From: Candidatus Aenigmatarchaeota archaeon | GTDB lineage: Archaea > Aenigmatarchaeota > Aenigmatarchaeia > JACPZZ01 | DNA: 64,000 nucleotides | Assembly (NCBI GenBank): GCA_016202815.1 | Contig: JACQNZ010000004.1 | Coordinates: forward strand, 57,522 to 121,521 | Direction: 5' to 3' | Shown: positions 1-64,000 of the stretch, one piece after another | Layout of the letters: every line of letters starts with the position of its first letter | Position numbering within the stretch: the stretch's first letter is position 1 | The notes under the pieces: generated by a model | Seen by the model: the letters and a program-made list of their open reading frames with translations, nothing else | What the model was told of the DNA's origin: nothing | The model's database searches: none | Position numbers and translations under genes: made by a program

Positions 1-1739
1 GGATTTAATGGCATGAAAAACTCTTGTATCTTTCTCACGCAATGAGGTGAAACAGCCATGCTATCAGTATCGCAAAAGGCGTAGGTCTCGTTATCTTTGG
101 ATAATATCGTTTCTGTTATAGCAAGTATCAATCTAGATGCAGAAGTTATTAGGGTCGCTATTATCGGATTGTAAGCAAATCCAATCCTTTCTATACTATT
201 GACATGAATATCGAATGATTCTAGTCCATGTATGGTTACATCTGCTTCTTCATCCGAAGGATTGGTTTCTATGAATATACCATAACTAGTAGAATTTGCT
301 ATGATTTTTAGTATCTTCTTCCGTTTCTCATCGCTTCTGTTCCTTTCCTCTATCAATACTTTGAAAAGGTCGTCTTCGTATGGATCTATCTCCATCCCTA
401 GAATATTGGCTTTGTTCATGCCTTTCTGTTTTTCTTTAGAAAGAAATTTGAAAGCTTTGATTATTGTCGGTGTCTTGCCAGTAAGAATCTTGGAAGCTAT
501 AACATCCGATAATGCATAATAAAGCGGTTTCTTGAAAGTTGCATAATTCAAGCCTATATTGTAGGCTTCCTTTTCTCCATATTTCATTCTAATCGGAAGT
601 ATGTCATTATTCGGAAGGATTTGGACTATGCGATTAAGATTCTTCCAAGTATCCCTATCTCTCAGTTTTTCTAACGTGATGTCATTTACGAATTCTCTTG
701 CTTTTTCTGTATCGTCTATAACTTCAATCTGTTCTGATGTGATCAAATCCCATAGATTCTGAAGTATGCATACACTGGGGTACATGCTTAGGAAGTCAAT
801 TAGGGTAACTTTTGTTGGTTCTTCTCTGATCTTTACTTCGCTTCTACCACCATAGTAAGCGGTCATGACATAACCGAGAATATCCTTTGAAAAGTTGGGA
901 TTCTTTTCGAAGAATGACTTTATTCCGAACTTAGAAAGGCACGCCTTACCTAATGAGGCTGGAGAAAAGACTTTAGTTAAAGGCAAATCCAAACCGTATC
1001 CGGCATACTCTCCTTTCAGTTTTTCGTAGAGTTCATACGTTATTTGGACATCGTTTAAGTTGTATTGCAGATGTTTCTCTGTTATGTTATTGTATTCTGT
1101 CTCAGTCTTTCTATGCTCTGTATTGAAACGTTCACATGCGCTTTTCAATGTCAATTTATCATTAGTAAGCGCAAAACTCAATGTTTTTAGATCCAAGAAA
1201 TTGCCGCTGAAGTTTTTCTTCTTACCATTGTATAGAATTCCTGAAGCAAATTGAATGAATGATAACGTATTGCTAATGTGCTTTATCTTGACTCTGGGTT
1301 GTTTCTTATACCTACTCAGTTGCAACGAGAATCCATTTCTCATGCCTTTTCTCGCATGACCAAATTTGATAGCTAATCTTGAGATATCAAACGGCAAATT
1401 GAATCCAATGCAAGGTGTTTCTAGATAGTAGACTTCCGGATAGAATATGTTCTCTATGAACTCTTCTTTTGTGTACAGGTTTAGGTTATGTTTCTTGCAG
1501 AATATTTGAATTATTTCCTTATCGATTTCTGATATGTTGGGGTCATAAAAGATGCCTTGAATTTCTATTGCGTCTTTATTTCGTATCTGGAAAGATCCGT
1601 AAATTAGATTCTGATAAATATCTGTTGTTGTTTCCGTATCGAATATCAAAACCCTATCGAAGTTAGGAGCATCTCTGATTATCGTTTTATGATTATCCTT
1701 TTTGTAATCCACGTAAGATCTTAGAGCAATTTCACTCAT
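1..1739 (-). CDS. polB: Family B DNA polymerase, compact protein-primed-like type (C-terminus truncated by window edge)
   Basis: Own translation of the minus strand from ATG at 1739 is open to position 1; contains Exo I FDTETTT, Exo II GFNLPFDISRL, Exo III YNLNDV, YGG, motif A LIDFLSMYPSV, motif B KILKIIANSTSYG, motif C AFCDTDSMAV in canonical order. Confidence 0.8.
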   Translation of the reverse strand, partial: MSEIALRSYVDYKKDNHKTIIRDAPNFDRVLIFDTETTTDIYQNLIYGSFQIRNKDAIEIQGIFYDPNISEIDKEIIQIFCKKHNLNLYTKEEFIENIFYPEVYYLETPCIGFNLPFDISRLAIKFGHARKGMRNGFSLQLSRYKKQPRVKIKHISNTLSFIQFASGILYNGKKKNFSGNFLDLKTLSFALTNDKLTLKSACERFNTEHRKTETEYNNITEKHLQYNLNDVQITYELYEKLKGEYAGYGLDLPLTKVFSPASLGKACLSKFGIKSFFEKNPNFSKDILGYVMTAYYGGRSEVKIREEPTKVTLIDFLSMYPSVCILQNLWDLITSEQIEVIDDTEKAREFVNDITLEKLRDRDTWKNLNRIVQILPNNDILPIRMKYGEKEAYNIGLNYATFKKPLYYALSDVIASKILTGKTPTIIKAFKFLSKEKQKGMNKANILGMEIDPYEDDLFKVLIEERNRSDEKRKKILKIIANSTSYGIFIETNPSDEEADVTIHGLESFDIHVNSIERIGFAYNPIIATLITSASRLILAITETILSKDNETYAFCDTDSMAVSPHCVRKIQEFFMPLN

Positions 1740-2091
1740 CGAAAAAACCTCGTTTGTTTAGTCTATCGCTAATGCATCTGAGAAGAGAACCGATTGAAAT
1801 GTCTTCCATTCTCGGATTGTATGCGTTTGATTTCTTTCTAATTTTCAAAGGTAATTTGTTCTGATTATCCGTAACGATTTTGTGGCAATTCTGACAAAGA
1901 CAAACTGTTACTTTGCTGTTATTTCTGCCGAATACATGATGTTTCTGTAGAACTCTGGGATCATTTTCTCTGCAGATAAAGCATGCTCCGCCAGCGTCTA
2001 ATATTTCTCTGATGTTTTCTTCTGATCTTCTGTTTTCGATCAATAACTTCTGGTATCTCTTGAATTGTTCCTTGTCCATTCTAAACACCAT
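1732..2091 (-). CDS. HNH endonuclease
   Basis: CFIC...HH...CLCQNCH pattern typical of HNH nuclease zinc-binding core; overlaps polB start by 8 nt (operonic). Confidence 0.7.
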   Translation of the reverse strand: MVFRMDKEQFKRYQKLLIENRRSEENIREILDAGGACFICRENDPRVLQKHHVFGRNNSKVTVCLCQNCHKIVTDNQNKLPLKIRKKSNAYNPRMEDISIGSLLRCISDRLNKRGFFDE

Positions 2092-2572
2092 AAATATCGT
2101 AGAATTCCTCGTCTTCTCTGGCTTCTGCTATCTCGAAGAGTGTTTTGGGACTGGTTTCGAGTTTGTGTCGCTTGCCTTTAGCGTCCTTTATGACTCTTCG
2201 CTTGAATTTCTTCAGAATTGACTTGTCGCCGGTTTCTAGGTATCTTCTAACAGCACTATGATATTGGCCAATGAGGGATGCATCCTTTGAGTTTGTAACT
2301 ATTATCTCGATTGATAGCCCCCTTTCATTGATGACCATACCCCTCTGAATTCTATCGGTCTTTCTGGACACCCATCTTCGATTTTTAGCCTTCCTTATTG
2401 CTGATCCTAGATGTATCTTTGCGGTTTCTTTATCCAGTCCATACTCCTTTGAGGACTTTGTGAGGGATTTACCGGATCGCATCTCGGTTAGGACTTTCAG
2501 AGAAAGGATGCGGAGATATCTGTCCTTCGGTTTGAGCTTAGACCATTTTAGATTACTCGGTATTTTGACCAT
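2081..2572 (-). CDS. HTH-domain protein (casposon accessory)
   Basis: Basic 163 aa protein with helix-turn-helix-like segment; overlaps HNH gene; AT-rich codon usage like neighbours. Confidence 0.4.
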   Translation of the reverse strand: MVKIPSNLKWSKLKPKDRYLRILSLKVLTEMRSGKSLTKSSKEYGLDKETAKIHLGSAIRKAKNRRWVSRKTDRIQRGMVINERGLSIEIIVTNSKDASLIGQYHSAVRRYLETGDKSILKKFKRRVIKDAKGKRHKLETSPKTLFEIAEAREDEEFYDIYGV

Positions 2573-2647
2573 AGAATAGAAATGGGCAAAATATCATACT
2601 AGGATAGTTCGTAAATTAGATTAAATTTCTAAGAACTAACTTAAAAT

Positions 2648-3502
2648 ATGAACAACAGGAACATACTTCTCACTTTGTTATATCTATGCTCAATAAAACC
2701 ATTTTGTTCTAAGGAAATATCTGATATTCTGTTCGGGCATGAGCGTAATGACCGGAGTATCAAAAAATATCTTTCAAATATGAAAAAGAACGGTCTACTA
2801 AAACTCGTTGATTATCAAAATACAAAATACCCAAAATCTGAGTTCTTTGTCATTAACCTAGAAAGATTTCCTAATTGGGAAAATGACAGAGACAAAATCT
2901 TTGTTCCAGTAGGCGATCCAAACAAGGGTATAACAAGACTGTATATAGAAACGGAAAAAATTCCATTCAAGGAATTATTTGACTTACTTGGAATTTCAAC
3001 AGCCATAGGGTCTGGAAAACTGATAGCCACCATCAAAGGACGTATACCTGACGGTAGGGTAGGGTATTTAAACAGGGCAGTTCAAGAGAATGGTATGGAA
3101 AAACCCATAAACAATCTTAAAGTCGTATTCTACATTCCGCAGGGGTTAGAGGATTCGAAAGAAGTGATAGAAATACTGGAACGTCTTAAAACCCTGAAAC
3201 CTCCCAAATCAATCGGTTTCGAGTATTCTGTTAAAAAAATGAAGAAAGAAGATGAAGAAGAATTGAAGATTAAGGTGCTTATTCCGTTAGCTGTTAATTT
3301 CGGAATAAAGATAAAACAGACTCAAAACACAAAATCCCTATATCCACAGTTGATAACATACAATGGGAACGATTTGTGGACTTTTTACCCTCAACATAGG
3401 AAGGGAGAAGGCGAGATATCAATTATCAACTTCTTGAACGCCCTAGAATCTGGAAAATTCTTGGGGTTACATATAACACAGTATGAAAGGCGATTAGGAT
3501 GA
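2648..3502 (+). CDS. Hypothetical protein, possible N-terminal winged-helix domain
   Basis: 284 aa ORF immediately upstream of and overlapping cas1 start; no recognisable catalytic motif. Confidence 0.35.
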   Translation: MNNRNILLTLLYLCSIKPFCSKEISDILFGHERNDRSIKKYLSNMKKNGLLKLVDYQNTKYPKSEFFVINLERFPNWENDRDKIFVPVGDPNKGITRLYIETEKIPFKELFDLLGISTAIGSGKLIATIKGRIPDGRVGYLNRAVQENGMEKPINNLKVVFYIPQGLEDSKEVIEILERLKTLKPPKSIGFEYSVKKMKKEDEEELKIKVLIPLAVNFGIKIKQTQNTKSLYPQLITYNGNDLWTFYPQHRKGEGEISIINFLNALESGKFLGLHITQYERRLG

Positions 3503-4689
3503 AGCACCTTGTCCTAAGTGGACATGGAATAAACATCAACGTAGATAATAGCAGACTTCATGTCAAAGACGGTAGAAACGACCCAGACACAGAGCCCAAG
3601 AAATACACCTTCAAACCAAAAATGATGGACTTCGATAATGTCATTGTCTATGGTCATAGCGGAAACATAACACTCGAAGCTATGAGATGGCTCGTTAAGC
3701 AGAATGTGCAATTGACGCTGTTGGATTGGAATGGCAACTTGCTAACAAGCGTAATGCCACCGGAATCAAAACAAATCAACTACAGAATGGTTCAATACCA
3801 AGCGTATCAAACTGAAGAAAGAACAAGACTTGCCAAACTTCTCGTAGACGCTAAAATCAAGAGTAGCAAAGTTGTCCTAAGTTGGTTGAAGAGTAAGTAT
3901 CCTCAGATAAGCGATGATATCGAATACCGATACTCGAAACTACCAAGCGCAAATTCTGTAAAATACGTAATGGACGTTGAAGGCAAAGTTGCAATTGTCT
4001 ATTGGAGAGAACTTTCAAAGATATTCAACAAGACTTTTGAATTTGAAACCAGAGGTTATGGAAAGACACCTAGACCATTAGGAGCTGTAGACCCTATCAA
4101 TGTCCTTTTGAACTATGGTTATGCCGTTTTAGAAAGCGTATGTCTCAAAGCGATAAACACCGTGGGATTAGACCCTAAGATAGGATTCTTGCATGAGGCT
4201 CAAACAGGAAAGAACCCACTCGTATACGACTTACAAGAGCCTTTCAGATGGATTATTGATGTCGCTATCCTGAATGGTCTAGAGAAACGATTGTTCAAGA
4301 AGGACGATTTCATACGGACTGAGAACTATAACCTGAGGCTAAGGCCGAGTGGTGCAAAGAAGCTGGTTAGAGAGATAGAGTTGCAGATGAACAAGACTGT
4401 AGATTACAGAGGTTACAACTACAGTTGGGCATATATCATCGGTTTGAAGGCTTTGGAATTGGCGCAGTATTTAGCAGAGAAGAGGAAAACCATCGACTTC
4501 AGTAATCCTTCGCCTGAGTTGGAGATGAAGGATAACGCTGAGTTGAGACAAAAAATACTAGATTTGTCGTCTGCTAAGGCCGAGAAATTGGGGATCGGAC
4601 GAAATGAATTGCACTATCTGAGGAAGAAAGCGAAGTCAGAGAAAGCGTTTAAAATTTATGGAAAAGTAAAAGATAGACTGAGATGTTAA
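3499..4689 (+). CDS. cas1: Cas1-family integrase (casposase)
   Basis: Translation has the Cas1 hallmark block NYGYAVLES...GLDPKIGFLHEAQTGKNPLVYDLQEPFRWIID with conserved E/H/acidic catalytic positions, and a C-terminal HTH-like tail; no CRISPR repeats anywhere in window. Confidence 0.85.
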   Translation: MKHLVLSGHGININVDNSRLHVKDGRNDPDTEPKKYTFKPKMMDFDNVIVYGHSGNITLEAMRWLVKQNVQLTLLDWNGNLLTSVMPPESKQINYRMVQYQAYQTEERTRLAKLLVDAKIKSSKVVLSWLKSKYPQISDDIEYRYSKLPSANSVKYVMDVEGKVAIVYWRELSKIFNKTFEFETRGYGKTPRPLGAVDPINVLLNYGYAVLESVCLKAINTVGLDPKIGFLHEAQTGKNPLVYDLQEPFRWIIDVAILNGLEKRLFKKDDFIRTENYNLRLRPSGAKKLVREIELQMNKTVDYRGYNYSWAYIIGLKALELAQYLAEKRKTIDFSNPSPELEMKDNAELRQKILDLSSAKAEKLGIGRNELHYLRKKAKSEKAFKIYGKVKDRLRC

Positions 4690-4690
4690 A

Positions 4691-5314
4691 ATGGGTTATA
4701 AGACGAAAAAGATCATACTGAAAATGAATGGTAAGCACCTCAAAGGTATGTATGTAGAAAGGAGCAAAAAATGTATGGTCTTAGAAATTCCCGGAACTAG
4801 TATACATTCAACTTTCCCTTTGGTTAGTAAGGACTATCATTGGACACCTGTTGTAGAATTATCAGAAGAAGAAGCAGAAATTGTTGGAAAGTGTTTAAAA
4901 CAAGATAAAAATTTTAGATATACATTGAAAGATGGAAAATTGAGAATATACCCAAAAATTAGTACAGACAACTTCGATGTTTTTGGAGTCCATTTGGGCA
5001 CATTTGCAGGATTTATGAAAGAGTGCAGTACACTCAAAAAAGATTATGAGATTATAGACTTGGACGCTCTTGGATGTAAAATTCCTAATATCTGGGTTAC
5101 AATCCGTCCTCAAACAGAAAAAAAATTATACATGCCGGATATGCCATACATACTGAAAACTTTGCGAATAGACTATCCAGATGTTATAGTAATTCTGGAG
5201 TTTATCGACGCAACTAAACATGCTGAATGCGTCAAACAAAGTGATAACAGCTCTTTTGGAAAGACTAAACTCATTGAGAAAACAGAGAAGTACTATGGAG
5301 ATGTGTCTAGATGA
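4691..5314 (+). CDS. Hypothetical protein
   Basis: 207 aa ORF 2 nt after cas1 stop, same AT-rich composition. Confidence 0.4.
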   Translation: MGYKTKKIILKMNGKHLKGMYVERSKKCMVLEIPGTSIHSTFPLVSKDYHWTPVVELSEEEAEIVGKCLKQDKNFRYTLKDGKLRIYPKISTDNFDVFGVHLGTFAGFMKECSTLKKDYEIIDLDALGCKIPNIWVTIRPQTEKKLYMPDMPYILKTLRIDYPDVIVILEFIDATKHAECVKQSDNSSFGKTKLIEKTEKYYGDVSR

Positions 5315-5877
5315 AAGGAGAACGATTAACGATAAAATTAACAATTATTGGATTACTACTCGCTATGATCTTTGGTATATCAACTTTTTATGGAGATAAA
5401 AGACTTCCCGTTGGATTCGATCTATTTTTAGCGGTCTTGTCTAAATCTATGATACCTATTTCGTCATTGTTTTTCATTTACATTGTTGGGTTGGCTGGGG
5501 ATTATAAAAACTATTCCTATAAACGTGGTTATCGTTGGTATAACGCATTTTATGATCTGGGTGTAGTATTATCGACATTTACTGTCGCATTTTCAGCGTT
5601 AATAACATTTGTACTGTACGTTTCGGGAGAATTAAATAGTATACCCTTGTTCATAGCTGGGCTTTTTGCAACAGTATTAGTAGTGTTCTATCTGATCAGA
5701 AATGATTTAAGACGTTCTATTTTAGATTTGTCAAAAATTACACTAGATCTAATTAATCATATATCTTCGGTAGTCATGAAATCGAAGAAAGTGGCTGTTC
5801 AAAGGGTTAAGGCTGACGTGAAAAAACGTTCAAGATCTAGAAAAAAATATACGCCTAAGCGGCTGAAAAAACCTTAA
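5311..5877 (+). CDS. Hypothetical membrane protein
   Basis: Multiple hydrophobic helices, basic C-terminal tail; overlaps previous ORF by 4 nt. Confidence 0.4.
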   Translation: MKGERLTIKLTIIGLLLAMIFGISTFYGDKRLPVGFDLFLAVLSKSMIPISSLFFIYIVGLAGDYKNYSYKRGYRWYNAFYDLGVVLSTFTVAFSALITFVLYVSGELNSIPLFIAGLFATVLVVFYLIRNDLRRSILDLSKITLDLINHISSVVMKSKKVAVQRVKADVKKRSRSRKKYTPKRLKKP

Positions 5878-5884
5878 ATTTGAT

Positions 5885-6472
5885 TCATGAACTCCGTTTT
5901 TTATTATTCGAAGTCAGTATTTTGAGATCTGTTCTATATTCCAAAAAGTTTAGTATAGCCATAATTATCAGCACCCAAAACATTATAGAAACGGTTGAAA
6001 AAACCATCCAAATAAAAAACCAATAAAGACCTATGAACATAGATAAAATACCGTATCTAAAAAGCCTTTTTTGCATCAAATAATAGAAACGTTTTATACC
6101 GGAAAATACATGTAACTTGTAAGAAATTAGTAAAAGAGAAATTGAAAACACCCACGCGAAAGATATGTCCACAATTGTTTTTTGATAGGGTTGTGCGCTC
6201 AAAGTCAGAATTATTGATAGCGAAGTTAGCACAAGACCACCAAATGTAAGTGAGTCGCTCGATAATTTCTCAATTTCATCTATGATGCTGTGTTGTTTAT
6301 CTTCAATCTCATCTTTTCTAAAACCAGAGTCCAAGATTTTTTTACCTATTAACTTCGAATCTGCTAAGGTTTCTATCAAGATACAAACAGCAAGACCAAC
6401 AACCGTTATTATTCCCAGATTGCTACTAACAAGACCGAATAAATAGTCTATCACTTTCCACAACTCTGGCAT
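5885..6472 (-). CDS. Hypothetical membrane protein
   Basis: 195 aa ORF with several hydrophobic segments; last gene before the tRNA. Confidence 0.4.
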   Translation of the reverse strand: MPELWKVIDYLFGLVSSNLGIITVVGLAVCILIETLADSKLIGKKILDSGFRKDEIEDKQHSIIDEIEKLSSDSLTFGGLVLTSLSIILTLSAQPYQKTIVDISFAWVFSISLLLISYKLHVFSGIKRFYYLMQKRLFRYGILSMFIGLYWFFIWMVFSTVSIMFWVLIIMAILNFLEYRTDLKILTSNNKKRSS

Positions 6473-6638
6473 TTACCATAAGAATTTTTTATTGCTTGGC
6501 AATATGGACATGTTAAATATTTTTTGACTTCTATCTCGGGTTCTCCCATAAATAATCTTTTCGTATTTTGATTGATAAGTATTACATCATCCCACTTTTG
6601 TCCAATTTCTGGGAGATATCTATATCCCATAAATTTAT

Positions 6639-6766
6639 TGGGGAAACCGTGATTTGAACACGGGTCACCGACTATCTCTAAGCTTTTCTTTCCCTCAAGG
6701 CTTTCTTTCTTGAAAAGAAAGGCTTGCCCGAAGCCGGTATCTTAGACCAGGCTGGACCATTTCCCC
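6639..6766 (-). tRNA. tRNA-Pro (anticodon CGG) candidate with about 53 nt intron after position 37
   Basis: Hand fold: acceptor GGGGAAA/TTTCCCC, D-loop AGCCTGGTCTA consensus, anticodon stem CCGGC/GTCGG with loop TTCGGG, T-arm CCGTG-TTCAAAT-CACGG, discriminator A; D-stem weak (3 bp); intron contains a 12 bp hairpin; CCA not encoded. Confidence 0.55.
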
Positions 6767-6880
6767 CTTCTTACAGGCACACACCAATATTATGCGCCAA
6801 TCGTTATAACACTCTTTCTTTTATTATGGCCATCATCTTTTAAAATAGGCTTTTATTACGGCTCCGAATTAAGTTAAATA

Positions 6881-7759
6881 ATGCGAGGTACCAGAAACAT
6901 TGTTCCGGCGCTAACAGCCTTTTTATTAGTTTTACCCATGGCGATTTCGCCTGCTCTGGCAACGGGTTACGATGTGCAGAAGGTCGATATTTCATTCGAC
7001 GTAGGCTCTGATAATTCAGTTAAGCAAACGACCAGATTCTATTTTTCAAGTCCTGTGACGGACGGTTCGATAAATTACACGCTAAACGAGCCTGTCAAAA
7101 ACATAGTGGTTTATGGTGGCAATAAACAGTTGGATAGTAAATTGGACGGTGAGGGGGACAATTATAACTTGCAGATATTTTTGGACGGACCGGTTGAGAC
7201 ATTGTTAATAACCTATTCTGCCAGCGGTATAGTGTTCCACAGCGGTTCGGTGAACCATTTATTCACACAGTTTTCCTTTGAAAAGGAGATACCGATCGTG
7301 AACTCGCAACTAAAATTGCCGACAGGCTACGAAGTCTACCAGAATTCGTACAATCCCGCCGACGGCACGATAACATCGGACGGCAAAAGTATAATCTTGG
7401 CGTGGAATGAAAGCAACGTAAGCGGTTCTATACTATTCTCGGTAAAGTACGTCAATCCGGATAAAGGTTTTATTTTTTTGGTTGCTTTTGCCTTTTTGGC
7501 CACAGGAATCGTTGCGTTTCTCTATTTCCATTTCAGGAAGAAGACAGCAGAAGCGTTTTTAAAAGGTTTCCGGGAAGACGAAAAGAAAACCATCCTGTAC
7601 CTCAGGGGCAAGCAAACCGCCTTGCAAAGGGATTTGCAGGCCGAGTTCGGCTTTTCGAGAGCCAAGTCCACAAGAATAATCTACGAGTTGGAGAAGAAGG
7701 GCCTTGTCAGGAAACAAAGGCACGGGCGGACCAACAAGTTATTTTGGCTAAATAAATGA
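6881..7759 (+). CDS. Membrane-anchored protein with C-terminal winged-helix DNA-binding domain
   Basis: Signal peptide-like N-terminus, extracytoplasmic domain, one TM helix, then basic wHTH-like tail (ILYLRGKQTALQRDLQAEFGFSRAKSTRIIYELEKKGLV). Confidence 0.5.
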   Translation: MRGTRNIVPALTAFLLVLPMAISPALATGYDVQKVDISFDVGSDNSVKQTTRFYFSSPVTDGSINYTLNEPVKNIVVYGGNKQLDSKLDGEGDNYNLQIFLDGPVETLLITYSASGIVFHSGSVNHLFTQFSFEKEIPIVNSQLKLPTGYEVYQNSYNPADGTITSDGKSIILAWNESNVSGSILFSVKYVNPDKGFIFLVAFAFLATGIVAFLYFHFRKKTAEAFLKGFREDEKKTILYLRGKQTALQRDLQAEFGFSRAKSTRIIYELEKKGLVRKQRHGRTNKLFWLNK

Positions 7760-7814
7760 CTGTTTCACGACTGTTTCAACACCCAGATTAGGATCTGAAA
7801 CGGACAATAAACCG

Positions 7815-8639
7815 ATGTCAAGAAAAGCGCAGGAGACGCTTTTTTATGACGGAGGTGGGAGCATGAAGTCGTGGATGGCAGGAATGCTGGTGGCGCTGGT
7901 AATGACAGCGCCATTAGCAGCGGGGCAGGGCATAAATACGTCTGCAAGTACGGACGTAAGGGCCGTGAACACATTGAGCCTCGGCCTGAGGCAGGTAGGC
8001 GAGTCGTTTAGCGACTTTGTCTTTCGTATAAAAGCAATTTTAACATTTGACGAAAGGGCAAGGCTGGATCTGCTAAAGGCCAGAAACGAGGAAATGAAAT
8101 CCAGGCAACACGCCTGGTTGAAAATAAAAAGCGATATGCTTGCACAGGTAAAGGCAGGCAACTTGACAGCCGAAGAAAAGCAGCAGGTAATGAAACAGGT
8201 AAAAGCCGAGCACGAGGCAATAATCAGGGAGCATTTCGGGCTGACAGCTGATATGAGAAAAATCCAGCTGAAGGCAAAAGCGCATGGAAGAACCGAGTTG
8301 GAGAGATCAGCCGAAGAGGAAGCGGATGAGGCTGAGGAATCGGATGTCTCCCTTGGGCTGAACATAGGTGCGGAGCTTAGTATCGGAGTGAGTGAAAACG
8401 TGACGGCGGACCAGGCTAAAACTCTAGTAGGAGAGAAGCTTGGTTTTGAAACAGCCGACGTTAGGACGGAGACAAGAAACGGCACTACATTTTACGTGGT
8501 GTCAGGAACAGAGACGAGCGCAGCCGGAAACTACACGCTGAAAAAAGGTTTTGAGGCGTGGGTCAGAGCCGACACGGGAATGATACATTCCTTGGGTATG
8601 GACGCCCGGTTGGACAGCGCAGTAGGAGTCAGCGTATAG
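7815..8639 (+). CDS. Secreted coiled-coil protein, hypothetical
   Basis: Signal peptide-like MKSWMAGMLVALVMTAPLAAG then charged helical repeats; true start may be the internal Met. Confidence 0.45.
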   Translation: MSRKAQETLFYDGGGSMKSWMAGMLVALVMTAPLAAGQGINTSASTDVRAVNTLSLGLRQVGESFSDFVFRIKAILTFDERARLDLLKARNEEMKSRQHAWLKIKSDMLAQVKAGNLTAEEKQQVMKQVKAEHEAIIREHFGLTADMRKIQLKAKAHGRTELERSAEEEADEAEESDVSLGLNIGAELSIGVSENVTADQAKTLVGEKLGFETADVRTETRNGTTFYVVSGTETSAAGNYTLKKGFEAWVRADTGMIHSLGMDARLDSAVGVSV

Positions 8640-8766
8640 AAAACTGCAATAGCACCCCAATAAGGTGGGCCGGCGGGACCAGAGCCAGCAGCCATAGGTT
8701 AAATTTCCGCCGGCCCATTAATTTATCAAATTAAAGGATAGGTTTGCTAATAAATTATCAAAGCAG

Positions 8767-9669
8767 ATGTGGATTGAGATGAGAAAAAATTTAATTATGC
8801 TTGTGCAGATGGTTATGCTTGCAGTATTAACCAGTCCCGTTTCCGCGCAGATCGCATCGCAATCCTTTGTTCACGTAGACTTCGCGGACGACAATTTGAC
8901 TGACGCGAAATTGGAAGTCGCGGAAACCACATTTTCGGAACCCGGGTTGTTGCCAAACCATCCGCTGTACCCTTTGAAGAGGGGTTTTGAGAATATCCGG
9001 CTTCTGTTAACGTTTGGCAACGAGAAAAAGGCCGAACTCCACCAGGAGTTTGCAAAAACCAGACTTGCAGAAGTCAAAAAACTGGTCGAAGAAAATAATA
9101 CCTTTGATGTCAAGAGGTCGTTGGACGAATTTGACAGGGAGTTGAACGATTCTGAAAACCTTTACGTTAAAATTAGGAAAAACAATTCAGTTACGACAAA
9201 AGCCAGGGAAGATTTCATGATCCAAAGTAACCTGGTTCTTGGTTCTGTATTAAAGAAAGTTCCCGAGCAATCCAAACCTTCGATAGAAAAAGTGTTAAAC
9301 AGATCCGGTGAAAGGAAATTGAACATAAAATTCAGGCCGGCCAACAGCGAGAACACAGAAAACCGCACGGAGAACGAAGAGACTGTCAAGGAAAAGACCG
9401 GGACGGAAAAGAATAAGCCCGAGGCTGTGAAAAAGAAAACCGAGAGATCGGAAGTATGCATACAGGTCATTACACCTGCGATAAGTCCTAGCGGGGAGTG
9501 CAAGGAATTCCCGACGCCTTGTGATGTTCCGAGAGGGTGGAAAAAAGTAAGCGCATGTGAACCGGATACAACGCAGAAAAAACCGGAAAAGTCGGGCGAG
9601 TCCACGATGAAAAGTCCCTTGGATGTTCCTTCTAAGGTTCCGGGTGTAAAGAAAATTATCGGCCTTTAA
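8767..9669 (+). CDS. Secreted protein, hypothetical
   Basis: N-terminal signal peptide, charged middle, Cys pairs near C-terminus. Confidence 0.45.
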   Translation: MWIEMRKNLIMLVQMVMLAVLTSPVSAQIASQSFVHVDFADDNLTDAKLEVAETTFSEPGLLPNHPLYPLKRGFENIRLLLTFGNEKKAELHQEFAKTRLAEVKKLVEENNTFDVKRSLDEFDRELNDSENLYVKIRKNNSVTTKAREDFMIQSNLVLGSVLKKVPEQSKPSIEKVLNRSGERKLNIKFRPANSENTENRTENEETVKEKTGTEKNKPEAVKKKTERSEVCIQVITPAISPSGECKEFPTPCDVPRGWKKVSACEPDTTQKKPEKSGESTMKSPLDVPSKVPGVKKIIGL

Positions 9670-9735
9670 GCAGATTTTCCCAAAATTTCAACCATCAATG
9701 TTAAATCCCCGCCTGCGCAATCAAATCTGGTAAAA

Positions 9736-11259
9736 ATGAGGAAAATACCGGCTATAATGTCGACCCAGCACCCGGATTGCGCCAGCCTTCCCGATTTCGT
9801 GAAAGGCGACATATTCAGCAACGACGACGAGGTTGCTGAAGCGGCTAACGCCTTTAAGATCGGCTGCGACGAACAGCTTTGGGACTGGGAAGGCAAGGAA
9901 GTGGACACGCATGTTGTGCGAAAGCTGCTTTCTGCGGACGAACGGTTTTTCCGCGAAAACGCGCTTGGCAAGGACGTTTTTATAACTTACCGCATACCGA
10001 ACCCCGAGGTCGAAGGCGCCGAGCGCAAGCTTGTCGTGGAAGCGCTAGAATCAATACCGAGAAACTTCGATGTTGCGAAAAAGTTCTACGGAAACTGCGA
10101 GCCGCCGATAATAGAAGTCGCGCTGCCGATGACGACGTCACACGAACAGATGCTGCGCGTGTCTTCGTACTACGAGAACGTTGTCGTCAATAAAGAAAAT
10201 ATGCCGGTTTACGGCGGCATAAAGCTGAAGGAGTGGATAGGCGAATTCAACCCAAAAACGGTCGGCGTCATACCGCTGATAGAGGACATGCAAAGCATTT
10301 TAAACACCAAAGGAATATTGGGCGGTTTTTTGGCGAACAAGAACGCCGAGTACACACGGCCGTGGATCGCGAGATCCGACACGGCGCTGAACTACGGGCT
10401 GGTCCCGTCGACATTGCTTGTGAAATTTTTCCTGTCATGCGTCGCGGCTTCGGAAGCGGAAACGGGCGTTCCCCATTATCCGATACTTGCCACAGGCGCG
10501 ATGCCTTTCCGCGGAGGGCTAAACCCGGACAATGTGGAAAATTTCCTGGAAGAATATGGAGCTTTCAAAACGTACGCGTTGCAGTCGTCGGCGAAATACG
10601 ATTTTGAGCGCGAAAAGGTGGCGAAGATGATAGATTCGCTAAAAAAGCATTCGCAGCACAAGGCCAAGGAAATGGGCGAGGACGAAAAGCGGGGGCTGCT
10701 AGGCATTGTGGAGGCGTTCTCGGGCGGATACAGGAAAAGGGTGGAAGGCCTGGCGCATGTTGTCAACGTTGTATCAGGCAAGGTGCCGAACAGGCGAAGC
10801 AGGCATTTGCATATAGGGTTGTTCGGCTACAGCCGTAATTTCTCCGATTCTGTAAAGCTGCCGCGTGCGATAAAATTTGCAGCTTCGCTTTATTCGATCG
10901 GGCTGCCGCCTGAAATAATCGGGATAAGCTCGTTGAATGCTGCCGAAAGCAGCGGAAATAAAAACGGGCTTGACAGGCTTTATGTTAACCTAAAAGGCGA
11001 TCTTGCTACAGTGTCAGGTTTAGTTTCCAAATCAGCGATTAAAATAGCATGCGAGAAGGGCTTGATAGGCCAGGAGACGCTGGACATGGTCAATGAAGAC
11101 ATAGAAGCTGTCGAAAGTTTTGGGATCGAAATCGGGGCGAAGACGCTGGAGGAAGAGCAGCACCAGCTTCTTGCCAAGCAGATTGTTTCTAACATAGGCG
11201 ACGGCAAGGTTACCGACAGGATAACCGAGGCTGCGAAAATCAGGAAATCGCTGGGTTAG
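9736..11259 (+). CDS. ppcA: Phosphoenolpyruvate carboxylase, archaeal type
   Basis: About 500 aa with N-terminal IPAIMSTQHPD signature characteristic of archaeal-type PEPC. Confidence 0.8.
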   Translation: MRKIPAIMSTQHPDCASLPDFVKGDIFSNDDEVAEAANAFKIGCDEQLWDWEGKEVDTHVVRKLLSADERFFRENALGKDVFITYRIPNPEVEGAERKLVVEALESIPRNFDVAKKFYGNCEPPIIEVALPMTTSHEQMLRVSSYYENVVVNKENMPVYGGIKLKEWIGEFNPKTVGVIPLIEDMQSILNTKGILGGFLANKNAEYTRPWIARSDTALNYGLVPSTLLVKFFLSCVAASEAETGVPHYPILATGAMPFRGGLNPDNVENFLEEYGAFKTYALQSSAKYDFEREKVAKMIDSLKKHSQHKAKEMGEDEKRGLLGIVEAFSGGYRKRVEGLAHVVNVVSGKVPNRRSRHLHIGLFGYSRNFSDSVKLPRAIKFAASLYSIGLPPEIIGISSLNAAESSGNKNGLDRLYVNLKGDLATVSGLVSKSAIKIACEKGLIGQETLDMVNEDIEAVESFGIEIGAKTLEEEQHQLLAKQIVSNIGDGKVTDRITEAAKIRKSLG

Positions 11260-11285
11260 TTAAATAAGAATATCCAAATAATGGC

Positions 11286-11729
11286 ATGACACCGGAAAGG
11301 GAAATCAAAATAAAGCCGATAGGATTTGTGAAAAACGGCATCAAAAAACCCAGGTTCGGAAATTTTGCGGACGAAATTTCAGAGATAGTCGTGGACAAGA
11401 AATTCGCTGACGGGCTGGATAACATCGGTGATTATTCCCATGTGATCATAGTGTACTGGATGGACAAGGTAAAAGGTTATGTCACAAAACACAAACCGCA
11501 GGGCACCGGGCCTTTAGTCGGGATATTCGCGTGCCGGTGCGCGCAGAGGCCGAACCCTGTCGCGATAACGACTGTGAAACTTCTGGGACGCAATGGAAAC
11601 AAAATAAAAGTCAAGGGCCTTGACGTGTTAAACGGGACGCCTGTGATTGATATAAAGCCGTACTGGCCGCAATACGATAAAGTCAGGAATGGAAAAGTGC
11701 CTTCGTGGGTGGGCAGGCTGAAATTTTAG
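11286..11729 (+). CDS. TrmO/TsaA-family SAM-dependent methyltransferase
   Basis: IGFVKNG...NPVAITTVKLL...GLDVLNGTPVIDIKPYWP matches the TsaA/YaeB-like fold pattern. Confidence 0.65.
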   Translation: MTPEREIKIKPIGFVKNGIKKPRFGNFADEISEIVVDKKFADGLDNIGDYSHVIIVYWMDKVKGYVTKHKPQGTGPLVGIFACRCAQRPNPVAITTVKLLGRNGNKIKVKGLDVLNGTPVIDIKPYWPQYDKVRNGKVPSWVGRLKF

Positions 11730-11780
11730 GGGTTCGGCACATTTTTATACAAAACGCGACAAAGATAATTAAGGAATGTT

Positions 11781-12191
11781 ATGCGGGACCTTGCGCTTTT
11801 GCTTCACATAATGCTTGGGATCTCTTTGGTCGTATTGCCGCTGGTGATACTTTCCAAGCTCGGCAAAAAATCCTCGCTGGCGAGGACTCTTTCCCTTTTG
11901 AGCGCGGGCGCAAGCTGGACCCTCCTTTTTCCTGCCGGCATTTTATACACTATGTTTTATCCGGCTACTAAGACGCTCATCAAGTCAGGAGCATGGCCGT
12001 GGGCACATTCGGTTGTGATGGAAACGAAGGAACATTGGGGCCTGCTGTTGCCTGTGATAACAACTGTGGCGGCGTGGCTCGTCCTTGCGAACAAGGAAAA
12101 AGAAAGCAGGCGATGGTGGGTTCTCGCCGCTGTTTTGGCAGCGTTGCTGGGTGTCATGGGAAGGGTTGTAAAAATGGGGGCTTTGGCATGA
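11781..12191 (+). CDS. Hypothetical membrane protein
   Basis: 136 aa, four hydrophobic segments. Confidence 0.4.
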   Translation: MRDLALLLHIMLGISLVVLPLVILSKLGKKSSLARTLSLLSAGASWTLLFPAGILYTMFYPATKTLIKSGAWPWAHSVVMETKEHWGLLLPVITTVAAWLVLANKEKESRRWWVLAAVLAALLGVMGRVVKMGALA

Positions 12192-12481
12192 CCAAGAAGT
12201 TAAACGTTTACGCAGGGGCGCACGCCGCATCGTGGACGCTGGCAGCTCTTGTTGTTGGCGCAGAGCTTTTGGCGCCGTTAAAGGCCGTGTTAAGCGCAGT
12301 TTTCGGCCACCATTGGATCGGAAAGGCCGTGATCACAACGTTCATGTTTATCGCATTCAGCTACGCGTTCAAGGGAAAGAGACTGTCCAAAAAAACCTCC
12401 GATAACGACGTTGCGTGGAACAGCGCTGTTGGAAGCCTAACCGCGATATTCCTTTTTTATCTGGCAGAGTTTTTACTGTGA
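12188..12481 (+). CDS. Small hypothetical membrane protein
   Basis: ATG at 12188 overlaps upstream stop; hydrophobic 97 aa product; the longer listed ORF start at 11993 overlaps the upstream gene in another frame and is unlikely. Confidence 0.35.
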   Translation: MTKKLNVYAGAHAASWTLAALVVGAELLAPLKAVLSAVFGHHWIGKAVITTFMFIAFSYAFKGKRLSKKTSDNDVAWNSAVGSLTAIFLFYLAEFLL

Positions 12482-12931
12482 TTGTCTATGATACACAAGA
12501 AAAAACACAACGATGCGCCTGTGGGGCTTGTCCTAGTCTTGTTTTTTGCCGCTGCCATAATTTACCTTTTCGCCTCTTCTGACAGTGCGAAGGGCCAAAT
12601 TCCATCGTATGTCACAGGCGATGTGCGCGCGGTTTACGAATGGGCTAGAACACAGGAGGGGAACGATTTGCTGGAACAAATGCCATGTTACTGCGGCTGC
12701 AAGTATGAAGGCCACAAGCATGCCAGGCATTGCTTTTGGAGGGACGACGGGAGTTTTGACAGGCACGGCACAACCTGTTCGACATGCCTGGACATTGCGA
12801 AAAAAACCATGCAAATGAGCAAGCAGGGAAAGAGCGTTTGCGAGATACGAAACGAGATAGACAGGTTCTATGCTCCCAACGTTAACCTGGGGACTAACAC
12901 GCCGATGCCCAGGGGCTGCGCGGCGTCTTGA
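12482..12931 (+). CDS. Membrane-anchored Cys-rich protein with PCYCGC motif
   Basis: N-terminal TM helix then MPCYCGCKYEGHKHARHC and CSTC motifs. Confidence 0.45.
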   Translation: MSMIHKKKHNDAPVGLVLVLFFAAAIIYLFASSDSAKGQIPSYVTGDVRAVYEWARTQEGNDLLEQMPCYCGCKYEGHKHARHCFWRDDGSFDRHGTTCSTCLDIAKKTMQMSKQGKSVCEIRNEIDRFYAPNVNLGTNTPMPRGCAAS

Positions 12932-12956
12932 CCTGTCGGCATTTGAAGGTTTTTGC

Positions 12957-13664
12957 ATGTCAGAACAGCTTGCGTTGGGGATAGTGGTTGCGGCCGCGTT
13001 AGCTGACAGCATAAACCCGTGCGTATTCGGCGTGCTGATATTTTTGCTTGCGTATATGACCCGCGTTTTCAAAAACAAAAACAGGATGCTGCTGGCAGGA
13101 ATTATTTATATCATCGCGGTTTACATCACGTATTTCCTTCTGGGAGTGGGCATATTCACGCTCGCGTACACAGCGGGTTTTGCAAAGCAGTTTTATTGGT
13201 TCGCCGCAGTCGTTGCCATAGCGGCAGGCCTTTTTGAGATCAAGGATTTCTTCTGGTACGGCAAGGGTTTCTCGCTCCAGATAATACCCGGAGGGGCGGA
13301 GAGGATCAAGAGATACTCTAAGTTAATGGAAAGGATGGAAACGAAGCATCCGTTGTTGAGTTTGCTAGTGGCGGCTTTCCTGGGAGTTTTCGTGGTTTTC
13401 GTGGAGCTTCCGTGCACGGGTGCGCCTTACCTTGCGATATTGGGCATGCTGTCCAGCGGCGATTACGCCACAGGTGTTCCCCTACTCCTGATTTACAACC
13501 TTGTTTTCATACTGCCGCTGATTGTCATAGTCGGCCTTGTGTATGCGGGTTACACGTTCAAAACGCTCGAAAACTGGAGAAAAAAGCACAGGGCCCTGAT
13601 GAGGCTGCTTATCGGCCTGTTTTTGATGTCACTGGGCGCGTACATGATATGGGCGGTCATTTAA
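12957..13664 (+). CDS. DsbD/CcdA-like thiol-disulfide transfer membrane protein
   Basis: Polytopic membrane protein with paired conserved Cys in TM segments (SINPCVF and ELPCTGAPYL); start taken at ATG 12957 within the longer listed ORF. Confidence 0.55.
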   Translation: MSEQLALGIVVAAALADSINPCVFGVLIFLLAYMTRVFKNKNRMLLAGIIYIIAVYITYFLLGVGIFTLAYTAGFAKQFYWFAAVVAIAAGLFEIKDFFWYGKGFSLQIIPGGAERIKRYSKLMERMETKHPLLSLLVAAFLGVFVVFVELPCTGAPYLAILGMLSSGDYATGVPLLLIYNLVFILPLIVIVGLVYAGYTFKTLENWRKKHRALMRLLIGLFLMSLGAYMIWAVI

Positions 13665-14805
13665 GCGGTTTTAGGAATTTTTCCAGCCTGTCCATCGCTT
13701 TTTCCAGATTAACCACCGAGGCTGCGTAGCTTATCCTTATCCTTTTGCCGTCGCCGAATTCCGCTCCCGGGACAGTGGCCACGAGGTTTTTTTCCAGAAG
13801 TTGCGCGCTGAATTCTGCGGAATTTTTTGCGCCTTTTCCGAAAAATCCGGACACGTCAGGAAAAACATAGAACGCGCCTTTTGGTTTGTCGATATCAATG
13901 CCCATTTCATCCAATCTTTTGACAACAAAGTCCCGGCGTTTTTCAAACTCCTTTCCCATTGCTTCAACGCTGTCCTGCGGGCCTGTGATAGCCTCGAGCG
14001 CGGCTTTCTGCGCTATCGAATTGGTTCCGGAGGTAGTGTGGTTCTGTATGTTCAGCGCCGCTTTCGTTACGTCTTCGTGCGCGGCGGCATAACCTATGCG
14101 CCAGCCTGTCATAGCGTACGCCTTTGAAAATCCGTTGACTGTTATTGTCAAATCCCTGATCTCTTTTCCAAGCGATGCTATGCTGACATGTTCGGAGCCG
14201 TAAACGAATTTCTCGTATATCTCGTCGGATATCACATAGATTCCGCTTTCTATAGCAAGCCCAGCGATTTTTTCCAATTCTTTCCTGCCCATCACGCTGC
14301 CCGACGGATTGTTTGGGCTGTTTATGATCACGGCTTTTGTTTTCGGCGTTATAGCATTTGCCATGCCTTCAACGCTGTTTACCACAACAGGGTTTCCGCC
14401 GGCCAATCGGATTTGTCCGATGTAACTTACCCAGTACGGAGAGAACACGATGACCTCGTCCTTAGTCTCTACAACAGTTTGCGTGTAATTGTACAGCGAG
14501 TCTTTCGCCCCGCAAGACACAAGCACCTGGCCTGCGGAATAACCGATGCCGTTGTCTTTTTTTAATTTGTCTGCGATTGCCTGGCGTAACTCGGGCAGAC
14601 CTGCGACGGGCGTGTATTTCGTAAAGCCATCGTTCAGCGCCTTTATAGCCGCGTCTTTTATGTTTTGCGGCGTGTCGAAGTCCGGTTCGCCGACGCCGAG
14701 ATCTATGACGTCGATGCCGGATTTTTTCATCTGTTTAACTTTGTTTCCCAGTTCAAGGGTTGCGCTCGGTTTTATGGCCGACGTCCTGGCAGCTAAGGGT
14801 TTCAT
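13657..14805 (-). CDS. Aspartate/aromatic aminotransferase (class I PLP-dependent)
   Basis: NGFSKAYAMTGWRIGY lysine-containing PLP motif and overall AspAT-like architecture. Confidence 0.8.
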   Translation of the reverse strand: MKPLAARTSAIKPSATLELGNKVKQMKKSGIDVIDLGVGEPDFDTPQNIKDAAIKALNDGFTKYTPVAGLPELRQAIADKLKKDNGIGYSAGQVLVSCGAKDSLYNYTQTVVETKDEVIVFSPYWVSYIGQIRLAGGNPVVVNSVEGMANAITPKTKAVIINSPNNPSGSVMGRKELEKIAGLAIESGIYVISDEIYEKFVYGSEHVSIASLGKEIRDLTITVNGFSKAYAMTGWRIGYAAAHEDVTKAALNIQNHTTSGTNSIAQKAALEAITGPQDSVEAMGKEFEKRRDFVVKRLDEMGIDIDKPKGAFYVFPDVSGFFGKGAKNSAEFSAQLLEKNLVATVPGAEFGDGKRIRISYAASVVNLEKAMDRLEKFLKPLK

Positions 14806-14846
14806 AGATCAAAATAATAACGCGAACAATAAAAGCGCGTTGTTTT

Positions 14847-15353
14847 TCACAACAAGTCCAGTTCCAGGCGGACCAGCGACCTGATGTTCCTTATAACCTG
14901 CGCCGCTTCGTGACCTTCATCAATTAGGTTAGGCAGGTCGTCGCCGTGGTCGAACCTGTACCTTCCGTTGGACATGCGAGCACTGAAAACCTGGTTGGGT
15001 GTGAACAGGTGGCGTGGCCGCCAGCCGAGAAGATAATCGCTTCTTGCAAATTCCTGAAGGTCTTCGCGTGAAAAGGTTACGTCGACTGGATGCGTGTGGA
15101 ATTGCGTCAGGAAAAAACCGTTTGCCATGTTTTGCTCCAGGAAACCGTCGATTATTTGTATCATGTCAGGGTCGTCTGTGACCTTGAGTTTTTCTCCCCG
15201 CCCCGTGCGGTAAGACGCTATTACCAGATTATTTCCGGCCGAAGGATACCCCTGCGGTTGGGTGTTGCATATTAAAAAACCGGAGTGCTCTGTTCCTGAT
15301 ACGGAAAGCCTGCGCAGCTTTTCATACTCAACGATTCGCATCAGGTATGCCAT
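14847..15353 (-). CDS. JAB/MPN-like metalloprotease domain protein (putative)
   Basis: FHTHPVDVTFSREDL resembles the JAMM HxH-x-S-xxD motif, spacing one residue off canonical. Confidence 0.35.
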   Translation of the reverse strand: MAYLMRIVEYEKLRRLSVSGTEHSGFLICNTQPQGYPSAGNNLVIASYRTGRGEKLKVTDDPDMIQIIDGFLEQNMANGFFLTQFHTHPVDVTFSREDLQEFARSDYLLGWRPRHLFTPNQVFSARMSNGRYRFDHGDDLPNLIDEGHEAAQVIRNIRSLVRLELDLL

Positions 15354-15485
15354 GCTTAATCAACAAGCCGGAGGAATTTAAGCGCAAAATCAGCAGAACT
15401 CGCAGGCCTTCCTGCTCTTGTAGACTTTCCTTTTGCGTTTTTTCGCAGCCATAGTTATTAATTATCCGGCACCAGTCTTATTGTT

Positions 15486-16352
15486 ATGCCTGTAAATGCC
15501 GGATACGATTATTTCGCTGCACAAAAGAAATATCAGGAAGCCAAGACATTAGATGAGAAAATACGTGCGCTAGAAGAGCTTATTAGAGTGTCGCCCGGCC
15601 ACAAGGGGGCTGAAAATGTGTTGGCTCAGTTGAAAACTAAGCTTTCCAAGTTGAAGTCCCAGAGGGTGTCGGCAAAAAAGAAATCCGGCGGGCGCGTCAC
15701 AACAGTCCCGAAAACCGGGGCTGCGCAGGTCTGCATTGTCGGCTTTGCCAATTCCGGCAAATCCGAACTACTGAAAGCGCTGACAGGGATCGGAGAGCCG
15801 TCGCCTACACCTTATTCAACAAAATCGCCGCGCGTCGGCATGATGCTGTACGAGGACGTCCAGATACAAATTGTGGAGATCCCGTCCAGCATGCAGCCGG
15901 AATTTTTATCCATCGCGCACAATTCCGAGCTGGTTGTTTTTTTATACGATGCCGCGAAGCCCGAAGACGTTGAAAGGCTGATGGAAACAGCCGAGCGGGA
16001 GGATTTGAAAAACGTTTTGTGGGTTGCAAATGTCATTTCGGCCAAGAAAGCGGTGGGCTTTGCAGTAAACGCGTCGACAGGCGAGAACGTGGATGAACTG
16101 AAACGGGCGGTCTGGCACAGGCTAAGGCTTGTGCGGATCTATACGAAAGTTGCCGGGAAACCGGCCGAAACGAGGCCGATGACGCTGCCGAAAGGCTGTA
16201 CGGTCCGCGACGTCGCCCGCGACGTCCACAAGGATTTTTTGAAAAATTTCAAGTTCGCCCGCGTGTGGGGCTCTGCGAAATTCCCGGGAGCGCAGGTCGG
16301 GCTGGACCATATTGTGAAAGACAAGGATACCATTGAGATCCACGTGAGCTGA
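15486..16352 (+). CDS. DRG/Obg-like GTP-binding protein with C-terminal TGS domain
   Basis: G1-like CIVGFANSGKSELL; C-terminal ARVWGSAKFPGAQVGLDHIVKDKDTIEIH is TGS-like; G3 DxxG appears degenerate. Confidence 0.5.
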   Translation: MPVNAGYDYFAAQKKYQEAKTLDEKIRALEELIRVSPGHKGAENVLAQLKTKLSKLKSQRVSAKKKSGGRVTTVPKTGAAQVCIVGFANSGKSELLKALTGIGEPSPTPYSTKSPRVGMMLYEDVQIQIVEIPSSMQPEFLSIAHNSELVVFLYDAAKPEDVERLMETAEREDLKNVLWVANVISAKKAVGFAVNASTGENVDELKRAVWHRLRLVRIYTKVAGKPAETRPMTLPKGCTVRDVARDVHKDFLKNFKFARVWGSAKFPGAQVGLDHIVKDKDTIEIHVS

Positions 16353-16353
16353 T

Positions 16354-16815
16354 TTGTTGGAAAGAAAATTCATCTTTGCGTTGGCTTTTGTTTTGGTTCT
16401 GTTATTTTTGCTGCCGAAACCGTTGAAGGAAAAGACAATCCATTTTCACCCGGGCGGCAATAACGTTGCTTTATCCGTTAAAATAGCGGACACCGGCGAG
16501 GCGAGAGCAGGGGGCCTGATGTTTGTTAAATCGCTTGGCGAAGCGGAGGGCATGCTTTTCGTTTTTCCGGACGAGGCCAAAAGAGAGTTCTGGATGAAAA
16601 ATACACCGGTTCCGTTGGACATGATTTTCGTTTCTTCCAATGGCACGGCTGTCGGCGTGGTTGAAAACGCAATGCCATGTGAAAAAGATCCGTGCCAAAC
16701 TTATTCTGTCAATTCACCGTCCAAATTCGTCGTAGAAACGAACGCCGGTTTTGCAAAGGAGAACGGCATAGGCATTGGCACGCCTCTAAGCGATTTATAT
16801 CAGACAGGCTGGTAA
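16354..16815 (+). CDS. DUF192-family protein
   Basis: GLMFVKSLGEAEGMLFVFPDE...FWMKNTPVPLDMIF pattern. Confidence 0.55.
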   Translation: MLERKFIFALAFVLVLLFLLPKPLKEKTIHFHPGGNNVALSVKIADTGEARAGGLMFVKSLGEAEGMLFVFPDEAKREFWMKNTPVPLDMIFVSSNGTAVGVVENAMPCEKDPCQTYSVNSPSKFVVETNAGFAKENGIGIGTPLSDLYQTGW

Positions 16816-16822
16816 GAATCTT

Positions 16823-17431
16823 ATGGAAAGCGTGAAAGTAAGGAGCATGATGACAACCAGAGTCTCCACAGTAGGCGCGAACCAGACTATAATGGAAGCG
16901 TCGCAGATGATGGGGCGTGAGAAAGTCAATTGCCTTGTTGTCATGGCCGGCCGAAGCCCTGCCGGCATGATCACGGACTCTGACATAACAAGGTATGTTG
17001 TGAGCAAGGGGCTGGATCCGAAGGAAACAAAAGTCAGCGAGGTAATGTCGTCGCCGCTTGTTTTTGTTAGCCCTGAAGACAGCATTGAAAAGGCCAGGAA
17101 AACGCTTTCCGGCCATAAGGTAAACAGGCTTGCTGTCATTGAAAACGGCAACCTTGCCGGGATTATAACAGACGCGGACATTTCGAGAGTGCGAACCGCA
17201 GATAAAATTGATCAGCCACAATCCCCGTTCGACAATAACTTTTCCGAGGGCATGACCAAAAAGCCGGACTGGGACCGGGGAAGCGGATTCTGCGATTTTT
17301 GCGGCAACCACGAGGACGACCTTGTAACATCAGGTGACGAGCGGCTTTGCAGGACCTGTATGGAGCGAAAAAGACAGGCCGGACCATATTGGGTGAGCAG
17401 GAAAAAATCAGGCGAGTCATTTACAGGTTAA
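16823..17431 (+). CDS. CBS-pair domain protein with C-terminal zinc ribbon
   Basis: Two CBS-like repeats followed by CDFCG...CRTC. Confidence 0.6.
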   Translation: MESVKVRSMMTTRVSTVGANQTIMEASQMMGREKVNCLVVMAGRSPAGMITDSDITRYVVSKGLDPKETKVSEVMSSPLVFVSPEDSIEKARKTLSGHKVNRLAVIENGNLAGIITDADISRVRTADKIDQPQSPFDNNFSEGMTKKPDWDRGSGFCDFCGNHEDDLVTSGDERLCRTCMERKRQAGPYWVSRKKSGESFTG

Positions 17432-17435
17432 GGCG

Positions 17436-17705
17436 TTACGCAGCAGAGCGGACTGCGATTTTTGCCGGCTTGTACCTGGCCATAACCGCGTCGGCTTCCT
17501 CCTTTTCCCCGATAGAGCAAAGCTCTTCGTACAACCCGAATATGCCGCGGCTTAGCATTCTCCGCCCCGAACTGTTTCTGTAACCCATTACTTCAGGCGG
17601 GTTGTTCTTGCGTACGATTTGTTCATAATCAAGCATCCTAACAAGCGAGCTGACGTACACGGCTTTCATTCCGGCTCGCGTTCTTTCGTCAATTTTTGTT
17701 GTCAT
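17436..17705 (-). CDS. Hypothetical protein
   Basis: 89 aa ORF, no motif recognised. Confidence 0.3.
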   Translation of the reverse strand: MTTKIDERTRAGMKAVYVSSLVRMLDYEQIVRKNNPPEVMGYRNSSGRRMLSRGIFGLYEELCSIGEKEEADAVMARYKPAKIAVRSAA

Positions 17706-17811
17706 AATTAATTATTCGACCCGGGCGTATTTAACGGGGATGGTTAAACGGGTTGTTGGTTTGGAAAGTTGCCTTTATATTTCTGGGTTTCGGCGATTAA
17801 ACTGATCGGGT

Positions 17812-18750
17812 ATGCTGGCAGATGAGCGTTGGGAACAACTGAAAATATCCGTGGCCTATTACAGGACGGGTATTTTAGACAACCTGCGGACAGTGGCAGG
17901 CAACAAATACAGCAGGTTTGCAGACTATTCCAGAGGCATTCGTGTTGCGTACACAGACATGGAACACGTCGAATCTTACACGGCCAAGGTTCGTGAAGCG
18001 ACCGGTGGTGATGTACTACAATCTTACGCGGAACATGACAATATCACAGGTTTTCCTATGCTGACCGACCATGCCAGGATGGATGTCACGAAAGACGGGA
18101 ATGTCAGGATGGAGCCTAAGAGATTCGTCGGGTCTTGCGGTCCTATGATATTTACGCGCGAGGGCCTTGAAGACCGTTCAAAACCTTCCGCGTATGGGGA
18201 AGAATACGGGCCGTTGAGGTGTTTCCTGCATGAGCTCGGACACTTTGTCGCTTGGTTCTCGGCTAATATGCCAAAACATTTTGTTGGGTATGCAATAGAA
18301 CGCGGGGTCGCAAACAAGAATGGGATGAGCATTTACCGAAAACCGGACACGGACAAACAGGTCGATCCTGCATGTTTGCCTTTCATGAGACTTGGCGCTG
18401 CCGTATACATCCTGAACGAAACCGATGCTGAATATTTTGCCGTGAACACACTTTGCAGGATTGCGGGCGTGCCGCCCAAGGCCACTGAAACTTGGAAAAG
18501 CAGGGACATGGCGGTTGCTACAGGGCTTTTGCCAGCGGAGTTGAGGCGCATGTTTGAAACCGATCTTGACGCGATTAGCGCCATGCTTCGGGAAAATGGA
18601 TTTGGACTGGGCATAACGCCTGAGCTAAGGCATTTCGTTGCTGAAATGAAAAAAGTTCCGGTAATCAAAAGGCCGGTTACTTCTGGTGTTCCGGCTTTTG
18701 ACGACGCCTACGAAACCACTACGGCTGGTTTGTTGTTAGGGCTTTATTGA
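17812..18750 (+). CDS. Hypothetical protein with HExxH motif
   Basis: FLHELGHFVAWF suggests a zinc metallopeptidase-like site. Confidence 0.4.
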   Translation: MLADERWEQLKISVAYYRTGILDNLRTVAGNKYSRFADYSRGIRVAYTDMEHVESYTAKVREATGGDVLQSYAEHDNITGFPMLTDHARMDVTKDGNVRMEPKRFVGSCGPMIFTREGLEDRSKPSAYGEEYGPLRCFLHELGHFVAWFSANMPKHFVGYAIERGVANKNGMSIYRKPDTDKQVDPACLPFMRLGAAVYILNETDAEYFAVNTLCRIAGVPPKATETWKSRDMAVATGLLPAELRRMFETDLDAISAMLRENGFGLGITPELRHFVAEMKKVPVIKRPVTSGVPAFDDAYETTTAGLLLGLY

Positions 18751-18791
18751 AAGACTGTTTGAATCACAGGAATCGGGTATAAATCCGGAGT

Positions 18792-19487
18792 TTGGAAATA
18801 ATAAAGAAGGACGATCAGATGAGTGAAGAACAAATACGTTTATCGGCATCGTCTCTTGGGTTGATGCTCGACTGTGAACGCTGCTTCTGGCTGAAAATTG
18901 TTAAAAAAGTTGATAGACCTAACGGACCTTTTCCTAGTTTGCCAGGCGGCATCGACGCTGTTATGAAGAAACACTTTGATGCCTATCGCAGCAAAGGGCT
19001 ACCGCCTGAACTGGTTGGGAAAGTTGACGGCAAGCTGTTTGATGACATTGAACTGATTGACAAGTGGAGGAATTGGAGGACAGGACTATCGGTTGTAGAC
19101 AATAATATAAAATTAGTTGCGGCGTTTGATGACCTGCTTGTTAACGATGGGAAGTTTATTCCATTTGACGTCAAAACAAAGGGCTGGAAACCGAAGGTAG
19201 ACGCCAAGGATCATTATCAGCACCAAATGGATATCTATGCATACGTGTTGTTGAGAAACGGATACGAGATCTCAGATCACGCTTACCTAGCTTTCTATTA
19301 CCCAGATATTGCCAATGGTGACGGTTCGATACAGTTCATGACGGATGTTGTCAAGGTTGATATTAAACTAGACCATGCGGTCCAGATGCTGAAAGATGCT
19401 GCTAAGGTTATCGAAGGCAGAGAGCCGAAAGCGGCTGATAAATGCGAGTTTTGCGGGTGGAATACAGCTCTAAATAAATGTCAATAA
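18792..19487 (+). CDS. Cas4-like PD-(D/E)xK nuclease with Fe-S cluster cysteines
   Basis: N-terminal CERCFW, nuclease motifs AAFDDLLV / IPFDVKTKG / QHQMDIYAY, C-terminal CEFCGW...C; arrangement matches the Cas4/RecB-nuclease fold. Confidence 0.6.
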   Translation: MEIIKKDDQMSEEQIRLSASSLGLMLDCERCFWLKIVKKVDRPNGPFPSLPGGIDAVMKKHFDAYRSKGLPPELVGKVDGKLFDDIELIDKWRNWRTGLSVVDNNIKLVAAFDDLLVNDGKFIPFDVKTKGWKPKVDAKDHYQHQMDIYAYVLLRNGYEISDHAYLAFYYPDIANGDGSIQFMTDVVKVDIKLDHAVQMLKDAAKVIEGREPKAADKCEFCGWNTALNKCQ

Positions 19488-19864
19488 ACAGTGTTATTAT
19501 CATGGACGATCAGACTACGATTAATGAATTAAAGGGGCTCGTAAGAAAATTTTGTGAAGAGAGGGATTGGGATAAATATCACAATCCTAAAGACCTTGCT
19601 ATTGGAATCATAACAGAATCTTCTGAACTCTTAGAACATTTTAGATTCAAAACAAATGAAGAAACAGAAGAAATGTTTGAGAACGTGAAAAATAGAAAGG
19701 AGATATCAGAGGAGCTATCTGATATATTATATTTTGTTCTTAGGCTAGCGCAAAAATACAGCATAGATTTGTCAGAAGAGTTAAAAGCTAAGATAGAAAA
19801 AAACGGTAAAAAATACCCTATCGAAAAATCGAAAGGATTGAATAAAAAGTATACGGAGCTATAA
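19478..19864 (+). CDS. MazG-like nucleotide pyrophosphohydrolase
   Basis: All-alpha NTP-PPase pattern IITESSELLEHF...EELSDILYFVLRLAQKYSIDL; overlaps upstream gene by 10 nt. Confidence 0.65.
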   Translation: MSINSVIIMDDQTTINELKGLVRKFCEERDWDKYHNPKDLAIGIITESSELLEHFRFKTNEETEEMFENVKNRKEISEELSDILYFVLRLAQKYSIDLSEELKAKIEKNGKKYPIEKSKGLNKKYTEL

Positions 19865-19867
19865 AAT

Positions 19868-21736
19868 TTGAGATTATACGAAGGCACTGTACAAGAGTTC
19901 AAGAAAGATGTGATTGAAAATCGAATAGCTGACATTCTTTCAGAAAACTATTTTATTCAAATTAAAAAAAGGGTAACCCCGTCGGAACAGCGGTCTTGGC
20001 AGGTCTCTCTTAGGGTACTAAAAGATACGCTTGACATATCTGGTTTATTACAAAATAAAATTGTTATCGAAAATAGGCTTCCGTACACAGAGAGGAGGAT
20101 AGATGTGCTTCTATTTGGAAAAGGATATGACGGAACTGATAGGATTGTGCTAATAGAACTGAAGCAATGGTCAAATGATAATGTTTTTGATGATAACATA
20201 GATGGAAATGTTGAAGTCTATTTCGGTAAGAACAAAATACATAGAGAACACCCTTCACTACAGGTACAAGGATATGTCATTGATTTGCAGGATTTCATGA
20301 AATTTTTTAGTGAGATTCCTAGGGTTAATTTAGAAGGGTGCTCTTATTGTCACAATTACAGCAAAAAAGATAACGCTATATTGTTCGCTGAAAGATTTTC
20401 TGAACCCCTGGAAAAATACCCGCTTTTTTCAAAGGAAGATGCTTATGAACTTGGAAACTATCTAAAAGAAAGACTTTCGATTGATCCGGGTTTCGAAGTG
20501 TTTAATAGATTTGATAATAGTGAGATATTTCCGTCTAAGAAACTGTTGGATCACATCGGGGATATGATCAATAAACAGCAAATGTTCAATTTGATCGACG
20601 ATCAAATAGCAGCCTATAATGTGATTATGGATAGAGCAAAAAAACAGGTAAAGCGAAAAGAGAAGTCTGTTATAATTGTAAAGGGGGGTCCAGGCACTGG
20701 AAAATCGGTGATAGCATTGGAAGTTATGGGCGAACTGCTTAGAAAAGGAAAAAAAGTTTTTCATGCCACGGGTTCATCGGCATTTACAAAGACCTTACGA
20801 GATTTGATAGGAAAAGAGAGAAAAAGTGCAGAGAACTTTTTTAAATTCTTTTATGCTTTTACCAAAGCACCAGCAGACGATATAGATGTGCTCATATGTG
20901 ATGAAGCACACAGAATCAGGAGTAATAGCAATGACTGGGGGGTGCCCAGCATGTACAAATCAAAAAATCCTCAAATTGATGATCTTATCAGACCTGCAAA
21001 ACTTTCCGTGTTTTTTATAGATGAATATCAGGTGGTCAGACCCAATGAGGTGGGCAGTATAGCATTGATTAAAGAGTCTGCCAAAAAACTTGGTGTTAAG
21101 GATTCGGAAATATTTGAATTCGAATTAAAAACACAGTTCAGATGTTCCGGCTCTGATACTTATCTGCAATGGTTGGAGAATACGCTCGGTATAAGGGAAT
21201 CTGAAAATGTAATTTTGAATACAGATCTGATGGAATTTAAAATATTCAATTCACCACAAGAATTTTATGACGCCATAAAGCAGAAAAATAAAGAAAAACC
21301 CAACTGCGCGAGAATAGTAGCTGGTTTTTGCTGGCCTTGGAGCAAACCGAATAAAGACGGCACGTTGGTGAATGATGTGGTTATCGATGGTTTTAGTATG
21401 CCGTGGGAAAAGAAAGATGAATTTTGGAAATGGGCCAGAGACTCGTCAGGAATGGAACAGGTGGGTACAGTTTATACATCGCAGGGGTTTGAGTTTGATT
21501 ACATAGGTGTAATATTCGGAAAAGATCTCGTTTATGATTCCACCAGCCAAAAATGGGAATGCAAACCAGAAAATTCGTACGATAATACTGCGAAAAGAGG
21601 AAATTCAAAGTTTACTGAACACCTTAAGAATGTTTACCGTGTTTTGATGTCAAGAGCACACAAAGGTTGTTATGTTTATTTCATGGACAAATCTACGGAA
21701 GAATTTTTCAAATCACGAATAGAAGGATCTAAATAG
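19868..21736 (+). CDS. PD-(D/E)xK nuclease fused to SF1-type ATPase/helicase (DUF2075-like)
   Basis: N-terminal RIDVLLF...IVLIELKQW nuclease-like motif; Walker A KGGPGTGKSV; Walker B/DEAH-like ICDEAHRI; C-terminal TVYTSQGFEFDYIGVIFG helicase motif. Confidence 0.65.
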   Translation: MRLYEGTVQEFKKDVIENRIADILSENYFIQIKKRVTPSEQRSWQVSLRVLKDTLDISGLLQNKIVIENRLPYTERRIDVLLFGKGYDGTDRIVLIELKQWSNDNVFDDNIDGNVEVYFGKNKIHREHPSLQVQGYVIDLQDFMKFFSEIPRVNLEGCSYCHNYSKKDNAILFAERFSEPLEKYPLFSKEDAYELGNYLKERLSIDPGFEVFNRFDNSEIFPSKKLLDHIGDMINKQQMFNLIDDQIAAYNVIMDRAKKQVKRKEKSVIIVKGGPGTGKSVIALEVMGELLRKGKKVFHATGSSAFTKTLRDLIGKERKSAENFFKFFYAFTKAPADDIDVLICDEAHRIRSNSNDWGVPSMYKSKNPQIDDLIRPAKLSVFFIDEYQVVRPNEVGSIALIKESAKKLGVKDSEIFEFELKTQFRCSGSDTYLQWLENTLGIRESENVILNTDLMEFKIFNSPQEFYDAIKQKNKEKPNCARIVAGFCWPWSKPNKDGTLVNDVVIDGFSMPWEKKDEFWKWARDSSGMEQVGTVYTSQGFEFDYIGVIFGKDLVYDSTSQKWECKPENSYDNTAKRGNSKFTEHLKNVYRVLMSRAHKGCYVYFMDKSTEEFFKSRIEGSK

Positions 21737-21791
21737 GAATATTATCGGAGTATACGGGGGTTATAATTCAGAGTATTGATTGAATAATCAA

Positions 21792-22163
21792 TCATCTTTT
21801 TTTATATCCAAAATATTTTTCATAGGTTCTATGGGAAATTGCATCAAGGACTATTGCCAGTATTTCGATCTCGTTTGTGTGTAAAGTGTATATCAACCGC
21901 CAGCCATCAAAAAGATCAACTTTCCAAAGATTGTTCACATCCGCCATTGTGATGTATCTTTTTGGTATGTATTTTTTGGGTATCTGAATCCCTGAAATGG
22001 GATCAATTTTGAGTTGGTCAATGGCCACCTTGATAGAGCTGAACAATTTTTGTTTTTCAGAATCGACTATGCCCCGTTTTGTTTCATTTTTGACCTCTTC
22101 GTGCAATTCATGTAATTCAGCAGCAACTTCTTTTCTGTTTCTCACCCTGATTCGTTTAATCAC
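21792..22163 (-). CDS. RelE/ParE-family toxin (putative)
   Basis: C-terminal LWKVDLFDGWRLIYTLHTNEIEILAIVLDAISHRTYEKY fits the RelE/ParE pattern. Confidence 0.5.
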   Translation of the reverse strand: MIKRIRVRNRKEVAAELHELHEEVKNETKRGIVDSEKQKLFSSIKVAIDQLKIDPISGIQIPKKYIPKRYITMADVNNLWKVDLFDGWRLIYTLHTNEIEILAIVLDAISHRTYEKYFGYKKR

Positions 22164-22435
22164 GTTTCAGTGCCTTCTCTGATTATTTTGTCAAGTTTAG
22201 GACTAGGGTTGTATGTCCAAATAACACCCTTATGACTATCAATGATCATACCATGATCCTCAAAGTAACTGAGAATTACATTCAATGTCTGATGCATGAT
22301 TTGAACCGGTAACTTTCGTTTGATTTCTTCTCTGCTTATAGCAACGTCAGAGTCCTTTAGAACTTTCTCTACCATACGGACAGTTCTTAGAGTCGGTGAG
22401 TGCAAAATCTCTTGAGTTTGAAGCTTGTTCTTCAT
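22160..22435 (-). CDS. Putative antitoxin
   Basis: 91 aa ORF immediately upstream of and overlapping the toxin by 4 nt; classic TA arrangement. Confidence 0.4.
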   Translation of the reverse strand: MKNKLQTQEILHSPTLRTVRMVEKVLKDSDVAISREEIKRKLPVQIMHQTLNVILSYFEDHGMIIDSHKGVIWTYNPSPKLDKIIREGTET

Positions 22436-22582
22436 AGTTATATCATTATACAGATATCTATATATAGTTATACATAGTAGTAATAATCGTTAAATGTGAC
22501 CTAAGTAGACGTTTTGGGTTTTATTTTCTGTGATTAAAGTCGCCTTGTTGTGATTTTAGTCGTTGTTTTCGGTTACTTTAAG

Positions 22583-22607
22583 CACAAGGCTCCCCCCCCC
22601 CGCGGCG
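22583..22607. repeat. Direct repeat copy 1: ACAAGGCT + C(10) + GCG
   Basis: Same 8 bp core plus poly-C and GCG recurs at 26676-26693. Confidence 0.6.
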
Positions 22608-22980
22608 TTGTAGAGGAAGTCTACTAAATTGACGTACATTAGATACGGAATGGGGACTTTAGGTACAAAACGCCGAAAATAGTTGTCTATTTATTTATCA
22701 AGCAATGAATGGTGATTATTGTCGTCTTAATCGACGGTTTGGCTCTGATCTTCCTGAAAAATAGGGGGATCTTAAATGAAATCGAGAACTTATTCGGGCG
22801 GATCAGAGCTTTGGCAGTTTTAAAAAACGTTGATTGACGTATTTTATTATTTAAATGTCTAAGGTCTAATTATAAAGCGAGATGATCATGGTAAACTGCC
22901 ATGCTATCACCTACAAATAGACTTTATAGGCTGTAATCAGCTTCGCTGGTCGCCTATAGGGGATGAGGCGCGTCGCGCAT

Positions 22981-23631
22981 TTATTTTTTATATTTTTTAA
23001 ATAATTCAATGAAACATTTCGGATCAGGACTTATGTTAATGGTTCTGAAATAATTAAAATTTCTAAGGGTTTCTGCATTTATTTTTCTATGGGATGCTGC
23101 AATGTAATCTGCGAATTTTAGAAGTTTTGTATGCTTTGCATTGCTAACGGAAAAATCAAAATTTCTATTGAAAGAATTACTTATTCTCCTACAACTGTCT
23201 AGCGCTTTGTTTATGTTCATCCAGCTTTCTTCACAAAATACTATATCGTATTTAAGTTCTTGTTTAGATTCTGGAAATGTCATTTGACGCAGTAAAGTGA
23301 AATAATAAATTGCTATTAATCTTTCTTTGAAAAAAGCCTCCTCACCATAATTTCTTTTATAATTAACCCAATCTTGTTGACTTATGGATATTGATCGCAT
23401 TCTAATCTTCCTTTCATCAAAAAATCTTATTATTCTTTCAAGATCTGTTGCGTCTAATTTTACTCCTTTCCATTTAGATCTTTCAAATTCTTTCAAATGT
23501 TCAGAAAATTCCTTTTCTATTTTAGTTATCGAATAAGTTGGTGAGGAAATAGAACCTATAAAGATTTTGTCATACGGTACTCCACTGATATCTATTGCGA
23601 TCTTAATTGGTACTTGTCCCATACAAATCAC
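22981..23631 (-). CDS. Hypothetical protein
   Basis: 216 aa, AT-rich, no motif recognised. Confidence 0.35.
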   Translation of the reverse strand: MICMGQVPIKIAIDISGVPYDKIFIGSISSPTYSITKIEKEFSEHLKEFERSKWKGVKLDATDLERIIRFFDERKIRMRSISISQQDWVNYKRNYGEEAFFKERLIAIYYFTLLRQMTFPESKQELKYDIVFCEESWMNINKALDSCRRISNSFNRNFDFSVSNAKHTKLLKFADYIAASHRKINAETLRNFNYFRTINISPDPKCFIELFKKYKK

Positions 23632-23714
23632 CTGTTTAGAGGGTTATATTAAAGCGGTGGTAGTTGTCTGAATTATCAACTATCTTTTAAATCAGTCAAC
23701 TTCGTTTATTTTTA

Positions 23715-24689
23715 CTAATCACTAATACTCATATTCAGATTTATACTATAATCTTGAGATTCTTTGATCAGTACGCAGATGTTGTGTGATAATATCTTGC
23801 ACAGTAGTTCATTCTCTTGTGCAGTTCTATTCTTTGATTTCAACGAATCTCCAAACTTAGCTTTAATCATAGAGAACGTGCTCTCGATGTTGCTTCTTCT
23901 ATGATAGTGAGCCATAAATTCCGGTTGCCTGAATTTGAAATAGTGATACATTTTATGCCAAATTGGCGAGCCTTTGCTCTTTCCTGTGGTGTTTACTTTA
24001 AACGGAATGAACGCTTCCACGCCCAACTTATCAACGATTTTGTAATTTTCTCTTGATAGATAGGCTTTGTCCGCCGAAACCTCTTCTACGTTGAAATCTT
24101 GTACGGTTTCTTCTACCAATGGACTGAATTGTTTAATATCCGCTCCGTTTTCATCTGTGATTCTAACAGCGGTTATCAAGTTTGTTTTTGTTCCACAGAT
24201 CGCATGACACTTCAGCCATTTATGTTTCCTTGATAATCCATGCTTTACGATGCAGTATTCCGTAAATCTCGTTGTTCTGAAGCCTGTTGAATCTACGGCG
24301 AACTGAGTTTCTAAATCCTTCAAAGGTAAAGCTGTGAGAGTTATCAATCTGTGGAGTATTGGTGTTATTGTTGGATTGTTCAAAACCTTAGAGGTAGCTG
24401 TGAAATGCGGTGATTTCTCGATTATTTCATCTTCTTCGGCATTATCGAACAGACCGTTAGCCCTTCGGCACGACATCATAGAGTAGACTTTCTTGATAGA
24501 ACAAAACAACAAATCTCTAAGAGGTAAGGTTGGTCTGCCGAATTTGTATTCCGGTTCTTCGACACCTTCGAGTAAGTCTTTCAGAAGAACGTCAAACTGG
24601 TTTAACTCCATACACTGTGCTCTATTGTAAGCTGGCCAGTTCTGGGTGCTTTGTTGTTTCCAGAGGTCTTGTAACGGATTGTTTTTCAT
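23715..24689 (-). CDS. IS4/IS5-family DDE transposase
   Basis: DDE_Tnp_1-like C-terminal block YHRRSNIESTFSMIKAKFGDSL...KNRTAQENELLCKILSHNICVL. Confidence 0.75.
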   Translation of the reverse strand: MKNNPLQDLWKQQSTQNWPAYNRAQCMELNQFDVLLKDLLEGVEEPEYKFGRPTLPLRDLLFCSIKKVYSMMSCRRANGLFDNAEEDEIIEKSPHFTATSKVLNNPTITPILHRLITLTALPLKDLETQFAVDSTGFRTTRFTEYCIVKHGLSRKHKWLKCHAICGTKTNLITAVRITDENGADIKQFSPLVEETVQDFNVEEVSADKAYLSRENYKIVDKLGVEAFIPFKVNTTGKSKGSPIWHKMYHYFKFRQPEFMAHYHRRSNIESTFSMIKAKFGDSLKSKNRTAQENELLCKILSHNICVLIKESQDYSINLNMSISD

Positions 24690-24746
24690 AGTGTTATTAG
24701 GTACCTATAAATATTTAAATAGATAGGTACCGAAAGATTATATGTT

Positions 24747-24914
24747 ATGAAGCTTCAAAAACAGCTTTCTCGCAAAGCCGGAAACGTTGTATATCCCAAG
24801 TGGGTCATTGTAATATCCCCTAAAGATATAGATAAACTGGGCTGGAAAGAAGGTGTTGAACTGGAATCAGAAACAACACAAAACAAGTTATTGTTGAAGC
24901 CTAAGAAAAATTAA
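24747..24914 (+). CDS. AbrB/SpoVT-like small DNA-binding protein (putative)
   Basis: 55 aa ORF below the track cutoff: MKLQKQLSRKAGNVVYPKWVIVISPKDIDKLGWKEGVELESE... resembles swapped-hairpin AbrB/MazE-type domain. Confidence 0.3.
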   Translation: MKLQKQLSRKAGNVVYPKWVIVISPKDIDKLGWKEGVELESETTQNKLLLKPKKN

Positions 24915-24932
24915 ATTTTCGTGCCCTTAAAA

Positions 24933-26120
24933 TTATTTACTGTTTGTTAATCTGTTTAACTCTTTTATCATTTCGGATATTGGAATTTTTTTATCGGCTC
25001 GCACTAGTTTTTCTATAAGTTCTATTTGAGTTTGGGTAAATCTGGGGCTAAGGTTTTTACGTAGATGATTTTCGAGTAACCATAAATCTTCAAACGATCT
25101 CTCATTACTCCAAGGTGCATTTCTTATGTATTTTTGTATCATCTTCTCTGTATAGGCTATTTCTATTGGGATTATGTAAATCTCGGGACACTTGCTCCTA
25201 AGGAAAGATTCTATGGTGTTTGGTGTAACCGAATAAACTTCACTCAGAATTTCGTCTTCTATTATTTTTTTGTATCTTTTCCTTGATGGTTCATTTTCGT
25301 GTCCTTCTTTAAACAGGCTGTAAACCGTTGTACCTACATGACTTACAACTTCTCCTGTTTGATGACCGCTTTCTAACCATCCTTGAAAATCTTTGTTCTT
25401 CAGGTCTATGAAATCCACGAGTTTTATGCTATTAGAACCTCCTCCTTGTCTCCAGTTTCTTATCCATCCATCACAAACCAAGCTCCATATAGGTAAGAGA
25501 CGGGAATTAATTATTTTTCTATCACCGGAAAATATCATGGGCACAGCTACACAGAATACGCGTTTGCCCGTCATCATCTTGAAGAACACTATTTTCTTAC
25601 ATATGGAATCGAACGCTGGATATTGTCCATAATGAACTCCGTAGAATAGTGCCAAATGATCAAATTTCTCGGATTTAGCTGCCGGTATTATTTGATTCTG
25701 TATGACGACATCTTCTAACTTGTAAGACACCTCGAGTATTATGTCTTTTTTAGAAAACCCTCTTTTCAGGATTTCGGCCAGTTCTATTTTTTCAACTACA
25801 TCGTACTCCGTTTCGTCTTTGAAGTATGGCAATATTATGAACTCTCCGTTCATTTTTATCTGCTCTTCAACGACACTCTTCAATATTTTCTTCGAGAATG
25901 TAAGATACGAACAATCGGGATAATTAATTACTCCCATATTCTCATTTATCTGATCATTGACTTTTTCGAACGGCTGATCTTGATTAGTTTTGTTGAAGAA
26001 AACTTGTCTTTCCACGAATTCTATTTGCATGTCGTCCAGATCGGATGTCTTGAACATCCTAAACGGAGCGCGTAAAACTTTTCCACTTTTAGTTTGTAAA
26101 TTATCTTCCATCTTTAACAT
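24933..26120 (-). CDS. Hypothetical protein, 395 aa, no recognisable family
   Basis: Long ORF last in a three-gene minus-strand operon. Confidence 0.4.
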   Translation of the reverse strand: MLKMEDNLQTKSGKVLRAPFRMFKTSDLDDMQIEFVERQVFFNKTNQDQPFEKVNDQINENMGVINYPDCSYLTFSKKILKSVVEEQIKMNGEFIILPYFKDETEYDVVEKIELAEILKRGFSKKDIILEVSYKLEDVVIQNQIIPAAKSEKFDHLALFYGVHYGQYPAFDSICKKIVFFKMMTGKRVFCVAVPMIFSGDRKIINSRLLPIWSLVCDGWIRNWRQGGGSNSIKLVDFIDLKNKDFQGWLESGHQTGEVVSHVGTTVYSLFKEGHENEPSRKRYKKIIEDEILSEVYSVTPNTIESFLRSKCPEIYIIPIEIAYTEKMIQKYIRNAPWSNERSFEDLWLLENHLRKNLSPRFTQTQIELIEKLVRADKKIPISEMIKELNRLTNSK

Positions 26121-26406
26121 CTTCCTCTCTCACTACGAAGGTGAAAAGTTTAAGGTAGTCTGACTGTTTCATCCTTTTCAACGATTCGGCGTATCTCTGA
26201 ACTGTAACACGGTGTATACCAAGCTTGTTCGCAAGAATTGTGTTATTATAACCTTTCGCTGAGAGTAAGAATAAATTTTTGAGCAATGCCATATTCAATG
26301 AATGTTCCCTGCAAATTCTATTGATTTCTTCCTCTTCTTTTAGTGAAGATAACAGTTTGCTCATACTACTAAGTGTAGCATCCTGATATTTAAATATATC
26401 GGTCAT
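26101..26406 (-). CDS. HTH transcriptional regulator
   Basis: ILANKLGIHRVTVQRYAESLKR helix-turn-helix segment; overlaps downstream gene by 20 nt. Confidence 0.45.
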   Translation of the reverse strand: MTDIFKYQDATLSSMSKLLSSLKEEEEINRICREHSLNMALLKNLFLLSAKGYNNTILANKLGIHRVTVQRYAESLKRMKQSDYLKLFTFVVREEDVKDGR

Positions 26407-26585
26407 GTTTCCTCGTCTTCTGGGTACAGGATATACACAATTTTTCCGATGTCTTCTTGCGGAAAATTAACTTTACCACTGGACTCGTTATTTTTCGAAA
26501 TTGTAACCGTTCTTATTTGGCCGAATTTTATCTGATCGAAAGAAAACGAACCCTTGAACTTTCCATTGATCTTAATTGATTTCAT
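26403..26585 (-). CDS. Small hypothetical protein
   Basis: 60 aa ORF overlapping the HTH gene start by 4 nt. Confidence 0.25.
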   Translation of the reverse strand: MKSIKINGKFKGSFSFDQIKFGQIRTVTISKNNESSGKVNFPQEDIGKIVYILYPEDEET

Positions 26586-26675
26586 ATAGCTAAAATTAGC
26601 TATTAATAGCTATAAAGCTTTTGTATTGACTTTAGCTACAAACAAGCCACTTTAGCTACAAAATCGACTTCTGCT

Positions 26676-26693
26676 ACAAGGCTCCCCCCCGCG
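26676..26693. repeat. Direct repeat copy 2: ACAAGGCT + C(7) + GCG
   Basis: Matches copy 1 in the same orientation, about 4.1 kb away. Confidence 0.6.
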
Positions 26694-27043
26694 ATAACTT
26701 TATATACAAGGTATGATATAGTAGGATATAGTGGTATAATGTCGTATACGCTAATGCAATTGCCTGACGGGGGCGGGACGCAATGCGTTGCGCGCAGGCC
26801 TGCCCCCGTTTTCATGCTCACTGCCAGCACAAGTGAGAAGCTGGTTTCTCGGCAAGTAGAATTTCTTTCTACGCCAGCCATGCCGTTTGGCCAGTTTGTA
26901 GTTGGGAACGGACGGCGTCCGTTCCAGTTTCAGGGAGGTGGACTTTATGTAAAATTGGCCGGAGAGTATAAACACGGAAATCCGTGGGAAAGCAGACAGG
27001 GTATGCTTTTATGCCGCGGGTTCCCGGAAACATGAAACACAGA

Positions 27044-27673
27044 TCACTTTTCGTCCCGCATTCTTACCGCATTTGATTTCGCTTTCTCGACGTCTATGCC
27101 GCAGGTTTCCAGCTTTTCCAGGGTATCTTTTTTGACCATTTCGTTAAACAGTTTTACCGCTTTGTCGAATCCACAATACCGGTCCGATGACACCATGTTG
27201 AAAGAATGCTCTATTTCGTCCCATGTTTTTATGTCCGCCTCGTTGTGCTGTATTAAAACTTCGATCCTGTCGAGCGCTTTGACAAATTTTGATTCCGTGG
27301 TCTGTGAACTTTCATATTCTTGCCAGAGGCCGTAGATTTCATCACCGGCATTATTTCCAAGCATTTTTTTGATATTTTCAATCGCTTTTCGCTCGTTCTT
27401 TATTTTTTCTTCTTTCCTGTTTTCCTCAAAGGCCGGAACATCCCCGGCTTCGGCTTCTACAATGTCGTGTATAATAACCATCTTTAGGACTTTTTCCATA
27501 TTGGTGGAATTTTTCAGGTAAGGCCCAAGAAGAATCGCCATTAAGGCCGTTCTCCAGGTGTGCTCGGCAACGCTTTCCTGTCTTCCGTCGGATAACCAGC
27601 TGTGCCGAAGTTCCGTTTTCAATTTTTCGGCAATGTGCAGGAATTGAAGTATTCTTGAGAATTCCTCTTCCAT
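27044..27673 (-). CDS. HD-domain phosphohydrolase (YfbR-like 5'-deoxynucleotidase family)
   Basis: VAEHTWRTALMA...IIHDIVEAEAGDVP HD motif. Confidence 0.65.
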   Translation of the reverse strand: MEEEFSRILQFLHIAEKLKTELRHSWLSDGRQESVAEHTWRTALMAILLGPYLKNSTNMEKVLKMVIIHDIVEAEAGDVPAFEENRKEEKIKNERKAIENIKKMLGNNAGDEIYGLWQEYESSQTTESKFVKALDRIEVLIQHNEADIKTWDEIEHSFNMVSSDRYCGFDKAVKLFNEMVKKDTLEKLETCGIDVEKAKSNAVRMRDEK

Positions 27674-27703
27674 ACTTTTTCATGAAAAGGCAGTATAATA
27701 AGC

Positions 27704-28567
27704 TTAGTTTCTTTTGGCTGATAATTTGTAGGATGCCAGCAATATTGTTATTGCGCCGGTAAGTTGGACGAAATTTAACGACTCCCCGAGCCATAAAAAC
27801 GAAAGTGCTCCGCCGGCTATCGGCGTTATTGATAAAAGCGAGGCGACTCTCCACGCCTGCGTTTTTTTGAGCGCCTCGAACCATAATGAAAGGCCGACAA
27901 CGTAAAACGTGATTACGCTGACCATTGTGAACAGCAGAGCGTTTGCGGGAATCGCCAGGTTTTTTACCAGAGCTGCTGATAGGATTAGAAGCACGATACC
28001 GCCGAAAAGGTTGCTATAGGCCGTTAAGATCAGCGGATCTGTTTTTTGCATCAGCCTTCTTGAAGGTATGTAGGAATAACCCAGGAATATCAATGACGAC
28101 AAAACTAACAGGTCGCCGGTTTGCGTTTCGTTAAACGACAGGACACCTGAGGTGGAGACCAAAACCGCGCCGATTATCGTTGCGGTTACGTAGAAAATTT
28201 CTTTCTGCTTTAATTTTTCGCGCAGCAGCAGATAACCGAAAAATATCACGAAGGCCGGTTCTAAACGAAGGATAACGAGCGAGTTTATCGACGTTGTCAT
28301 GCTCAACCCGTAAAGCAGCAGCAAAGTTCCGAAGACGTTGCGCGACAGGGTTATTTTCCAGAAATCCGCCTTTTTCCTCAATTTATTTATCGCATTCAAT
28401 TTTTTGCCTTTGATTTTAGCCATCACGAGAAGTATTACAGACGAAATCAACAGTGCGTAAGTTGCTATTAAAACGGGCTGCGCGAGTTTTGACGCCTGCG
28501 ATTGGAAAACTATCGAAACGCCGATCAGGATAGCGGAATAAACCGCCAGCCTTGCGCCTTCGTTCAT
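27704..28567 (-). CDS. EamA/DMT-family transporter
   Basis: About ten hydrophobic helices in two repeated halves. Confidence 0.6.
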   Translation of the reverse strand: MNEGARLAVYSAILIGVSIVFQSQASKLAQPVLIATYALLISSVILLVMAKIKGKKLNAINKLRKKADFWKITLSRNVFGTLLLLYGLSMTTSINSLVILRLEPAFVIFFGYLLLREKLKQKEIFYVTATIIGAVLVSTSGVLSFNETQTGDLLVLSSLIFLGYSYIPSRRLMQKTDPLILTAYSNLFGGIVLLILSAALVKNLAIPANALLFTMVSVITFYVVGLSLWFEALKKTQAWRVASLLSITPIAGGALSFLWLGESLNFVQLTGAITILLASYKLSAKRN

Positions 28568-29163
28568 GCACCGACACCCAGTTTTCTGAGCGCTTTGGCC
28601 GTTTGGTTTGCGGACACGAACCGTATTGTTTTTATCCCTACCGAGCGCGAACCCCTGACATAATGCGGGTTGTCGTCGATGAATATTATTTCGCCCGGTT
28701 TCGCGTGAATCTTCCTCAGCAAAAGGCGGAACATTTTTTTCCTAGGTTTTCGCGTTTTTGCTCTGTGCGAGTAGATCCCGAAATCGAACAGCCGGGAAAT
28801 CCGGTATTTTTTCTCGAGATATGCGACTATCTCGCGCACGCTGTTCGATAAAAAACCGACTTTGTAACCGTTTTTGCGAAGCCCGGCGACCAGGTTTTTT
28901 GTTTCTTTTTTTATGCCGTAATATCCGTTCAGCCTTTCTTCAAGGGTTTTCGGATCCGTAGTTACGCCGAATTTCCTGTCGAATTTTTTCCAGAAGGCGA
29001 GTTCTGTGTGGCGGCCCTCGAACATGTGGTCGAATTCGGCCACTACGAACTTTTTCACTTTCATCTTGTCCAGTGAGAACTTGCTGCTCAGATGTCCGAT
29101 CATCGGGTAGACGCCGTCAACTACGAGGACGCCACCAAGGTCAAAGACTATGATTTTTTTCAT
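28564..29163 (-). CDS. HAD-superfamily hydrolase
   Basis: Motif I FDLGGVL at N-terminus and IFIDDN motif near C-terminus. Confidence 0.65.
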   Translation of the reverse strand: MKKIIVFDLGGVLVVDGVYPMIGHLSSKFSLDKMKVKKFVVAEFDHMFEGRHTELAFWKKFDRKFGVTTDPKTLEERLNGYYGIKKETKNLVAGLRKNGYKVGFLSNSVREIVAYLEKKYRISRLFDFGIYSHRAKTRKPRKKMFRLLLRKIHAKPGEIIFIDDNPHYVRGSRSVGIKTIRFVSANQTAKALRKLGVGA

Positions 29164-29172
29164 CCTTCGTTT

Positions 29173-31323
29173 TCACGCAGCCTTTTTCTTCCTTCCTTTT
29201 TTCTTCGGCGTTTCGGCTACAGGTTCTTCTTTTTTCGGCCCTTCTGCCGTTTTTGCGGCTTCCTCCGCTTTCGCCGCTTCGGCGGCTATTTTCGCCGGCG
29301 ATTTGCAGTTCATGTCTATGCAATTGCGGAATACACGGCCGACCCTTCTAACTACTATCATGGGCTTTCCGCAGCGGGCGCAGTTTTGTTTTAACGGCTC
29401 TATTAATCCTGTCTGCGGCAGCGGAAATCCGGTTTTGCAGTCCGGGTATGACGAGCAGCCGATGAACCTTTTTCCCGATTTCATGGAGCGGATTATTTTT
29501 AATTCTCCTTTCTCGCAGTTGGGGCATTTGCCGACCAGCTTCGCGGCCCGGCGCATTGTTATGAACGCCTCGAGCAAATTTTCTCCGACAGCCTTTTCGT
29601 TGCTCTTGAAATTCGTGAGGGTTTTTTCCAGGATATCTTTCGCTTCTTTTATGACTGTCTCCTTGTCTATCTCTCCTGCTTGTATCTTTTCCATTTTCGC
29701 TTCAAAGTTCCTTGTAAGCTCCTCGGAAAGGATTTCAGGCGAATACTTTTCCAGAGTGTTGATGACCGTGAGGCCGAGATCAGACACTTCAATTGATTTG
29801 CCAAGCACGTAACCGCGCGAGAACAAGGTGCGCACAATCGTGGCGCGCGTCGCCTTTGTCCCTAGGGAGCGTGATTCCAACTCTTTTACAAGCGAAGCCT
29901 CGTTGTAACGTTTTGGCGGTTGCGTTTCCTTTGAAAGCATTGAAACAGCCGCGGCGAACGACTCGCCTTTCTTGAAATCGGGCAACGAAAGGTCTTCCGC
30001 GGATATGTACGGCTTGTAGAACCTTAGCCAGCCCTCTTCGGTCGTAGTTTTTCCGGTTGCGCTGAAGTTGTTGTTGGCTATTGTGAACGTGTATTTTACA
30101 GACTCTCTTGTGGCTTCTTCGGCAAAGACGGACAGGAACCTTTTCACGATCAGGTCGTACAATTTTTCCTGCTGGGCTGTTAATTTTTGGGGCATTTCAC
30201 CTGTCGGGTATATTGACGGATGCGCAGGATCGGATTTCTCGCCTTCGTTGGGCTTTAACTCGGCTTTTTCAAGCAGAGCTTTGGCAAGCCTTGAGTAGGT
30301 TTTTATCTTGGCGATCTGCCCGATTATTTTGCGATGGCCGAGCTGTTCGGGCAGTTTTTGTGACGATGTGCGAGGATACGAAATTAAGCCGGATTCGTAA
30401 AGCGACTGCGAGAGGTTCTGCGTCTGCATGGGCGTGTAGCCGAACCAGCGGTAGGCCTCGCTCTGCAAGGTCGTCAAATCAAAAGGTACAGGAGGCTTTT
30501 GCTTGTATTTTTTCTTCTCTATCTCAGTCACGACAGCGCCCTTGCCGCTGCAATCGTCCAAAATTTTCTGCGCTTCTTTCTTGTCCCAGAATTTTTCGGT
30601 TTCATGGTTGGCGATTATCTCCATGTCACCCGCCTTAAGGCGAAGCTCCAGCTCCCAGAACGGCGTCGCGACGAACGCGCGTATTTCTTTTTCGCGCTCG
30701 GCGAGCAGCTGCAAGGCAGGGCCCTGCACACGGCCTGTGGAAAGCACGAAGAAACGGCCGGCAGCCTTCATCGCAAGGCTCAATGCACGACTTGTGTTGA
30801 TGCCGTAGTACCAGTCCAGGACATGGCGAGCCAGGCCGGCGTTGACCTGCCCCGTGTCCATGCCGGCAGAAACGTTGTTGTATGACTCTTCCAACTCCGA
30901 CTTGACCAGGGTTGAAAATTTCATCCTTCTGGCATCGTGCACGTTGCATATGTACTCCAGGATGTTTTTCGCTATTACGTCGCCTTCCGTGTCGTAGTCG
31001 GTTGCGACTACAAAATCCGAGGCGTCTTTTGCCAACAAAGCTATGTTATCGAAATATTTCTTGGTGTATGCGCTGCGCTTGTTTTCGTAGATAGGCTTCC
31101 ACATAATGTCGAAAATGGGATATTTCCAGCCCTTTGACGCCTGTTTAAGGCCGAACAAATGGCCGACAGCCGGAACTATGACGAGCCGTTTGCCGCCGCG
31201 GGTTATTTCGTAGTAGCTTGCGCCCTCATCGTTTTTTTGCGTCTCTACCCGGCCTTCGGCTAATGATTGGGCAATGCGAAAAGCGGCTTTTGGCTTTTCC
31301 GAAATAATCAAAGTGTAAGACAT
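29173..31323 (-). CDS. topA: DNA topoisomerase I (type IA) with C-terminal zinc ribbons
   Basis: Toprim N-terminus, active-site region GLISYPRTSS, multiple C-terminal CxxC zinc ribbons and Lys-rich tail. Confidence 0.85.
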   Translation of the reverse strand: MSYTLIISEKPKAAFRIAQSLAEGRVETQKNDEGASYYEITRGGKRLVIVPAVGHLFGLKQASKGWKYPIFDIMWKPIYENKRSAYTKKYFDNIALLAKDASDFVVATDYDTEGDVIAKNILEYICNVHDARRMKFSTLVKSELEESYNNVSAGMDTGQVNAGLARHVLDWYYGINTSRALSLAMKAAGRFFVLSTGRVQGPALQLLAEREKEIRAFVATPFWELELRLKAGDMEIIANHETEKFWDKKEAQKILDDCSGKGAVVTEIEKKKYKQKPPVPFDLTTLQSEAYRWFGYTPMQTQNLSQSLYESGLISYPRTSSQKLPEQLGHRKIIGQIAKIKTYSRLAKALLEKAELKPNEGEKSDPAHPSIYPTGEMPQKLTAQQEKLYDLIVKRFLSVFAEEATRESVKYTFTIANNNFSATGKTTTEEGWLRFYKPYISAEDLSLPDFKKGESFAAAVSMLSKETQPPKRYNEASLVKELESRSLGTKATRATIVRTLFSRGYVLGKSIEVSDLGLTVINTLEKYSPEILSEELTRNFEAKMEKIQAGEIDKETVIKEAKDILEKTLTNFKSNEKAVGENLLEAFITMRRAAKLVGKCPNCEKGELKIIRSMKSGKRFIGCSSYPDCKTGFPLPQTGLIEPLKQNCARCGKPMIVVRRVGRVFRNCIDMNCKSPAKIAAEAAKAEEAAKTAEGPKKEEPVAETPKKKGRKKKAA

Positions 31324-31518
31324 GGAGCCTCAACAGGATAAGATTAACCATATATAATATGGCTGACATAAATACGTTCGGTGCTTTTTACCTTTTTTTT
31401 GTTTTGTCCGAGCATTGTTTATTCGGTAATTTGATCTATGCGTATTTTTTCATAGATAATTTTTATTTGCTTAATTTTTGCTTCATTTGTGAGTTTTTAG
31501 TGAAGTTTTGATGCGTTC

Positions 31519-31725
31519 TTGGTGATCATGTTTATATCTCTGGAGCATGATTTAAGGCTCGTGACAGGCATGAAAATCTGTGGGCATTGCGGGATTGAAT
31601 ATGCAGACTCACGCAGCACCTGTTCTCGCTGCGGAAACAGCCTTAGGAACACAGACCCGCATGCGCCGATAGCCATGGGATCAGGCGGCGCTGTTGAAAG
31701 GCATGCCAACTACAAATCGTGGTGA
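31519..31725 (+). CDS. Small zinc-ribbon protein (putative)
   Basis: CGHCG...CSRCG pattern in 68 aa. Confidence 0.3.
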   Translation: MVIMFISLEHDLRLVTGMKICGHCGIEYADSRSTCSRCGNSLRNTDPHAPIAMGSGGAVERHANYKSW

Positions 31726-31728
31726 CGC

Positions 31729-32151
31729 CTACTTCTGCACGACTATCCTTTCACCGAACGGAATCTTTTTCGGTTCAAAACCCAGACGTTTTGCTTTTTC
31801 CCAGAAGCTCCTGAAAACGTCTTCTGAGACGCGGTTGTACTCCACGCCTTCCTGGCCTTTTGTCTTGACGATGAAGCTTTTGATATCCTCTATCTTTGTG
31901 CACGAAAACTCTGTTACAGGAGAGCCCAAATAATTCAGGATGTCCTCGACGCGCTCCTTGATCACGCCTTTCTTTTTCAGGAGATCGGTCCACATCTTCT
32001 TTTCCGAGGCGTTCAGCGATTTCAGGAAGCATCTTACGCAGGTTAGCTCGTCGCTCTTCGCGATTGCGCATTTATCGCAGGCTATTTCGCTGCACACAGA
32101 ACACACAACAGGTTTTGCGGCGGGTTCGTCGCAGCTTACGCAGTTTACCAT
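31729..32151 (-). CDS. Zinc-finger protein, hypothetical
   Basis: N-terminal CVSC...CSVC...CDKC...CVRC cluster. Confidence 0.4.
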   Translation of the reverse strand: MVNCVSCDEPAAKPVVCSVCSEIACDKCAIAKSDELTCVRCFLKSLNASEKKMWTDLLKKKGVIKERVEDILNYLGSPVTEFSCTKIEDIKSFIVKTKGQEGVEYNRVSEDVFRSFWEKAKRLGFEPKKIPFGERIVVQK

Positions 32152-32210
32152 GCTAATAATTGTCCTCGAAAGCTAAAATTGTTTTTAACATTCCAAGAGT
32201 ATAACAATTT

Positions 32211-32795
32211 ATGGACTTTTCACAATTCGGAAAGGCTTCGGGCCATGTTGAACGGCGTATCAGAAATATAACCGGTTATCTCAGCGGGGGAGGTTTGGGC
32301 GGGCCGGATATGGAGTCTGCTGTGACGGAATACGGCAAGGCCCGCTCGGAATTGGCTTTGGTAGGGTCTTATGCAAAAACGCCGGAACAAAGGCAAAGAT
32401 ACGATAAAGCTTTGGGCGCCCTCAAGGAGGCGGCGGTTTCGATAATAAGCAGGGGCTTGGAAGCGGCCAAAAACGACATCGGTACGTCAGAGGTGTATAT
32501 GCAATTGATGGGCGACGCTTCACCTTCCGCTTATCGCGCCAATGCTCCGAAAGCGCCACGGTCTCCCTTTCCGTTGATGGTCCCGAACTCGGAGCGCGAT
32601 CCTGTTACAGAACGCGCCAAAACACCATACGATGCTATCGACGGCACGGTAAGACGTGCCGAAGGGGCGTTGGGATATTCGAGACGGGTTGCAGAGGCCG
32701 AAAATAATCAAACGATGATTGCGGATATAGATTCTTTGGGGAAAAACGTGGCCGAGTTGAGACGGAAATTGGAAGCACACGCTCGCGGAAGTTAA
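32211..32795 (+). CDS. Hypothetical helical protein (paralog family member)
   Basis: N-terminal FSQFGKASGHVERRIRNITGYL and QRQRYDKALGAL blocks shared with ORFs at 50732 and 51486. Confidence 0.4.
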   Translation: MDFSQFGKASGHVERRIRNITGYLSGGGLGGPDMESAVTEYGKARSELALVGSYAKTPEQRQRYDKALGALKEAAVSIISRGLEAAKNDIGTSEVYMQLMGDASPSAYRANAPKAPRSPFPLMVPNSERDPVTERAKTPYDAIDGTVRRAEGALGYSRRVAEAENNQTMIADIDSLGKNVAELRRKLEAHARGS

Positions 32796-33715
32796 ATTTC
32801 TTTTACCAGGGAGCGGACGGTTTCGCGCACTGTTTGTTCAGAGGAGCGCTTCGGATACCAGCCGAAGCTTTTTGCCAGCGTGATATCAGGCTGGAATATG
32901 CGGATGTCGCCCTTCCAGCCCTTTGCTTCCCTGGCCGTGAATTTTAATCTTGCGGCGACGCCCATCTCTTCGATGACTATTTCCGCTATCCTTCTTACGC
33001 TGATGACGTCATCTGAACCGAGATTAACTATGTTCACAGGCTCGTCCGCGTTCTGGATAACACTTGCGATACCATTGACGCAATCTCCGACATCCATGTA
33101 GCACCTCTGCTGCGTGCCGTCGCCAAGTACTTCCAGCTCCGACGGGTTTTTCCGTATCTTGGCTATGAAATCGTGGGCCGGCCCATGCCGAAGCCGCGGG
33201 CCGCCTATGTTCGCGAAGCGGAATATCCACGATTTCATCGAGAAGCTGTGACAGTACGACGATATTAACGCCTCACAGGCCAGCTTTGACGCTGCGTAAA
33301 GAGAGTGCGGCTTTAACGGCCCATAAGATTCTTTGGTCGGGGTCGGCGCATTGCCGTAGATTATCGCGGACGAGGCGAAGGCGATGCTATTGATGCCGTT
33401 TTCCTTCATAGCCTCGAGTATGTTGTGCGTCATGTTTATGTTGCCGATCATTTCCGGGGAGGATGTCACGCTGGCCAGCGGGTTGGCTGCCAGATGGACG
33501 ACAAGGTCGGCGTCTTTTATCGCTGCTGCCGCAGAGCGTTTGTCGAGAAGGTCGATGTTGACGTAATCCGCATTTTCGTTGATGGTTTTCGCCCGGCCAG
33601 GAGGGAGGTTGTCTGCGACAATGACGGAATTTTTCGCGACCAGAAGGTCCACAAGATGCGAGCCGATGAAGCCTGCGCCGCCTGTGATTAAGATCCGTTT
33701 GTTTTCAAGCTTCAT
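32792..33715 (-). CDS. NAD-dependent epimerase/dehydratase (SDR family)
   Basis: GGAGFIGSHL Rossmann motif and YAASK catalytic motif. Confidence 0.8.
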   Translation of the reverse strand: MKLENKRILITGGAGFIGSHLVDLLVAKNSVIVADNLPPGRAKTINENADYVNIDLLDKRSAAAAIKDADLVVHLAANPLASVTSSPEMIGNINMTHNILEAMKENGINSIAFASSAIIYGNAPTPTKESYGPLKPHSLYAASKLACEALISSYCHSFSMKSWIFRFANIGGPRLRHGPAHDFIAKIRKNPSELEVLGDGTQQRCYMDVGDCVNGIASVIQNADEPVNIVNLGSDDVISVRRIAEIVIEEMGVAARLKFTAREAKGWKGDIRIFQPDITLAKSFGWYPKRSSEQTVRETVRSLVKEI

Positions 33716-33738
33716 GGCTTAGGTATGAATTTTCAGAT

Positions 33739-34287
33739 TTAAAAACAGTTTTCGGGCGTTCGTATCTCTACTTCGTAAAGGCTGTGCCAGTCCGTGGTCT
33801 GGCTCAGTTCGCCCCTGCTATGCGCTATGCCTACCACAGGCCTGTATCTCCGTTCCTTCATCCTGCCGGTTATTTCTTTCAGGTGAGCGGACAGGTAGCC
33901 TTGTTCCGCCGGCTCTACGATCTCAAGGACAGCAAATTCGCCTTCCATCCTTGTTGAGATTCTGAGTTTTGGTGACGATCCGTTTGTTTGGCTTTCCAGT
34001 GATTCGGCAGCGTAAACCCCCATCACAGCCTTCGCTGCAAGGCTGGGGTGGTCCGGCACACTCAACAAAGCTGACAGTACGTTGGAAAGAGAGCCTTCGT
34101 AGGCGCGGGTTTCCAGGTTCACGTCTATGTAAACTCTTATCGGAGGCTTGGGTTTGAATGTGTTGTTGTACTTTGCCAGAGCCTCTTGCGTATTATCGCC
34201 TGCTGCAACGCCGCTTTCCGAAACCATGCATCCACCTTTGGCTAGGAGGAAAAAATTTCTCTCCTCGCGGAGCAAAAAACCCACCAT
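33739..34287 (-). CDS. Hypothetical protein
   Basis: ORF with probable start at internal Met (MVSESG, about 34227); no motif recognised. Confidence 0.35.
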   Translation of the reverse strand: MVGFLLREERNFFLLAKGGCMVSESGVAAGDNTQEALAKYNNTFKPKPPIRVYIDVNLETRAYEGSLSNVLSALLSVPDHPSLAAKAVMGVYAAESLESQTNGSSPKLRISTRMEGEFAVLEIVEPAEQGYLSAHLKEITGRMKERRYRPVVGIAHSRGELSQTTDWHSLYEVEIRTPENCF

Positions 34288-34464
34288 TAATTAGTTCAAA
34301 AAGTATTTATATCAGAAACATAAAATAAAAGTACTACTACAATCAGACTTCTGGACAAAGTTTGATTGATTTGAATCGGATCTGTCTGGACAACAGATTT
34401 TGATTAAGTTTGTGCGCAACTAAATTTCTTCAGAGTTGTTAATGTTTTGCTTCTTAGCGGTGAT

Positions 34465-34512
34465 TAGAAAACCTCTGGGTTTTCTAATTGAGAAAACAAT
34501 TGGTTTTCTCAA
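34465..34512. promoter_or_regulatory. Two adjacent palindromes upstream of ftsZ (TAGAAAACC-N4-GGTTTTCTA and TTGAGAAAAC-N5-GTTTTCTCAA)
   Basis: Read directly; same half-site family as the GGAAAC/GTTTCC palindromes elsewhere. Confidence 0.45.
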
Positions 34513-34615
34513 TGGACGCACCGATAAGAAATTTTTCTAAAGAATAATGGTGAAGCTGGAATAAAAAGTTTTGGGTCCAAACTTTTGGACAAAGTTTTGC
34601 CTAAGGCAAAACGTG

Positions 34616-34639
34616 CATAGGAAACTGAAGTTTCCTATG
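34616..34639. promoter_or_regulatory. 24 bp perfect palindrome CATAGGAAAC-TGAA-GTTTCCTATG upstream of ftsZ
   Basis: Read directly; related copies at 41973-41996, 56874-56897 and a half-site at 62235-62248. Confidence 0.5.
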
Positions 34640-34771
34640 AAGTTTGATCAAAAAGGCGATTTTGGCCGATCGGGGCGCATAATGTGCGCACGAAAGTTAT
34701 TGGGGGTGCGGAAGTTGAGTTTGCTTCAGAACGCCTTTGAAAAGGCGTACGGGTACAAGGAAACAGGGAAC

Positions 34772-35836
34772 ATGGAAAAATTTGACATGAAAACTTTAGA
34801 GGAGAAGATTGCGAGCGAGTTTGGCATCGAAGTCAAGAAAGCTAAGATAATGGTTTTCGGCTGCGGAGGCGGTGGCTGCAACACCATCTCACGATTAACG
34901 GAGATGGGAATCGACGGCGCTGCTACGGTAGCTATCAATACTGACGCCAAAGCGTTGGCGATGACAAAGGCTGACAAGAAGATCCTGATAGGAAAAGAAA
35001 TAACGCGCGGCCTAGGAGCCGGGGGTTATCCTGAGATCGGGAGGAAATCCGCTGAAGAGTCAAGGCAGCAGATCAGGGAATCCATCCAGGGCTGCGACAT
35101 GCTATTCGTTGTGGGTGGCATGGGCGGCGGCACAGGAACAGGGTCAGCGCCTGTCGTTGCGCAAATTGCAAAGGAGATGGGCTCGATGGTAATCGGAACA
35201 GTCACGATGCCTTTCAAGATCGAAGGCGCGCGGATTGTCAAGGCCGAAGACGGTTTGAGCCGCTTACGCGAGAACTGCGACAGCGTGATCGTTATCGAAA
35301 ACGATAAGCTGCTGGAGTTTGCGGGCGATTTGCCGCTTCAACAGGCTTTCGCGCTTGCGGACGAGTTGGTAGCGACCATGATCAAGGGCATTTCGGAAAC
35401 GATTAGCCAGCCATCGTTGGTCAATTTAGACTACGCTGATGTGAAGGCTATAATGCATTCCGGAGGCGTTGCAGCGATCGGGTTTGCGGAATCGTCGACT
35501 TCGAACCGGGCCGAAGACGCTATCCAGAAAGCGTTATCGAATCCGTTAATCGAGGTTGAATATGCCGGCGCTTCGGGCGCTTTGGTGCATATCACAGGCG
35601 GTGCTGACCTCAAGCTGGACGAAGTGAACGTCATAGGCGAATACGTTTCGAAACAACTCGACCCGTCGGCCCAGGTTGTCTGGGGCGCGCGTGTGGTTCC
35701 GAATTTCGGCAACAAAGTGCAGGTGATAACAATCGTAACCGGAGTCAAAAGCCCGTACATACTCGGGCAGGCTTCTGTGGAGCGATTGCAAACGTCTGAA
35801 GTGTCTTCGGAGCTTGGAATCGAGATATTGCGATAG
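34772..35836 (+). CDS. ftsZ: Cell division protein FtsZ
   Basis: GGGTGTG tubulin signature and FtsZ-like flanking blocks; start placed at ATG 34772 because the longer listed ORF runs through the upstream palindromic promoter region. Confidence 0.85.
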   Translation: MEKFDMKTLEEKIASEFGIEVKKAKIMVFGCGGGGCNTISRLTEMGIDGAATVAINTDAKALAMTKADKKILIGKEITRGLGAGGYPEIGRKSAEESRQQIRESIQGCDMLFVVGGMGGGTGTGSAPVVAQIAKEMGSMVIGTVTMPFKIEGARIVKAEDGLSRLRENCDSVIVIENDKLLEFAGDLPLQQAFALADELVATMIKGISETISQPSLVNLDYADVKAIMHSGGVAAIGFAESSTSNRAEDAIQKALSNPLIEVEYAGASGALVHITGGADLKLDEVNVIGEYVSKQLDPSAQVVWGARVVPNFGNKVQVITIVTGVKSPYILGQASVERLQTSEVSSELGIEILR

Positions 35837-35907
35837 AACAACGGTCTTGAGGCAGGTAGGCGAGATAGCCTACCTGCCGATTATTATTTTTTAAATTTTT
35901 GCTGGAA

Positions 35908-36411
35908 TTAGAACTTGTATTCTTCCAATTTGTGAAGTCTGGTCACTAAAACCTCTTTCCAATCGCCGATAATATCCGAGAAGTTTTGCCTGATCTCGTT
36001 TTTCTTTTTTTCAATGTCTTCAGTGCCTGCGGCGAGTATCACAATGTAGAGGTCGTAATCGCCAGCCATTGACATCAGGTCTATTACGCGTGGGCTGGCT
36101 CTCAGGTATTTTATAAATTCTTCGAAACGCGACTGATTAAAATTCTTGAACTTCACGTAGATGTGAACGCCTAACGGAAGCCCTATTATCCCCGTATTTA
36201 CCTGAATTGTGTATTTTGTTATGATCCCGCTCCTTTCCAATTTCATGATCCTTTTTTTGATAGAATCCACGGAAAGGCCGATTTTTTTCGATATCTGCGT
36301 CAACTTTGTCCGCGCGTTTTGTGACAGGATGTTTAGGATGTCGCGGTCTGTCCTGTCTAATTCCCTGTTTTTCGGAGGTTTTTCGTCTTCTTTTTTAAGA
36401 TTTTCGTCCAT
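35908..36411 (-). CDS. Lrp/AsnC-family transcriptional regulator
   Basis: N-terminal HTH (DRDILNILSQNARTKLTQISKKIGLSVDSIKKRIMKLE) plus C-terminal RAM-like domain. Confidence 0.7.
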   Translation of the reverse strand: MDENLKKEDEKPPKNRELDRTDRDILNILSQNARTKLTQISKKIGLSVDSIKKRIMKLERSGIITKYTIQVNTGIIGLPLGVHIYVKFKNFNQSRFEEFIKYLRASPRVIDLMSMAGDYDLYIVILAAGTEDIEKKKNEIRQNFSDIIGDWKEVLVTRLHKLEEYKF

Positions 36412-36647
36412 ATTTCAGCCTATTTATCTTAGTTATTCATCTATTAATATAAATTATCTTATTTTTTAAGTACAATTATGGTAAAAGGATTAATAACTAA
36501 GACACCACTATAGCGTAGTGATAAAAATGACATGCGAAAATTGCGAAAACAAATTTGAACGAACCGCGAAGAACGGCTGGTTCTATGACGAAACCTTTGG
36601 CACAAAGATCGAGGTTGTCAAACAGACAGCGCCAACAGTTTCAATTA

Positions 36648-37235
36648 ATGGAGTTTGAGGGAGGTGCGATGATGGAGGGCATTGATGTAACGAATGAACG
36701 GGATGCAATGGAATTATTTGCAGATTTGTCCGACCCGGGAATAATTGGGAAAATGATGGCTGAAGCCAGATTCGTTGTCCCTCTTATGAGCGAGGAGCCT
36801 TCTACGGTTATCTTGGGCAGTGCTGGTCCTCGGAAATCGACCGATGTTGTAGATTCTGCCGGCGACCTTTACAGAGTTTCAGAGGCTGGTGAACATGCCA
36901 GACCAACGGTCAAAGGCTTTGATATTACTTATGACGTGGGAAAAACAATTGCGGACGCTGAAAGGGCGCTGAAACAACCAGCCGATCGGCGGGGCTATTC
37001 GATGCTCTTGAGAACCAGGGAAGGACTGTACATAACAAAACAATTCGGCGTACATGCAGGGTATTTTGGTGATTATTTCGGGGTCATTGAGCCGGACGGA
37101 AAAGTTATAGCGGACGGCCACAAGCTTGTGAGGCGGGAAAACAAACTTTACGTATTCCGTGGCAAGTACATTGCTCGTTTCGATTATTCTTCGTTGCTGG
37201 AAGAAAACAAAGCCGGCGCGCGAGGTGACCGCTGA
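36648..37235 (+). CDS. Hypothetical protein (tandem paralog A, VKGFDIT family)
   Basis: Shares VKGFDIT block with downstream ORF; start uncertain (ATG 36648 or 36669). Confidence 0.4.
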   Translation: MEFEGGAMMEGIDVTNERDAMELFADLSDPGIIGKMMAEARFVVPLMSEEPSTVILGSAGPRKSTDVVDSAGDLYRVSEAGEHARPTVKGFDITYDVGKTIADAERALKQPADRRGYSMLLRTREGLYITKQFGVHAGYFGDYFGVIEPDGKVIADGHKLVRRENKLYVFRGKYIARFDYSSLLEENKAGARGDR

Positions 37236-37717
37236 TGTCTGTAATTAATCCCGGAATGGACGAAATTGAAATGGAATTTAGTAACAGAAAAAATTATACG
37301 ACAGCGCAGATTTGGGGGCGCGTTGAAAGGTCGAGAGTGGTTTTGTCCAACACAGGCCAAACCATAGATTATGTGGATTCCAGGGGAGACTTGTGTTACG
37401 CTTCCAGATTGTGCCCGCATGAATTCAGAGAAGGTGTGAGTGTGAAAGGTTTTGATATAACCGAAATGCCCTTCGGTTTGGATACAGAACATAAATGGAC
37501 TGTACCGCGCGCTGATTGGCCAGTTCCATTTGCTGATTATCATTTGGTTTTGAAAACCATAGCCGGACTTTATGTGGCGCAGCACGGAGCCGTGTACACT
37601 GTTCACGGGCCTGAACCGGATTACGGCCTGTTGGTGCCCGAAGCGCATGAAATGCTTAGAAGAGGAAAAACGGTATACGGGCTGTTGGGATCAAAGATAA
37701 CGCAGACCAAATTGTAA
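37235..37717 (+). CDS. Hypothetical protein (tandem paralog B, VKGFDIT family)
   Basis: Start overlaps upstream stop; shares VKGFDIT block. Confidence 0.4.
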   Translation: MSVINPGMDEIEMEFSNRKNYTTAQIWGRVERSRVVLSNTGQTIDYVDSRGDLCYASRLCPHEFREGVSVKGFDITEMPFGLDTEHKWTVPRADWPVPFADYHLVLKTIAGLYVAQHGAVYTVHGPEPDYGLLVPEAHEMLRRGKTVYGLLGSKITQTKL

Positions 37718-37728
37718 TTTTCGATTTT

Positions 37729-38523
37729 TTACTCGGCCGAATTCCACAAGAAGTTGAAGTAATTGCCCAAAACATTGGCCGAGGCGTGTTCTGACCTTGT
37801 CCAGAACGCCAAATCCTGCGACTGGTGTTCTGCGTCGTCCGTTAAAGCCACGAGCGACTGCTTGTTGTCCACGATGAAAACGCGGCCGGACGGGTTCGGT
37901 AATTTCCTTACCTCTGCGATCTGGCCAAGCGCCTTGAACGCTTCAGCAGCTTCGCCTTTGTGATGGGCTGCGATCTTTATCGCGATTCCGCTGTCCTTTG
38001 CAGCTTTCAGTGTATCGTAATGGTTGATGTGCAGGTCCTTTAAACCCTGCGATGTTGTTATGATCTGGATGCTGCTTTTTGCGCCTTTGATCATTGCGCC
38101 CACATGCTGGAACACGGAATGGCGGCCCCTTACGGAACCGGTTATTTCCGATGGTTCGACCAGTTTAACGCCGTGGTTGTACAGCTCGGACATTTCCTTT
38201 AAAACGTCGGAGTTCTTTAGCTGTTCGATCTTTTTCATTGTCATTTCCATGTCGATTTTCAGTTTCTGGGATGCGCGGTCCAAAGCCTCTTTTGGGTCCA
38301 CTGCGACATAACGCAACGGCTTGGCGTTTTGTGCGACCAAAAAGCCCTTCGCTGCAAGCGATTCCAGGACGTCATAGCTGCGCGAGCGGGGTACGCTGGC
38401 TATTTCGGCCAACTCGCCGGCTGTGGATGTGCCGCGGGCCAGCAAAGCGACGAAAAGCTTGCGCTCGTAAAGGTTAAGCCCGATATCACGCAGCGAATCA
38501 AGGACTTTTTGCGAAACGACCAT
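37729..38523 (-). CDS. TrmB-family transcriptional regulator
   Basis: N-terminal wHTH (LYERKLFVALLARGTSTAGELAEIASVPRSRSYDVLESL) plus TrmB-like C-terminal domain. Confidence 0.65.
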   Translation of the reverse strand: MVVSQKVLDSLRDIGLNLYERKLFVALLARGTSTAGELAEIASVPRSRSYDVLESLAAKGFLVAQNAKPLRYVAVDPKEALDRASQKLKIDMEMTMKKIEQLKNSDVLKEMSELYNHGVKLVEPSEITGSVRGRHSVFQHVGAMIKGAKSSIQIITTSQGLKDLHINHYDTLKAAKDSGIAIKIAAHHKGEAAEAFKALGQIAEVRKLPNPSGRVFIVDNKQSLVALTDDAEHQSQDLAFWTRSEHASANVLGNYFNFLWNSAE

Positions 38524-38619
38524 ATTTTTTACCAGCTAAATTAACTTAAGATAAGCTTATAAAGGTTTAGTGAAATTTGATGTCACTATTCAGTAGCATA
38601 CGGTGGTGATAACTAAAGG

Positions 38620-39192
38620 ATGTTTTTCGCTATTTATATAGATTTTTATGCCGACCAGTGGAGGCTTATATCTCTAGCATATATTCGATATTTTATGTTC
38701 CGGACAGATAGAAGGCTTGCGTCGAATTATCTCAGGCTTTCGCTGGAGTCCCAGGGGCTGGATGTCGCAGAGGTTGTTGACGTCATTGAACACTTGAAGA
38801 GGGTCAGAACACTCAAACAGGCCGGCCTTAGAAATACAGGTTATACCGAACCTTCCGGAAGCGCATCGTGGAGGATCGGCATTCACGCTTTCGAAACTGA
38901 TTTGCAGTCAACGCCCACTTTGTCCGCGGACACCATTTCCGAGGCTGCCGGCACAGGCTCTCGCGGCTTATACGAAGCTTCGAGGCAGTATCTTGGCGAG
39001 CTTGGATTCAGGTCAGGTTACAAAATACGAAGCTCGGGAGGTTTTGTGGGCGATGAAATCGGTTATGCACGCGGGAACGGCGATTTCTTCGTTGCCGAAG
39101 GCGAGCTGACCTTGCCCAAATCCGGAAAAGAAATGCGGCTTACGGTGTCGATGCGCTACAACGTATCGCAGAAGTCTGCAATACAAAGGTAA
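38620..39192 (+). CDS. Hypothetical protein
   Basis: 190 aa ORF, no motif recognised. Confidence 0.3.
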   Translation: MFFAIYIDFYADQWRLISLAYIRYFMFRTDRRLASNYLRLSLESQGLDVAEVVDVIEHLKRVRTLKQAGLRNTGYTEPSGSASWRIGIHAFETDLQSTPTLSADTISEAAGTGSRGLYEASRQYLGELGFRSGYKIRSSGGFVGDEIGYARGNGDFFVAEGELTLPKSGKEMRLTVSMRYNVSQKSAIQR

Positions 39193-39295
39193 CGTCCCGC
39201 CCGGTTCATTGGTTTTCAAGCAATAAAATTTGATGCCTAAACTTTTTTCAAAAAATAAACAAGTATTAATGACATTCATTATTTTACATACCCGT

Positions 39296-41242
39296 TTATT
39301 TTTTCTGCATGTCGTACATTTTTTGCAGACGTTCCATGGTCTCGCTTTCGCGCTCGGACTTCTCATTCCGAATGCGGACAAAGCGCGGGAATCGCAAGCC
39401 GAAACCGGACGCGTAAGTCGGGCTTTTTTGGATCTCCTCGTACGCGACTTCGATCACAATTTTCGGTTTTATTTTTACAAGCCCGGATTCCTGTTTTTCT
39501 ATCAGCGGTTTCAGCATTTCAGTCATGTCGCCGTATGTTATGTCCATGCCGTTTTCTTTTTTCTCCTTTATGCCGGTCGACATCATTCCGCATTCCAAAA
39601 ATTTGTCTGTGTCCGGATCACGAACGGCTAAGACAAAGGACGTCAACCAGCCGGATCGTTTCCCCGTTCCCCATGTAGCGCCGACAATAACCAGGTCCAG
39701 GTTTTCCATAGTTGGTTTTACTTTTAACCAGCCGCCTGCGACATTGCGCCCGGGAATGTAAAGCGCATCAAGATTTTTTACCATCACGCCTTCCTGGTTG
39801 TTGTTCAGCGCCTCCTTGTAAAACTTTTCGGCCTTTTTCAAGTCTTTTGTCACCAGCTGGCCGATTATGCGGAAATCGTCGTCCGGCTTTATTATTTTTT
39901 CCAGGATTTTCCTTCTTTCGCGTAGCGGTTTTTCGAAAAGCTGCCCGCCTTCAACGTAGACAACGTCAAACAGGTTGACCTGGACCGGTATTTCCCGCAC
40001 CATGCGTTCTATTTCATGCTTCCTTTGTATGCGCTGCGACAAAACCTGGAACGGCAAAGGCCTGCGCGTCTTCATGTCTATAGCAATCGCCTCGCCCTCT
40101 ACGATGCAATCTTTTGCAGCAACGCATTTCTGGACGAGTTTAACCATGTCTGGAAACTGGCGCGTGACGTTTTCCAGCCTCCTGGTAAATATTAAAACCT
40201 TGTTTCCCTGTTTGTGGATCTGGCAGCGCATGCCGTCCATTTTCCATTCAATCGCAACGTTTTCGAAGCTGCCCAGCGCTGTTTTCAGGTCCGGCGACTT
40301 CTCTGCGAGAAGCACCTGCACGGATTTCCCTATTTCCAGCTTTATTTTTTTCAGGCCGTTTTCGCCGTGCTTTTTGGCCGCAACAGCTATTTCGCTGAAA
40401 TCCGATTTCATGTTCCAGGCGCGCTCGACGCCTTCAGCGCTGACGTTGAAGGCCTTAGCGATCGCGTCCCTGATCACGCCTTCTGCTATGCCGACGCGCA
40501 TTTGCTGGAGCAATGTGCGGATTATGTATCTTGCCTCGATGGGGGACGCGGCCGTTACCAAAGAGGATATCAGGGACAATTTCCTTTCCTGTGAACCTTT
40601 TCCAACCTGTTTTGCTATCTCCTGCGTTGTCCTGAAGACTTTTTCAACAGTCAACTGGCCAGATGATAACGTGGATTGCCTTTTGCGCGAAACAAAGTAT
40701 TCTGCCACCAGGCCGATGTCGCCAAGGGCGACGAGTTTTTTTTCAACGTCTTTTTGCGGGGTGCCCGTGGCTTTTGCGACGGCCTTGACCGCGAGCTGGG
40801 CTGCAATTCCCAGTTCTGTGGGCTCGTAATCCGGGAATACGCGGCCGTTGGATAACATGACGACCTGAGGCAGGGCGTCACCTGAGCCGACAAACAGGCC
40901 TGCGAGAATGCCGGCCTTTGTCAGTTTCGACGGAGTCGATTCGAGCAGCTCGTAAGCCTTTGCAAGTTCAATGTATTTCGTAAAACACCACCCGTTTACA
41001 CAATTTACTTCTCCGTATTGGTAATTTAAACCCTGTCTGACAAAAAAGTCTTCATGGCCGACGATTATGAAAAGTTGCTGAGCCGCGGGTTGTCCAGGAT
41101 CAAAGATTCGGGCGGGCCGGGCAGGTTTGAAATGCCTGTTGCCGAAGTGGAGGCGCACGGCCAGCGCACCATAGTACGCAATTTCGCGCAAATAGCGGAC
41201 AGGTTTCGCAGGGATCCGCAGCATATGCTCAAATTTTTTCAA
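39296..41242 (-). CDS. lig: ATP-dependent DNA ligase (start codon uncertain)
   Basis: Adenylation motif I KMDGMR, EGEAI motif, C-terminal LRFPRF OB-domain motif; N-terminal 60 codons overlap aIF2 beta on the other strand, so the true start is probably downstream of 41242. Confidence 0.8.
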   Translation of the reverse strand: MKKFEHMLRIPAKPVRYLREIAYYGALAVRLHFGNRHFKPARPARIFDPGQPAAQQLFIIVGHEDFFVRQGLNYQYGEVNCVNGWCFTKYIELAKAYELLESTPSKLTKAGILAGLFVGSGDALPQVVMLSNGRVFPDYEPTELGIAAQLAVKAVAKATGTPQKDVEKKLVALGDIGLVAEYFVSRKRQSTLSSGQLTVEKVFRTTQEIAKQVGKGSQERKLSLISSLVTAASPIEARYIIRTLLQQMRVGIAEGVIRDAIAKAFNVSAEGVERAWNMKSDFSEIAVAAKKHGENGLKKIKLEIGKSVQVLLAEKSPDLKTALGSFENVAIEWKMDGMRCQIHKQGNKVLIFTRRLENVTRQFPDMVKLVQKCVAAKDCIVEGEAIAIDMKTRRPLPFQVLSQRIQRKHEIERMVREIPVQVNLFDVVYVEGGQLFEKPLRERRKILEKIIKPDDDFRIIGQLVTKDLKKAEKFYKEALNNNQEGVMVKNLDALYIPGRNVAGGWLKVKPTMENLDLVIVGATWGTGKRSGWLTSFVLAVRDPDTDKFLECGMMSTGIKEKKENGMDITYGDMTEMLKPLIEKQESGLVKIKPKIVIEVAYEEIQKSPTYASGFGLRFPRFVRIRNEKSERESETMERLQKMYDMQKK

Positions 41243-41464
41243 AAGGAGCTGGCGACTTCCGGCAGCATAGAAAACGGGCAGGCTGTTTTCCTTGGCAACA
41301 TAACCCCGGCGCTGATAGGGAGGAAGCTAACGGATTACGCAAGCGAATTCGTCTTCTGCAAGGCTTGCGGGCAACCGGACACTGGGATCGCAACTGAGGG
41401 CAAGGTTGAAATGCTGGCTTGCTGGGCGTGCGGAGCAAAGCGGCAGATAAGAAGCCTGAAATGA
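41054..41464 (+). CDS. Translation initiation factor 2 beta subunit (aIF2 beta)
   Basis: N-terminal DYEKLL...RFEMP...RTIVRNF block and C-terminal zinc ribbon CKACG...CWACGA. Confidence 0.8.
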   Translation: MADDYEKLLSRGLSRIKDSGGPGRFEMPVAEVEAHGQRTIVRNFAQIADRFRRDPQHMLKFFQKELATSGSIENGQAVFLGNITPALIGRKLTDYASEFVFCKACGQPDTGIATEGKVEMLACWACGAKRQIRSLK

Positions 41465-41501
41465 CATTAAGCTTTAAATAGGTCTTTAACTAATTTTAAT
41501 T

Positions 41502-41912
41502 ATGTTTAAGGGCGTAACGCCTGTAATAGCAACTGTTATGCTTATTCTGATAACGGTTGGCGTTGTCGGCCTATTTTATGGCTGGTCCTCGGGACTTTTT
41601 AACACACAGATTGAAAAGTCGGTCATAATACCGTCCGGGGCTGCCACATGCAACAACGGGTTAGTTACGGTGCGAGTCCAGAACATTGGAAGTTCAAGCA
41701 CAGTGACTGACAGCGACATCATCGTTGCGCAAATAGCGGGTAGAGAGTGCACTAAAGCTGCGTTAAGCATAGCGCCCGGACAGGCCGGCGTAATAATCAA
41801 TGCGCAGGGATGCGGTGCGGCATGCGCCACAGGCACGCTTTGCTCCGGCAATGTTGAAGTCCGCGTTGGGACGCGCACAGGCGTTGTCGAATCGACAGCG
41901 TTCTGCGCCTAA
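41502..41912 (+). CDS. Archaeal type IV pilin-like protein (class III signal peptide)
   Basis: N-terminal KGVTPVIATVMLILITVGVV matches the archaeal pilin/archaellin prepilin leader pattern. Confidence 0.5.
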   Translation: MFKGVTPVIATVMLILITVGVVGLFYGWSSGLFNTQIEKSVIIPSGAATCNNGLVTVRVQNIGSSSTVTDSDIIVAQIAGRECTKAALSIAPGQAGVIINAQGCGAACATGTLCSGNVEVRVGTRTGVVESTAFCA

Positions 41913-41950
41913 GCTTTTTTCTTTTTTAAAAAAAGAAAAACCCTCAACAA

Positions 41951-41996
41951 CGAAAATCGTTAGATTTTCGTGTGTAGGAAACTAAAGTTTCCTACA
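41951..41996. repeat. Composite double-palindrome element (CGAAAATC-GTTA-GATTTTCG followed by TGTAGGAAAC-TAAA-GTTTCCTACA)
   Basis: Read directly; homologous 46 bp element at 56852-56897. Confidence 0.6.
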
Positions 41997-42072
41997 GGTA
42001 AAAAGAAAAAGTTGGACGGACGTTTTTCCCCGTTTCTTTTATATTTTTCAGTTCGTAATTTTACAAAGGTTT

Positions 42073-42393
42073 ATGATGCAAAGATTTTACACAAAGATGG
42101 CGGAAGCTAACGGAGAAACTATTCTAGCGGCATGCGACGAGCCGGTTGCCGGGAAGACTTTTGAGGATGAGAAAGCACGCTTGGCCGTTTCCAGGCAATT
42201 TTATTGCGGCACACTGTGCGATGAGGCCGGACTGGTGGAAAAGATGCGGACAGCAACGATAATAAACCTTGCCGGAGACAGGTGCGTTGAAGTTGCGATC
42301 AGGTACGGTTTTGTCGGCAAAGGCCGGATAGTGCGGATAGGCGGCATTGCGCACGCGCAGGCCATAACTCCAAAGTACAGCAATGTTGAATAA
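42073..42393 (+). CDS. Hypothetical protein
   Basis: 106 aa ORF about 80 bp downstream of the palindromic element. Confidence 0.35.
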   Translation: MMQRFYTKMAEANGETILAACDEPVAGKTFEDEKARLAVSRQFYCGTLCDEAGLVEKMRTATIINLAGDRCVEVAIRYGFVGKGRIVRIGGIAHAQAITPKYSNVE

Positions 42394-42432
42394 CATCCCA
42401 AAGCTTTTTATCAGAAAATCCTATTTTCGGGT

Positions 42433-43242
42433 ATGAAAGGGCAGTTTTTCATCGTGGCGACCGTCGTTATTGTAGGCGTGTTGCTGGGCATATACCAGAG
42501 CCTCCAAAACTATTCCACGCTTGACCTTTCAGAGCCGCAAACATATTCCGAGGCGTTTGTACTCAAAAACATTGTTGACGTTTCCGAAAACCTTGGCAAG
42601 TCGCTCCAGTACAAGTCGCAATGCGGCGACACCACCCAGTTTGACGAATTAAAATATTTTTTTGAAAGCAGGGCTTCGGGGCCGTTTTCGATAGATTTCA
42701 ATTACACGCTTGGCTGCACTTCGAACAACCTGCTCAGGAACGCCTATTACAACGTCACCCTGTCGTCGAGCAGGGCAAAATATTTTGCGTCGTTCAAGGC
42801 CTCAAGCTTTGACGGCTACACGATAATGGGATCGTGCGACTCGGCGTTTTACGGCTTTGCCGACATATTAAGCACGGATGACGCGTACAAGCAGCATAAG
42901 ATAACAACGGGCTGCGACAGTAATCCGGGCGCAAAGTTCCTGTGGAACAAGAACGGCGCTTACATGGCCTTCAGGGCGGCGGGCGTAAATGCGAACAGCG
43001 TGGACGTAAAAGCTTACACGGAACAGGCGGGAGGCGCGGACACTGATACGATTTCCGTACACATATCGCCTGACGGGAAAACTTATTCGCAATGCGGGAC
43101 AGACGCAACGGGAAGCGAGTCGTGGGTTATTAACAGGCTGTGCGCATGCGCAGGCTGCACCGATGTTTACGTTAAAGTCACGCTCAAGAATAAAGGATCG
43201 CAGCCGAACATACTGAGAAAAGTCGAGCTGACCATATTTTAG
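42433..43242 (+). CDS. Archaeal pilin-like protein (class III signal peptide)
   Basis: N-terminal KGQFFIVATVVIVGVLLGI prepilin-like leader, Cys-containing extracellular domain. Confidence 0.45.
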   Translation: MKGQFFIVATVVIVGVLLGIYQSLQNYSTLDLSEPQTYSEAFVLKNIVDVSENLGKSLQYKSQCGDTTQFDELKYFFESRASGPFSIDFNYTLGCTSNNLLRNAYYNVTLSSSRAKYFASFKASSFDGYTIMGSCDSAFYGFADILSTDDAYKQHKITTGCDSNPGAKFLWNKNGAYMAFRAAGVNANSVDVKAYTEQAGGADTDTISVHISPDGKTYSQCGTDATGSESWVINRLCACAGCTDVYVKVTLKNKGSQPNILRKVELTIF

Positions 43243-44372
43243 GCCTTTAATACCTCTGCTTCTTCTTCTGTAAGGCTGAACCTCGATGCGACGTCCCTGC
43301 TTTCAGAAATTATTTTGAGGAACGGCAGGTAGACCGCGTTTACGGAAGCGGAAGACTCGTGCAGTTGCTTCCCTATTTTTTTGCACGCCTCTTTCCTGAG
43401 CGCGCGCTTCTTTTTCGTGCGCGCCAACGAAGCGATTATTTCGGGCGGGCGGTACATCACGAACGAATTGTATTTTTGTTTTTTCGCCATGGCTGTGCCT
43501 GCGGTCATCATGTCAATGAAATAGCCCAGCATTTTCCAGTTTTGCTTGCGTATCCGCGCGCGGAACAAATCTGCCAAAGCCAATGCTTGCATAGCTGCGG
43601 CAAGGTCTTCGATATCCTTGTATTCTTCCATCACGTTGTTTTCTATCCACCAAAAAGCGTATTCCGGGTCTTCGGAAACGCTATTCAAAGACGACCTGGC
43701 GTCTTTCGCGTTTTCCGACTTGAAAACATTCCTTACAGCGTCGAATATGGAAGCCTTCCTTTCCCGGAACGGTGACGACAGCGATTCCAGGTCATTGATC
43801 GCGGAGCGCAAATCGCCGGCCGAATTCTCGGCTATGGATTCTATCAGGCTGTCATCCACGGCAATTTTCTCCTGCATCGCGACTTCTTTTAGCCTTCTCG
43901 CAACCGAAGAGGACATTATTTTTCTTAGTGGAGTCAGCGCGGAAACGTCATGCAGCGCCCTGATTTTCAGATCCCACGCTTCATTGGCGGTCATGACTAT
44001 AGGGAACGAAGAACTTTTTATCAGGCTGACGAGCGGCGACACGGATTCTTCTTTTGCCAGCCCGTCGACCTCGTCTATCAGTATTAATTTTTTGCGTCCT
44101 GTCAGAGAGCCTTGCGAAGAGGCGGCGCCGACGATCTTTTCTATCTGGTCCGGCGTGCGGTAATCCGAAGCGTTCATTTCTATTAATTCCAGCCCATGTT
44201 CGTTTGCGAACGCGCTGACGATGCTTGTTTTTCCGCAGCCGGGGGGGCCGTAAAGAAACAACGCCTTGCCGCCTCTTTTCCAGCCGACAAACCAGTTTTT
44301 CAGCGTTTCAACGGCCGCGTTCTGGCTAACGATGTCTTTTGTGGTTTTTGGCCTGTATTTTTCAGTCAGCAT
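43239..44372 (-). CDS. rfc: Replication factor C subunit (large-subunit-like, DEVD box)
   Basis: LTEKYRPK N-terminus, Walker A LYGPPGCGKTS, Walker B LILIDEVDGL. Confidence 0.7.
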   Translation of the reverse strand: MLTEKYRPKTTKDIVSQNAAVETLKNWFVGWKRGGKALFLYGPPGCGKTSIVSAFANEHGLELIEMNASDYRTPDQIEKIVGAASSQGSLTGRKKLILIDEVDGLAKEESVSPLVSLIKSSSFPIVMTANEAWDLKIRALHDVSALTPLRKIMSSSVARRLKEVAMQEKIAVDDSLIESIAENSAGDLRSAINDLESLSSPFRERKASIFDAVRNVFKSENAKDARSSLNSVSEDPEYAFWWIENNVMEEYKDIEDLAAAMQALALADLFRARIRKQNWKMLGYFIDMMTAGTAMAKKQKYNSFVMYRPPEIIASLARTKKKRALRKEACKKIGKQLHESSASVNAVYLPFLKIISESRDVASRFSLTEEEAEVLKA

Positions 44373-44547
44373 TTTGTTTTGGCCTCTCTACCATAACGCT
44401 TAGTAAGATTAAAATCTCTTTCAGAAGCTTGAAGAACTCTTCCCTGCTTAATTTGGCCTGTTTAAGTATTTCACCCAGCATGTGAGGGTTTATCTGCTTC
44501 CTTCCGTGGACCGGGATTGGTATACTTCTTCCATCAGCATGTTCCAA
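44362..44547 (-). CDS. HicA-like toxin remnant (no canonical start codon)
   Basis: C-terminal IPIPVHGRKQINPHMLGEILKQAKL resembles HicA; reading frame stays open a further 22 codons upstream with no ATG/GTG. Confidence 0.3.
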   Translation of the reverse strand: MEHADGRSIPIPVHGRKQINPHMLGEILKQAKLSREEFFKLLKEILILLSVMVERPKQNAD

Positions 44548-44617
44548 AATGAGATGGCCTCCTGACTTCTGAAGAACCTTTAACAGCTTATCGATAGCTA
44601 TGGTTATAAGCCTCGTT

Positions 44618-44920
44618 TTACTTCACCTCGATAATCTGTACACCGACGAATTCGGTTTTCTCGAAGCGTTTCTTTAACCCGAAGCATATTCCTATAACCT
44701 CCCGGATGTTTGCAACCAGCTTGCCAAGAGTTCCCGCCTGCGTAAAGCAGCCGGACAGGGAAGGCACATACCCAACGTAGCATCCTGTTTCCCCTTTTTC
44801 CATAATCGCTGTGAATGTTTTACGGGAACCTTTCGTTAGTTTTATTATCCTCACGCCTGCGAATTCGCCGTATGGAGCGCCGCCTTCCGCTTTCAGACAG
44901 CGCCTGATGGCCGTTATCAC
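44618..44920 (-). CDS. HicB-like antitoxin, C-terminal half (split by frameshift)
   Basis: FTAIMEKGETGCYVGYVPSLSGCFTQAGTLGKLVANIREVI HicB/UPF0150-like; GTG start overlaps stop of upstream ORF at an A7 tract. Confidence 0.45.
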   Translation of the reverse strand: MITAIRRCLKAEGGAPYGEFAGVRIIKLTKGSRKTFTAIMEKGETGCYVGYVPSLSGCFTQAGTLGKLVANIREVIGICFGLKKRFEKTEFVGVQIIEVK

Positions 44921-45129
44921 ATTTTTTTAAGCCTGTCAAGTGTTTCAGCCCTAATTGAACAATCAGGAAATCCGGCAACCGTACCGATGTAGAATTTCCT
45001 GCCTTTCTCTATCACGACGGTAAATTTTTTTGCCATGTTCGTTAAATTAGTATCCGGTTGGCGGGTTAAATACGCTTCAAATTCCAGTTGTTTTAAAATT
45101 GCGGCTCCGAAGCTACCAGTTGTCGTCAT
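44917..45129 (-). CDS. HicB-like antitoxin, N-terminal half (split by frameshift)
   Basis: KFTVVIEKGRKFYIGTVAGFPDCSIRAETLDRLKKM HicB-like; continues in the next frame across the A7 run. Confidence 0.45.
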   Translation of the reverse strand: MTTTGSFGAAILKQLEFEAYLTRQPDTNLTNMAKKFTVVIEKGRKFYIGTVAGFPDCSIRAETLDRLKKM

Positions 45130-45279
45130 CCGAAAACGATCCAGGTGTCATTTATATCGTTAATATTTCATGCCTGAATCGTTTTCACGTCGGACTGGGA
45201 CGGTAAATCTTCGTCATTGCCGGAATTGTGTTGTGCACACAGATATATAATTTGAAAACTATCGAGTAATTCGGATCAC

Positions 45280-46629
45280 ATGGATTGGTTTTACGAACTT
45301 CCGAACCTGACAAAAAGCGACCCGGAAATAGCTGCGTTGATAAAGAAGGAGGTCGAGCGGTGGGAATTCGGGCTTCAGCTGATACCTTCGGAAAATTATG
45401 CGTCGCCAGCTTTGTTGGAGGCGCTTGGTTCTGTTTTGACGAACAAATACGCCGAAGGCTATCCGCGCAAGCGTTATTACAGCGGGTTCGAGTTCGTCGA
45501 CCCGATCGAAACTATTGCGATTGAACGCGCCAAGAAGGCTTTCGGCGTGCCGCATGCCAATGTACAACCGTACTCGGGCAGCCCTGCGAACATGGCTATT
45601 TATCTTGCCACATGCAATCCGGGCGATGTGATAATGGGATTAAACCTGCCTGACGGCGGGCATTTGACGCACGGCTGGAAAACGAGCGTTTCCGGAATGT
45701 TTTACAAATCAGTTCCGTACCATGTCAACGAAAACGGCTACATAGACATGGAGGAAGTGCGCTCGCTTGCGCAACAGCATAGACCCAGGCTGATTTGGGT
45801 CGGTGCGACGGCGTATACGCGCGAGTTTGATTTTGAGGCGTTTGGTAAGATAGCGGATGACGTGGGTGCATACCTTGTTGCGGATATGTCCCACGTGACA
45901 GGCTTGATACTTGCGGGCGTCCACAAAAGCCCTGTTGACCATGTCCATTTGATAATGACAACCACGCACAAGACGTTGCGCGGCCCGCGCGGCGCCATGA
46001 TACTGGTCACAAAAAAAGGCCTTGACAAAGATCCGGAACTGGCTGACAAGATAGACAGGGCCGTGTTTCCCGGCCTGCAAGGCGGGCCTCATGAGCACCA
46101 GATCGCGGCGACAGCGGTTGCATTGGGCGAAGCTTTGAAACCTGAATTCAGGGAACACGGCGCGCAGATTGTGAAAAACGCAAAGGCTCTCGCGTCCTCT
46201 TTAACGGATAATGGCTTGAAGCTGGTTTCCGGCGGCACGGACAACCACCTGATTTTGATTGATTTAACGCCTTTCGGTGCCGGGAAGGGAATTTTTGCGT
46301 CAGAGGCGCTTGAGGCTGCCGGCATATTCGTTAACAAGAACACCATACCGAACGATCCGTCAACGCCTTTTTACCCGAGCGGAATCAGGCTGGGAACGCC
46401 GGCGCTGACGACAAGAGGGATGAAAGAGGGAGAAATGGCGCAAATCGGCGAATGGATAGCGGCGGTGATAAACGAAACCAGGGTTTATGAACTGCCTGAA
46501 AAGGAGCAGCGCGCAGAGTACCTGAAAAAATTCAGGGCTGAAATAAAGGCAAACTCCGCGATCGGGCGCGTTAAAGACAATGTCAAGGCGCTTTGTTCAA
46601 TGTTCCCGTTTTACACCGGCCGCGCTTGA
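45280..46629 (+). CDS. glyA: Serine hydroxymethyltransferase
   Basis: PSENYASPALLEALGSVLTNKYAEGYP and TTHKTLRGPRG PLP-lysine blocks. Confidence 0.9.
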   Translation: MDWFYELPNLTKSDPEIAALIKKEVERWEFGLQLIPSENYASPALLEALGSVLTNKYAEGYPRKRYYSGFEFVDPIETIAIERAKKAFGVPHANVQPYSGSPANMAIYLATCNPGDVIMGLNLPDGGHLTHGWKTSVSGMFYKSVPYHVNENGYIDMEEVRSLAQQHRPRLIWVGATAYTREFDFEAFGKIADDVGAYLVADMSHVTGLILAGVHKSPVDHVHLIMTTTHKTLRGPRGAMILVTKKGLDKDPELADKIDRAVFPGLQGGPHEHQIAATAVALGEALKPEFREHGAQIVKNAKALASSLTDNGLKLVSGGTDNHLILIDLTPFGAGKGIFASEALEAAGIFVNKNTIPNDPSTPFYPSGIRLGTPALTTRGMKEGEMAQIGEWIAAVINETRVYELPEKEQRAEYLKKFRAEIKANSAIGRVKDNVKALCSMFPFYTGRA

Positions 46630-46637
46630 GGTTTGTT

Positions 46638-48269
46638 ATGATCGACGAGTTTACAGAGGACGAGAAAAACGTTTTGAGGCCGTTTTTTTCCAACATGGAC
46701 AAGGATATTTTTGTAATTAAAAACCTGCCCGAAGTCGTAAAAGGTGCGCTATTTTCCCGTTATAGCCGCACCACGAAAAGCGTGCGACGCGTCCTTCTGG
46801 AGGAATTCATTAAAAAACCAGAAATGGGTTTCAGCCAGATCGTCGGCTCTGTCGAGGCGTCGAACCAGGCAAACGCCATTAAGAAGGCCGAGGAATTTTA
46901 CGACCGCGTGCTTGTGGATTACGGCGACGATTCTGTTGCAGAGCTGGGCGGAGCGCACATAGCCTGCGAAAACGTGTCGATAATAGCCACCAAAATTATG
47001 GAGGATGCCAGGATAGGCTTGTCACCGCTGGAAAAGTCGACGCGATACGTGTTTTTCGACCAGAAAGAGAACGGCGGTTACAAGTTTTACAAGGAACCTG
47101 TGCTTGCGACTTCACAATTCGCGGACGAATATGAGCAGATCATGAGCCTGCTTTTCGATACTTATGCGCGGATGGTTGAACCCGTGAAAAAGTTCATGGT
47201 GGAGCGGTTTCCGAAAACTGATGACGTTTCCGACCGCGCTTACCAGTCGACGATACGTGCAAAGGCCTGTGACACCATACGCGGGTTGTTGCCGGCAGGC
47301 ACGCTGACGAACATGGGAATCTACGGCAACGGAAGGGCGTTTGAATACTTGCTGATCAAAATGCGCGCCAATCCGCTCACGGAGATGAGGAACGCAGCAG
47401 ATTCGATGAAAAACGAGCTCGGTACAGTGATACCGTCGTTTGTGAAACGCGTCTCGGACAAGCACGGCGACGCTTACAGGAATTACATATCCAAGAGCTT
47501 AGAGGATACGAAACGGTTTGCGTCCGGCTTTTCACAGTCCGCGGACGGCCAAAAAGCTGTCCAGCTGGTCGATTATGATAATGAAGCTGAGATAAAAATA
47601 ATTTCCGCCATACTTTATCCCCACACACACCTGCCCGAAAGCAGGATACGGGAGCTGGTAGCATCGCTAGGCGCAGATGAAAGGCAAAGGATACTGAAGG
47701 CGTACGTATCGGAGCGCGCTAACCGCCGCCACAGGCCGGGCCGTGCGTTTGAAAACGCATATTACAAATTCGATATTGTCGGGAACTATGGCATGTTCCG
47801 AGACCTTCATCGCCACAGGATGCTGACCCAGGAGCGGCAATCGCTGACAACAAACCACGGCTATGACATGGCAAAAGAGCTTGCCGCAGCCGGGCTTGAA
47901 TCAGGCTTCAAGGACGCCATGGAAGCAGCGAAAAACGCTTTCGGGCGCATCGCGGCCAAGTTTCCTGCCGAGGCGCAGTATGTTGTGCCGCTGGCGTACA
48001 GGGTCAGGTGGTATTTTTTGATGAACTTGCGCGAAGTTTACCATTTGTGCGAACTTCGCAGCGTCAGACAGGGCCATCCCGATTACCGTCTGGTTGCGCA
48101 GAAAATGTTTGAGGAAGTGAAGAAAGTCCATCCAAACCTTGCGGCCTTTGCCAATTTCCTTGACACGAATACATACGATCTTGAAAGGCTTGAAGCTGAG
48201 AAGAGGATAGACAGGAAAATCGAGGACATCGGTAAGAAATATCCCGGGAACTGGACAAAAAATAAATAG
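46638..48269 (+). CDS. thyX: FAD-dependent thymidylate synthase ThyX (long form with N-terminal extension)
   Basis: ThyX motif FRDLHRHRMLTQERQS in the C-terminal half; start at ATG 46638. Confidence 0.7.
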   Translation: MIDEFTEDEKNVLRPFFSNMDKDIFVIKNLPEVVKGALFSRYSRTTKSVRRVLLEEFIKKPEMGFSQIVGSVEASNQANAIKKAEEFYDRVLVDYGDDSVAELGGAHIACENVSIIATKIMEDARIGLSPLEKSTRYVFFDQKENGGYKFYKEPVLATSQFADEYEQIMSLLFDTYARMVEPVKKFMVERFPKTDDVSDRAYQSTIRAKACDTIRGLLPAGTLTNMGIYGNGRAFEYLLIKMRANPLTEMRNAADSMKNELGTVIPSFVKRVSDKHGDAYRNYISKSLEDTKRFASGFSQSADGQKAVQLVDYDNEAEIKIISAILYPHTHLPESRIRELVASLGADERQRILKAYVSERANRRHRPGRAFENAYYKFDIVGNYGMFRDLHRHRMLTQERQSLTTNHGYDMAKELAAAGLESGFKDAMEAAKNAFGRIAAKFPAEAQYVVPLAYRVRWYFLMNLREVYHLCELRSVRQGHPDYRLVAQKMFEEVKKVHPNLAAFANFLDTNTYDLERLEAEKRIDRKIEDIGKKYPGNWTKNK

Positions 48270-48500
48270 AAAAAGGAGCAAAAAAGTGACGAAGGGCCAA
48301 AAAACAAAGATCAGACCGATCTAATCAACTATCTCTTGCTCTTTTTTTTCTTCTTAGCCAAATTCAAGACCTCCTTTTTACAAAAAACTTCCCGAACAGA
48401 AGTTCATATATTAATTGGGCGAGCTTCCATATAAAATGCGCGGTCGAAAAATTTAGAAAAAAGAAAAAAAATTAAAAAAAGAAAAATTTGTAAATCCTGT

Positions 48501-48749
48501 TCAGCCGGATCTCATTTCGTTGACCGAGCCCAGGAGAAATTCCATCATTTCGTCGGTCATCGGGATAGCAACAGACCGTTTGTAAATCTTTTCTCCGGTT
48601 TTCGAGAAAAACCCTCTCGAGATGGAAAGGAATTCGTTCTCGCCTTCCTCCGTTTTAGCCCGCTTGCGCGCTATTTCAAGGAAGTTATTCCTCCCGAAGT
48701 TCATCTCTTTCGAACTTATTGTTTCAAACTCCACTATTCTTTCTGTCAT
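48501..48749 (-). CDS. Hypothetical protein
   Basis: 82 aa ORF. Confidence 0.3.
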   Translation of the reverse strand: MTERIVEFETISSKEMNFGRNNFLEIARKRAKTEEGENEFLSISRGFFSKTGEKIYKRSVAIPMTDEMMEFLLGSVNEMRSG

Positions 48750-48880
48750 TCAGTCTCACTCCTTGTCGTGTTAGATAACAAAAACAGGTTCTGATTTGTA
48801 TGAACCTGTTTCCGTTTATACGGCTTTACCGTTTACTATCAGTTCCGGCGGCAGATTAATAAATCTTAGCCCTTATCAAT

Positions 48881-48990
48881 AGCTGGAAGCATACCGCCGT
48901 TAACTAGAAGCGTAGGCTGTTAGAAACATACCGATACAGTATACGGTATGTTTCAGTTCCTCGATTGTTTCCAGCTATCCGGTATGCTTC
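48881..48990. repeat. Nested inverted repeats built from four copies of GAA(G/A)CATACCG
   Basis: Inner 11 bp hairpin 48922-48953, outer arms 48884-48895 and 48979-48989. Confidence 0.5.
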
Positions 48991-49363
48991 AGTTTAAGAG
49001 CCTGTCTGCGGCCATGTGCGTTGCGTATCCAAGCAGCGCTGCCAGGACCAACATCCAAATGCCGGGTATTTTGAACACCATCCACACAGCAGCGCCGATA
49101 GCCGCGGAGACAAGAAGCATCGGAAGCATCCTATGCAACGAATGCCGACCTCTGTGCGACAACGGAAGCGATCCCATTGCGATGTGCGCGGCAAAAAGCG
49201 TTACAACACCGGCGGAAACCCTTGCCTCCACGCTTGCGTCTGTGTTGAATACGGCAAAAAACGATAAGACTGCGGGCACGAACATCGACACGCTCCTGCG
49301 GACCGTGGAATTTTTGGAGTCAACGTCAGGGAACACGGCCGCTGCCAAAAACGCCAGAAGCAA
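48989..49363 (-). CDS. Membrane protein, possibly DUF457-like metal-dependent hydrolase
   Basis: Hydrophobic helices with conserved His residues; preferred over the overlapping plus-strand ORF 48948-49436. Confidence 0.4.
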   Translation of the reverse strand: MLLAFLAAAVFPDVDSKNSTVRRSVSMFVPAVLSFFAVFNTDASVEARVSAGVVTLFAAHIAMGSLPLSHRGRHSLHRMLPMLLVSAAIGAAVWMVFKIPGIWMLVLAALLGYATHMAADRLLN

Positions 49364-49447
49364 AGAGGCGTATTGCGGCTGCGCAACAGCCAGGATAACA
49401 ATTACCGCGGCAACGGCCAGTACGATATGCTGGTAAAATGAAGGCAG

Positions 49448-50083
49448 TCAATCACCCGGCAAGATCCTCACGTCAGCGGCAACAATTGAATCACCGTTTG
49501 CGAAAAGCGGGTTTATGTCCATCTCTTTCACATTCTCCTTTTGGGCAAGAGAAGCTACGGCCAGTATGATTTTTTCAATTTTTTTCGTGTTAACCGGCTT
49601 TATTTTCCTGTAACCGTCCAATATTTTCGCGTATTTCAGGCCTTTCACCATTTCCTTCGCGTCGTAAGGCGTTATGGGCAGGGCGCGGAATGAAACGTCA
49701 TTGAATAGCTCGACAAAAATCCCACCCAAACCGAAGCTGATAACCTTGCCGAACTGGTCGTTCTCCGTGACGCCTATGATTAGTTCCACACCCTCGGCCT
49801 GCTTCTGGACAAGTACGCCTTCGCTCCCGGTAAGTTTTTTGGATTTTTGTACAACTTTCAGCGCGTCAAACGCATCCGCGACGGCTTCAAGCGTGCTGAT
49901 GTTCACCTTAACCGCACCGTGCTCTGTCTTATGCACAAACCCATGGGCTTTCATCACAACGGGCAATCCTATCTGGCTCGCTATGGTTATCGCGGCCTGC
50001 CTGCTGTTTACAAGGGCTTCGTCGGCAAACGGTATGCCGTATTTTCGCAGTATTTTCTCGGCTTCGGGCAGCGTCAATATCAA
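49448..50083 (-). CDS. ATP-grasp domain protein (ADP-forming acyl-CoA synthetase beta-like)
   Basis: LPVVMKAHGFVHKTEHGAVKV and ELIIGV...FGKVISFGLGGIFVE resemble the ATP-grasp region of acetate-CoA ligase (ADP-forming). Confidence 0.5.
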   Translation of the reverse strand: MILTLPEAEKILRKYGIPFADEALVNSRQAAITIASQIGLPVVMKAHGFVHKTEHGAVKVNISTLEAVADAFDALKVVQKSKKLTGSEGVLVQKQAEGVELIIGVTENDQFGKVISFGLGGIFVELFNDVSFRALPITPYDAKEMVKGLKYAKILDGYRKIKPVNTKKIEKIILAVASLAQKENVKEMDINPLFANGDSIVAADVRILPGD

Positions 50084-50182
50084 AAATATCGCCTATTAAT
50101 ATCTTACCCCGGACTGGTAAATAAAAACGGGCCGGGTACCAAAAATAATGCTTTAATATCTATGTGCCCAACCTGTTTTTAG

Positions 50183-50695
50183 ATGTTCATGGCGACCATA
50201 TTCCGATCCCTGTCTAAGACGGTTGAAGCGGCACTGGACTATCCGCTGCTTGGTTCTATGCCGTCGCACAAGCAGGAGGCTGTACGGAACGGTTTCAATC
50301 CGGTTGTCGGCAGCTTAACGTCAGCCGCAGCGGAATTTTTCATCAGCTTCTCGCTGCTGTTCATGCTGATGAACGGCGTTTTCACAAGCTATGTGATGCT
50401 GTCGCAAAGCTGGTTTTCGCTTTTAACAAAGGCTCTGCTTTCAGCGGCCGCGGCCGAAGGACTTTACAGGACGTTTTTAATCATATCAGGCAGGACGCGC
50501 TCCGTGGGCTCTGTTTTTTACGATGCGCTTGAACTGGTGTCAGCGGGCGTTTCCAAATTTTTCGCTGCCTTTGTTATCGGCTTGGCGATAAAACAAACAC
50601 CTGAGGAAAAAAAGCAAAAGGAGATCGCGGAAAACTTCAAAAAGTTCATAGAATACGGCATGGATAACCCCGGCCTGACCTGGGAGAAGCAGTAG
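50183..50695 (+). CDS. Hypothetical membrane protein
   Basis: 170 aa with hydrophobic segments. Confidence 0.35.
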   Translation: MFMATIFRSLSKTVEAALDYPLLGSMPSHKQEAVRNGFNPVVGSLTSAAAEFFISFSLLFMLMNGVFTSYVMLSQSWFSLLTKALLSAAAAEGLYRTFLIISGRTRSVGSVFYDALELVSAGVSKFFAAFVIGLAIKQTPEEKKQKEIAENFKKFIEYGMDNPGLTWEKQ

Positions 50696-50731
50696 GGAAC
50701 CGTTTTAAGCGTGCTGTCCCAATAATTAATT

Positions 50732-51463
50732 GTGAAGCTTTTCAAAGGCCGCGGAAGCGGTTCTGTTCTGGACTACAAAAACCAGCTTAAAGAGGCGGAG
50801 AAATACCTGAACGCAGCTGAAAAAGCCGCCACTGGATACCTTAGGTCAGTCGGGAAAGGAAAGCGGCGTTCTGACGATCCTGCGCCCCTGATCGCTGCTG
50901 ATTATTCCATGGCCAGCATTAATATTGAAGGGCTTCGGGATGCTGCGAAAACGGCAAAGGAAAAGGATACTTACCAGAAATTGAGGGACAGGCTTGAAAG
51001 AGTTTCCGGAACTGTTGCAAAGGCCCTTGAAACAGGCGCCATGGATTATGTCTCTTCTGCGCGGGAATTTATGGAAACCGGGGACCGTATCCGCATAGAC
51101 GATGAGATTAGGGATGAGAGGAACCGGAAAACAAGCGAGGACTCGGAAGCCAGACTCGAAAGAGATTTGGAAGCTCGCGGAGAAGTGGGAAAACTTAAGG
51201 TTGCAGGATATAGAGCGCAAAGAGAGCAGCGGAAAAGAGATGAAGAAGAACGGCTTGCGAGATTTGGCGGCGCACATTATTCAAACAGCGGTTATTCAAC
51301 TGCAAGCCAACTGCTCACAGTGGCCGACAGCGTATTGGACTATGCATCCAAAGCGGCTGAAAATTCCGGAGCTGGCAGCTTAACAGGTGAAATTGAATCC
51401 GCGAAATCGGTTGTCGCGGATGCGAGAAAAGACCTGGAGTCCAGGCGAAAATCCGGCAAATAA
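50732..51463 (+). CDS. Hypothetical helical protein (paralog family member)
   Basis: KYLNAAEKAA and DTYQKLRDRLERV blocks align with 51486 and 32211 ORFs. Confidence 0.4.
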   Translation: MKLFKGRGSGSVLDYKNQLKEAEKYLNAAEKAATGYLRSVGKGKRRSDDPAPLIAADYSMASINIEGLRDAAKTAKEKDTYQKLRDRLERVSGTVAKALETGAMDYVSSAREFMETGDRIRIDDEIRDERNRKTSEDSEARLERDLEARGEVGKLKVAGYRAQREQRKRDEEERLARFGGAHYSNSGYSTASQLLTVADSVLDYASKAAENSGAGSLTGEIESAKSVVADARKDLESRRKSGK

Positions 51464-51485
51464 GTTTTTATGAGGCCAACATACG

Positions 51486-52007
51486 ATGCATTTTACAAAA
51501 TTTGGAAGGGCTGTCGGCGGGTTTGAGCGCGACATAAAAAATGCGGAGCGATACCTCAACGCAGCGGCTAAGCACGAACCCGATATACAGCTTGCGTGCA
51601 TATCATACCACTCGGCTTTGTTGGAAGCCGGCATTTCCCTTAGGTACGTAAAAACCGAGGGCCAGCGGGCAAGGTACGACAAGGCCGTGAACAGGCTCGG
51701 ACAGTTGCAAAAATCGCTTGTCGAATACGGCATCCGGATGGCAGAACGTAAACTGGAAGAGGCGCATAGATCGATAACGGATGAGGAAAGACGGGTGAAG
51801 GAAGCGAGAGAAGTGGGGCTGCCGGCCAAACCTATTTACACGAGCGCCCGCACAGGTGTTTTGTCCGCTGAAATGAGCATAACCCCCCTGTTAAAAGCGC
51901 CGAATATCGGCGACAACGACAGATACACGAAATTGTTGGTGCCGATTGTGGACAGGATACTGGAACTAAGAAGACTTCTGGAAGCGAAGAAAGCTGTCGC
52001 GGCGTAA
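51486..52007 (+). CDS. Hypothetical helical protein (paralog family member)
   Basis: FTKFGRAVGGFERDIKNAERYLNAA and QRARYDKAVNRL align with 32211 ORF. Confidence 0.4.
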   Translation: MHFTKFGRAVGGFERDIKNAERYLNAAAKHEPDIQLACISYHSALLEAGISLRYVKTEGQRARYDKAVNRLGQLQKSLVEYGIRMAERKLEEAHRSITDEERRVKEAREVGLPAKPIYTSARTGVLSAEMSITPLLKAPNIGDNDRYTKLLVPIVDRILELRRLLEAKKAVAA

Positions 52008-52387
52008 AAATATAAAAAAAATAAAAATTGAAGAAAAAGCGAAGAACCGTTGTTCATTTATGCTCAAACTTTCTTCTTCAGCATTGGCAAACCTGTCCTT
52101 TCGTTCTCGACGGTGTCCCAGTTGCCCGCGGGTAAATCTATTCCGCCTTCAGGCTTCTTGGAAAAGAAATACAATTTTCCCCTCGAATGAAGATAATACT
52201 TCACACCTTTGCTGTTCACTTTTTCATACGCCATTCAATCAACCTCCAAACCAACTTTAATCGTCATTAATGGTTGTCTGGGGCCATTTATATTTTTTCG
52301 CCAGGCACAGCAAGCTTAAAAACGTACAAAATGTGTCATTACGACGAAGGCATGAAACGTTTTATCGCTTCAAGATAAAGCAGTACG

Positions 52388-52768
52388 ATGGAAAACAGGT
52401 TTCCGGCGCTGTTTTTTTCGTTGTCGGTCATAGGACTTTTGCTGATTTACGTGTCAGCCGGAAAAACAGAGGCCAAAACGGTTGGGATAAGCGGCATAGA
52501 CGCTTCGATGGTAGGTTTTTATGTTGAGACAACAGGCTATGTTGAATCCGCTGATTTTGCAGAGAGCAAAATATCCGTGAAACTGTCTGACGGCTATGAA
52601 ACGGTCAATGTGGTGGTTTTTTCCGACCTGCGGGCGGCGTTAGGCGACACGGGGGCGCTTTTTTCAGAAGGCTCCGTGATTTCGGTCAGGGGCGTTGTTG
52701 ACGAATACAAGGGCGTTATCGAAATAATACCGAACAGGGTTTCGGACATAAGGAGGCTGGGGCGATGA
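52388..52768 (+). CDS. Membrane-anchored OB-fold-like protein, hypothetical
   Basis: N-terminal TM helix followed by beta-rich domain. Confidence 0.35.
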   Translation: MENRFPALFFSLSVIGLLLIYVSAGKTEAKTVGISGIDASMVGFYVETTGYVESADFAESKISVKLSDGYETVNVVVFSDLRAALGDTGALFSEGSVISVRGVVDEYKGVIEIIPNRVSDIRRLGR

Positions 52769-54003
52769 TCGACATCCTGTTGCTATCGCTGGCCGGTTGT
52801 GTCATAGGGCTTTTTACCGGAATGATACCTGGCCTGCACACGAACACGCTGGCTGTTTTGATAATTCCTATCTACAGCTATTTCGGTATTTCGCCACTGG
52901 GGGCGTCTGTGATGATATCGTCGATAATGGCGTCGCACATATTCTCCTCTTTCATACCAGCGGCTTTGCTTGGCGCACCGGACGAAGACACCGCCCTTTC
53001 CGTGTTGCCGGCCCATAAGCTATTGATGTCAGGCCGCGGGCTGGAGGCGATTTTCCTGATGGTCGCGGGTGCGTCGCTTGCATTATTGTTAAGCGTACCG
53101 ATTTTATTTTTGTCGATGAAGGCTTTCGGCTCTTTTTACGAATTAACCAGGCCTTTTGTGCATTATGTGCTGATAGCGATCGTCAGCCTGATGGTGCTCG
53201 GCGAAGGCACGAAGGAAAAAATTTTTTACGCGGCGCTGGTTTTTTTGATGTCCGGGCTGCTCGGTCTTTTCGTGCTTGACGCGAGGGTTTTGGCGCCGCA
53301 GGACGCGTTGCTGCCGGTTTTGTCAGGACTTTTCGGTGTTAGTACGCTGCTGACGAGCCTTGAAAAGAAGGCGGCAATACCGCGGCAGAAACATTCCGCA
53401 CCGGGGATTAACGGAAAGGAGATGATGAAATTCGCGTTAGTGGGAACGCTTGGCGGCCTTATGGTCGGACTGATGCCGGGAATAGGGGCGTCGCAGGCTG
53501 TTGCGTTGACGCAACAGGCGTTTGCGATTTCATCCGCGGAAAGTTTCCTTGTAATGTTAGGCTCTGTCAATGCTGCGGATTCGCTGTTCTCAATGTCAGC
53601 GTTGTACACTGTCGGAAACCCGCGAAGCGGGGCTTCTGTTGCGGTTGAGCGGTTAATGGGCGAAATAGGAATAAACGAACTTACGATCATCGTGGGCTCC
53701 ATACTTTTGTCGTCGGGCGTTGCGGCTTTTTTGTCGCTGAAGATTTCTAAACGCGCTTTGGGCTTCATGCAGAAAATAAATTATTCCATGGTCTCGCGTT
53801 TTGTGATAGTTTTCATTTCGTTCATGGTGTTTTCGTTTTCCGGCCTGACAGGCCTTTTGGTATTGTCTACGGCAACGTCTATAGGAATTTTGTGCGAACG
53901 TTTCGGCGTCAAAAGGATGCACTGCATGGGCTGTTTGCTGCTGCCGACGATTTTGTTTTTTTCCGGCAACGTAAGCAATGTTATGTCTTTGTTCGGGCTG
54001 TGA
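52765..54003 (+). CDS. TctA-family (DUF112) membrane protein
   Basis: GMIPGLHTNTLAVL and GAPDEDTALSVLPAHKLLMSGRG blocks typical of the TctA/DUF112 fold, repeated in the C-terminal half. Confidence 0.55.
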   Translation: MIDILLLSLAGCVIGLFTGMIPGLHTNTLAVLIIPIYSYFGISPLGASVMISSIMASHIFSSFIPAALLGAPDEDTALSVLPAHKLLMSGRGLEAIFLMVAGASLALLLSVPILFLSMKAFGSFYELTRPFVHYVLIAIVSLMVLGEGTKEKIFYAALVFLMSGLLGLFVLDARVLAPQDALLPVLSGLFGVSTLLTSLEKKAAIPRQKHSAPGINGKEMMKFALVGTLGGLMVGLMPGIGASQAVALTQQAFAISSAESFLVMLGSVNAADSLFSMSALYTVGNPRSGASVAVERLMGEIGINELTIIVGSILLSSGVAAFLSLKISKRALGFMQKINYSMVSRFVIVFISFMVFSFSGLTGLLVLSTATSIGILCERFGVKRMHCMGCLLLPTILFFSGNVSNVMSLFGL

Positions 54004-54015
54004 AGAGCTGGAGAC

Positions 54016-55008
54016 TTAGAAAAAGAAAAGTCCGTCGATTAATTCGTATAAATCTCCTTTTCGCATTGCGGTTCGTGGAAGCTGCACCTGCCTTGTCACG
54101 GTCCACGGCACCAGGCCGTTTGCGCTTTCCACTAAAATGACCTCGTTTCCTTTTTTGGCCCGTACAACGTCGTCGCCGTAGCCGATCCTTACGCCGGGCC
54201 GGCCTTTCAGCCATTCTATTTCCGAATAACCTTCCTTTTCCAGGCGTTCGGGAACAAAAGGCGTGCTTTTTGGCTGCGCCACTTTTACAGCTATCCTGTC
54301 CGGTTTGCCGGCCATAAACGCTATCTCTGCGGCCAATGCGATGAACCTGCTTTTGTACGGAGCAAACGCTTTTGCATCCGTCGACGGGCATTCCGGGGCG
54401 TATTGGTTGCAATGAGCATATGTTACTGTGAATATGCTGCTTGAAAGGTGATAGCCATGTTGCGCTGGTTTTGGCTCGCCTTTTTCGTCGATTAAAGGAA
54501 ATTCAAACTCGTGCGAATGTGATGCTGTGACATCGACCCAGACGCGGCCCCTGCCATCCGGTAACTGCGGTCCGTAGAACCTGCCGAACTGGCGCGGATA
54601 TTCTTCGCGGTAGGCCAGCACGCCGCCGAACTTGTATGGCGCGGTCGGCTTGTCAGCGTCCCTGTGCGCGTCAGCGCTTTTCGCGTCCGGGAACGCGGTC
54701 GCTGAAACGTATCTCACAGGCCGTGCGTGCGTAACGCCCAGCGTGCGCATGATCGTTTCATCCGCAACTTCCACACTTTTCGGATAGCCCAGATAAAATT
54801 CATTTCCGAGCCAGCTGTGCCAGAGGCCGACCAGGCTGTTGCCGGAGACTACCGAAAGGTGCCAGCCCGATTCGTGGTATTCCGGCCTTTGTTCGGTTAA
54901 ATTCAGGGTTCGCAAGCTATCGAGATTTGCGTGAGCCATATTTGACAGGGCGGAGCCTAGAGGATCGGTTGCGTCAAAAACCGCGCCGTGCGCTTCCTTT
55001 GCCATCAT
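54016..55008 (-). CDS. Hypothetical protein
   Basis: 330 aa, His-rich stretch SHSHEFEF, no family recognised. Confidence 0.35.
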   Translation of the reverse strand: MMAKEAHGAVFDATDPLGSALSNMAHANLDSLRTLNLTEQRPEYHESGWHLSVVSGNSLVGLWHSWLGNEFYLGYPKSVEVADETIMRTLGVTHARPVRYVSATAFPDAKSADAHRDADKPTAPYKFGGVLAYREEYPRQFGRFYGPQLPDGRGRVWVDVTASHSHEFEFPLIDEKGEPKPAQHGYHLSSSIFTVTYAHCNQYAPECPSTDAKAFAPYKSRFIALAAEIAFMAGKPDRIAVKVAQPKSTPFVPERLEKEGYSEIEWLKGRPGVRIGYGDDVVRAKKGNEVILVESANGLVPWTVTRQVQLPRTAMRKGDLYELIDGLFFF

Positions 55009-55073
55009 TCCGATATTATGGTTAAACTCTTAAACCTTACTATGGGCGATTAAAACAACCTTATTTAAGAGCG

Positions 55074-55943
55074 TTGCCGCATCTAACTGATTTTATGATG
55101 CCAATTGTGCACGCCATTTTCGCGTACGCGCTTTCATATTTTTCCGGCGCCTACGCCTTCTTCGCGATAACAGGCGCGATATTGCCTGACGTAGATACAC
55201 TGTTCACCCCGTACCGCGAAATACACAGGGCATTCCTGCACACGCCGATAGCAGGCATCGCATTGACGGTCGTTTTATACTATCTGATAAGGAACAAAAA
55301 AATCGCGGCGTCCTTTTTGATGGGATGGGTTTCGCACCTGTTCCTCGACACGCTAACGGTAACAGGCATAATGTGGAAATACCCTTTCTCAACAGACTAT
55401 TTCACAACAGCGTCTTTCCGTTCAATTGACATAATACCGAATTTTGCGGTGATCTCGTTTTCAATCCTTTCAATCATGGCTGCCATCCTATTCAGCAGGA
55501 AAAGGATGAAGGCGCTAAAGAGATACATCCATTCTGCGGAAGCCAAGAGCGAAGGCGGGTTTGCCGTCCTTGCTTTGGCGTTTCTTATGGTCGCATCCGG
55601 CATGCTGCTAGCCTCGGAAAGGGACGGCTTCCCGAAAATAGAGGATTCGGTTCTGATATCCAAGCTTTTGCAGCAGCAAGGCCGTTATGACGGCAAATAT
55701 GTGACCATTGCGGGCTATGCAAAAGGGGTTGACAACTACACTTCAAGGGGCGTCGGTTACCAGGTTCTCCTGGTCGACGACGGGTCCGGATCCATCCGCG
55801 TTTACAAGTCCGGTCTTGTGCCGCCAAGCCCGATAAACGCAGGCGATGAAATAATCGCAAGCGGGCTGTTTTCTACGGATCGCAGGATACCGGAGCTGCG
55901 CATAACGCCGAGCATCGGGCTGGTAAAGATTCAAAGCAGGTAG
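55074..55943 (+). CDS. Membrane protein, DUF457-like hydrolase domain plus C-terminal beta domain
   Basis: ILPDVDT...HRAFLH...HLFLDTLT histidine/aspartate pattern within TM helices. Confidence 0.4.
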   Translation: MPHLTDFMMPIVHAIFAYALSYFSGAYAFFAITGAILPDVDTLFTPYREIHRAFLHTPIAGIALTVVLYYLIRNKKIAASFLMGWVSHLFLDTLTVTGIMWKYPFSTDYFTTASFRSIDIIPNFAVISFSILSIMAAILFSRKRMKALKRYIHSAEAKSEGGFAVLALAFLMVASGMLLASERDGFPKIEDSVLISKLLQQQGRYDGKYVTIAGYAKGVDNYTSRGVGYQVLLVDDGSGSIRVYKSGLVPPSPINAGDEIIASGLFSTDRRIPELRITPSIGLVKIQSR

Positions 55944-56524
55944 CGCCCGATGTGCGCAATGGCGAGTATGCCTAAGAAATTCGCAACGAAAGCGAAGACC
56001 AGGACTTTCTTTTTTTCATAGTGCGCTGCCCCCAGCATGCCTATCGCAATTTCGTCCGGAAGAGGGGAGGCTATTATCAGGCCGGCCAGAACCGGTGTAA
56101 GGTACATTTTTAATTTGTGCACCAAGGCCGGGTTCGGGTTGGTGTGCACGGGGTTGTGGCGTTCAATAAAAAATTTCAGCTCCAGGATTTCCTCTTTCAA
56201 GTTGTCGATTGAACGCCTCACGAACTGGAATATTATGTAGTCAGCGGTCATTGCGCCGAAAGCGCCTATCGCAGCTATCCATAACGGGTCAAGGCTTTTG
56301 CCCAGGATGGCCAGAACGGCCATGGATATGGGCGTTGTGAAAAGCGACGAGAAGAAAAAGCCTGCTACAAGCGCGCCGAGATATCCCAATTTTCCACTAT
56401 GTCCTATCAGGCCTGCTATTTCAGGCGTTGTGAGCATGTAAACGGCAATCGCTGTAGATAAAAAAATGAACGCGAGGTTCCTGTGCTTCCACTCGTACTT
56501 CCATGGATACTTAATATTGAACAT
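55931..56524 (-). CDS. Hypothetical membrane protein
   Basis: 197 aa with several hydrophobic helices. Confidence 0.4.
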   Translation of the reverse strand: MFNIKYPWKYEWKHRNLAFIFLSTAIAVYMLTTPEIAGLIGHSGKLGYLGALVAGFFFSSLFTTPISMAVLAILGKSLDPLWIAAIGAFGAMTADYIIFQFVRRSIDNLKEEILELKFFIERHNPVHTNPNPALVHKLKMYLTPVLAGLIIASPLPDEIAIGMLGAAHYEKKKVLVFAFVANFLGILAIAHIGRYLL

Positions 56525-56531
56525 ATATTGA

Positions 56532-57248
56532 TTATTCCCCGCGGCACGATAATAAGCATTTTTTTATTTTGGCCCCTGATATCGGGCCTTCGCGGACCGT
56601 TTTCATGGTAATTAAATTAAATATTGTCGAGACCTTCCGTTTTGGGAGACTGCCTGTATTAATGATCGCGTCGGCTTTCTTGGCGAAAAGAGCGAACGCT
56701 TCCGGGAAGCTGTAGACAGGCTTTTCGCCTGATATGTTTGCGCTGGTGGCGGTTATCGGTTTCTTGAATTTTCCGGCAAGCGACAGCGCAAAACGATTGG
56801 CTGGTATGCGAAATGCGATTTCGTTTCTTGGCGACCCGGCCAGCTGTTTCTGCGAAAATCGGCTATTTTCGCGTATAGGAAACCGAAGTTTCCTATATTT
56901 TGGCCTTGCGACCAATGTCAACGGACCAGGCATGAATTCTTCGACCAAGCGTTTCCCGTCCTCATCAAGCGAGACATACTTTTCCGCGATTGCCGTGGAA
57001 CCGAATATAACCGAAAGCGGCTTTTTCGAAGAGCGTTTCTTGATCTTGTAAACTTTTTTTACGGCATTTCTATTCGTCGCGTCACAACCTATTCCGTAGG
57101 CTGTTTCTGTAGGATATATTACCAGGCCGCCTTTTTTCAGGATTTCCACGGCCTTTTTGATTCCTCGCGCATCAGCGCGCAAAACAAGCGTCTCCATACA
57201 GTTTTTTATGTCAGGAACATGGATTTTAAGCATGAATGAGGAGCGCAA
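56532..57248 (-). CDS. tsaC: L-threonylcarbamoyladenylate synthase (Sua5/YrdC/TsaC family)
   Basis: YPTETAYGIGCDA, PGPLTLV and ATSANISG blocks; carries an apparent in-frame copy of the double-palindrome element. Confidence 0.8.
   Translation of the reverse strand: MRSSFMLKIHVPDIKNCMETLVLRADARGIKKAVEILKKGGLVIYPTETAYGIGCDATNRNAVKKVYKIKKRSSKKPLSVIFGSTAIAEKYVSLDEDGKRLVEEFMPGPLTLVARPKYRKLRFPIRENSRFSQKQLAGSPRNEIAFRIPANRFALSLAGKFKKPITATSANISGEKPVYSFPEAFALFAKKADAIINTGSLPKRKVSTIFNLITMKTVREGPISGAKIKKCLLSCRGE
56852..56897. repeat. Composite double-palindrome element inside tsaC coding sequence (GCGAAAATC-GGCT-ATTTTCGC followed by TATAGGAAAC-CGAA-GTTTCCTATA)
   Basis: Read directly; aligns with the intergenic element at 41951-41996. 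Confidence 0.6.
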
Positions 57249-57492
57249 ACTTGCGGGTAAAGTGACGCATTACTACGGCAAGATAGGCGTGGCTGTTGTT
57301 GAGCTCGAAGGCGCGTTGCGCGTCGGGGACGAGATAGCGATAGAAGGCCCGTCGACATCGTTTACGCAAAAGGTCGAGTCGATGCAAATCGAATTTGAGC
57401 CTGTCAAAGAGGCGAAAGAGGGCGACGCGGTCGGGTTGAAGGTCAATCAGGCTGTCAAGCCGAAAGACAACGTTTACGTTGTTGTTAAATAG
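57232..57492 (+). CDS. Small beta-barrel protein, hypothetical
   Basis: 86 aa from ATG 57232; upstream part of the listed ORF overlaps tsaC. Confidence 0.35.
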   Translation: MNEERKLAGKVTHYYGKIGVAVVELEGALRVGDEIAIEGPSTSFTQKVESMQIEFEPVKEAKEGDAVGLKVNQAVKPKDNVYVVVK

Positions 57493-57534
57493 CGCCTGCT
57501 AAAGCTTAAATTTCTTGCATTCCTTTGAGGGATA

Positions 57535-58155
57535 GTGTTATCCATGGGCAGGGAGTTCGACGAATCGGCGAATAGGGCGGCGGCGTATTTCACAGAGGCT
57601 CGTGAATTCGTTCAGAAAGGCGATCCCAGGGCAGCGGCAGCAGCGTACAGGTCCGGAAAAGATGCCATGGACTCTGCGGCAGGGCTGAAAGAATCCGTGG
57701 GCGACGAGATCCGATATTTAGGTTTATCCAGCCAGAATTTCCTTGCCGGCAATGAAGTCATTAATTCGCTGGCCGGCCGCATTTCACGCGCGTCAAAAAC
57801 GGCGGCGGATCGGGTTAGCGGGTATAAAGCTTCTTTTGACATCATCGCAGGAAAGCCGGTTTCATCCGACGCGTCAGCATCGGACGCCATTGAGCAAAGG
57901 GGCAAGAGCTTGACGGAAGCAGATGAGTATGCTGGAAGAACATTGGCCGGAATACGGGACGTGATAGCCGATGCGATTGAAGACGTCCGGTTGGCAACGG
58001 AAATTTCAGTCATTTTTTACGGGGAGATTCCAAGGACGGGCCTGGCAGGCGAATTATACAATAATATTGATGGTGCAGGCCGCGAGCTGGAATTGCTGTC
58101 AAGACGGGTCAACCAGATGAGATCCCTAATTGAGGGCAGGGACGCGGATCAATAA
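57535..58155 (+). CDS. Hypothetical helical protein (possible distant member of paralog family)
   Basis: Ala-rich helical protein, similar length and composition to 32211/50732/51486 ORFs. Confidence 0.35.
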   Translation: MLSMGREFDESANRAAAYFTEAREFVQKGDPRAAAAAYRSGKDAMDSAAGLKESVGDEIRYLGLSSQNFLAGNEVINSLAGRISRASKTAADRVSGYKASFDIIAGKPVSSDASASDAIEQRGKSLTEADEYAGRTLAGIRDVIADAIEDVRLATEISVIFYGEIPRTGLAGELYNNIDGAGRELELLSRRVNQMRSLIEGRDADQ

Positions 58156-59129
58156 GTTATTTCAACTTCGTCAACGCGCCATTTCGGTTTTATGTCAACA
58201 CTTCCGATTTTATTTGTACGGATTTTTTCGAACAACAGACCGGTCCAGGCTATATTCGCTCCGCAGTCGCCGGCGTATTCTTTCGGAACCGAAAAACATT
58301 TTGCGCCGCGCTCTTCGCACATTACGGCCATCATTTCACGGAACCTTTGCGACGAAGCGACGCCGCCGATCAAAAGTATTTCGTTCTTGCCTGCATGAGC
58401 CAAGGCGCGTTCCGTGACTTCCGTTAGCATGGAATACATCACTTCGTTCAACGAAAAAATTACGTCTTCCATTTTTTCGGTTTTTATTTTTTTCAACGCC
58501 GCCGTGACGATACCCGTAAAGCTAACGTCCATGCCTTTAACGACGTACGGCAGATCAGTCCACCTACCGCGTTTTGCTATCTCATCAAGCTTCGGGCCGC
58601 CCGGAAATTGCAGGCCTGTCTTGCGCGCGAAAAAGTCTTGTGCGTTTCCAATCGGGATGTCCAGCGTTTCGCCGAGCACGCGGTAGCGTTTGTTTGCAAG
58701 AGAAACGATTTGCGTGTTGCCGCCGCTGATATACAGGCAGACAGGGTCTTTTGCGTTTGTCGTTAATTTTCCTATTTCTATGTGGGCTATGGCATGATTA
58801 ACAGGTATTAACGGTTTGTCATTATTTGTTGCCAGTTTCTTTGCAAATTCCATTCCCGCCAATAAGCATGGAGCGAGCCCGGGGCCGGCTGCGACGGAAA
58901 TTAAATCGACATCGGAGATTTTAGTATTTGCTGTTTTTAGCGCATTTTCTAAAACTTTTTCCGCAATTTCCCTGTGGTGACGGGCAGCTTTCGACGGCTC
59001 GATCCCCGAGCCTTTCGGCGGCGTGAAAACGTCTTTTTCATTGGCTAGAATATTTCCACCATTGTTGGCGATGCCGACGCCGAACGTATGGCTAGTCGAT
59101 TCTATCCCGAGGCAAATCCTTTCAACCAT
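58149..59129 (-). CDS. kae1: tRNA N6-adenosine threonylcarbamoyltransferase Kae1
   Basis: N-terminal ICLGIESTSHTFGVGI, metal-binding HAIAHIE region and C-terminal GGVASSQRFRE block typical of Kae1/TsaD. Confidence 0.85.
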   Translation of the reverse strand: MVERICLGIESTSHTFGVGIANNGGNILANEKDVFTPPKGSGIEPSKAARHHREIAEKVLENALKTANTKISDVDLISVAAGPGLAPCLLAGMEFAKKLATNNDKPLIPVNHAIAHIEIGKLTTNAKDPVCLYISGGNTQIVSLANKRYRVLGETLDIPIGNAQDFFARKTGLQFPGGPKLDEIAKRGRWTDLPYVVKGMDVSFTGIVTAALKKIKTEKMEDVIFSLNEVMYSMLTEVTERALAHAGKNEILLIGGVASSQRFREMMAVMCEERGAKCFSVPKEYAGDCGANIAWTGLLFEKIRTNKIGSVDIKPKWRVDEVEITY

Positions 59130-59164
59130 AAAGTTAAATCGTTTTGTCCAGAGATTAATGCTTT

Positions 59165-59779
59165 ATGAGGGTTTACGAAAATAAGATCAGGATATCCAGG
59201 CTCTACGATCTGCCCAGGAGAATGCGGCAGCCGTTGCTGGGTGCGTGCGACGCCGCGAGGAAATGGGGCCAGGCCGGTTACGGCGAATCTACGGTTTTCA
59301 GCGTAATAGTCAATGACAAGAGAAACAGCGGATATGTTGCAGTAAAAGGGAGCGGTGTAGAAAGAAGGCTGCAGATTTTATTGCGCGCCGAACTTGTCAA
59401 CAGCACCAGGTCGTGGAAAATTTATTTCGGCGTAGACCATGAAACAAGGCCGTACCCTGATTTCATTGATCCCAATTTTTTGGCGGCCTCCGCGGTGGAT
59501 CCGCATCTGGCCGGCTATGGTATGGTGGTTCCGGTGAGAAGAGTCACGCCGAGAAGGCTTTATGTGGTCCCAAGCCCCGACCGAGGCTATTTGCAGGAAG
59601 CGTCCTTTGAAATGGACGCTCTCTGGGAAGCCGAGGATTTGCTTCCGAAGGCGCGTTTTGTGGTTACGCAGAAAAGCGGGGAAAGCGATGTCGTGTCGGA
59701 TATAGTGGGCAAGGACAGGCTTATCATGCTGGGAAGCGCCCTCCTAGCGCAGAAAGGGCAATTGGAAGAACTTTACTAG
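59165..59779 (+). CDS. Hypothetical protein
   Basis: 204 aa ORF. Confidence 0.35.
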   Translation: MRVYENKIRISRLYDLPRRMRQPLLGACDAARKWGQAGYGESTVFSVIVNDKRNSGYVAVKGSGVERRLQILLRAELVNSTRSWKIYFGVDHETRPYPDFIDPNFLAASAVDPHLAGYGMVVPVRRVTPRRLYVVPSPDRGYLQEASFEMDALWEAEDLLPKARFVVTQKSGESDVVSDIVGKDRLIMLGSALLAQKGQLEELY

Positions 59780-59797
59780 GTTAGTTAATTTCTATAG

Positions 59798-60400
59798 TTA
59801 TTTTTTTAAATGCGCTTCCAGCCTGCTTCTAAATTCGGCTGGTATATCAGTTTCTTCATCAACGTAAAGATTGCTTATGTAATGTACGAACCCAAGAACA
59901 TTTCTGACCAACGCGCCGCGCAGATCCAGATCTACGAGCTCGTTGCCTTCGGTATAACCGAATGAGACAACGTCGATCTGGGCGTCCCTTAGGATTAAAC
60001 TCATGCGATACGGCTTATTAGCCGGTTCGCCTCTTCGACGTGCTAAACTCGGATAATCCTTCAGGAGTTCCAGCGTAAGTTCGTTCACATGCGAGGCTGA
60101 AAGGTCGACCAAACCGGTTTGCTTGTTTCCAAGGACCAGATAAGGTGTGTCAATGCCTTGCGCGTGCAATCTTGCCGTTTCCAATTCACGCAGGTCCACT
60201 TGCCCGGGTATTTTGGATCCCGCAAAAATTGCCATTTTAGCCGAAGAGCCTTTGGCGGCGACCAAACCGCCTTTCGGAACATAAACGCCCGACATTATCA
60301 GGGTTTCATACTGTCCGCCAATAATCAAGCCGTCTTCTTCAATTGTGGCGTTGGTAAAAATATATGCATTGTTGTCACCAGGGCTTATCGTCTTTGGCAT
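59798..60400 (-). CDS. Hypothetical protein
   Basis: 200 aa ORF. Confidence 0.35.
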   Translation of the reverse strand: MPKTISPGDNNAYIFTNATIEEDGLIIGGQYETLIMSGVYVPKGGLVAAKGSSAKMAIFAGSKIPGQVDLRELETARLHAQGIDTPYLVLGNKQTGLVDLSASHVNELTLELLKDYPSLARRRGEPANKPYRMSLILRDAQIDVVSFGYTEGNELVDLDLRGALVRNVLGFVHYISNLYVDEETDIPAEFRSRLEAHLKK

Positions 60401-60453
60401 TCTATCCAGATGACTAGTTAGTTATTTAAGCTATTAATCACACTTCTTTTAGA

Positions 60454-60864
60454 GTGATTTGGGTGAAAATCGTTATCTCTGAGCCAGCGACGAGAAAGGC
60501 TTACCAGCTTGAAATTGATAATACCAAAAGCGCCGCGCTCATAGGCAAAAAGATAAGCGAGGATTTTTCAGGCGATTTGATAGGGTTGAACGGTTACACG
60601 CTGAAAATAACCGGCGGCTCTGACAACGGCGGTTTCCCTATGAGGCCGGAAATACCCGGAAGCGCAAGGAGGGCCTTCCTTTTGAAAGGCGTTCCTGGAT
60701 TCCACCCGAGGATAAAAGGCCAGCAGAAAAGAAGGTTCGTTTGCGGCAACATGGTTTCGCAGTCAATTGCGCAGGTAAACGTCAAGGTAACGAAAGCTGG
60801 CGAAAAGAAGCTTGAGGAAATAATTCCGAAAACGGAGAAGAAAGAGGAAGCGCCGAAAAAATAA
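60454..60864 (+). CDS. rps6e: Ribosomal protein S6e
   Basis: ITGGSDNGGFPMRPEIPGSARRAFLLKGVPGFHPRIKGQQKRRFVCGNMV matches the eS6 core. Confidence 0.75.
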   Translation: MIWVKIVISEPATRKAYQLEIDNTKSAALIGKKISEDFSGDLIGLNGYTLKITGGSDNGGFPMRPEIPGSARRAFLLKGVPGFHPRIKGQQKRRFVCGNMVSQSIAQVNVKVTKAGEKKLEEIIPKTEKKEEAPKK

Positions 60865-60948
60865 GCCTTCTCTTTTTAAAAAAAGAGAATCCTTAAGGGA
60901 AGAGAAAAAAACTAGGAAAATCCTTAAGGGAAAAGAAAAACTTGTTGG

Positions 60949-62208
60949 ATGAGTGAATTTTATTTGATGAACGCAGTTGACGAAAAGTTAATACCCGAAG
61001 CGAGCATAGGTACTGTCGGGCACGTCGAACATGGAAAAACGACGCTGTCGCAGGCGTTGAGCGGCAAATGGACCGGGACGCACTCCGAGGAACAAAAACG
61101 CGGGCTGACCATAAAATTAGGTTATGCCGACGTGACTGTTTACAGGTGTGAAAAATGCGAAGGCTTTGAAGCTTATTCAACATCGCCGAAATGTTTAAAA
61201 CATCTTTCTGAATCAATCGCATTGCGCACGATAAGCCTGGTCGATGCGCCGGGGCACGAGACGCTGATGGCTACTGTGTTGGCCGGCGCGGCGCTAATGG
61301 ATGGCGCCTTGTTCGTCATCGCCGCGAACCAGAAATGCCCGCAACCGCAAACCAGGGAGCATCTGATGGCGCTAAACATAACGGGCGTTGAAAAAATCGT
61401 CATTGTGCAAAATAAAATCGATGCTGTCCCGCCGGAGAAAGTGAAGGAAAATTACGATCAGATAAAAAATTTCGTTTCAGGCACGGTTGCGGAAAAAGCG
61501 CCGATAATCCCGGTAAGCGCGCAGCAGCGGATAAACCTTGACGCGCTGATAGCCACCATAGAACAGGAGATCCCGACGCCGAAGCGCGACCCGAAGAAAA
61601 ACCCGAAGATGCTGGTCGTCCGCACGTTTGACGTGAACAAGCCTGGGTTTGTTCCGGGCAAATTGTCCGGCGGAGTTTTGGGCGGTTCCTTATTGCAGGG
61701 CGAGTTCAAGATCGGCGACGAAATCGAGATACGGCCGGGACTAAAAATAGAACGCGAGAACAAAATATTCTGGGAGCCGTTGTTTACGAAGATATCCGGC
61801 TTGCATAAGCGCAACATGTCGCTGGATAAGGCAGGGCCAGGCGGGCTGGTCGGGCTGATGACCGAGCTTGATCCGGCATTGACAAAAGCGGACTCGTTGG
61901 CTGGTTCTGTTGTCGGATACCCGGGCAAGTTGCCTTCGGTATTGCACAAATTGCACATTGAAACGGACCTGATGGAAACGATAATCGGAGCCGAAGAATC
62001 CATAAAAGTGGATAACATACGCACGAACGAGCCGTTGATGCTGACTATCGGGACGAGCCGCACTGTAGGCGTTGTGACGTCGGCGCGCAAGGACGATTTT
62101 GAGATATCATTAAAGCTGCCTGTATGCGTGGAGAAAGGCAATCGCGTCGCGATTTCACGGCAAATAGCGAATCGTTGGAGATTAATCGGGTCCGGGCTGA
62201 TAAAGTAA
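60949..62208 (+). CDS. Translation initiation factor 2 gamma subunit (aIF2 gamma)
   Basis: GTPase G1 GHVEHGKTTL, zinc knuckle CEKCEG...C, G3 DAPGHE, G4 QNKID and EF-Tu-like C-terminal domains. Confidence 0.9.
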   Translation: MSEFYLMNAVDEKLIPEASIGTVGHVEHGKTTLSQALSGKWTGTHSEEQKRGLTIKLGYADVTVYRCEKCEGFEAYSTSPKCLKHLSESIALRTISLVDAPGHETLMATVLAGAALMDGALFVIAANQKCPQPQTREHLMALNITGVEKIVIVQNKIDAVPPEKVKENYDQIKNFVSGTVAEKAPIIPVSAQQRINLDALIATIEQEIPTPKRDPKKNPKMLVVRTFDVNKPGFVPGKLSGGVLGGSLLQGEFKIGDEIEIRPGLKIERENKIFWEPLFTKISGLHKRNMSLDKAGPGGLVGLMTELDPALTKADSLAGSVVGYPGKLPSVLHKLHIETDLMETIIGAEESIKVDNIRTNEPLMLTIGTSRTVGVVTSARKDDFEISLKLPVCVEKGNRVAISRQIANRWRLIGSGLIK

Positions 62209-62234
62209 GCTTTTTGACTAGAAAACTTAATAGT

Positions 62235-62248
62235 GGAAGTTTCCTACA
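62235..62248. promoter_or_regulatory. Half-site copy GGAAGTTTCCTACA of the palindrome family
   Basis: Shares GAAGTTTCCTACA with the 41973-41996 copy; lies about 45 bp upstream of the 62291 ORF. Confidence 0.35.
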
Positions 62249-62290
62249 TCACAGAATAGCTTTAATAAGCTTTGGCATTATTTCTGGTTC

Positions 62291-62830
62291 ATGACGACTG
62301 GTGTTTTGGAAAGGCCTGCTGTTACCGAGTTGTACGCAGAAACAGAGGCGGTTGCAAGGCTGACAAGCGTTGCGGGCGGGATCCAGGACCATTCCATAAC
62401 GGTCATAGAAAACCCTTCTGTCCATGGATTTACAGGCTTCCTTCTTTCAGAACGTTTAACCAGAGGCCACGACGAATTGATACCACAGAGGGTGATCCAT
62501 TACAGGGTTGATGCGGGCAACAGGCCCAGCAGCACGGGCGTTTATCCCTGGGTCCGTATCAGGAAAGGATTTGATGGGGGCAGTTACAATTTTGTACAGG
62601 CAGAGCAGTTTGTTTTGCCGAACCCGAGCAAAAGATTGTACGAGGTGCGCTTCATAACACCCGGAGATTTTTTCTCGGTCAGGGAGATGCTGGGCGGCGG
62701 CATAGGCACTGCGCAAAAAGGCGTTGAGCGGATTTACGAGCTTGTGGCGGAAAGGTCCAGCATATTTAGCGTGGACGGCAGAAAACTGAGAATGCCGGAG
62801 GATTATGCTTCCTTCAGGGTTGGTCGTTGA
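62291..62830 (+). CDS. Hypothetical protein
   Basis: 179 aa ORF. Confidence 0.35.
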   Translation: MTTGVLERPAVTELYAETEAVARLTSVAGGIQDHSITVIENPSVHGFTGFLLSERLTRGHDELIPQRVIHYRVDAGNRPSSTGVYPWVRIRKGFDGGSYNFVQAEQFVLPNPSKRLYEVRFITPGDFFSVREMLGGGIGTAQKGVERIYELVAERSSIFSVDGRKLRMPEDYASFRVGR

Positions 62831-63827
62831 GATGTTATACAGAATTGACGATTCGAAAATGCCCATACGTTTAGGCTCGGCGCTGCGCGTGCCAAGCTAT
62901 GCTTACGAAGCGTGGGGTATCAGAGGCGATCCTGCTGAGCTGAGAAAATTAAGCGAAGAGGCTTATACAGTCGAATGGGAAAACGGTTCACCGAGACAGA
63001 TGCAGTACGTGTCTGATGCGATGAAACGCGCGGGTTACGGCGATTTCCCGCAGATGCTGCGAGAGGCTAATGCAGGGGAAGTGGCCAGGTTAGTTAGAGC
63101 GCGTAAAGGTCCTGTTAATATTTGCGATGTCGGAGCCGGATTAAGCACAGTAACTATTTTCGACGGTTTGGACGATAATGACAAAAATAGGGTTTGGATT
63201 ACAATGATTGAGCCTTCCCGGGATAGATTAATGTCCGCTGCCGAAACTCTGCAGAGAAAAGGTTTTCGCAATTACACGCCGGTTGTCGGAACTGATATGC
63301 AAAAATTAGCAGAGACTCCGTGGGGTTCGAAACCTCACGTGGTCAGTTATGTAGCTGCGATCCATCACCATTCCGATTTGGAGCCGCCTATAAAACTCGT
63401 TTACGATGTACTTGCCGATGACGGGCATCTTGTGGTAGCGGACTGGCACAACCCGATGTGGGAACATCCTAACAGGGTTTACGGATTTCTAAAAACACTT
63501 GACTGGAAAACAAAAGACCGCGATATGGGCGCTTTCGTTGAAATGTTTCCTAATGCTATTGTTGATGCGCCGTTAATCCGAGATCCATACGAAGCGCGTG
63601 CGATGCGCATGATTCAAAGTTTCTGGAAAGGCTGGGGGTTGGTTAGAACCGATGCAATAAAACGCGGCGAATTCGAACCGCGCGACGACATTTTCATGCT
63701 TGAAGGCCACAGGACTCTGCGAATGCAAAGGCGTGATGCGGTTAAATCAGGCTTTGTACCGGAAAAGGAAGAACAGCTTCTTGAAGACTCAAGTTTGCTG
63801 GTTGTAAGCAGCTACCGAAAGATTTGA
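62805..63827 (+). CDS. Class I SAM-dependent methyltransferase
   Basis: Motif I ICDVGAGLS and overall Rossmann-like pattern. Confidence 0.55.
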   Translation: MLPSGLVVEMLYRIDDSKMPIRLGSALRVPSYAYEAWGIRGDPAELRKLSEEAYTVEWENGSPRQMQYVSDAMKRAGYGDFPQMLREANAGEVARLVRARKGPVNICDVGAGLSTVTIFDGLDDNDKNRVWITMIEPSRDRLMSAAETLQRKGFRNYTPVVGTDMQKLAETPWGSKPHVVSYVAAIHHHSDLEPPIKLVYDVLADDGHLVVADWHNPMWEHPNRVYGFLKTLDWKTKDRDMGAFVEMFPNAIVDAPLIRDPYEARAMRMIQSFWKGWGLVRTDAIKRGEFEPRDDIFMLEGHRTLRMQRRDAVKSGFVPEKEEQLLEDSSLLVVSSYRKI

Positions 63828-64000
63828 ATTCAGGTTTTTAAATCAGCCGCCTTAATAATTAATCGGTTGCATGAAGAACGAAGTCGTTTCCGTAGCCTAC
63901 CCGACAATACCAATAGTGTTTCTTGGAGGCATAAGGCCTGACCGCAGGCCAATCTACAATACGATGGGGCTGGCCGTAACAGACCTCGAAGAAAATGTCA

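Follow-up and report, generated by a model that had tools for sequence, protein, structure and literature searches.

A horizontally mobile gene pair encoding a DCTPP1-like pyrophosphohydrolase and a DUF2075 nuclease-helicase in an Aenigmarchaeota genome, a likely Nhi-like defence module

We analyzed a 64,000-nt stretch of contig JACQNZ010000004.1 from a Candidatus Aenigmatarchaeota archaeon (the window, at its full length), in which three neighboring genes encode a Cas4-like nuclease (A), a MazG-like pyrophosphohydrolase (B) and a nuclease-helicase (C). The conserved unit is B-C, not A-B-C, and the unit to clone is corrected to B-C (window 19502-21736). We consider it most likely, with a probability of ∼0.6, that B-C is a horizontally mobile operon that acts as a Nhi-like anti-virus or anti-mobile-element module, of which A is no component. 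A defence role of the pair is likely but unproven.

ORF calling placed three same-strand ORFs within positions 18792-21736, and the co-directional arrangement reported in an earlier note on this DNA was borne out. The starts were corrected after NCBI's own annotation of this contig and the homologues: A begins at ATG 18819 and has 222 aa, and B begins at ATG 19502 and has 120 aa, identical to the NCBI protein. With these annotated starts A and B do not overlap but are separated by 14 nt, so the overlap that had been claimed for them was dropped, whereas the claimed 3-nt gap between B (stop 19864) and C (start 19868) stands. The features of the locus are as follows.

18761..18818, + strand: 3′-end relic of an IS5-type transposase gene at the left edge of the island (alignment to locus L099)
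18819..19487, + strand: gene A, stand-alone Cas4-like/RecB-family PD-(D/E)XK nuclease, 222 aa, MBI4177147.1 (PDDEXK_1, PADLOC Cas4)
19502..19864, + strand: gene B, MazG-like all-alpha NTP pyrophosphohydrolase of the DCTPP1/RS21-C6 type, 120 aa, MBI4177148.1 (PF12643)
19868..21736, + strand: gene C, PD-(D/E)XK nuclease and predicted SF1B-type DUF2075 (SLFN-g3) helicase, 622 aa, TTG start, MBI4177149.1 (PF09848)
21792..22435, − strand: D (123 aa) and E (91 aa), small overlapping genes (weak YoeB match of D)
22583..26694, no strand: ∼4.1-kb separate segment between direct repeats, context rather than part of the module (repeats, transposase match)
23715..24689, − strand: IS5-family transposase (DDE_Tnp_1 1e-24, NF033579 9e-36)

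The block from 18.76 to 26.7 kb has a GC content of 36.5% when compared with 49% in the flanks, in agreement with the distinct AT-rich block described before. At the left edge of the island GC falls from 0.50 at 18761. Composition inside the block is uneven (43.8% in A, 32.0% in B and 36.8% in C), and the A/B junction is both a homology break and a GC step. The island is an AT-rich, mosaic and horizontally acquired piece of this Aenigmarchaeota genome. Neither tRNA genes nor Rfam families, as candidate integration sites, were found in the window. Scans for sigma-70 promoters and terminators were uninformative; the counts equaled the shuffled expectation, and the host is archaeal.

The earlier note had set co-occurrence of the three genes in other genomes as its check. 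In a tblastn search with B, a B homologue adjoined the helicase gene in 56 of the 80 helicase loci, in >20 phyla of bacteria and archaea, but an A-family gene was found near the DUF2075 helicase in just three of the 80, directly adjoining it in one. The MazG gene lay ≤50 nt upstream of the helicase gene and on the same strand in ∼44 of the 80 loci (from −1 to 50 nt between the two genes, across many phyla); it was immediately downstream in five, divergent in two and separated by one gene in four. Among archaea, paired loci were present in DPANN, Methanosarcinales, Thermoplasmata and Thaumarchaeota, and elsewhere in Bacillota, Pseudomonadota, Acidobacteriota, Omnitrophota, CPR, Chloroflexota-related and other groups. 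In 24 of the 80 loci MazG was undetected, indicating that the partnership is not obligatory. Divergence of B and C was modestly correlated (Spearman's rho 0.25), and none of 999 permutations gave a value as high.

The module was found on plasmids in 62 records. Viewed from B, a DUF2075 gene was located within 600 nt in 49 of the 60 plasmid records listed, and within 2.6 kb in four more, many of these records being closely related, not independent, megaplasmids of the Bacillus cereus group. Phages seldom carry the pair (4 of 50,697 records), and viral contigs yielded two to three full-length copies in 2.9 million, with MazG upstream in both full-length viral-contig homologues. PGAP labels the pair 'nucleotide pyrophosphohydrolase' and 'DUF2075 domain-containing protein'.

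The domain calls that had been made for A, B and C agree with Pfam and PADLOC profile matches. B matched the Pfam MazG-like family PF12643 (3e-15; 56.6 bits, above the cut-off of 27) and, over its full length, the dCTP pyrophosphatase 1 structures 6sqw and 2a3q (4e-20). The metal-binding motifs ExxE (E47, E50) and ExxD (E79, D82), as well as W31 and H35, were kept in 48 homologues (numbering of the 128-aa ORF). DCTPP1/RS21-C6 (PDB 6sqw, 2a3q, 2oie and 7mu5) thus resembles B in its full-length alignment, its ExxE/ExxD ligands and its base-region Trp and His; unlike B, it is a eukaryotic housekeeping enzyme without a helicase partner. DCTPP1 hydrolyses dCTP, with a preference for 5-modified dCTPs.

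C matched PF09848 (DUF2075/SLFN-g3 helicase) with 9e-88 over residues 266-607, and its N-terminus gave a weak NERD match (2e-3, residues 63-147). Residues D79 and E97-x-K99, the Walker A motif GGPGTGKS and DEAH were kept in 74 homologues. The AlphaFold model of C (pLDDT 81), whose top Foldseek matches were Dda, RecD2, Dna2, Upf1 and Ighmbp2, suggests an SF1B helicase fold. When PDB sequences were searched with the helicase profile, SLFN5 alone came up, as a marginal match (E 0.0085). The C lineage comprises >7,000 protein clusters, and many members of the family carry a C-terminal LexA/UmuD-type S24 autopeptidase domain. Helicase identity is 60-76% across distant phyla, which is unusually high for an immune gene. 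A full-length model for the pair is absent from PADLOC v2, and the Enterobacteriaceae version (L053) had no DNA match among complete E. coli genomes.

The combination had been described as unnamed. No named and validated system corresponds to it, but B-C had already been listed: in Table S2 of Millman et al. 2022 (bioRxiv 10.1101/2022.05.11.491447) a MazG and DUF2075 pair is the candidate 'Pyrophosphatase'. In that table SG192 (Bacillus firmus LK28) has an 'x' under 'observed defense', denoting no defence, and the cloning of SG193 (B. thuringiensis Lr3/2) failed; SG192 is the sole experimental test of the gene pair that we found. Because 'Pyrophosphatase' was never validated and appears in a supplementary table only, it is a predicted rather than an established system. 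There, as in the window, a small MazG-type gene adjoins and is co-oriented with the DUF2075 gene, and the DUF2075 protein (∼620-640 aa) has, like C, an N-terminal ELKQW-type PD-(D/E)XK motif. B shared 48% identity with the pyrophosphatase of SG192 (E 2e-26). C was 31% identical to the SG192 DUF2075 protein (residues 1-402, colinear from residue 1, E 3e-59) and 26% identical to that of SG193 (E 4e-26), in comparisons that cover the first ∼400 residues of the published proteins. The window copy differs in being archaeal and in its helicase identity of just 26-31%. Literature searches that paired MazG with DUF2075, Nhi or Schlafen, or that targeted PDC-S41, returned nothing relevant in main texts, and recent 'bacterial Schlafen' papers are apparently about the Schlafen RNase domain.

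Judged from sequence, the pair is only a distant relative of two validated proteins, each of which was antiviral in experiment as a single gene. One is Nhi (SERP2475 of Staphylococcus epidermidis; Bari et al.), and the other is 'Nhi-like' (SG141 of Bacillus cereus FSL H8-0482, described by Millman et al. 2022 and modeled in PADLOC as PDC-S41). Like C, they have an N-terminal nuclease and a DUF2075/SF1B helicase, with Dda, Upf1 and Dna2 as fold neighbors, and C shows the Nhi-class layout with PD-(D/E)XK catalytic residues and Walker A and Walker B motifs intact. In contrast, both act alone, and C usually has a MazG partner. C matched PADLOC Nhi (PDLC02372) over residues 257-476 only (model positions 190-376 of 470, E 2e-12) and PDC-S41 over residues 523-604 only, its last ∼80 (E 7e-21), a full-length match being absent; its identity to SG141 was 21% (E 7e-6). 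At L007, L035 and L037 an SG141-type paralogue follows the MazG-C pair in tandem, and this second helicase of L035 matched PDC-S41 over the full length (1e-288). The tandem arrangement marks the C and SG141 types as distinct lineages, that of C being very widespread and usually coupled to a DCTPP1-like gene.

Surroundings typical of a defence island, as had been proposed, were supported. Among the nearest neighbors of the pair (n = 144) the commonest families were HNH_2 (9) and RadC (5), and type IV, I and II restriction enzymes, PbeA, DpdF, BrxP and HmaA were also frequent. Toxin-antitoxin-like and transposase genes were present as well, and other nucleases (HNH_2, a DUF3578 protein) often lay just upstream of MazG. 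The flanking genes vary by locus, with replication and structural genes absent.

As a Nhi-like module, the pair might work as follows. Driven by ATP, C would move along invader DNA or replication intermediates and unwind them, and its N-terminal nuclease would cut them, after the mechanism reported for Nhi (Bari et al.). B would hydrolyse nucleotides of the dCTP type, perhaps including the 5-modified dCTPs with which some viruses evade restriction, so that the synthesis of viral DNA would be starved or 'unmasked'. The catalytic motifs are intact in both proteins; we purely infer what B acts on and any physical or functional coupling between it and C. If the pair is immune, it would join two antiviral strategies, nucleotide-pool manipulation and nuclease-helicase attack, and would mirror eukaryotic SLFN11/SLFN5 (helicase domain) and DCTPP1. 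A broader proposal, which we hold only tentatively, is that B-C is a widespread two-enzyme immune system that couples nucleotide-pool editing to DNA attack and accepts add-ons. B would then destroy dCTP or the modified dCTP needed for restriction-resistant viral genomes, and C would break down the DNA made under these conditions or replication intermediates that have stalled. Nucleases encoded upstream (Cas4-like, HNH, modification-dependent) would be interchangeable and, like the LexA-type S24 domain at the C-terminus, would serve as optional sensors or effectors; the negative SG192 test would stem from an unsuitable phage panel or host.

A matched Pfam PDDEXK_1 (1e-7) and the PADLOC Cas4 models (1e-6 to 1e-9, best 9e-9), but reached 24.6 bits with TIGR00372 cas4, far under the cut-off of 65; a PDB sequence search with A gave no match. 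Residues C19, C22, C209, C212, D104, D117-x-K119 and Q136xxxY140 are invariant in 38 family members. A therefore shares with Cas4 the RecB-type D...DxK and QxxxY motifs and conserved cysteines, and the four-Cys cluster of the earlier note is confirmed as four invariant residues. The layout is not that of Cas4, however: canonical Cas4 has 1+3 Fe-S-binding cysteines (C...CxxCx5C), whereas those of A are paired 2+2 (C19-x2-C22 and C209-x2-C212, a CxxC...CxxC arrangement) with a fifth, C-terminal Cys unconserved, so that an Fe-S cluster is putative only. A also differs from Cas4 in that its relatives are linked to IS5-type transposase genes. A CRISPR link of A was considered and rejected: cas genes are not adjacent, a solo Cas1 (3499-4689) is 14 kb off in another block, and no CRISPR array was found beside Cas1 in positions 1-2700. 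A transposase plus Cas4-like nuclease unit is seen in DPANN archaea, and it may interest transposon biology separately.

The claim of a single three-gene immunity cassette, with the Cas4-like nuclease acting alongside the pyrophosphatase and the helicase-nuclease, did not hold up with A near the pair in so few loci, and we regard it as improbable. The three genes do lie on one strand, 14 and 3 nt apart; in a Woesearchaeota locus (L013) the order is also A-B-C, its A homologue being 43% identical, L001 and L004 carry an A homologue 1.3 and 2.3 kb upstream on the same strand, and the nucleases often found just upstream of MazG provide a parallel. Since the A family is small (70 clusters found), three of 80 exceeds chance. 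Against this, neither MazG nor helicase was found in seven independent contexts of A relatives, a small sample of seven protein look-ups (a metagenome scan with A gave a single locus). Where the closest relative of the helicase (76% identical) is encoded, MazG is present and A is absent, and DNA homology to the window is limited to 19542-21726. The closest A relatives (77-82% identical) come after an IS5-type transposase gene, three of the four overlapping its end, and none adjoins MazG or helicase. Window 18761-19458 was 77% identical to L099 5943-6646, which spans a transposase 3′ end and an A homologue, and the homology to such units stops at ∼19460; the GC content of A also sets it apart from B and C. 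In addition, 18761-18785 gave an inverted 25-nt match to the 3′ end of the window's own transposase (23738-23762). A is a transposon-linked neighbor that abuts the pair and not a core component. It probably came in as one unit with a preceding transposase gene, of which the edge of the island retains only a truncated piece.

Two further readings leave B-C as the unit but assign it another role. Accessory DNA maintenance, with B cleaning non-canonical dNTPs and C processing stalled forks or damaged DNA, would draw on the analogy to eukaryotic DCTPP1 and Dna2 or SLFN11, B being closely related to house-cleaning DCTPP1 and the modeled fold of C being Dna2-like. It also gains from the lack of phage defence by SG192, the very high helicase conservation across phyla and the S24 autopeptidase domain, which hints at a connection with RecA and DNA damage. 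We consider it unlikely, since the distribution is patchy and clearly horizontal (an AT-rich island here, plasmids elsewhere), the neighbors are mostly restriction, HNH, type IV, toxin-antitoxin and transposase genes with core-genome synteny not conserved, and the related single-gene Nhi and Nhi-like are antiviral in experiment. That B-C is cargo serving the replication or counter-defence of an integrated plasmid or virus, and not the host, seems a poor prospect given its viral rarity, flanks that differ per locus without replication or structural genes, and a conserved nuclease active site that fits attack better than replication. MazG genes are common in phages, the pair does occur on some plasmids, a few viral contigs and phage records, and the island in the window is a mosaic of transposase-linked pieces, all of which would suit such cargo. 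The Nhi-like defence module remains our preferred reading of B-C.

Downstream of the pair, the RelE/ParE pair of the earlier note is retained as two small overlapping genes (D and E, overlapping by 4 nt on the minus strand), a layout that fits a toxin-antitoxin pair, whereas toxin identity comes down to a sub-threshold match of D to YoeB_toxin (E 0.022; 15.2 bits, cut-off 27), with no antitoxin match for E. A RelE/YoeB-superfamily toxin-antitoxin pair is plausible. D/E homologues recur around the MazG-helicase pair: L012, L004 (D only) and L117 have them next to it or close by, and L100 has them without the pair. The nearby IS transposase was also confirmed, as the IS5-family gene within the 22583-26694 segment. 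This segment is bracketed by a ∼20-nt direct repeat (ACAAGGCTCCCCCCC..GCG) and additionally carries an AbrB/MazE-like 55-aa ORF and four ORFs without assigned function. A 216-aa ORF was rejected as the counterpart of the DUF3800 protein of L099 (no similarity, E 0.32). The window shares with the DUF3800-transposase-MazE-like block of L099 only the transposase, the 55-aa ORF and flanking DNA, the transposase and flanking DNA being 80% identical to L099 1664-2730.

Three co-directional ORFs occupy positions 18792–21736, and profile matches bear out the nuclease, MazG-like and nuclease-helicase domains that the earlier note assigned to them. The starts of A and B were set from the NCBI protein lengths and the point at which homologue alignments begin.

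Genes of the cluster (protein accessions from the NCBI annotation)
18819–19487, gene A, PD-(D/E)XK nuclease, 222 aa, MBI4177147.1
19502–19864, gene B, nucleotide pyrophosphohydrolase, 120 aa, MBI4177148.1
TTG start 3 nt past the B stop, gene C, DUF2075 protein, 622 aa, MBI4177149.1

The 3-nt junction between B and C had been read correctly, but A and B, taken to overlap, are separated by 14 nt. The source is a 205.9-kb MAG contig of Candidatus Aenigmarchaeota, in which the AT-rich block (the island) runs from ∼18761 to ∼26700, with 36.5% GC vs. 49% in the flanks. The compositional contrast therefore stands for the block, but its GC content is uneven, and A itself is higher (43.8%) than B (32.0%) or C (36.8%). 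The host-island junction is not an assembly artefact, because the host aminotransferase gene and the start of A are also contiguous in an independent Logan assembly. The last gene of host composition before the island (17812–18750, 312 aa, 50% GC) encodes a HELGH motif; it had no match in Pfam, NCBIfam or PADLOC and no homologue among the loci fetched for comparison from other genomes, plasmids and viral contigs (given L numbers here).

B matches MazG-like PF12643 (3e-15), and its entire length can be aligned with structures of dCTP pyrophosphatase 1/RS21-C6 (4e-20) and with a pyrophosphatase from an archaeon (3e-18). Across 48 homologues the ExxE and ExxD metal ligands are conserved, and so are the Trp and His that contact the base. 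Residues 266–607 of C match PF09848 (DUF2075/“Schlafen group 3 helicase”, 9e-88), and the N-terminus is weakly NERD-like. D79, E97-x-K99 (within an ELKQW motif), the Walker A GGPGTGKS and DEAH are conserved, and the AlphaFold model (pLDDT 81) matches the SF1B helicases Dda, RecD2, Dna2, Upf1 and Ighmbp2, the fold neighbours that Nhi also has according to Bari et al.

The helicase family is large (>7,000 clusters at E ≤ 1e-10), with 60–76% identity between DPANN archaea, Omnitrophota, CPR bacteria and Acidobacteriota. A one-genome-per-species scan yielded 80 loci with full-length C homologues (37–63% identical). When these were searched by tblastn with the window proteins, a B homologue was present in 56 of the 80, on the same strand and ≤50 nt upstream of the helicase in about 44, immediately downstream in 5, divergent in 2 and separated by one gene in 4. 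Independent clustering of the neighbouring ORFs placed a MazG cluster in 45 loci, in 42 of them within 150 nt. Among the 60 plasmid records listed with a B-like gene, mostly related Bacillus cereus-group megaplasmids, a DUF2075 gene lay within 600 nt in 49 and within 2.6 kb in 4 more. MazG was also upstream in both full-length viral-contig homologues of C. The module was found on 62 plasmid records vs. 4 of 50,697 phage records. B and C showed correlated pairwise divergence (Spearman’s rho 0.25, reached by 0 of 999 permutations). In L117, which holds the closest helicase relative (76% identical), MazG lies 2 nt upstream and DNA homology to the window covers 19542–21726 only, that is, B-C alone.

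The recurrence across genomes thus held for B-C but not for A: A-family homologues (43% identical) occurred in 3 of the 80 helicase loci, all from Woesearchaeota, with the A-B-C order of the window in L013 and the A homologue 1.3 and 2.3 kb upstream in L001 and L004. Three more of the 80 had only distant PD-(D/E)XK proteins (∼26% identical). Conversely, neither MazG nor the helicase was found in any of the seven distinct A-side contexts read (L084, L097/L098, L099, L100, L101, L102–107 and L108–110), where the neighbours were restriction-modification genes, an integrase, GmrSD, HNH and Dcm. The three-gene cassette proposed earlier is not sustained; the actual unit is the conserved MazG-helicase-nuclease pair, B-C.

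A matches Pfam PDDEXK_1 (1e-7) and PADLOC Cas4 models (best 9e-9), and its 24.6 bits fall far below the curated cas4 cut-off of 65. Its family has invariant C19, C22, C209 and C212, D104, D117-x-K119 and QxxxY. A is a true RecB-type nuclease, and the four Cys noticed earlier are real and conserved, but their CxxC...CxxC spacing lies outside the canonical Cas4 arrangement. Among its four closest relatives (77–82% identical), three have the A gene overlapping an IS5-type DDE transposase gene at its 3′ end by 8–20 nt, and one has a pair of small ORFs between the two genes. Such units, an IS5-family DDE transposase followed by a Cas4-like PD-(D/E)XK nuclease with the 8–20-nt overlap, were seen on DPANN-type archaeal contigs.

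Transposase-nuclease units
L099, 5016–6663
L100, 4383–6048
L084, 116–1043
L097, 4059–6669
Window, 18761–18818, relic

The units keep 71–84% DNA identity despite different flanks, and resemble either a TnsA/TnsB-like transposase made of two proteins or an IS with a fixed passenger gene. Window 18761–19458 aligns at 77% to the transposase 3′ end plus A of L099, 18761–18785 is a 25-nt inverted match to the 3′ end of the window’s own transposase, and homology to the units ends at ∼19460, just short of B. So A came in within a transposase-then-nuclease unit; the transposase of that unit was cut short where the island begins on the left, and A now abuts B-C.

The validated defences Nhi and “Nhi-like” each consist of one gene, which joins a nuclease to a DUF2075 helicase. 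With the PADLOC Nhi model, C aligns in its helicase core alone. PDC-S41 represents the SG141 Nhi-like lineage, because the second helicase of L035 matches it over its full length (1e-288), whereas only the last ∼80 residues of C do so, and C is 21% identical to SG141. By sequence, C is not a member of Nhi or Nhi-like. The MazG partner is without a PADLOC model, and DUF2075 together with MazG was not found in the main texts of the literature searched. Table S2 of Millman et al. (2022), however, lists “Pyrophosphatase” as a tested candidate: SG192 (Bacillus firmus LK28) comprises a 98-aa pyrophosphatase and a 643-aa DUF2075 protein, with “observed defense” given as “x”, and for SG193 (B. thuringiensis Lr3/2) the entry reads “Cloning failed”. 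B shares 48% identity with the pyrophosphatase of SG192 (2e-26), while the DUF2075 protein of SG192 aligns colinearly with C from residue 1 (31% identical, 3e-59). The combination that the earlier note did not recognise had therefore already been predicted, on the statistics of defence islands, and its single test was unsuccessful; it was neither named nor explained. The pair, of unproven function, is a two-gene variant of the Nhi-like kind that others had already picked out as a candidate.

By analogy with Nhi, C would most likely unwind and cleave invader DNA or replication intermediates, and B, by analogy with DCTPP1, would hydrolyse dCTP-type nucleotides. Defence-type genes are enriched among the nearest neighbours of the module (HNH_2, 9/144; RadC, 5/144; restriction enzymes of types IV, I and II; PbeA, DpdF, BrxP and HmaA). 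Modification-dependent types (PUA/SRA-HNH, DUF3427, DUF3578) recur nearby, and their frequency suggests a role for B against viruses with modified cytosine or, more simply, in nucleotide depletion. The main rival is that B-C serves DNA maintenance or the damage response, in favour of which are (i) the negative SG192 test, (ii) an unusually high conservation and (iii) a large helicase sub-lineage with a C-terminal LexA/UmuD-type S24 domain. These ∼790–800-aa proteins (L022, 10001–12400; also L005, L007, L011, L044, L047, L048, L053 and many other C-family proteins) end in a Peptidase_S24 autopeptidase domain, usually still with MazG upstream, and the domain suggests control by RecA or DNA damage.

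Other genes recur beside the pair or its helicase. A RadC-like JAB-domain protein (PF04002 with UPF0758_N) directly adjoins the pair in five loci. In five loci that lack an adjacent MazG by ORF clustering, a protein with an HExxH-like “HECGH” motif is encoded upstream of the helicase; these proteins are mutually related, some with N-terminal TPR repeats, and may be an alternative helicase partner. In one of the five, L053, tblastn placed a MazG-like sequence 663 nt downstream. L007, L035 and L037 each have, in tandem with the helicase, a second DUF2075 paralogue of the SG141 “Nhi-like”/PADLOC PDC-S41 type; in L111 (a Hymenobacter plasmid) the tandem copy, putatively of this type, sits upstream. 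A MazG-like gene precedes the first helicase in L007 and L037; no MazG match was obtained in L035 or L111. The two small overlapping minus-strand genes D and E (21792–22435), a possible toxin-antitoxin pair, also recur in islands of this kind: their homologues adjoin the pair in L012 and lie 3.8 kb away in L117, and E is 92% identical in L100, a locus without the pair.

Recurrent neighbours in the comparison loci
RadC-like gene: L008, 8947–9639
RadC-like gene: L010, 1039–1749
RadC-like gene: L012, 11861–12526
RadC-like gene: L013, 11858–12532
RadC-like gene: L057, 11958–12650
HECGH gene: L033, 2164–3030
HECGH gene: L041, 9119–9973
HECGH gene: L047, 7832–9052
HECGH gene: L053, 8400–9998
HECGH gene: L060, 8032–9753
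Tandem paralogue: L007, 3954–5930
Tandem paralogue: L035, 11934–13913
Tandem paralogue: L037, 11942–13945
Tandem paralogue: L111, 2904–4760
D/E homologues: L012, 8873–9627
D/E homologues: L117, 8256–8926
D/E homologues: L100, 92–367
D homologue only: L004, 4453–4776

Bacterial orthologues of the pair include one on a Priestia aryabhattai plasmid (L113) and one in Parageobacillus (L020). On the Bacillus cereus-group megaplasmids the helicase N-terminus is of another kind, weakly GIY-YIG-like, and there is an HNH endonuclease gene just upstream. In L114 and L116 (B. cereus and B. thuringiensis megaplasmids, including HD-1) the order is HNH endonuclease, hypothetical protein, MazG-like pyrophosphohydrolase and GIY-YIG-like DUF2075 helicase (560 aa). 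Genes for a zeta toxin and for a second (d)NTP pyrophosphohydrolase adjoin the block. The strains that carry this form of the pair are in culture and tractable.

Elsewhere in the window, a ∼20-nt direct repeat (ACAAGGCTCCCCCCC..GCG; 22583–22605 and 26674–26694) flanks 4.1 kb with the IS5 transposase, a 55-aa AbrB/MazE-like ORF and four unknown ORFs, and may mark where a separately inserted element ends on either side. Non-coding DNA at 22526–22670 is 85–89% identical to non-coding DNA of L099 and L100. In a second AT-rich block (1–7000), no CRISPR array was found in 1–2700 and no Cas2 or Cas4 match among the ORFs flanking a solo Cas1 gene (3499–4689, 396 aa, Pfam 8e-63), which could be casposon-like or an orphan Cas1.

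Follow-up and report, generated by a model that had tools for sequence, protein, structure and literature searches.

Att-flanked integrative islands are discrete blocks of foreign composition with short direct repeats exactly at their junctions. A relative's empty site carries one copy of the repeat, several foreign units may be stacked, and islands of this kind are described beside tRNA or small-RNA genes. Core hotspots for defence and other accessory genes form a second kind of locus, found between conserved flanks in E. coli (PMC10121019) and P. aeruginosa (PMC10250203). Casposons, self-synthesizing transposons that depend on Cas1, form a third. Their casposases produce target site duplications of 14 bp in M. 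mazei and 14–15 bp in A. boonei (PMC6977970, PMC5137440), and for the A. boonei enzyme only the last five residues at the 3' terminus of the casposon end are critical (PMC6614799).

The genomes of DPANN archaea are tiny, and there is little documentation of how accessory or defence genes enter and leave them. We analyzed a 64,000-nucleotide stretch of DNA (the window) from a metagenome-assembled genome of Candidatus Aenigmarchaeota. It contains a block of DNA that shares all of the above properties with att-flanked islands, including its place beside an RNA gene, in this case a conserved candidate (Table 1). It differs from these islands in that an integrase is missing both inside and alongside it, the repeat is situated upstream of a promoter instead of within the 3' end of the RNA gene, the repeat core is a homopolymer of variable length, and the three-iteron right arm is also found in genomes without the block. 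As in the E. coli and P. aeruginosa hotspots, flanks are conserved, contents differ by genome, and the contents are enriched in genes of the defence type (Cas4-like nuclease, Schlafen/NERD helicase, GmrSD, toxin–antitoxin). The differences are that the host is a DPANN archaeon and that the boundary is a defined module of iterons, homopolymer and promoter with a duplicated junction. Moreover, the E. coli islands are mostly recognizable mobile elements, whereas our locus has no mobility genes. The repeats mark a recurrent insertion hotspot rather than a self-sufficient mobile element.

Table 1. Features of the insertion locus, in window positions.
Feature	Positions	Strand	Description
Left half of low-GC island	18792–21736	+	Cas4-like PD-(D/E)XK nuclease, MazG-like protein, Schlafen-group-3/NERD helicase
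Toxin–antitoxin unit, left neighbor of insertion	21771–22510	-	RelE/YoeB-like toxin 21792-22163, partner 22160-22435
Left module	22528–22589		inverted iterons CTGTGATTAAAGTCG 22528-22542, TTGTGATTTTAGTCG 22548-22562; direct iteron ACTTTAAGCACAAGG 22575-22589
Left direct repeat	22584–22604	+	ACAAGGCT-C10-GCG, attL-like junction
Inserted segment	22605–26675		4071 bp, 35.5% GC; absent between same flanks in L042
Inverted iteron, 3 nt inside left end	22608–22621	-	TTGTAGAGGAAGTC, 12/14 complementary to iteron 26666-26679
Internal iteron	22656–22668	+	ACTTTAGGTACAA
216-aa protein	22981–23631	-	RNase H-like fold, closest to RNase HII
IS5-family DDE transposase, 324 aa	23715–24689	-	PF01609 E 1e-24; NF033579 E 9e-36, under its cutoff
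55-aa ORF	24747–24914	+	weak AbrB/MazE-like signal
101-aa HTH protein	26101–26406	-	conserved partner of 395-aa protein; weak HTH matches
60-aa ORF, first of operon	26403–26585	-	not conserved; DUF2080 match E 0.05 only
Three direct iterons	26629–26679	+	starts 26629, 26649, 26667; spacing 20 and 18 bp; native promoter-upstream array
Right direct repeat	26676–26693	+	ACAAGGCT-C7-GCG, part of native iteron–homopolymer module
BRE/TATA-like promoter (putative)	26697–26709	+	TTTATATA at 26699-26706; itself iteron-like (ACTTTATATACAA)
Candidate ~300-nt structured RNA	26724–27040	+	between promoter and HD gene; start and end inferred
HD hydrolase	27044–27673	-	first gene of conserved backbone HD-EamA-HAD-Topo

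Three related Aenigmarchaeota contigs (L037, L041 and L042) share the gene order Topo-HAD-EamA-HD with the window. Each of them has one copy of a module at the same distance from the HD gene, consisting of two to three short iterons, a homopolymer (C8, C11 or C3G11), the promoter and the RNA region of about 300 nt. The positional equivalent of the right repeat is single copy in all three, and a single module at the same place in three relatives means that the right repeat belongs to the native chromosome. No two of the four genomes have the same content beside the module: L037 has nothing or a pseudogene remnant, L041 has GmrSD, L042 has a toxin–antitoxin pair and a 787-aa protein, and the window has a 9-kb island. 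Hence, with conserved flanking genes and contents that vary among related genomes, the site is an insertion hotspot.

The initial annotation proposed to look for an empty site in related genomes, and L042 provides one, joining the same flanks via a single repeat module. There, the RelE/YoeB-like toxin–antitoxin pair abuts the module, and at the position homologous to the left repeat the promoter follows directly. With 22605-26693 removed, the window is colinear with L042 across the junction (202/254, 79.5%), compared to at most 65% in alignments of the segment interior; this is a single comparator from a different species, whose HD protein is 69% identical. We infer that the event was an insertion in the window rather than a deletion in the relative. 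The toxin–antitoxin unit (the toxin matches YoeB at E 0.022 only) is 92% and 88% identical to that of L042 at the amino acid level and 84.9% at the nucleotide level, against 67–76% nucleotide identity for the backbone. A unit so much closer to L042 than the backbone is must have been transferred recently, by exchange at this very site.

With 35.5% GC against about 49% in the backbone, the segment is foreign by composition. It had been described as an AT-rich segment bounded by the repeats, a boundary that does not hold: the low-GC tract continues leftward to about position 18751 (37.2% GC), 3.8 kb past the limit given, and has roughly double the length of the part between the repeats. Searches for a second instance of the segment, a circular form, or a virus or plasmid bearing attP found none, and exact-protein look-ups near the junctions gave no match.

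Both ACAAGGCT-polyC-GCG repeats (C10 and C7) lie within 1 nt of where they were first reported. Allowing up to two mismatches, their 15-nt core occurs at only two places in the 64 kb, where shuffles lead one to expect 0.05, and the two repeats contain the only runs of at least seven Cs on the forward strand of the window. In a collection of 185,579 species genomes, which does not include the source genome, the repeat pattern yields 28 scattered single matches in unrelated taxa. The tract was suspected to be prone to slippage, and its length does differ among genomes (C7, C8, C10, C11, C3G11), as slippage predicts. The two copies match each other over 8 + at least 7 + 3 nt, and their likeness runs slightly further to the left as a degenerate iteron (ACTTTAAGCACAAGG vs. 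ACTTCTGCTACAAGG). In the relatives, the orthologous cores are not the same (ACAAGCCC-G11-CG, AAAG-C8-GACCGG and ACAACG-C11-GTAA). Identical cores in the window, when those of relatives are different, indicate that the two window copies arose recently from one source. The earlier interpretation as att sites or a duplicated target is partly supported, since a real insertion has the repeats precisely at its junctions; it did not anticipate that the right copy is a native module and not specific to the element.

A chance repeat, or an assembly chimera in which two strain haplotypes were joined at the homopolymer, is very improbable. It is true that the contig is metagenome-assembled, that no Logan contig was found across either junction, and that independent low-coverage Logan contigs end near the right junction (26703-26710). 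One of these ends is adapter-derived, which points to low coverage rather than to a branch in the graph. Furthermore, both copies lie in homologous iteron contexts, the chance expectation is the low value given above, and a repeat of 18–21 bp is presumably shorter than typical reads or the final assembly k-mers.

The reading to which we give slightly better than even chances is that the segment is acquired accessory DNA, inserted in trans at a poly-C hotspot beside an RNA promoter, with duplication of the core. Under this model, 4.1 kb of horizontally gained accessory DNA would have entered a lineage-specific hotspot whose core consists of the last iteron, CT, the poly-C tract and GCG, immediately upstream of the BRE/TATA promoter of the RNA gene. 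Duplication of the core on insertion would have produced the two direct repeats, the left copy remaining with the older RelE/YoeB-like toxin–antitoxin unit and the right copy with the promoter. Slippage would afterwards have shifted the C tract to C10 in one copy and C7 in the other, and the internal IS5-family element would be a secondary passenger. Since the segment does not contain an enzyme known to make such a junction, the step would have been catalyzed in trans. A recombinase or transposase with its gene elsewhere could have done this, or host recombination acting on the short core. Most likely, an enzyme working in trans carried out the recombination or transposition at the poly-C core. 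The earlier statement that there is no integrase inside is borne out: comparing the six ORFs of the segment with Pfam, NCBIfam, PHROGs and PADLOC yielded no tyrosine or serine integrase. The segment also has no transposase placed so as to use these ends, and screening about 45 ORFs of the window revealed no other enzyme of these kinds than the transposase of the IS5 family and, 18 kb away, a casposase. A sequence-defined insertion hotspot whose junction is duplicated, whose empty site is preserved in a relative and which has no cognate recombinase can reveal whether DPANN archaea rely on trans-acting enzymes, casposases included, or on short-homology recombination. If the mechanism were an ordinary integrase acting in trans, the locus would be a routine genomic islet.

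One could also argue that there is no dedicated mobile element at all, and that the locus is a flexible island whose contents are swapped by homologous recombination with related strains. The left repeat would then be a partial second copy of the module, which came with the toxin–antitoxin unit or arose via unequal or illegitimate recombination at poly-C. The three-iteron array, the homopolymer and the promoter are indeed native in L037 and L041, which lack the element but have arrays with the same number and spacing of iterons. Against both genomes, homology resumes at 26629, the first iteron, and not at the repeat (26629-26764 is 80.7% identical to L037), so that the right 47 bp of the "element" look native. 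The toxin–antitoxin unit of L042 has the same right end, inverted iterons followed by the last iteron and poly-C, as the left module of the window. The segment is also without a recombinase, and L037-type and window-type organisms both occur in sample SRR12113383. Nevertheless, we consider an exchange of this kind rather unlikely. The two window cores are alike but unlike the core of L042, which argues against a simple import of the left copy along with the toxin–antitoxin unit; the left junction breaks sharply, exactly after the core; and simple homologous exchange does not predict an inverted iteron just inside the left end.

Allowing at most two mismatches, the window contains three inverted-iteron matches against an expectation of 0.35, each of them at one of the two junctions. 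When the segment ends are joined, the poly-C core is flanked by the 12/14 pair of inverted iterons as in a recombinase or transposase site, a point in favor of the trans-catalyzed insertion described above. Another reading is that the segment is a non-autonomous element with terminal inverted repeats (TIRs), inserted by staggered cleavage, that could be mobilized by the casposase 18 kb away. Its ends would be TTGTAG(A/C)(G/A)GAAGTC (22608-22621 and 26666-26679) and its duplication GGCT-Cn-GCG, 14 bp in the C7 copy; for a casposase, the segment ends would read ...CTGCTACAA-3' and the target GGCTCCCCCCCGCG. The casposase and PolB genes at window positions 1-4689 belong to a separate casposon, which was not mentioned in the initial annotation; compared with the casposase of M. 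mazei (6OPM_A), the window enzyme gives a match of E 1.5e-124. Like casposons, the segment has under this interpretation short inverted ends, which directly adjoin the duplication on the right side and are separated from it by 3 nt on the left, a duplication of casposase length, and a casposase on the same contig; casposases also integrate varied DNA ends. Yet we find this origin distinctly improbable. The segment ends (...CTACAA-3') are unlike the casposon end (...TATATCCC-3'), and the casposon TIR TATATCCC occurs only once in the window. The resident casposon uses the 3' end of tRNA-Pro, which the target does not resemble; in contrast to family 2 casposons, which use tRNA 3' ends, the site is upstream of a promoter and there is no tRNA at 22–27 kb. 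Neither Cas1 nor PolB is encoded in the segment, the right "TIR" is a native iteron that is also present in L037 and L041, and the left copy is 17 bp long and followed by an extra GCG.

A broader proposal, which we hold to be improbable, is that the iteron–poly(C) core is a dedicated capture site for successive units, each causing a duplication of about 14 bp through an enzyme acting in trans, with the casposase, working on ends other than those of a casposon, among the candidates. The toxin–antitoxin unit would have been captured first and the 4.1-kb block later, next to the promoter, both being iteron-ended. As a general analogy, integron cassettes are likewise captured close to a promoter, as successive units that each end in a related sequence resembling a recombination site. 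Unlike in integrons, there is no IntI-type integrase and there are no attC-like folded sites, the units have multiple genes with their own promoters, and only two of them are observed. If true, this DPANN archaeon would have a system that accretes cassettes without an integrase, driven by the casposase or in some other way.

Within the segment, the IS4/IS5-like transposase of the initial annotation keeps its assignment (DDE_Tnp_1/IS5 family), although the ends of the IS are not clearly defined, with only weak inverted repeats around the gene. One could suppose that the direct repeats are the target site duplication or a by-product of this IS. A transposase does lie inside the segment, and in another genome (L005) a homologue with 34% identity adjoins the same HTH and TIM-barrel cassette. 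However, the repeats are about 1.1 kb and 2.0 kb away from the transposase ORF with unrelated genes between, and the segment ends are not tied to the IS by any matching inverted repeats. Moreover, elements of the IS5 family duplicate a few bp, not 18–21. We give this explanation next to no credence; with repeats more than 1 kb from the gene on both sides, geometry effectively refutes it.

Among the other cargo, the small ORF reported as AbrB-like exists, while the label comes solely from sub-threshold matches (E 0.005 and 0.0013). The reported three-gene operon is also present, as three overlapping ORFs. Its 395-aa protein has a TIM-barrel fold, which may be of the TGT type; as to sequence evidence for the TGT/DpdA superfamily, Pfam and NCBIfam gave no match even at E 5, and neither did a PDB sequence search. 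Together with the HTH protein, which is 56–59% identical to the neighbor of each 395-aa homologue, it forms an uncharacterized pair that occurs DPANN-wide; elsewhere, homologues of this cassette have no such flanking repeats. The analysis also brings up an uncharacterized RNase H-fold family: the 216-aa orphan is not a recognized recombinase and is possibly a distant relative of DUF3800.

The third uncharacterized item is the candidate structured RNA. The sequence upstream of it is near-invariant in all four genomes (AACTTTATATACA(A/G)GGTA) and, judged from this motif, probably acts as a promoter. The region downstream looks noncoding, with conserved blocks separated by indels that break any reading frame. 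Searching Rfam 15 with 26724-27040 gave no hit at the gathering threshold, the window gave only chance-level matches at E up to 10, and the three orthologous loci gave none at E up to 1. Conservation and predicted folding suggest that the approximately 300 nt function as an RNA. The region has a minimum free energy z-score of -2.86, and RNAalifold predicts 30 pairs, with 90.3% of cells paired. Pairs changed on both sides number 15, compared to 6.9 in shuffles (0/500) and 2–5 in slid controls.

The 4.1-kb block is a set of accessory genes without an integrase, located at a promoter-proximal, homopolymer-centred hotspot in an Aenigmarchaeota lineage. The chromosomal side of this site can be recognised in three related Aenigmarchaeota contigs (L037, L041 and L042), which carry homologues of the neighbouring HD hydrolase (78%, 72% and 69% identical) and all keep the gene order Topo-HAD-EamA-HD. 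Beyond the HD gene follow a candidate RNA region, a putative promoter, a homopolymer and two to three iterons, with one such module per contig. On the right side of the window, in L037 and in L041 there are three direct iterons with the same spacing (20 and 18 bp), and the last iteron lies 30-32 bp from the promoter, which is itself iteron-like. Since the same architecture occurs once in each of three relatives, the right repeat is part of a conserved module native to the chromosome. Two more distant HD homologues (P0019 and P0020) sit in unrelated bacterial contexts, and none of 61 matches to the promoter/leader pattern in JGI metagenomes was related. In L037 the homopolymer (11075-11092, minus strand) reads CCC and then G11, identically in two independent assemblies (L037 and L038), while it is a pure C run in the other three genomes; the core may have been inverted here, or the tract may be a footprint.

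Features of the window and of the related contigs (window coordinates unless a contig is named)
Feature	Location	Strand	Description
Left direct repeat	22584-22604		ACAAGGCT-C10-GCG
Right direct repeat	26676-26693		ACAAGGCT-C7-GCG
Cassette operon		minus	60-aa ORF, 101-aa HTH protein, 395-aa protein (right to left); reading frames overlap
395-aa protein	24933-26120	minus	identical to hypothetical protein HY516_02205, Candidatus Aenigmarchaeota MAG
55-aa ORF		plus	AbrB/MazE similarity sub-threshold only
IS5-family DDE transposase		minus	PF01609 E 1e-24; NF033579 E 9e-36
216-aa protein	22981-23631	minus	no family match
RelE/YoeB-like pair	21771-22510; L042 8395-9133		~0.8-kb unit
Candidate RNA	~26724-27040	plus	conserved, covarying hairpins
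Candidate RNA orthologues	L037 ~11040-10631; L041 ~10950-10631; L042 ~8262-7912	minus	
Promoter motif	window, L037, L041, L042		near-invariant AACTTTATATACA(A/G)GGTA
Iteron			CGACTTTAGCTACAA
Module pattern			AACTTTATATACARGGTA...TGCARTTGCC
L037 core	L037		ACAAGCCC-G11-CG
L041 core	L041		ACAACG-C11-GTAA
L042 core	L042		AAAG-C8-GACCGG
3' ends, casposase reading			...CTGCTACAA-3' and ...CCTCTACAA-3'
Target, casposase reading			TACAAGGCTCCCCCCCGCGATAAC
Casposon	<1-6628		PolB and 396-aa casposase; several unknown ORFs between and around
PolB	1739 to beyond window start	minus	Exo I-III, motifs A-C; motif C CDTDS
Casposase (Cas1, 396 aa)	3499-4689		full-length match to M. mazei casposase structure 6OPM_A, E 1.5e-124
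Casposon right end	6609-6628		...GAGATATCTATATCCC; terminal ...TATATCCC at 6628
Candidate 14-bp TSD	6629-6642		ATAAATTTATTGGG
tRNA-Pro(CGG), intron-containing	6640-6766	minus	parsed by hand only; acceptor GGGGAAA/TTTCCCC, anticodon stem CCGGC/GTCGG, T arm CCGTG-TTCAAAT-CACGG

The repeat pair described in the initial annotation, with C tracts of 10 and 7, is confirmed. Allowing two mismatches, its core of 15 nt occurs in two places only in the 64 kb where 0.05 copies are expected; the two copies also hold the only plus-strand C runs of seven or more in the window. A chance match or an assembly artefact is unlikely. No independent contig spanning either junction is on record by exact-protein look-up, and the matching Logan contigs (L001-L003) end short of both junctions. 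Across 185,579 species genomes, a collection outside which the source genome lies, the repeat pattern gave 28 single, unrelated matches, and the iteron plus repeat core gave only chance single matches in IMG/VR. The block was also described as an AT-rich segment bounded by the repeats. Its GC content (35.5% over 4071 bp, against about 49% in the backbone) bears out the composition; the boundary holds on the right only, because low GC (37.2%) continues leftward to about 18751. Hence, of a foreign island of 8 kb the repeats enclose just the right half, and there is no third copy at the island's left edge, even with two mismatches.

An empty site in a related genome, proposed earlier as a check, is found in L042. 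Here a pair of genes for 91-aa and 123-aa proteins directly adjoins the single module; the proteins are 92% and 88% identical to those encoded in the window at 22160-22435 and 21792-22163. A weak YoeB-like match was obtained for the 123-aa protein. The left junction of the window and L042 share a module variant of two inverted iterons, one direct iteron and then poly-C. Once 22605-26693 is removed, window and L042 are colinear on both sides of the junction (202/254, 79.5%), whereas sequence from inside the segment reaches at most 65% against the promoter region of L042. The DNA of the RelE/YoeB-like pair is 84.9% identical between window and L042, two different species, compared with 67-76% for the backbone, which indicates that this putative toxin-antitoxin unit was recently exchanged horizontally at the same chromosomal site.

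How did the segment get there? The two cores in the window match each other exactly but none of the orthologous cores, which points to a single, recent duplication. When the ends of the segment are joined, the poly-C core is flanked by the iteron GACTTCTGCTACAA (26666-26679) and the inverted iteron TTGTAGAGGAAGTC (22608-22621), complementary at 12 of 14 positions. Iteron matches of such quality number three in the window (0.35 expected) and lie at the two junctions only, and iteron, core and inverted iteron are arranged as one would expect at a site used by a recombinase or transposase. Duplicated cores and junction layout lead us to favour, somewhat above even confidence, an insertion in which recombination or transposition would have joined the segment at the poly-C core, catalysed by an enzyme acting in trans. 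Reading the repeats as att sites or duplicated target is partly supported, by the empty site and the junction repeats but not by the right copy, which belongs to the native module, nor by the block itself, which has no integrase, as the initial annotation had said.

The main rival is an exchange by homologous recombination with partial duplication of the module, which would fit the facts that homology to L037 and L041 resumes at the first iteron (26629) rather than at the repeat and that three iterons are native in both contigs; against the duplicated cores and junction layout we consider it rather unlikely. The IS5 element cannot be the source of the repeats, which lie more than 1 kb from its transposase gene. 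Casposases duplicate 14-15 bp (PMC6977970, PMC5137440), and GGCT-C7-GCG measures 14 bp, so we also considered an inverted-end element inserted in the manner of a casposase. The segment does not resemble the resident casposon in ends or target, however, and has a native iteron at its right end, which leaves this reading highly improbable. A MITE of the resident casposon was rejected, as the casposon's TIR is unique in the window.

Beyond insertion at the core, the content of the site differs among relatives. In L041 a GmrSD-type gene stops 17 bp short of the first iteron, and in L037 nothing but remnants of a small gene is left. In the window the site is filled by about 9 kb, with genes for a Cas4-like nuclease, a MazG-like protein and a Schlafen-group-3/NERD helicase among them. 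Bacterial accessory and defence hotspots show the same pattern (PMC10121019). An 89-aa gene (17436-17705), to the left of the 312-aa gene, has a split, pseudogene-like homologue immediately next to the L037 iterons (~11200-11465), and the 312-aa gene of the window has no homologue in L037. Hence, the variable region may begin at about 17706 and not at 18751. The 312-aa gene was rejected as a conserved left flank, being non-homologous to the 321-aa gene of L037.

The gene content given in the initial annotation stands for the IS5 transposase and the overlapping three-gene operon; the AbrB-like signal stays below threshold. Weak candidates were all that a search for IS terminal repeats returned. 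The HTH gene and its partner of about 385 aa recur together on five or more further contigs, where the neighbourhoods look archaeal but are not alike and the HTH partners are 56-59% identical. Five aspartates of the 395-aa protein are invariant (D69, D154, D236, D239, D289). At the loci of these homologues we found neither conservation of the small first ORF nor, in L004-L008, flanking repeats, iterons or homopolymers, and the 395-aa family has no homologue in IMG/VR, phage or plasmid collections. The stretch 26586-26628, between a TATA-like box and the operon start, contains a palindrome (TAGCTATTAATAGCTA) together with ATAGCTATAA in three copies and is probably the operator of either the HTH or the AbrB-like protein. 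The 216-aa protein defines a family that lacks annotation and, clustered at 50%, numbers about 85 representatives. Its fold is RNase HII-like, residues D14, G17 and D175 are invariant, and it may be distantly related to DUF3800. Inside the left end (22840-22995), TATA-like boxes precede two hairpins, CCTATAGGC...GCCTATAGG and GCGCGTCGCGC, and a plus-strand T run, which could mark either a small RNA on that strand or a terminator acting in both directions.

Between the motif that we infer to be a BRE/TATA-like archaeal promoter and the HD gene lies a variable, hairpin-rich region of about 300 nt with conserved loops (TGCAATTGCC, TGCCAGC and GCCAGCCA). RNAalifold gives a structure with 90.3% of cells paired, in which 15 pairs are changed on both sides, against 6.9 in shuffles (0 of 500 reach 15) and 2-5 in slid controls; the MFE has a z-score of -2.86. 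We rejected the idea that 26739-27035 codes for protein, as indels break the frame and, by hand translation, GCCAGCCA is conserved yet lies in different frames across genomes. Judged by these alignments, the region looks non-coding and is a candidate for a new, promoter-driven structured RNA of the Aenigmarchaeota clade. Rfam offers no credible match, even at permissive thresholds.

The window also carries a casposon. For its 396-aa Cas1 the second-best match is a CRISPR Cas1 (3.7e-31), and there is no CRISPR array in the 64 kb. A non-exhaustive check found no literature report of casposons in DPANN/Aenigmarchaeota. Motif C of the PolB is that of the casposon-encoded A. boonei PolB_CDTDS group (PMC7544198), and the terminal octamer equals the end of the Methanosarcina mazei casposon (PMC6977970). 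Automatic tools reported no tRNA genes or Rfam families in the window; ARAGORN and Rfam (gathering threshold) missed the tRNA-Pro(CGG), which by the hand parse is interrupted after position 37 by an intron of some 60 nt. The candidate TSD overlaps the 3' end of this tRNA gene by about 4 nt. The casposon target is this 3' end, as it is in the case of the A. boonei casposon.

Follow-up and report, generated by a model that had tools for sequence, protein, structure and literature searches.

A short double-hairpin DNA repeat of Candidatus Aenigmatarchaeota that is best read as a small selfish mobile element

The double palindrome that lies between a pilin-like ORF and a DUF424 gene in the 64,000-nucleotide stretch of archaeal DNA analysed here (the window) is probably one copy of a family of short, non-autonomous palindromic repeats which is confined, as sampled, to a Candidatus Aenigmatarchaeota clade. 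The best reading of our data is that this element behaves like a small selfish mobile repeat of the REP/BIME or RPE type and not like a gene switch. We establish that the family exists, has defined boundaries and constrained hairpins, is gained and lost, is nested in other palindromes and forms a read-through insert in one gene. A reading made from the sequence alone had offered either a regulon or a small repeat family. The latter is supported by the 21 copies that we recovered and by their gain and loss at orthologous sites.

The gene content of the window (aIF2-beta, aIF2-gamma, Lrp, TrmB) is archaeal, and its Sua5 protein has a counterpart of 100% identity in an NCBI Candidatus Aenigmarchaeota MAG. 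Two features were delimited in the spacer between ORF 41502-41912 and the DUF424 gene:
41948-41996, plus strand: full double-hairpin element of 49 nt, hereafter W1 (covariance model 75.7 bits, E = 4e-16).
41916-41940: T-run/A-run hairpin of 11 bp directly after the stop codon, TAAGCTTTTTTCTTTTTTAAAAAAAGAAAAA; context only.
W1 is made of a CAA leader, hairpin 1 (CGAAAATC-gtta-GATTTTCG), tg, and hairpin 2 (TGTAGGAAAC-taaa-GTTTCCTACA). Hairpin 1 occupies 41950-41971, with a 9-bp stem and a GTTA loop, and is followed by a G; hairpin 2 occupies 41973-41996, with a 10-bp stem and a TAAA loop. The letters at 41951-41996 are exactly those of the double palindrome originally described. The element starts 36 nt past the stop codon of ORF 41502-41912, which encodes the pilin-like protein, and splits a CCCTCAA^GG motif. 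The ATG of the DUF424 gene at 42073, first placed about 80 bp away, is 77 nt downstream, and the NCBI-annotated start, as judged from the 98 aa of protein P0121, about 100 nt. With up to three mismatches allowed, the hairpin-2 pattern is found twice in the window for 0.00 occurrences expected from shuffled sequences, which is far beyond chance. The T/A hairpin looks like an oligo-T terminator, and the same arrangement of T/A hairpin and element recurs in loci L007 and L021.

The repeat unit is 48-50 nt long and is organized as C-(A/T)-(A/G), hairpin 1, G, hairpin 2. The first hairpin has a 9-bp stem, usually CGAAAATC, and a free loop of 3-6 nt; the second has a 10-bp stem, YRYAGGAAAY/RTTTCCTRYR, and a free loop that is usually of 4 nt (3-6 overall). 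We analysed the pairing of 21 distinct copies aligned by fitting to a covariance model; a hand-checked alignment of 12 copies gives the same picture. Standard pairs fill 99.2% of the stem cells. Changes on both sides were observed at 12 of the 19 pairs, with 51 compensated cells. In 500 shuffles, the real figures were never attained for the number of paired cells, for the numbers of pairs and of cells altered on both sides, or for the covariation score; the count of further pair types was attained in 23. When partner columns were slid as controls, pairing fell to 22-54% of cells. At one pair of hairpin 1, 12 copies have A-T and 9 have G-C, and the outer three pairs of hairpin 2 appear as TGT/ACA, TAT/ATA, CAT/ATG, CAC/GTG or TGC/GCA. 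The AGGAAA/TTTCCT core is invariant in the 21 copies, while loops vary freely. G-U pairs occur in 2 of 399 cells, versus 3 outright mismatches. The perfect Watson-Crick symmetry of both strands, the presence of copies in both orientations and the free loops all point to a hairpin or palindrome at the DNA level rather than to a strand-specific RNA. Some variants are shared by unlinked loci of one genome: TGCAGG is found twice in JAIYHQ, and CGAAAAGC together with TATAGG on two JACPAF contigs. Coexistence of the G-C and A-T variants of the same pair in one genome is in keeping with a constraint on hairpin structure and not with co-evolution with a regulator. No inverted repeat links the two ends of the element, CAACGAAAA... 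and ...TTTCCTACA.

To delimit the family, one genome per prokaryotic species was scanned with the pattern TNTAGGAAACNNNNGTTTCCTANA, which returned 17 loci. Six belong to Candidatus Aenigmatarchaeota MAGs (JACPAF01, JACOVS01, JAZDLW01), and at all six hairpin 1 directly adjoins hairpin 2. The other 11 are scattered among bacteria, as chance predicts, since about 9 chance matches were calculated for this pattern. A stricter junction pattern revealed four further copies, all on contigs of groundwater metagenomes. We then built a covariance model from 12 copies, and it detected more of them in loci that had been fetched via proteins, independently of the element. DNA obtained in this unbiased way amounts to about 141 kb and gives 8 matches scoring 40 bits or more, about 1 per 18 kb. 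In all, we recovered 21 distinct copies from at least 7 Candidatus Aenigmatarchaeota (DPANN) MAGs and from groundwater contigs. No match to the element was found among viral contigs (IMG/VR), and none to Rfam 15 at gathering score in the window or in six related loci, so that an Rfam RNA family was rejected as its identity. A link to a tRNA in the window was likewise discarded, ARAGORN finding no tRNA there. Tandem Repeats Finder run over the whole window and a repeat search of positions 1-9000 detected no CRISPR array, and copies of the element are dispersed; a CRISPR relationship was rejected on the absence of an array from the window. The literature searched contained no account of repeats of this type from Aenigmatarchaeota or DPANN, an absence which is not proof.

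Besides full copies, the window holds more distant relatives of the element in a divergent spacer:
34590-34639, plus strand: diverged family member (covariance model 37.7 bits, E = 5e-7).
34463-34512: related double hairpin of another subfamily, ATTAGAAAACC-tctg-GGTTTTCTAAT then TGAGAAAAC-aattg-GTTTTCTCA.
The first is laid out as CAA, GTTTTGCC-taa-GGCAAAAC, gtg, CATAGGAAAC-tgaa-GTTTCCTATG, and is nested, with CAAACTTttgga on one side and AAGTTTG on the other. Together with a hairpin at 34564-34586, both form a BIME-like cluster, and the module pair of 34463-34512 recurs in L021 at 8797-8845, within a stretch delimited as 8773-8845. Five to six perfect hairpin modules can be counted between 34463 and 34640 (TTAGAAAACC, TGAGAAAAC, AAAAGTTT, GTTTTGCC, CATAGGAAAC). 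The TTG start listed for ORF 34571-35836 falls within this hairpin cluster, and the real start is probably elsewhere.

Comparison of orthologous sites revealed reciprocal presence and absence of the element between relatives. At the W1 site, the spacer between the pilin-like and DUF424 genes measures 83 nt in L025 and 60 nt in L026, both without the element. The promoter-proximal part of these spacers aligns with the window, which has an extra block of about 100 nt comprising the T/A hairpin, CCCTCAA, the element and then GGTAAAAAGAAAAAG; the T/A hairpin 41916-41940 is thus part of the block that the orthologous spacers lack. At the SHMT site, two tandem elements stand just upstream of the SHMT TATA box in L025; the orthologous spacer of the window aligns on both sides and contains no element. 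These data show that, between orthologous sites, the whole unit comes and goes as one discrete piece.

The second full copy of the window lies within a gene:
56850-56897, plus strand: full element of 48 nt, hereafter W2 (covariance model E = 4e-13).
Its hairpin 2 is at 56874-56897, with a variant of hairpin 1 just before. The host is the minus-strand ORF 56532-57248, which encodes a threonylcarbamoyl-AMP synthase of the Sua5/YrdC family (Sua5/TsaC). W2 is antisense to the mRNA and in frame, and its 16 codons encode YRKLRFPIRENSRFSQ. In an alignment with 14 Aenigmatarchaeota homologues, these residues form the sole 16-residue insert unique to the protein of the window, between the invariant motifs PGPLT and FRIP. 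At the DNA level, the insert corresponds exactly to the 48-nt element: the syntenic gene of JACPZZ01 is continuous across the site, and those of JAIYHQ01 and JAIYFL01 have the short length too. An identical insert is present in an independent Logan assembly (locus L022), showing that it is not an assembly artefact. In the AlphaFold2 model of the window protein (mean pLDDT 85.9), the insert is a loop with pLDDT values of 56-60, dropping below 50 at residues 107-114, bracketed by confident strands 93-99 and 127-130. Its low pLDDT is partly expected, because homologues leave the corresponding alignment columns uncovered. The insert thereby lengthens a surface loop of Sua5/TsaC, a position where an added segment would be tolerated. 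The reading frame is open throughout and the insert is most likely translated, as happens with intragenic REPs and Rickettsia RPEs (PMC3733652); reading through it in frame would yield the peptide YRKLRFPIRENSRF.

A third site in the window shows a copy in decay:
62219-62248: decayed remnant of a lone hairpin 2, cTAGAAAAC-12 nt-GTTTCCTAca (8.2 bits, below significance by itself).
A half-site upstream of another gene had been reported here. Its sequence, GTTTCCTACA, is indeed present at 62239-62248, and it is the 3' arm of the decayed hairpin 62219-62248 rather than a half-site. Taken as a bare 10-mer this match is weak: about 0.1 exact matches are expected per 128 kb by our estimate, and at one mismatch 7 matches were found versus 3.3 expected. 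The partner arm cTAGAAAAC stands 12 nt upstream, and 7 of 8 bases pair. The spacer following aIF2-gamma contains a full element in L027 (3906-3953), is empty in L029 (32 nt), and is 48 nt longer than the latter in the window, where it holds the remnant. Because the partner arm is there and this spacer is full in one relative and empty in the other, we identify the 62239 site as the better-preserved arm of a decayed copy.

Copies of the element occupy tandem, convergent (L029 17982) and divergent spacers in both orientations, as well as one ORF and tRNA introns; those of W2 and L010 are antisense to their host or flanking genes. Several have landed in pre-existing palindromes. In L019 the unit is found within the loop of the hairpin CATGAAAAC/GTTTTCATG, which is uninterrupted in L001 and L002; in L014 a 12-bp hairpin has it in its loop; in L020 it interrupts TTTGA^TCAAA, which is unsplit in L018 and at window position 34640. 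Flanks able to form helices of at least 6 bp were observed for 5 of 22 copies, versus 2.1% of control junctions. Nine of the 22 split CCTTAA^GG(N)AAAGAAA and have CTTAA as their 5' flank, the flanks of the others being varied (TCAA, TTGA, AAAA, TTTT). No target duplication was detected as direct repeats in the flanks of the 22 copies. Comparisons of filled and empty sites at Sua5 and at CCTTAA^GG independently gave the same boundaries, with no need for a duplication. Empty targets were observed in the window:
60890-60897 and 60922-60929, plus strand: two unfilled target motifs CCTTAAGG(G)AA(A)AGAAAA, after a T/A hairpin (60868-60889) past a stop codon.
The unfilled motif also exists in L019, L021 and L007.

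A recurrent block follows stop codons. It is composed of TAAGC, a T-run/A-run hairpin and at least one CCTTAAGG with a purine run (GAAAAGAAAAA), and is found in the window at 60864-60940, 41910-41945 and 6679-6725, and also in L007, L019 and L021. This block, in which the element lands preferentially, may constitute a terminator plus an additional signal.

In L001 and L014, the element resides within a long anticodon-loop intron of the initiator tRNA-Met gene. These genes (CAT anticodon; L001 5422-5712, plus strand; L014 about 2340-2090, minus strand) were missed by both ARAGORN and Rfam. They possess two to three introns: the anticodon-loop intron is about 150-170 nt long and packed with hairpin modules, L001 has in addition a 59-nt T-loop intron with a clean bulge-helix-bulge motif, and L014 a D-arm intron.

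Could the copies be sites of use to the host, that is, palindromes bound by a dimeric DNA-binding protein such as a regulator, a nucleoid protein or an insulator factor? Recognition of the AGGAAA core by a sequence-specific protein is likely. This core is invariant in 21 copies, and stems are near-identical in genomes whose proteins are about 65% identical, a strong constraint that a host function could explain equally well. Moreover, several copies end 15-40 nt upstream of TATA-like boxes and many come after oligo-T terminators. We nevertheless consider this explanation unlikely, since copies are found inside a coding sequence, a tRNA intron and the convergent spacer of L029, their presence differs among orthologous promoters, and their orientation and distance to gene starts vary. 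Compensatory arm changes coexist within one genome. Neither the fixed order of hairpins 1 and 2, with its leader and linker, nor the insertion of copies inside other hairpins is a feature of operators. The regulon initially envisaged was rejected as the identity of the element, on the orthologous-site comparisons and on the copies in Sua5/TsaC and in tRNA introns: the site is not conserved at the orthologous DUF424 and SHMT promoters (W1 empty in L025 and L026, SHMT filled in L025 only) and has no fixed position. The proposal had rested on a recurring position upstream of plus-strand genes, which did not hold, as the other full copy of the window is inside a minus-strand gene and copies elsewhere occupy every kind of spacer. 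Nor does anything link the element to the nearby Lrp (35908-36411) and TrmB (37729-38523) genes, whose products had been put forward as binders: the TrmB gene is syntenic in relatives whether the element is present or absent.

Strong covariation over two helices would also be expected of a structured RNA module, whether a small RNA or a part of a UTR with a role in transcript stabilisation or processing. The RNA fold is far more stable than those of shuffled sequences (z = -4.5), many copies are directly 3' of genes, and bacterial REPs do act as mRNA stabilisers (PMC3733652). We find this quite improbable given that Rfam yields no match, that copies are in both orientations relative to flanking genes, with W2 and L010 antisense, and that W1 and the copies of L007 and L021 are downstream of T-run terminators. 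The rarity of G-U pairs, no more frequent than mismatches, leaves no strand-specific signature; the loops are unconstrained and a conserved promoter was not seen. For W2 alone, an archaeal bulge-helix-bulge (BHB) intron of the Sua5 pre-mRNA, cut by the tRNA splicing endonuclease, was considered, as the length of the insert is divisible by three and the same element is present in the tRNA-iMet introns of L001 and L014. A scan which recovers the true intron in the T-loop of the L001 tRNA (5 bp in both the outer and the inner helix) detected no BHB with cuts at or near the insert boundaries (ORF positions 351 and 399), and the sole in-frame candidate nearby would remove the conserved FRIP motif. 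In the tRNAs the element is a passenger within a much longer intron, and in Sua5/TsaC the frame does not close. A BHB intron is thus highly improbable and was rejected for W2.

The preferred reading, a small selfish mobile repeat, can be put as a sequence of steps. The hairpins would form in single-stranded or extruded DNA, where an enzyme specific for both sequence and structure would recognise them and copy or move the unit, much as HUH tyrosine transposases do with REP and IS200-type elements. Recognition may depend on the invariant AGGAAA core, and the symmetry of the arms would be maintained either by selection for recognition or by repair within the hairpin. The unit lands in hairpin loops, palindromes and CCTTAA^GG sites and leaves no target duplication. 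Copies persist where they do little harm: in spacers, in a tRNA intron that is spliced out and, read through in frame, in a single surface loop of Sua5/TsaC. A role for the host, for instance in forming barriers or insulators behind oligo-T terminators, would be secondary. Against transposition of the 49-nt unit as the only mode of spread, 9 of 22 copies share extended flanks (5' CTTAA; 3' GG/CC-AAAGAAA). Spreading could therefore be due in part to duplication of a larger composite, or to conservation of a functional intergenic module.

No transposase or other mobilising gene was found near the copies. For HUH, Y1 and RAYT proteins, a phmmer search with the RayT of E. coli and a simple scan for the HUH..Y motif returned only noise over 211 kb of Aenigmatarchaeota DNA, which represents part of each genome. 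A TnpA(Y1)/TnpB partner sharing the end hairpins was not encountered in the fraction of the genomes sampled. RAYT classes have been reported from Bacteria only and are described as absent from Archaea, where IS200-type TnpA is the only Y1 class reported (PMC6006769). The DDE insertion sequence at 23715-24689 of the window was dismissed as a parent, its inverted-repeat candidates being unrelated to the ends of the element. Contig L021, with hairpin clusters at both ends, was examined as a mobile element and rejected, as it is a pilus-type ATPase locus.

The low-GC islands of the window contain a solo Cas1, a Schlafen-like helicase and ORFs without family, and no Y1 or TnpB genes. Cas1 is a 396-aa protein encoded at 3499-4689 on the plus strand (Pfam E = 8e-63; TIGR00287 E = 1e-60), in an island of 36-38% GC versus about 49% elsewhere. 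Its neighbours (2648-3502, 4691-5314, 5311-5877, 5885-6472) do not match Cas2, Cas4 or any other family. It could be a solo Cas1, a casposase-like protein or part of an unrecognised module. The second island, 19868-26120, comprises a Schlafen-group-3-like helicase (19868-21736), a DDE_Tnp_1 transposase (23715-24689, minus strand) and ORFs without family match, and is probably foreign or defence-related DNA.

A more specific proposal, which we put forward tentatively as a possible though doubtful one, is that Aenigmatarchaeota carry a RAYT-less REP-like system, in which a two-hairpin DNA module would be spread into hairpin loops and palindromes by an enzyme class new to such repeats. Candidates would be a Y1 enzyme of IS200 type that acts in trans, or a nuclease or integrase of another kind; a solo Cas1 is encoded in the window. 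Some copies may have been domesticated, for example as barriers behind oligo-T terminators or as a new surface loop of Sua5/TsaC, the t6A enzyme. If true, this would be the first REP/RPE-type system described in Archaea.

We compared the element with known families of repeats. REP units are 20-40 nt long and typically exceed 100 copies per genome. Their mobilisation depends on RAYT (TnpA-REP) HUH transposases, and a cognate RAYT gene with the repeats on its flanks constitutes a REPtron. The element resembles REPs and BIMEs in its two perfect stems of 9 and 10 bp that form stem-loops, its dimers and clusters, its insertion within palindromes, its in-frame copy and its compensatory stem changes. 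REPs are short palindromes, paired or clustered, mostly extragenic and frequently 3' of genes, sometimes within larger palindromes and occasionally intragenic in frame; their abundance differs among related genomes and their stems show compensatory variation (PMC3733652). Unlike them, the element has an archaeal (DPANN) host and is a fixed heterodimer of two unrelated perfect hairpins 1-2 nt apart, and no RAYT was found in the 211 kb searched. It also has no conserved unpaired GTAG/CGTC tag: GTAG exists only as paired stem bases where the variant is TGTAGG, and the TATAGG, CATAGG, TGCAGG and CACAGG variants have ATAG, GCAG or ACAG instead.

As with RPE, we are dealing with a palindromic repeat of a reduced-genome symbiont, in frame in an essential gene, W2 adding its residues between conserved strands of Sua5/TsaC. 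Classical RPE-1 is roughly 100-150 nt long. The element is much shorter, has no sequence relationship with RPE, is intragenic in only 1 of 21 copies and has an archaeal host. IS200/IS605 derivatives have subterminal hairpins, insert without target duplication and use single-stranded DNA. Miniatures of this type, such as the PATEs of Haloquadratum, share with the element the status of a non-autonomous archaeal repeat dominated by hairpins and lacking target duplication. They differ from it in that its two hairpins are dissimilar, its unit is only 49 nt long, and neither a single conserved tetra- or pentanucleotide target (CTTAA in 9 of 22) nor a TnpA/TnpB partner with matching ends was seen in the DNA sampled. 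Classical MITEs have terminal inverted repeats and target duplications, both of which are lacking here. Among Archaea, MITEs have been described in Sulfolobus, Halobacterium, Haloquadratum and other lineages (PMC10969869). With TrmB/Lrp operators the element has in common an inverted repeat with a short spacer that can stand upstream of a promoter. In contrast to such operators, it is not conserved at orthologous promoters, is present inside genes and an intron, keeps a fixed two-hairpin architecture and shows compensatory arm changes in one genome.

REP, BIME and RPE repeats have been described as a bacterial phenomenon. The present family is new, and in a new lineage, but of a kind already known. 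It indicates that reduced symbiont genomes of both domains converge on the same kind of genomic parasite, and raises the question of which archaeal enzyme moves hairpin modules. In practice, the copies can be used to type strains and are one reason why contigs of these MAGs break. They also call for caution in annotation, as an essential tRNA-modification enzyme has gained 16 residues from the element, and introns bloated by it let the initiator tRNA escape ARAGORN and Rfam.

Two further features of the region were recorded. A perfect 11-bp GC-rich hairpin at 35851-35878 (GGCAGGTAGGC-gagata-GCCTACCTGCC), whose sequence is unrelated to the repeat family, stands between the convergent ORF 34571-35836 and Lrp gene 35908-36411. 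In related MAGs, PIN and HicA/HicB toxin-antitoxin genes are inserted at varying points of the syntenic region:
L025 12339-13789 and L023 6267-9186: toxin-antitoxin insertions, compared with window 44400-45260.
The toxin-antitoxin genes of L025 adjoin its two-element cluster.

Follow-up and report, generated by a model that had tools for sequence, protein, structure and literature searches.

How does a stretch of DNA built of two perfect palindromes come to lie, in frame, within the coding sequence of an essential tRNA-modification gene of the t6A pathway? The question is raised by a 64,000-nucleotide stretch of contig JACQNZ010000004.1 of a Candidatus Aenigmatarchaeota archaeon (hereafter the window), in which the reading frame of tsaC/sua5 runs through such an element. 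The original prediction held that a double palindrome of about 46 bp had been inserted into this gene, in the manner of the palindromic mobile elements that enter genes in some bacteria, and that a homologous copy lies in a spacer elsewhere in the window. In-frame genic copies of short palindromic repeats are documented in bacteria (REPs and RPEs); our literature searches turned up no account of such repeats from DPANN archaea, Aenigmarchaeota included. Here we compare the gene with its orthologues, the element with its relatives in other genomes, and the whole with known classes of repeat. We conclude that the inserted 48 bases are very probably one copy of a non-autonomous dispersed hairpin repeat that is confined to one clade of groundwater Aenigmarchaeota, and which may be regarded as analogous to bacterial REP/BIME sequences and, in its genic form, to the Rickettsia palindromic elements.

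An in-frame insertion in tsaC/sua5

The gene and the element within it lie as follows:

56532..57197, minus strand: tsaC/sua5, single YrdC-domain threonylcarbamoyl-AMP synthase, 221 aa (Pfam PF01300, 2.6e-46)
56850..56897, plus strand: two-hairpin unit in tsaC, 48 nt, consisting of CT, hairpin 1, G and hairpin 2
56852..56872, plus strand: hairpin 1 of the tsaC copy, GCGAAAAT-cggct-ATTTTCGC, 8-bp perfect stem
56874..56897, plus strand: hairpin 2 of the tsaC copy, TATAGGAAAC-cgaa-GTTTCCTATA, 10-bp perfect stem, carrying the conserved core

The open reading frame called mechanically for tsaC reaches 57248 from a TTG start and is 17 codons too long; from Met18 its product is identical to a 221-aa protein (P0001) of a Candidatus Aenigmarchaeota MAG. 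The next relatives have 45-72% aligned identity and 197-221 residues, the closest of them being 203-205 aa long and 16 residues shorter. In an alignment of 19 sequences, the residues YRKLRFPIRENSRFSQ that stand between “RPK” and “KQLAGSP” in the window protein form a 16-residue insert seen in no other sequence: precisely these residues are missing from each of the 18 Aenigmarchaeota orthologues (45-72% identity), none of which has a loop of the same length. These residues, Y101-Q116, are encoded in frame by the two-hairpin unit, which lies antisense to the gene and whose 48 nt are free of stops in the coding frame. The main elements of the original prediction are thereby borne out, namely the two perfect hairpins (8 and 10 bp), the open frame across them, and a loop given as about 12-16 residues shorter in homologues, the difference being exactly 16. 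Its details need adjustment, as the element is present at 56852-56897 but the exact insert spans 56850-56897, and the peptide first given for it, KLRFPIRENSRFSQKQ, is slightly out of register with the aligned insert YRKLRFPIRENSRFSQ.

The protein appears to accommodate this segment. Every invariant residue of the family is kept in the insert-bearing Sua5 across the 19 aligned sequences, and homologues in the PDB have a gap at the position of the insert. An AlphaFold2 model of the protein has a mean pLDDT of 90.9 and superposes on the TsaC2 and Sua5 crystal structures with TM scores of 0.81-0.84; the insert, alone in having low confidence (pLDDT 61-64), sticks out between strands 93-99 and 127-130. 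Judged by this model, the Sua5 fold is intact despite the insert. The insertion site is, from the alignment, an indel-tolerant loop, because the same columns carry other small indels in the orthologues. The insert is known from a single genome; run SRR12113383, assembled independently in Logan, yields the same tsaC sequence as the NCBI MAG. A second t6A gene, kae1/tsaD (58149-59129, minus strand), lies about 1 kb from tsaC, and this arrangement is conserved in two related loci, L115 and L117.

These two loci are syntenic with the window over about 13 kb around tsaC and provide the empty sites. With a caret marking the junction, their DNA reads AAA CCG AAG^AAA CGC and AAA CCG AAA^AAA AGA, and the filled site in the window reads AGG CCA AAA[48 nt]AAA CAG. 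Against these two empty sites the boundaries of the insert are unambiguous and there is no target duplication. Orthologues and empty sites together support what the original prediction had proposed, the in-frame insertion of a palindromic element of mobile type into tsaC.

Three copies in the window

Where the original prediction counted two copies in the window, there are three, together with a related pair of hairpins:

41948..41996, plus strand: intergenic copy C2, 49 nt, 71.3 bits, between a pilin-like ORF and a DUF424 gene
34590..34639, plus strand: intergenic copy C3, 50 nt, 63.1 bits, upstream of ftsZ
34463..34513, plus strand: two further 11-bp hairpins of the GAAAAC/GTTTTC type, 24.6 bits

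The copy claimed at 41951-41996 is indeed homologous. It has the same two-hairpin layout (ACGAAAATC-gtta-GATTTTCGT, G, TGTAGGAAAC-taaa-GTTTCCTACA; 41950-41996) and differs from the tsaC copy by paired compensatory changes in both stems. The third copy, C3, was found in a pattern search by its core at 34618-34637 and is enclosed by an outer stem (34578-34584 with 34640-34646). A covariance model of the family (R1, described below) gives the tsaC copy 58.8 bits and finds in the window the three units and the related hairpin pair (34459-34516), and nothing else. The 16-base core TAGGAAAC-N4-GTTTCCTA has three matches in the window against 0.04 expected, a count of three or more being reached in 0 of 100 shuffles, and perfect hairpins of at least 8 bp number 18 against 4.3 in shuffles. 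Each of the three units folds into two adjacent hairpins on either strand, as RNA and as DNA; in the tsaC copy a single G separates them. The folds are far better than those of shuffled sequences for both nucleic acids (z of -3.5 to -7.4 for the units as RNA and -5.7 to -7.7 for the window units as DNA), in answer to the folding that had been proposed as a check of the element.

The surroundings of the intergenic copies hold further hairpins. The spacer upstream of ftsZ has five consecutive perfect hairpins of the GAAAAC/GTTTTC type (34463-34639), a BIME-like array that includes C3; its first two hairpins also occur in L117:1-50. An A/T-rich hairpin at 41916-41940 precedes C2. It belongs with perfect hairpins of T-run/A-run type, for example TTTTTCTTTTT-taa-AAAAAGAAAAA, that are found at 41916-41940, 60868-60889 and 6701-6721; the TTTTTCTTTTT-taa-AAAAAGAAAAA hairpin comes after the stop of an ORF that ends at 41912, and the motif also precedes units in locus L072. 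These T-run/A-run hairpins may be bidirectional terminator-like structures. One subfamily of units (C3, L003, L041, L088 and L135) is flanked by a conserved AAGTTTGATCAAAAG-like motif. This motif makes an outer stem with a CAAACTT that lies upstream, and in L041, L088 and L135 it is found just ahead of a start codon.

A family of hairpin pairs maintained by compensatory change

The repeat is by no means confined to the window, as a reading that allows it no mobility would have it: many copies come from groundwater metagenomes and from no fewer than five related MAGs. A scan for the core in one genome per prokaryotic species (596 Gb) matched at least 113 stretches. Among the matches listed, most are single unrelated bacterial sites, at the level of chance for 596 Gb, and at least 16 exact-core matches fall in five MAGs of Aenigmatarchaeota type (at least seven in JAZDLW01, three in JACOVS01, three in JACPAF01, one in JACPZZ01 and two in CAYZCD01). 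A stricter pattern found 11 further family members in groundwater metagenomes, and a scan of viral contigs gave a single unrelated GC-rich match. An Rfam search at gathering thresholds of the window and 14 related loci returned tRNAs only, with no family matching the hairpins.

After orientation, the copies can be aligned with hardly any gaps. A unit measures about 48-51 nt and consists of C(A/T), hairpin 1 (8-9 bp), a G and hairpin 2; in the alignment a 5' (A)ACA comes ahead of hairpin 1, which is closed by ACG/CGT or GCG/CGC. Hairpin 1 is free in sequence and always paired. From genome to genome the sequence of hairpin 2 is strongly conserved, with the form yrTAGGAAAC-N4-GTTTCCTAyr and covarying variants; the covariance-model search recovers the variants CACAGAAAAC, CACAGGAAAT and CAAAGGAAAC, each with a matching 3' arm. 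In the family alignment 96.7% of stem cells are paired, against 27-46% in controls with slid partners; double changes occupy 65 cells against 20.9 in shuffles (65 being reached in 0 of 500) and affect 9 of the 19 pairs. The alignment demonstrates compensatory change that keeps the hairpins paired. G-U pairs are almost absent, so that both strands stay complementary, and the wobbles that do occur (3 of 418 cells, in mixed directions) do not permit a strand to be assigned to the unit.

The covariance model R1 was built from this alignment and run on the window and on related loci totalling 184 kb. In the latter it detects about 40 separate two-hairpin units, a density that is biased upward, since the loci were chosen by motif. 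For the source genome the scope is the 64 kb of the window, and genome-wide copy number and the genic-to-intergenic ratio are extrapolated. Twenty of 38 units are 48 or 51 nt long and thus multiples of three; the 48-nt length of both genic copies (the second is described below) is therefore not significant evidence by itself.

Genomic context and dispersal

By context, 30 of the 38 units are intergenic, two are truly genic, three lie in spurious or over-extended ORFs and three at contig edges. The intergenic units sit between tandem (16), convergent (11) or divergent (3) genes, singly or in arrays, mostly just downstream of housekeeping genes, and are oriented about equally both ways relative to the neighbouring gene. 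Their neighbours include genes for L37ae, prefoldin, eIF2-alpha, SBDS, the thermosome, a DUF655 protein and a glycosyltransferase. At four sites (L005:3493, L041:3516, L039:2267 and L051:6584) the TAG of hairpin 2, or CTA for the other strand, is the stop codon of the adjacent ORF; at L005 the TAG/CTA of the hairpin may stop both of two convergent ORFs.

Among the three syntenic genomes, the unit in tsaC is present solely in the window, a unit upstream of kae1 solely in L115, and an array of about 200 nt with about seven hairpins in the spacer upstream of thyX solely in L117 (L117:9042-9425), the corresponding spacers in the window (48276-48497) and in L115 (L115:15165-15439) being free of it. 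Units are also nested in the loops of other hairpins, in L132 (compared with L021 and L010) and in L117. Near-identical units together with their flanks recur in non-syntenic loci: C3 resembles L003, and C2 resembles L021, L072 and L010. We considered whether C2, C3 and these look-alikes in other MAGs are orthologous loci and rejected this, there being no synteny and no shared genes. The compared genomes establish a dispersed repeat family whose occupancy varies between orthologous sites.

One further palindrome was considered for membership. Loci L046, L068, L079, L102, L133 and L142, from MAGs of Nanoarchaeota/Woesearchaeota, carry TAGGAAACC-NN-GGTTTCCTA, which is preceded by GGAAGGTGATTGT in L046, L102 and L133; in L046, L068 and L142 it directly adjoins a tRNA gene or sits within one. 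This looks like a separate conserved feature, and it was set apart from the family.

A second genic insertion and its junctions

The second genic unit is found in a different genome, JAZDLW01, and its insertion is independent of that in tsaC:

L043:7583-7635 (JAZDLW010000021.1): two-hairpin unit in rtcA (RNA 3'-phosphate cyclase), 51.9 bits

The rtcA protein (P0121, 358 aa) is longer by exactly 16 residues, TQKTSVSCARFATQTF, which the in-frame 48-nt unit encodes and which are absent from eight orthologues (41-77% identity) and from the P. horikoshii structure. Removal of the 48 nt restores the Lys codon of the closest orthologue, P0122 (DIKTSA against GVKVSA). In sequence the rtcA loop is unrelated to the tsaC loop. 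Its unit has two stem mismatches, which suggests that the rtcA copy is the older of the two genic insertions.

The two sites share a flank. Insertion took place at ATCA^AAAC in rtcA and at AAAA^AAAC in tsaC, so that on the strand of the element both read GTTT^unit^T, with the unit antisense to the gene and no duplication; the intergenic copies have mixed 5' flanks. With two events, the GTTT flank is a lead, and three sources are conceivable for it: a target preference like that of IS200/IS605 elements, microhomology, or A-rich codon usage. At the level of sequence, the comparisons for the two genes establish that the unit entered tsaC and, in a second genome, rtcA; in each case exactly 48 nt were added, in frame and free of stops, and the target was not duplicated.

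The search for a mobilising enzyme

A regular-expression scan of about 1.07 Mb, of which about 0.3 Mb is from Aenigmarchaeota, found no ORF with the HUH-Y1 transposase motif, and none of the units was found to adjoin a tnpA or tnpB. An ORF flanked by two units at L051 was considered as a REPtron and rejected, as it encodes a small zinc-ribbon protein with no Pfam match; the other genes flanked by units were likewise set aside as transposase candidates, being housekeeping genes (L37ae, prefoldin, eIF2-alpha, SBDS, thermosome and DUF655). The window also encodes a Cas1 homologue of 396 aa (3499-4689, plus strand; PF01867, 8e-63). Near it there is no Cas2, other cas gene or CRISPR array, and none of its neighbours gives a Pfam match. 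The gene may be of solo Cas1 or casposase-like type, and nothing observed ties it to the hairpins.

Origin of the insertion and alternative explanations

In the mechanism that we propose for this dispersed hairpin repeat, the unit would move as a structured single strand, through a structure-specific HUH enzyme of IS200/IS605 or RAYT-like type or through microhomology-mediated copying. The insertions that survive in essential genes would be only those that are a multiple of three, stop-free and located in indel-tolerant surface loops, and the tsaC copy would be transcribed and translated into a tolerated, disordered loop of 16 residues. The intergenic copies might act as hairpins at mRNA 3' ends or might simply be selfish. 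We also put forward, as a possibility that we hold to be doubtful, a more specific version: a REPIN-like population of two-hairpin, 48-nt units that spreads as single strands independently of RAYTs, 3' of GTTT and without duplication, and that repeatedly makes 16-residue loops in essential RNA-processing enzymes, Sua5 and RtcA. If true, this would give archaea a counterpart of the RPE phenomenon in Rickettsia, and reduced DPANN genomes a way to gain new protein segments.

The hairpins could instead be cis-regulatory or terminator elements, either sites for dimeric regulators or 3'-end structures of RNA, that arose or were kept for the benefit of the host, with the tsaC copy a chance by-product of recombination between sites of this kind and not of transposition. 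Much about the family would sit well with such a role: the conservation of hairpin 2 across genomes, the closeness of units to the ends and starts of housekeeping genes, the C3-type copies whose AAGTTTGATCAAAAG flank lies beside start codons, and the lack of orientation bias together with the near absence of G-U pairs, which fits a role at the level of DNA or one symmetric between strands. Yet hairpin 1 changes freely in sequence and stays paired, unlike a protein half-site; 11 sites are convergent and two lie within genes, and occupancy differs between orthologous regions. We consider this origin unlikely, noting that a host function of the hairpins and their mobility are not mutually exclusive. 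It is also conceivable that the loop in Sua5 has been co-opted, the basic segment (four Arg and one Lys among its 16 residues) providing a new contact, with tRNA or Kae1 for instance, and being kept by selection on the protein. The place of tsaC in the t6A pathway, the kae1 gene about 1 kb away and the still perfect hairpins would agree with this, but a recent insertion would account just as well for perfect palindromes, the loop is found in one genome only and is modelled with low confidence, and the rtcA loop is unrelated to it in sequence; we regard such co-option as quite improbable.

Two readings would do away with the loop or with the insertion itself. Archaea splice bulge-helix-bulge (BHB) introns, including those in mRNAs, and the 48 nt might be removed as such an intron or skipped by translational bypass, leaving a mature Sua5 that lacks the loop. 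The segment is strongly structured, and pairing is possible between the exon bases GGCCA and UGGCC on its flanks; the predicted folds, however, are two simple hairpins in which the arrangement of a 3-nt bulge, a 4-bp helix and a 3-nt bulge is not seen at the junctions, and the rtcA copy has no comparable pairing of its flanks. That both genic copies are stop-free multiples of three, which would be needless if they were removed, speaks to the same effect, albeit weakly given the 20 of 38 units with such lengths. Removal or bypass is a very remote prospect. Repeats can misassemble and the source is a MAG, so the insert might be an artefact of assembly or binning, a chimeric join through the repeat; but the identical gene is present in the NCBI MAG and the independent Logan assembly (SRR12113383), the insert is exactly in frame with both flanks colinear with the orthologues, and a different MAG has the analogous insertion in rtcA, leaving an artefact scarcely credible.

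The insertion of a dispersed hairpin repeat, which we favour, has several implications. An archaeal family with two insertions for which filled and empty sites are available is a concrete system in which to seek the mobilising enzyme, and one that lets us test whether streamlined genomes gain new protein loops from such elements. It is also a warning to those who annotate conserved marker genes in MAGs or build phylogenies from them. What is known of t6A synthesis is unchanged by the insertion in tsaC.

Comparison with known systems

The likeness to bacterial in-frame palindromic mobile elements on which the original prediction drew holds as a functional analogy and does not extend to membership of any of their families. 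The closest parallels are the REPs and BIMEs, among which the bacterial GTAG REPs supply a TAG as the stop codon of flanking ORFs and include intragenic, in-frame copies (Di Nocera et al., PMC3733652). The archaeal units share with REPs and BIMEs hairpins of 21-24 nt with stems of 8-10 bp and loops of 3-5 nt (PMC3733652), subfamilies set apart by compensatory stem changes, the formation of arrays, a location mainly between tandem or convergent genes, a terminal TAG used as a stop and occasional in-frame units. They are likewise multi-copy and mostly extragenic stem-loops, with three units in 64 kb and, among the matches listed, three to seven exact cores per related MAG. The host, however, is a DPANN archaeon, and the TAG differs in position: here an RTAG lies within the stem of hairpin 2 (hairpin 1 ends in CGTG or CGCG), whereas REPs have an unpaired GTAG or CGTC tag at one end. 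The unit also differs from a REPIN, an inverted REP doublet that forms one long hairpin, in that it consists of two different adjacent hairpins that are predicted to fold independently. Nor did the motif scan of about 1.07 Mb find a RAYT, of which REPIN-RAYT systems have a single-copy gene with the repeats on its flanks. A 2018 survey of complete genomes recorded none of these transposases, thought to be the movers of bacterial REPs, among archaea, whose Y1 proteins were of the IS200 type only (PMC6006769).

In their genic form the units recall the RPEs, palindromic repeats that lie in frame in unrelated housekeeping genes and whose added peptides seem compatible with the fold (PMC10969869); the insertions in tsaC and rtcA are likewise in frame, with the fold apparently preserved. 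RPEs, however, are about 100-150 bp long and belong to alpha-proteobacteria, whereas the archaeal units are 48-51 nt long, have no match in Rfam and no visible sequence relationship to RPEs, and are genic in two of about 40 cases. A 2024 review of MITEs covers archaeal MITEs and the in-frame phenomenon in Rickettsia, with no archaeal analogue of the latter (PMC10969869).

Among mobile elements proper, IS200/IS605 and its miniature derivatives, such as the haloarchaeal PATEs, resemble the unit in having a hairpin at each end and no target-site duplication, and both genic insertions lie directly 3' of a single tetranucleotide, GTTT, in n=2 events; IS200/IS605 is, moreover, the sole Y1 transposase class found in archaea in the 2018 survey (PMC6006769). 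The unit differs in that no tnpA or tnpB was found beside any copy and in being far shorter than the known derivatives. With the archaeal MITEs of Sulfolobus and Haloquadratum it shares being non-autonomous, dispersed, small and able to occupy genes, but it does not have their spanning terminal inverted repeats or target-site duplication: neither end of the unit is an inverted copy of the other, and the empty and filled sites show no duplication. The most fitting place for the unit is within the general class of dispersed short palindromic repeats, as a new representative from the archaea.
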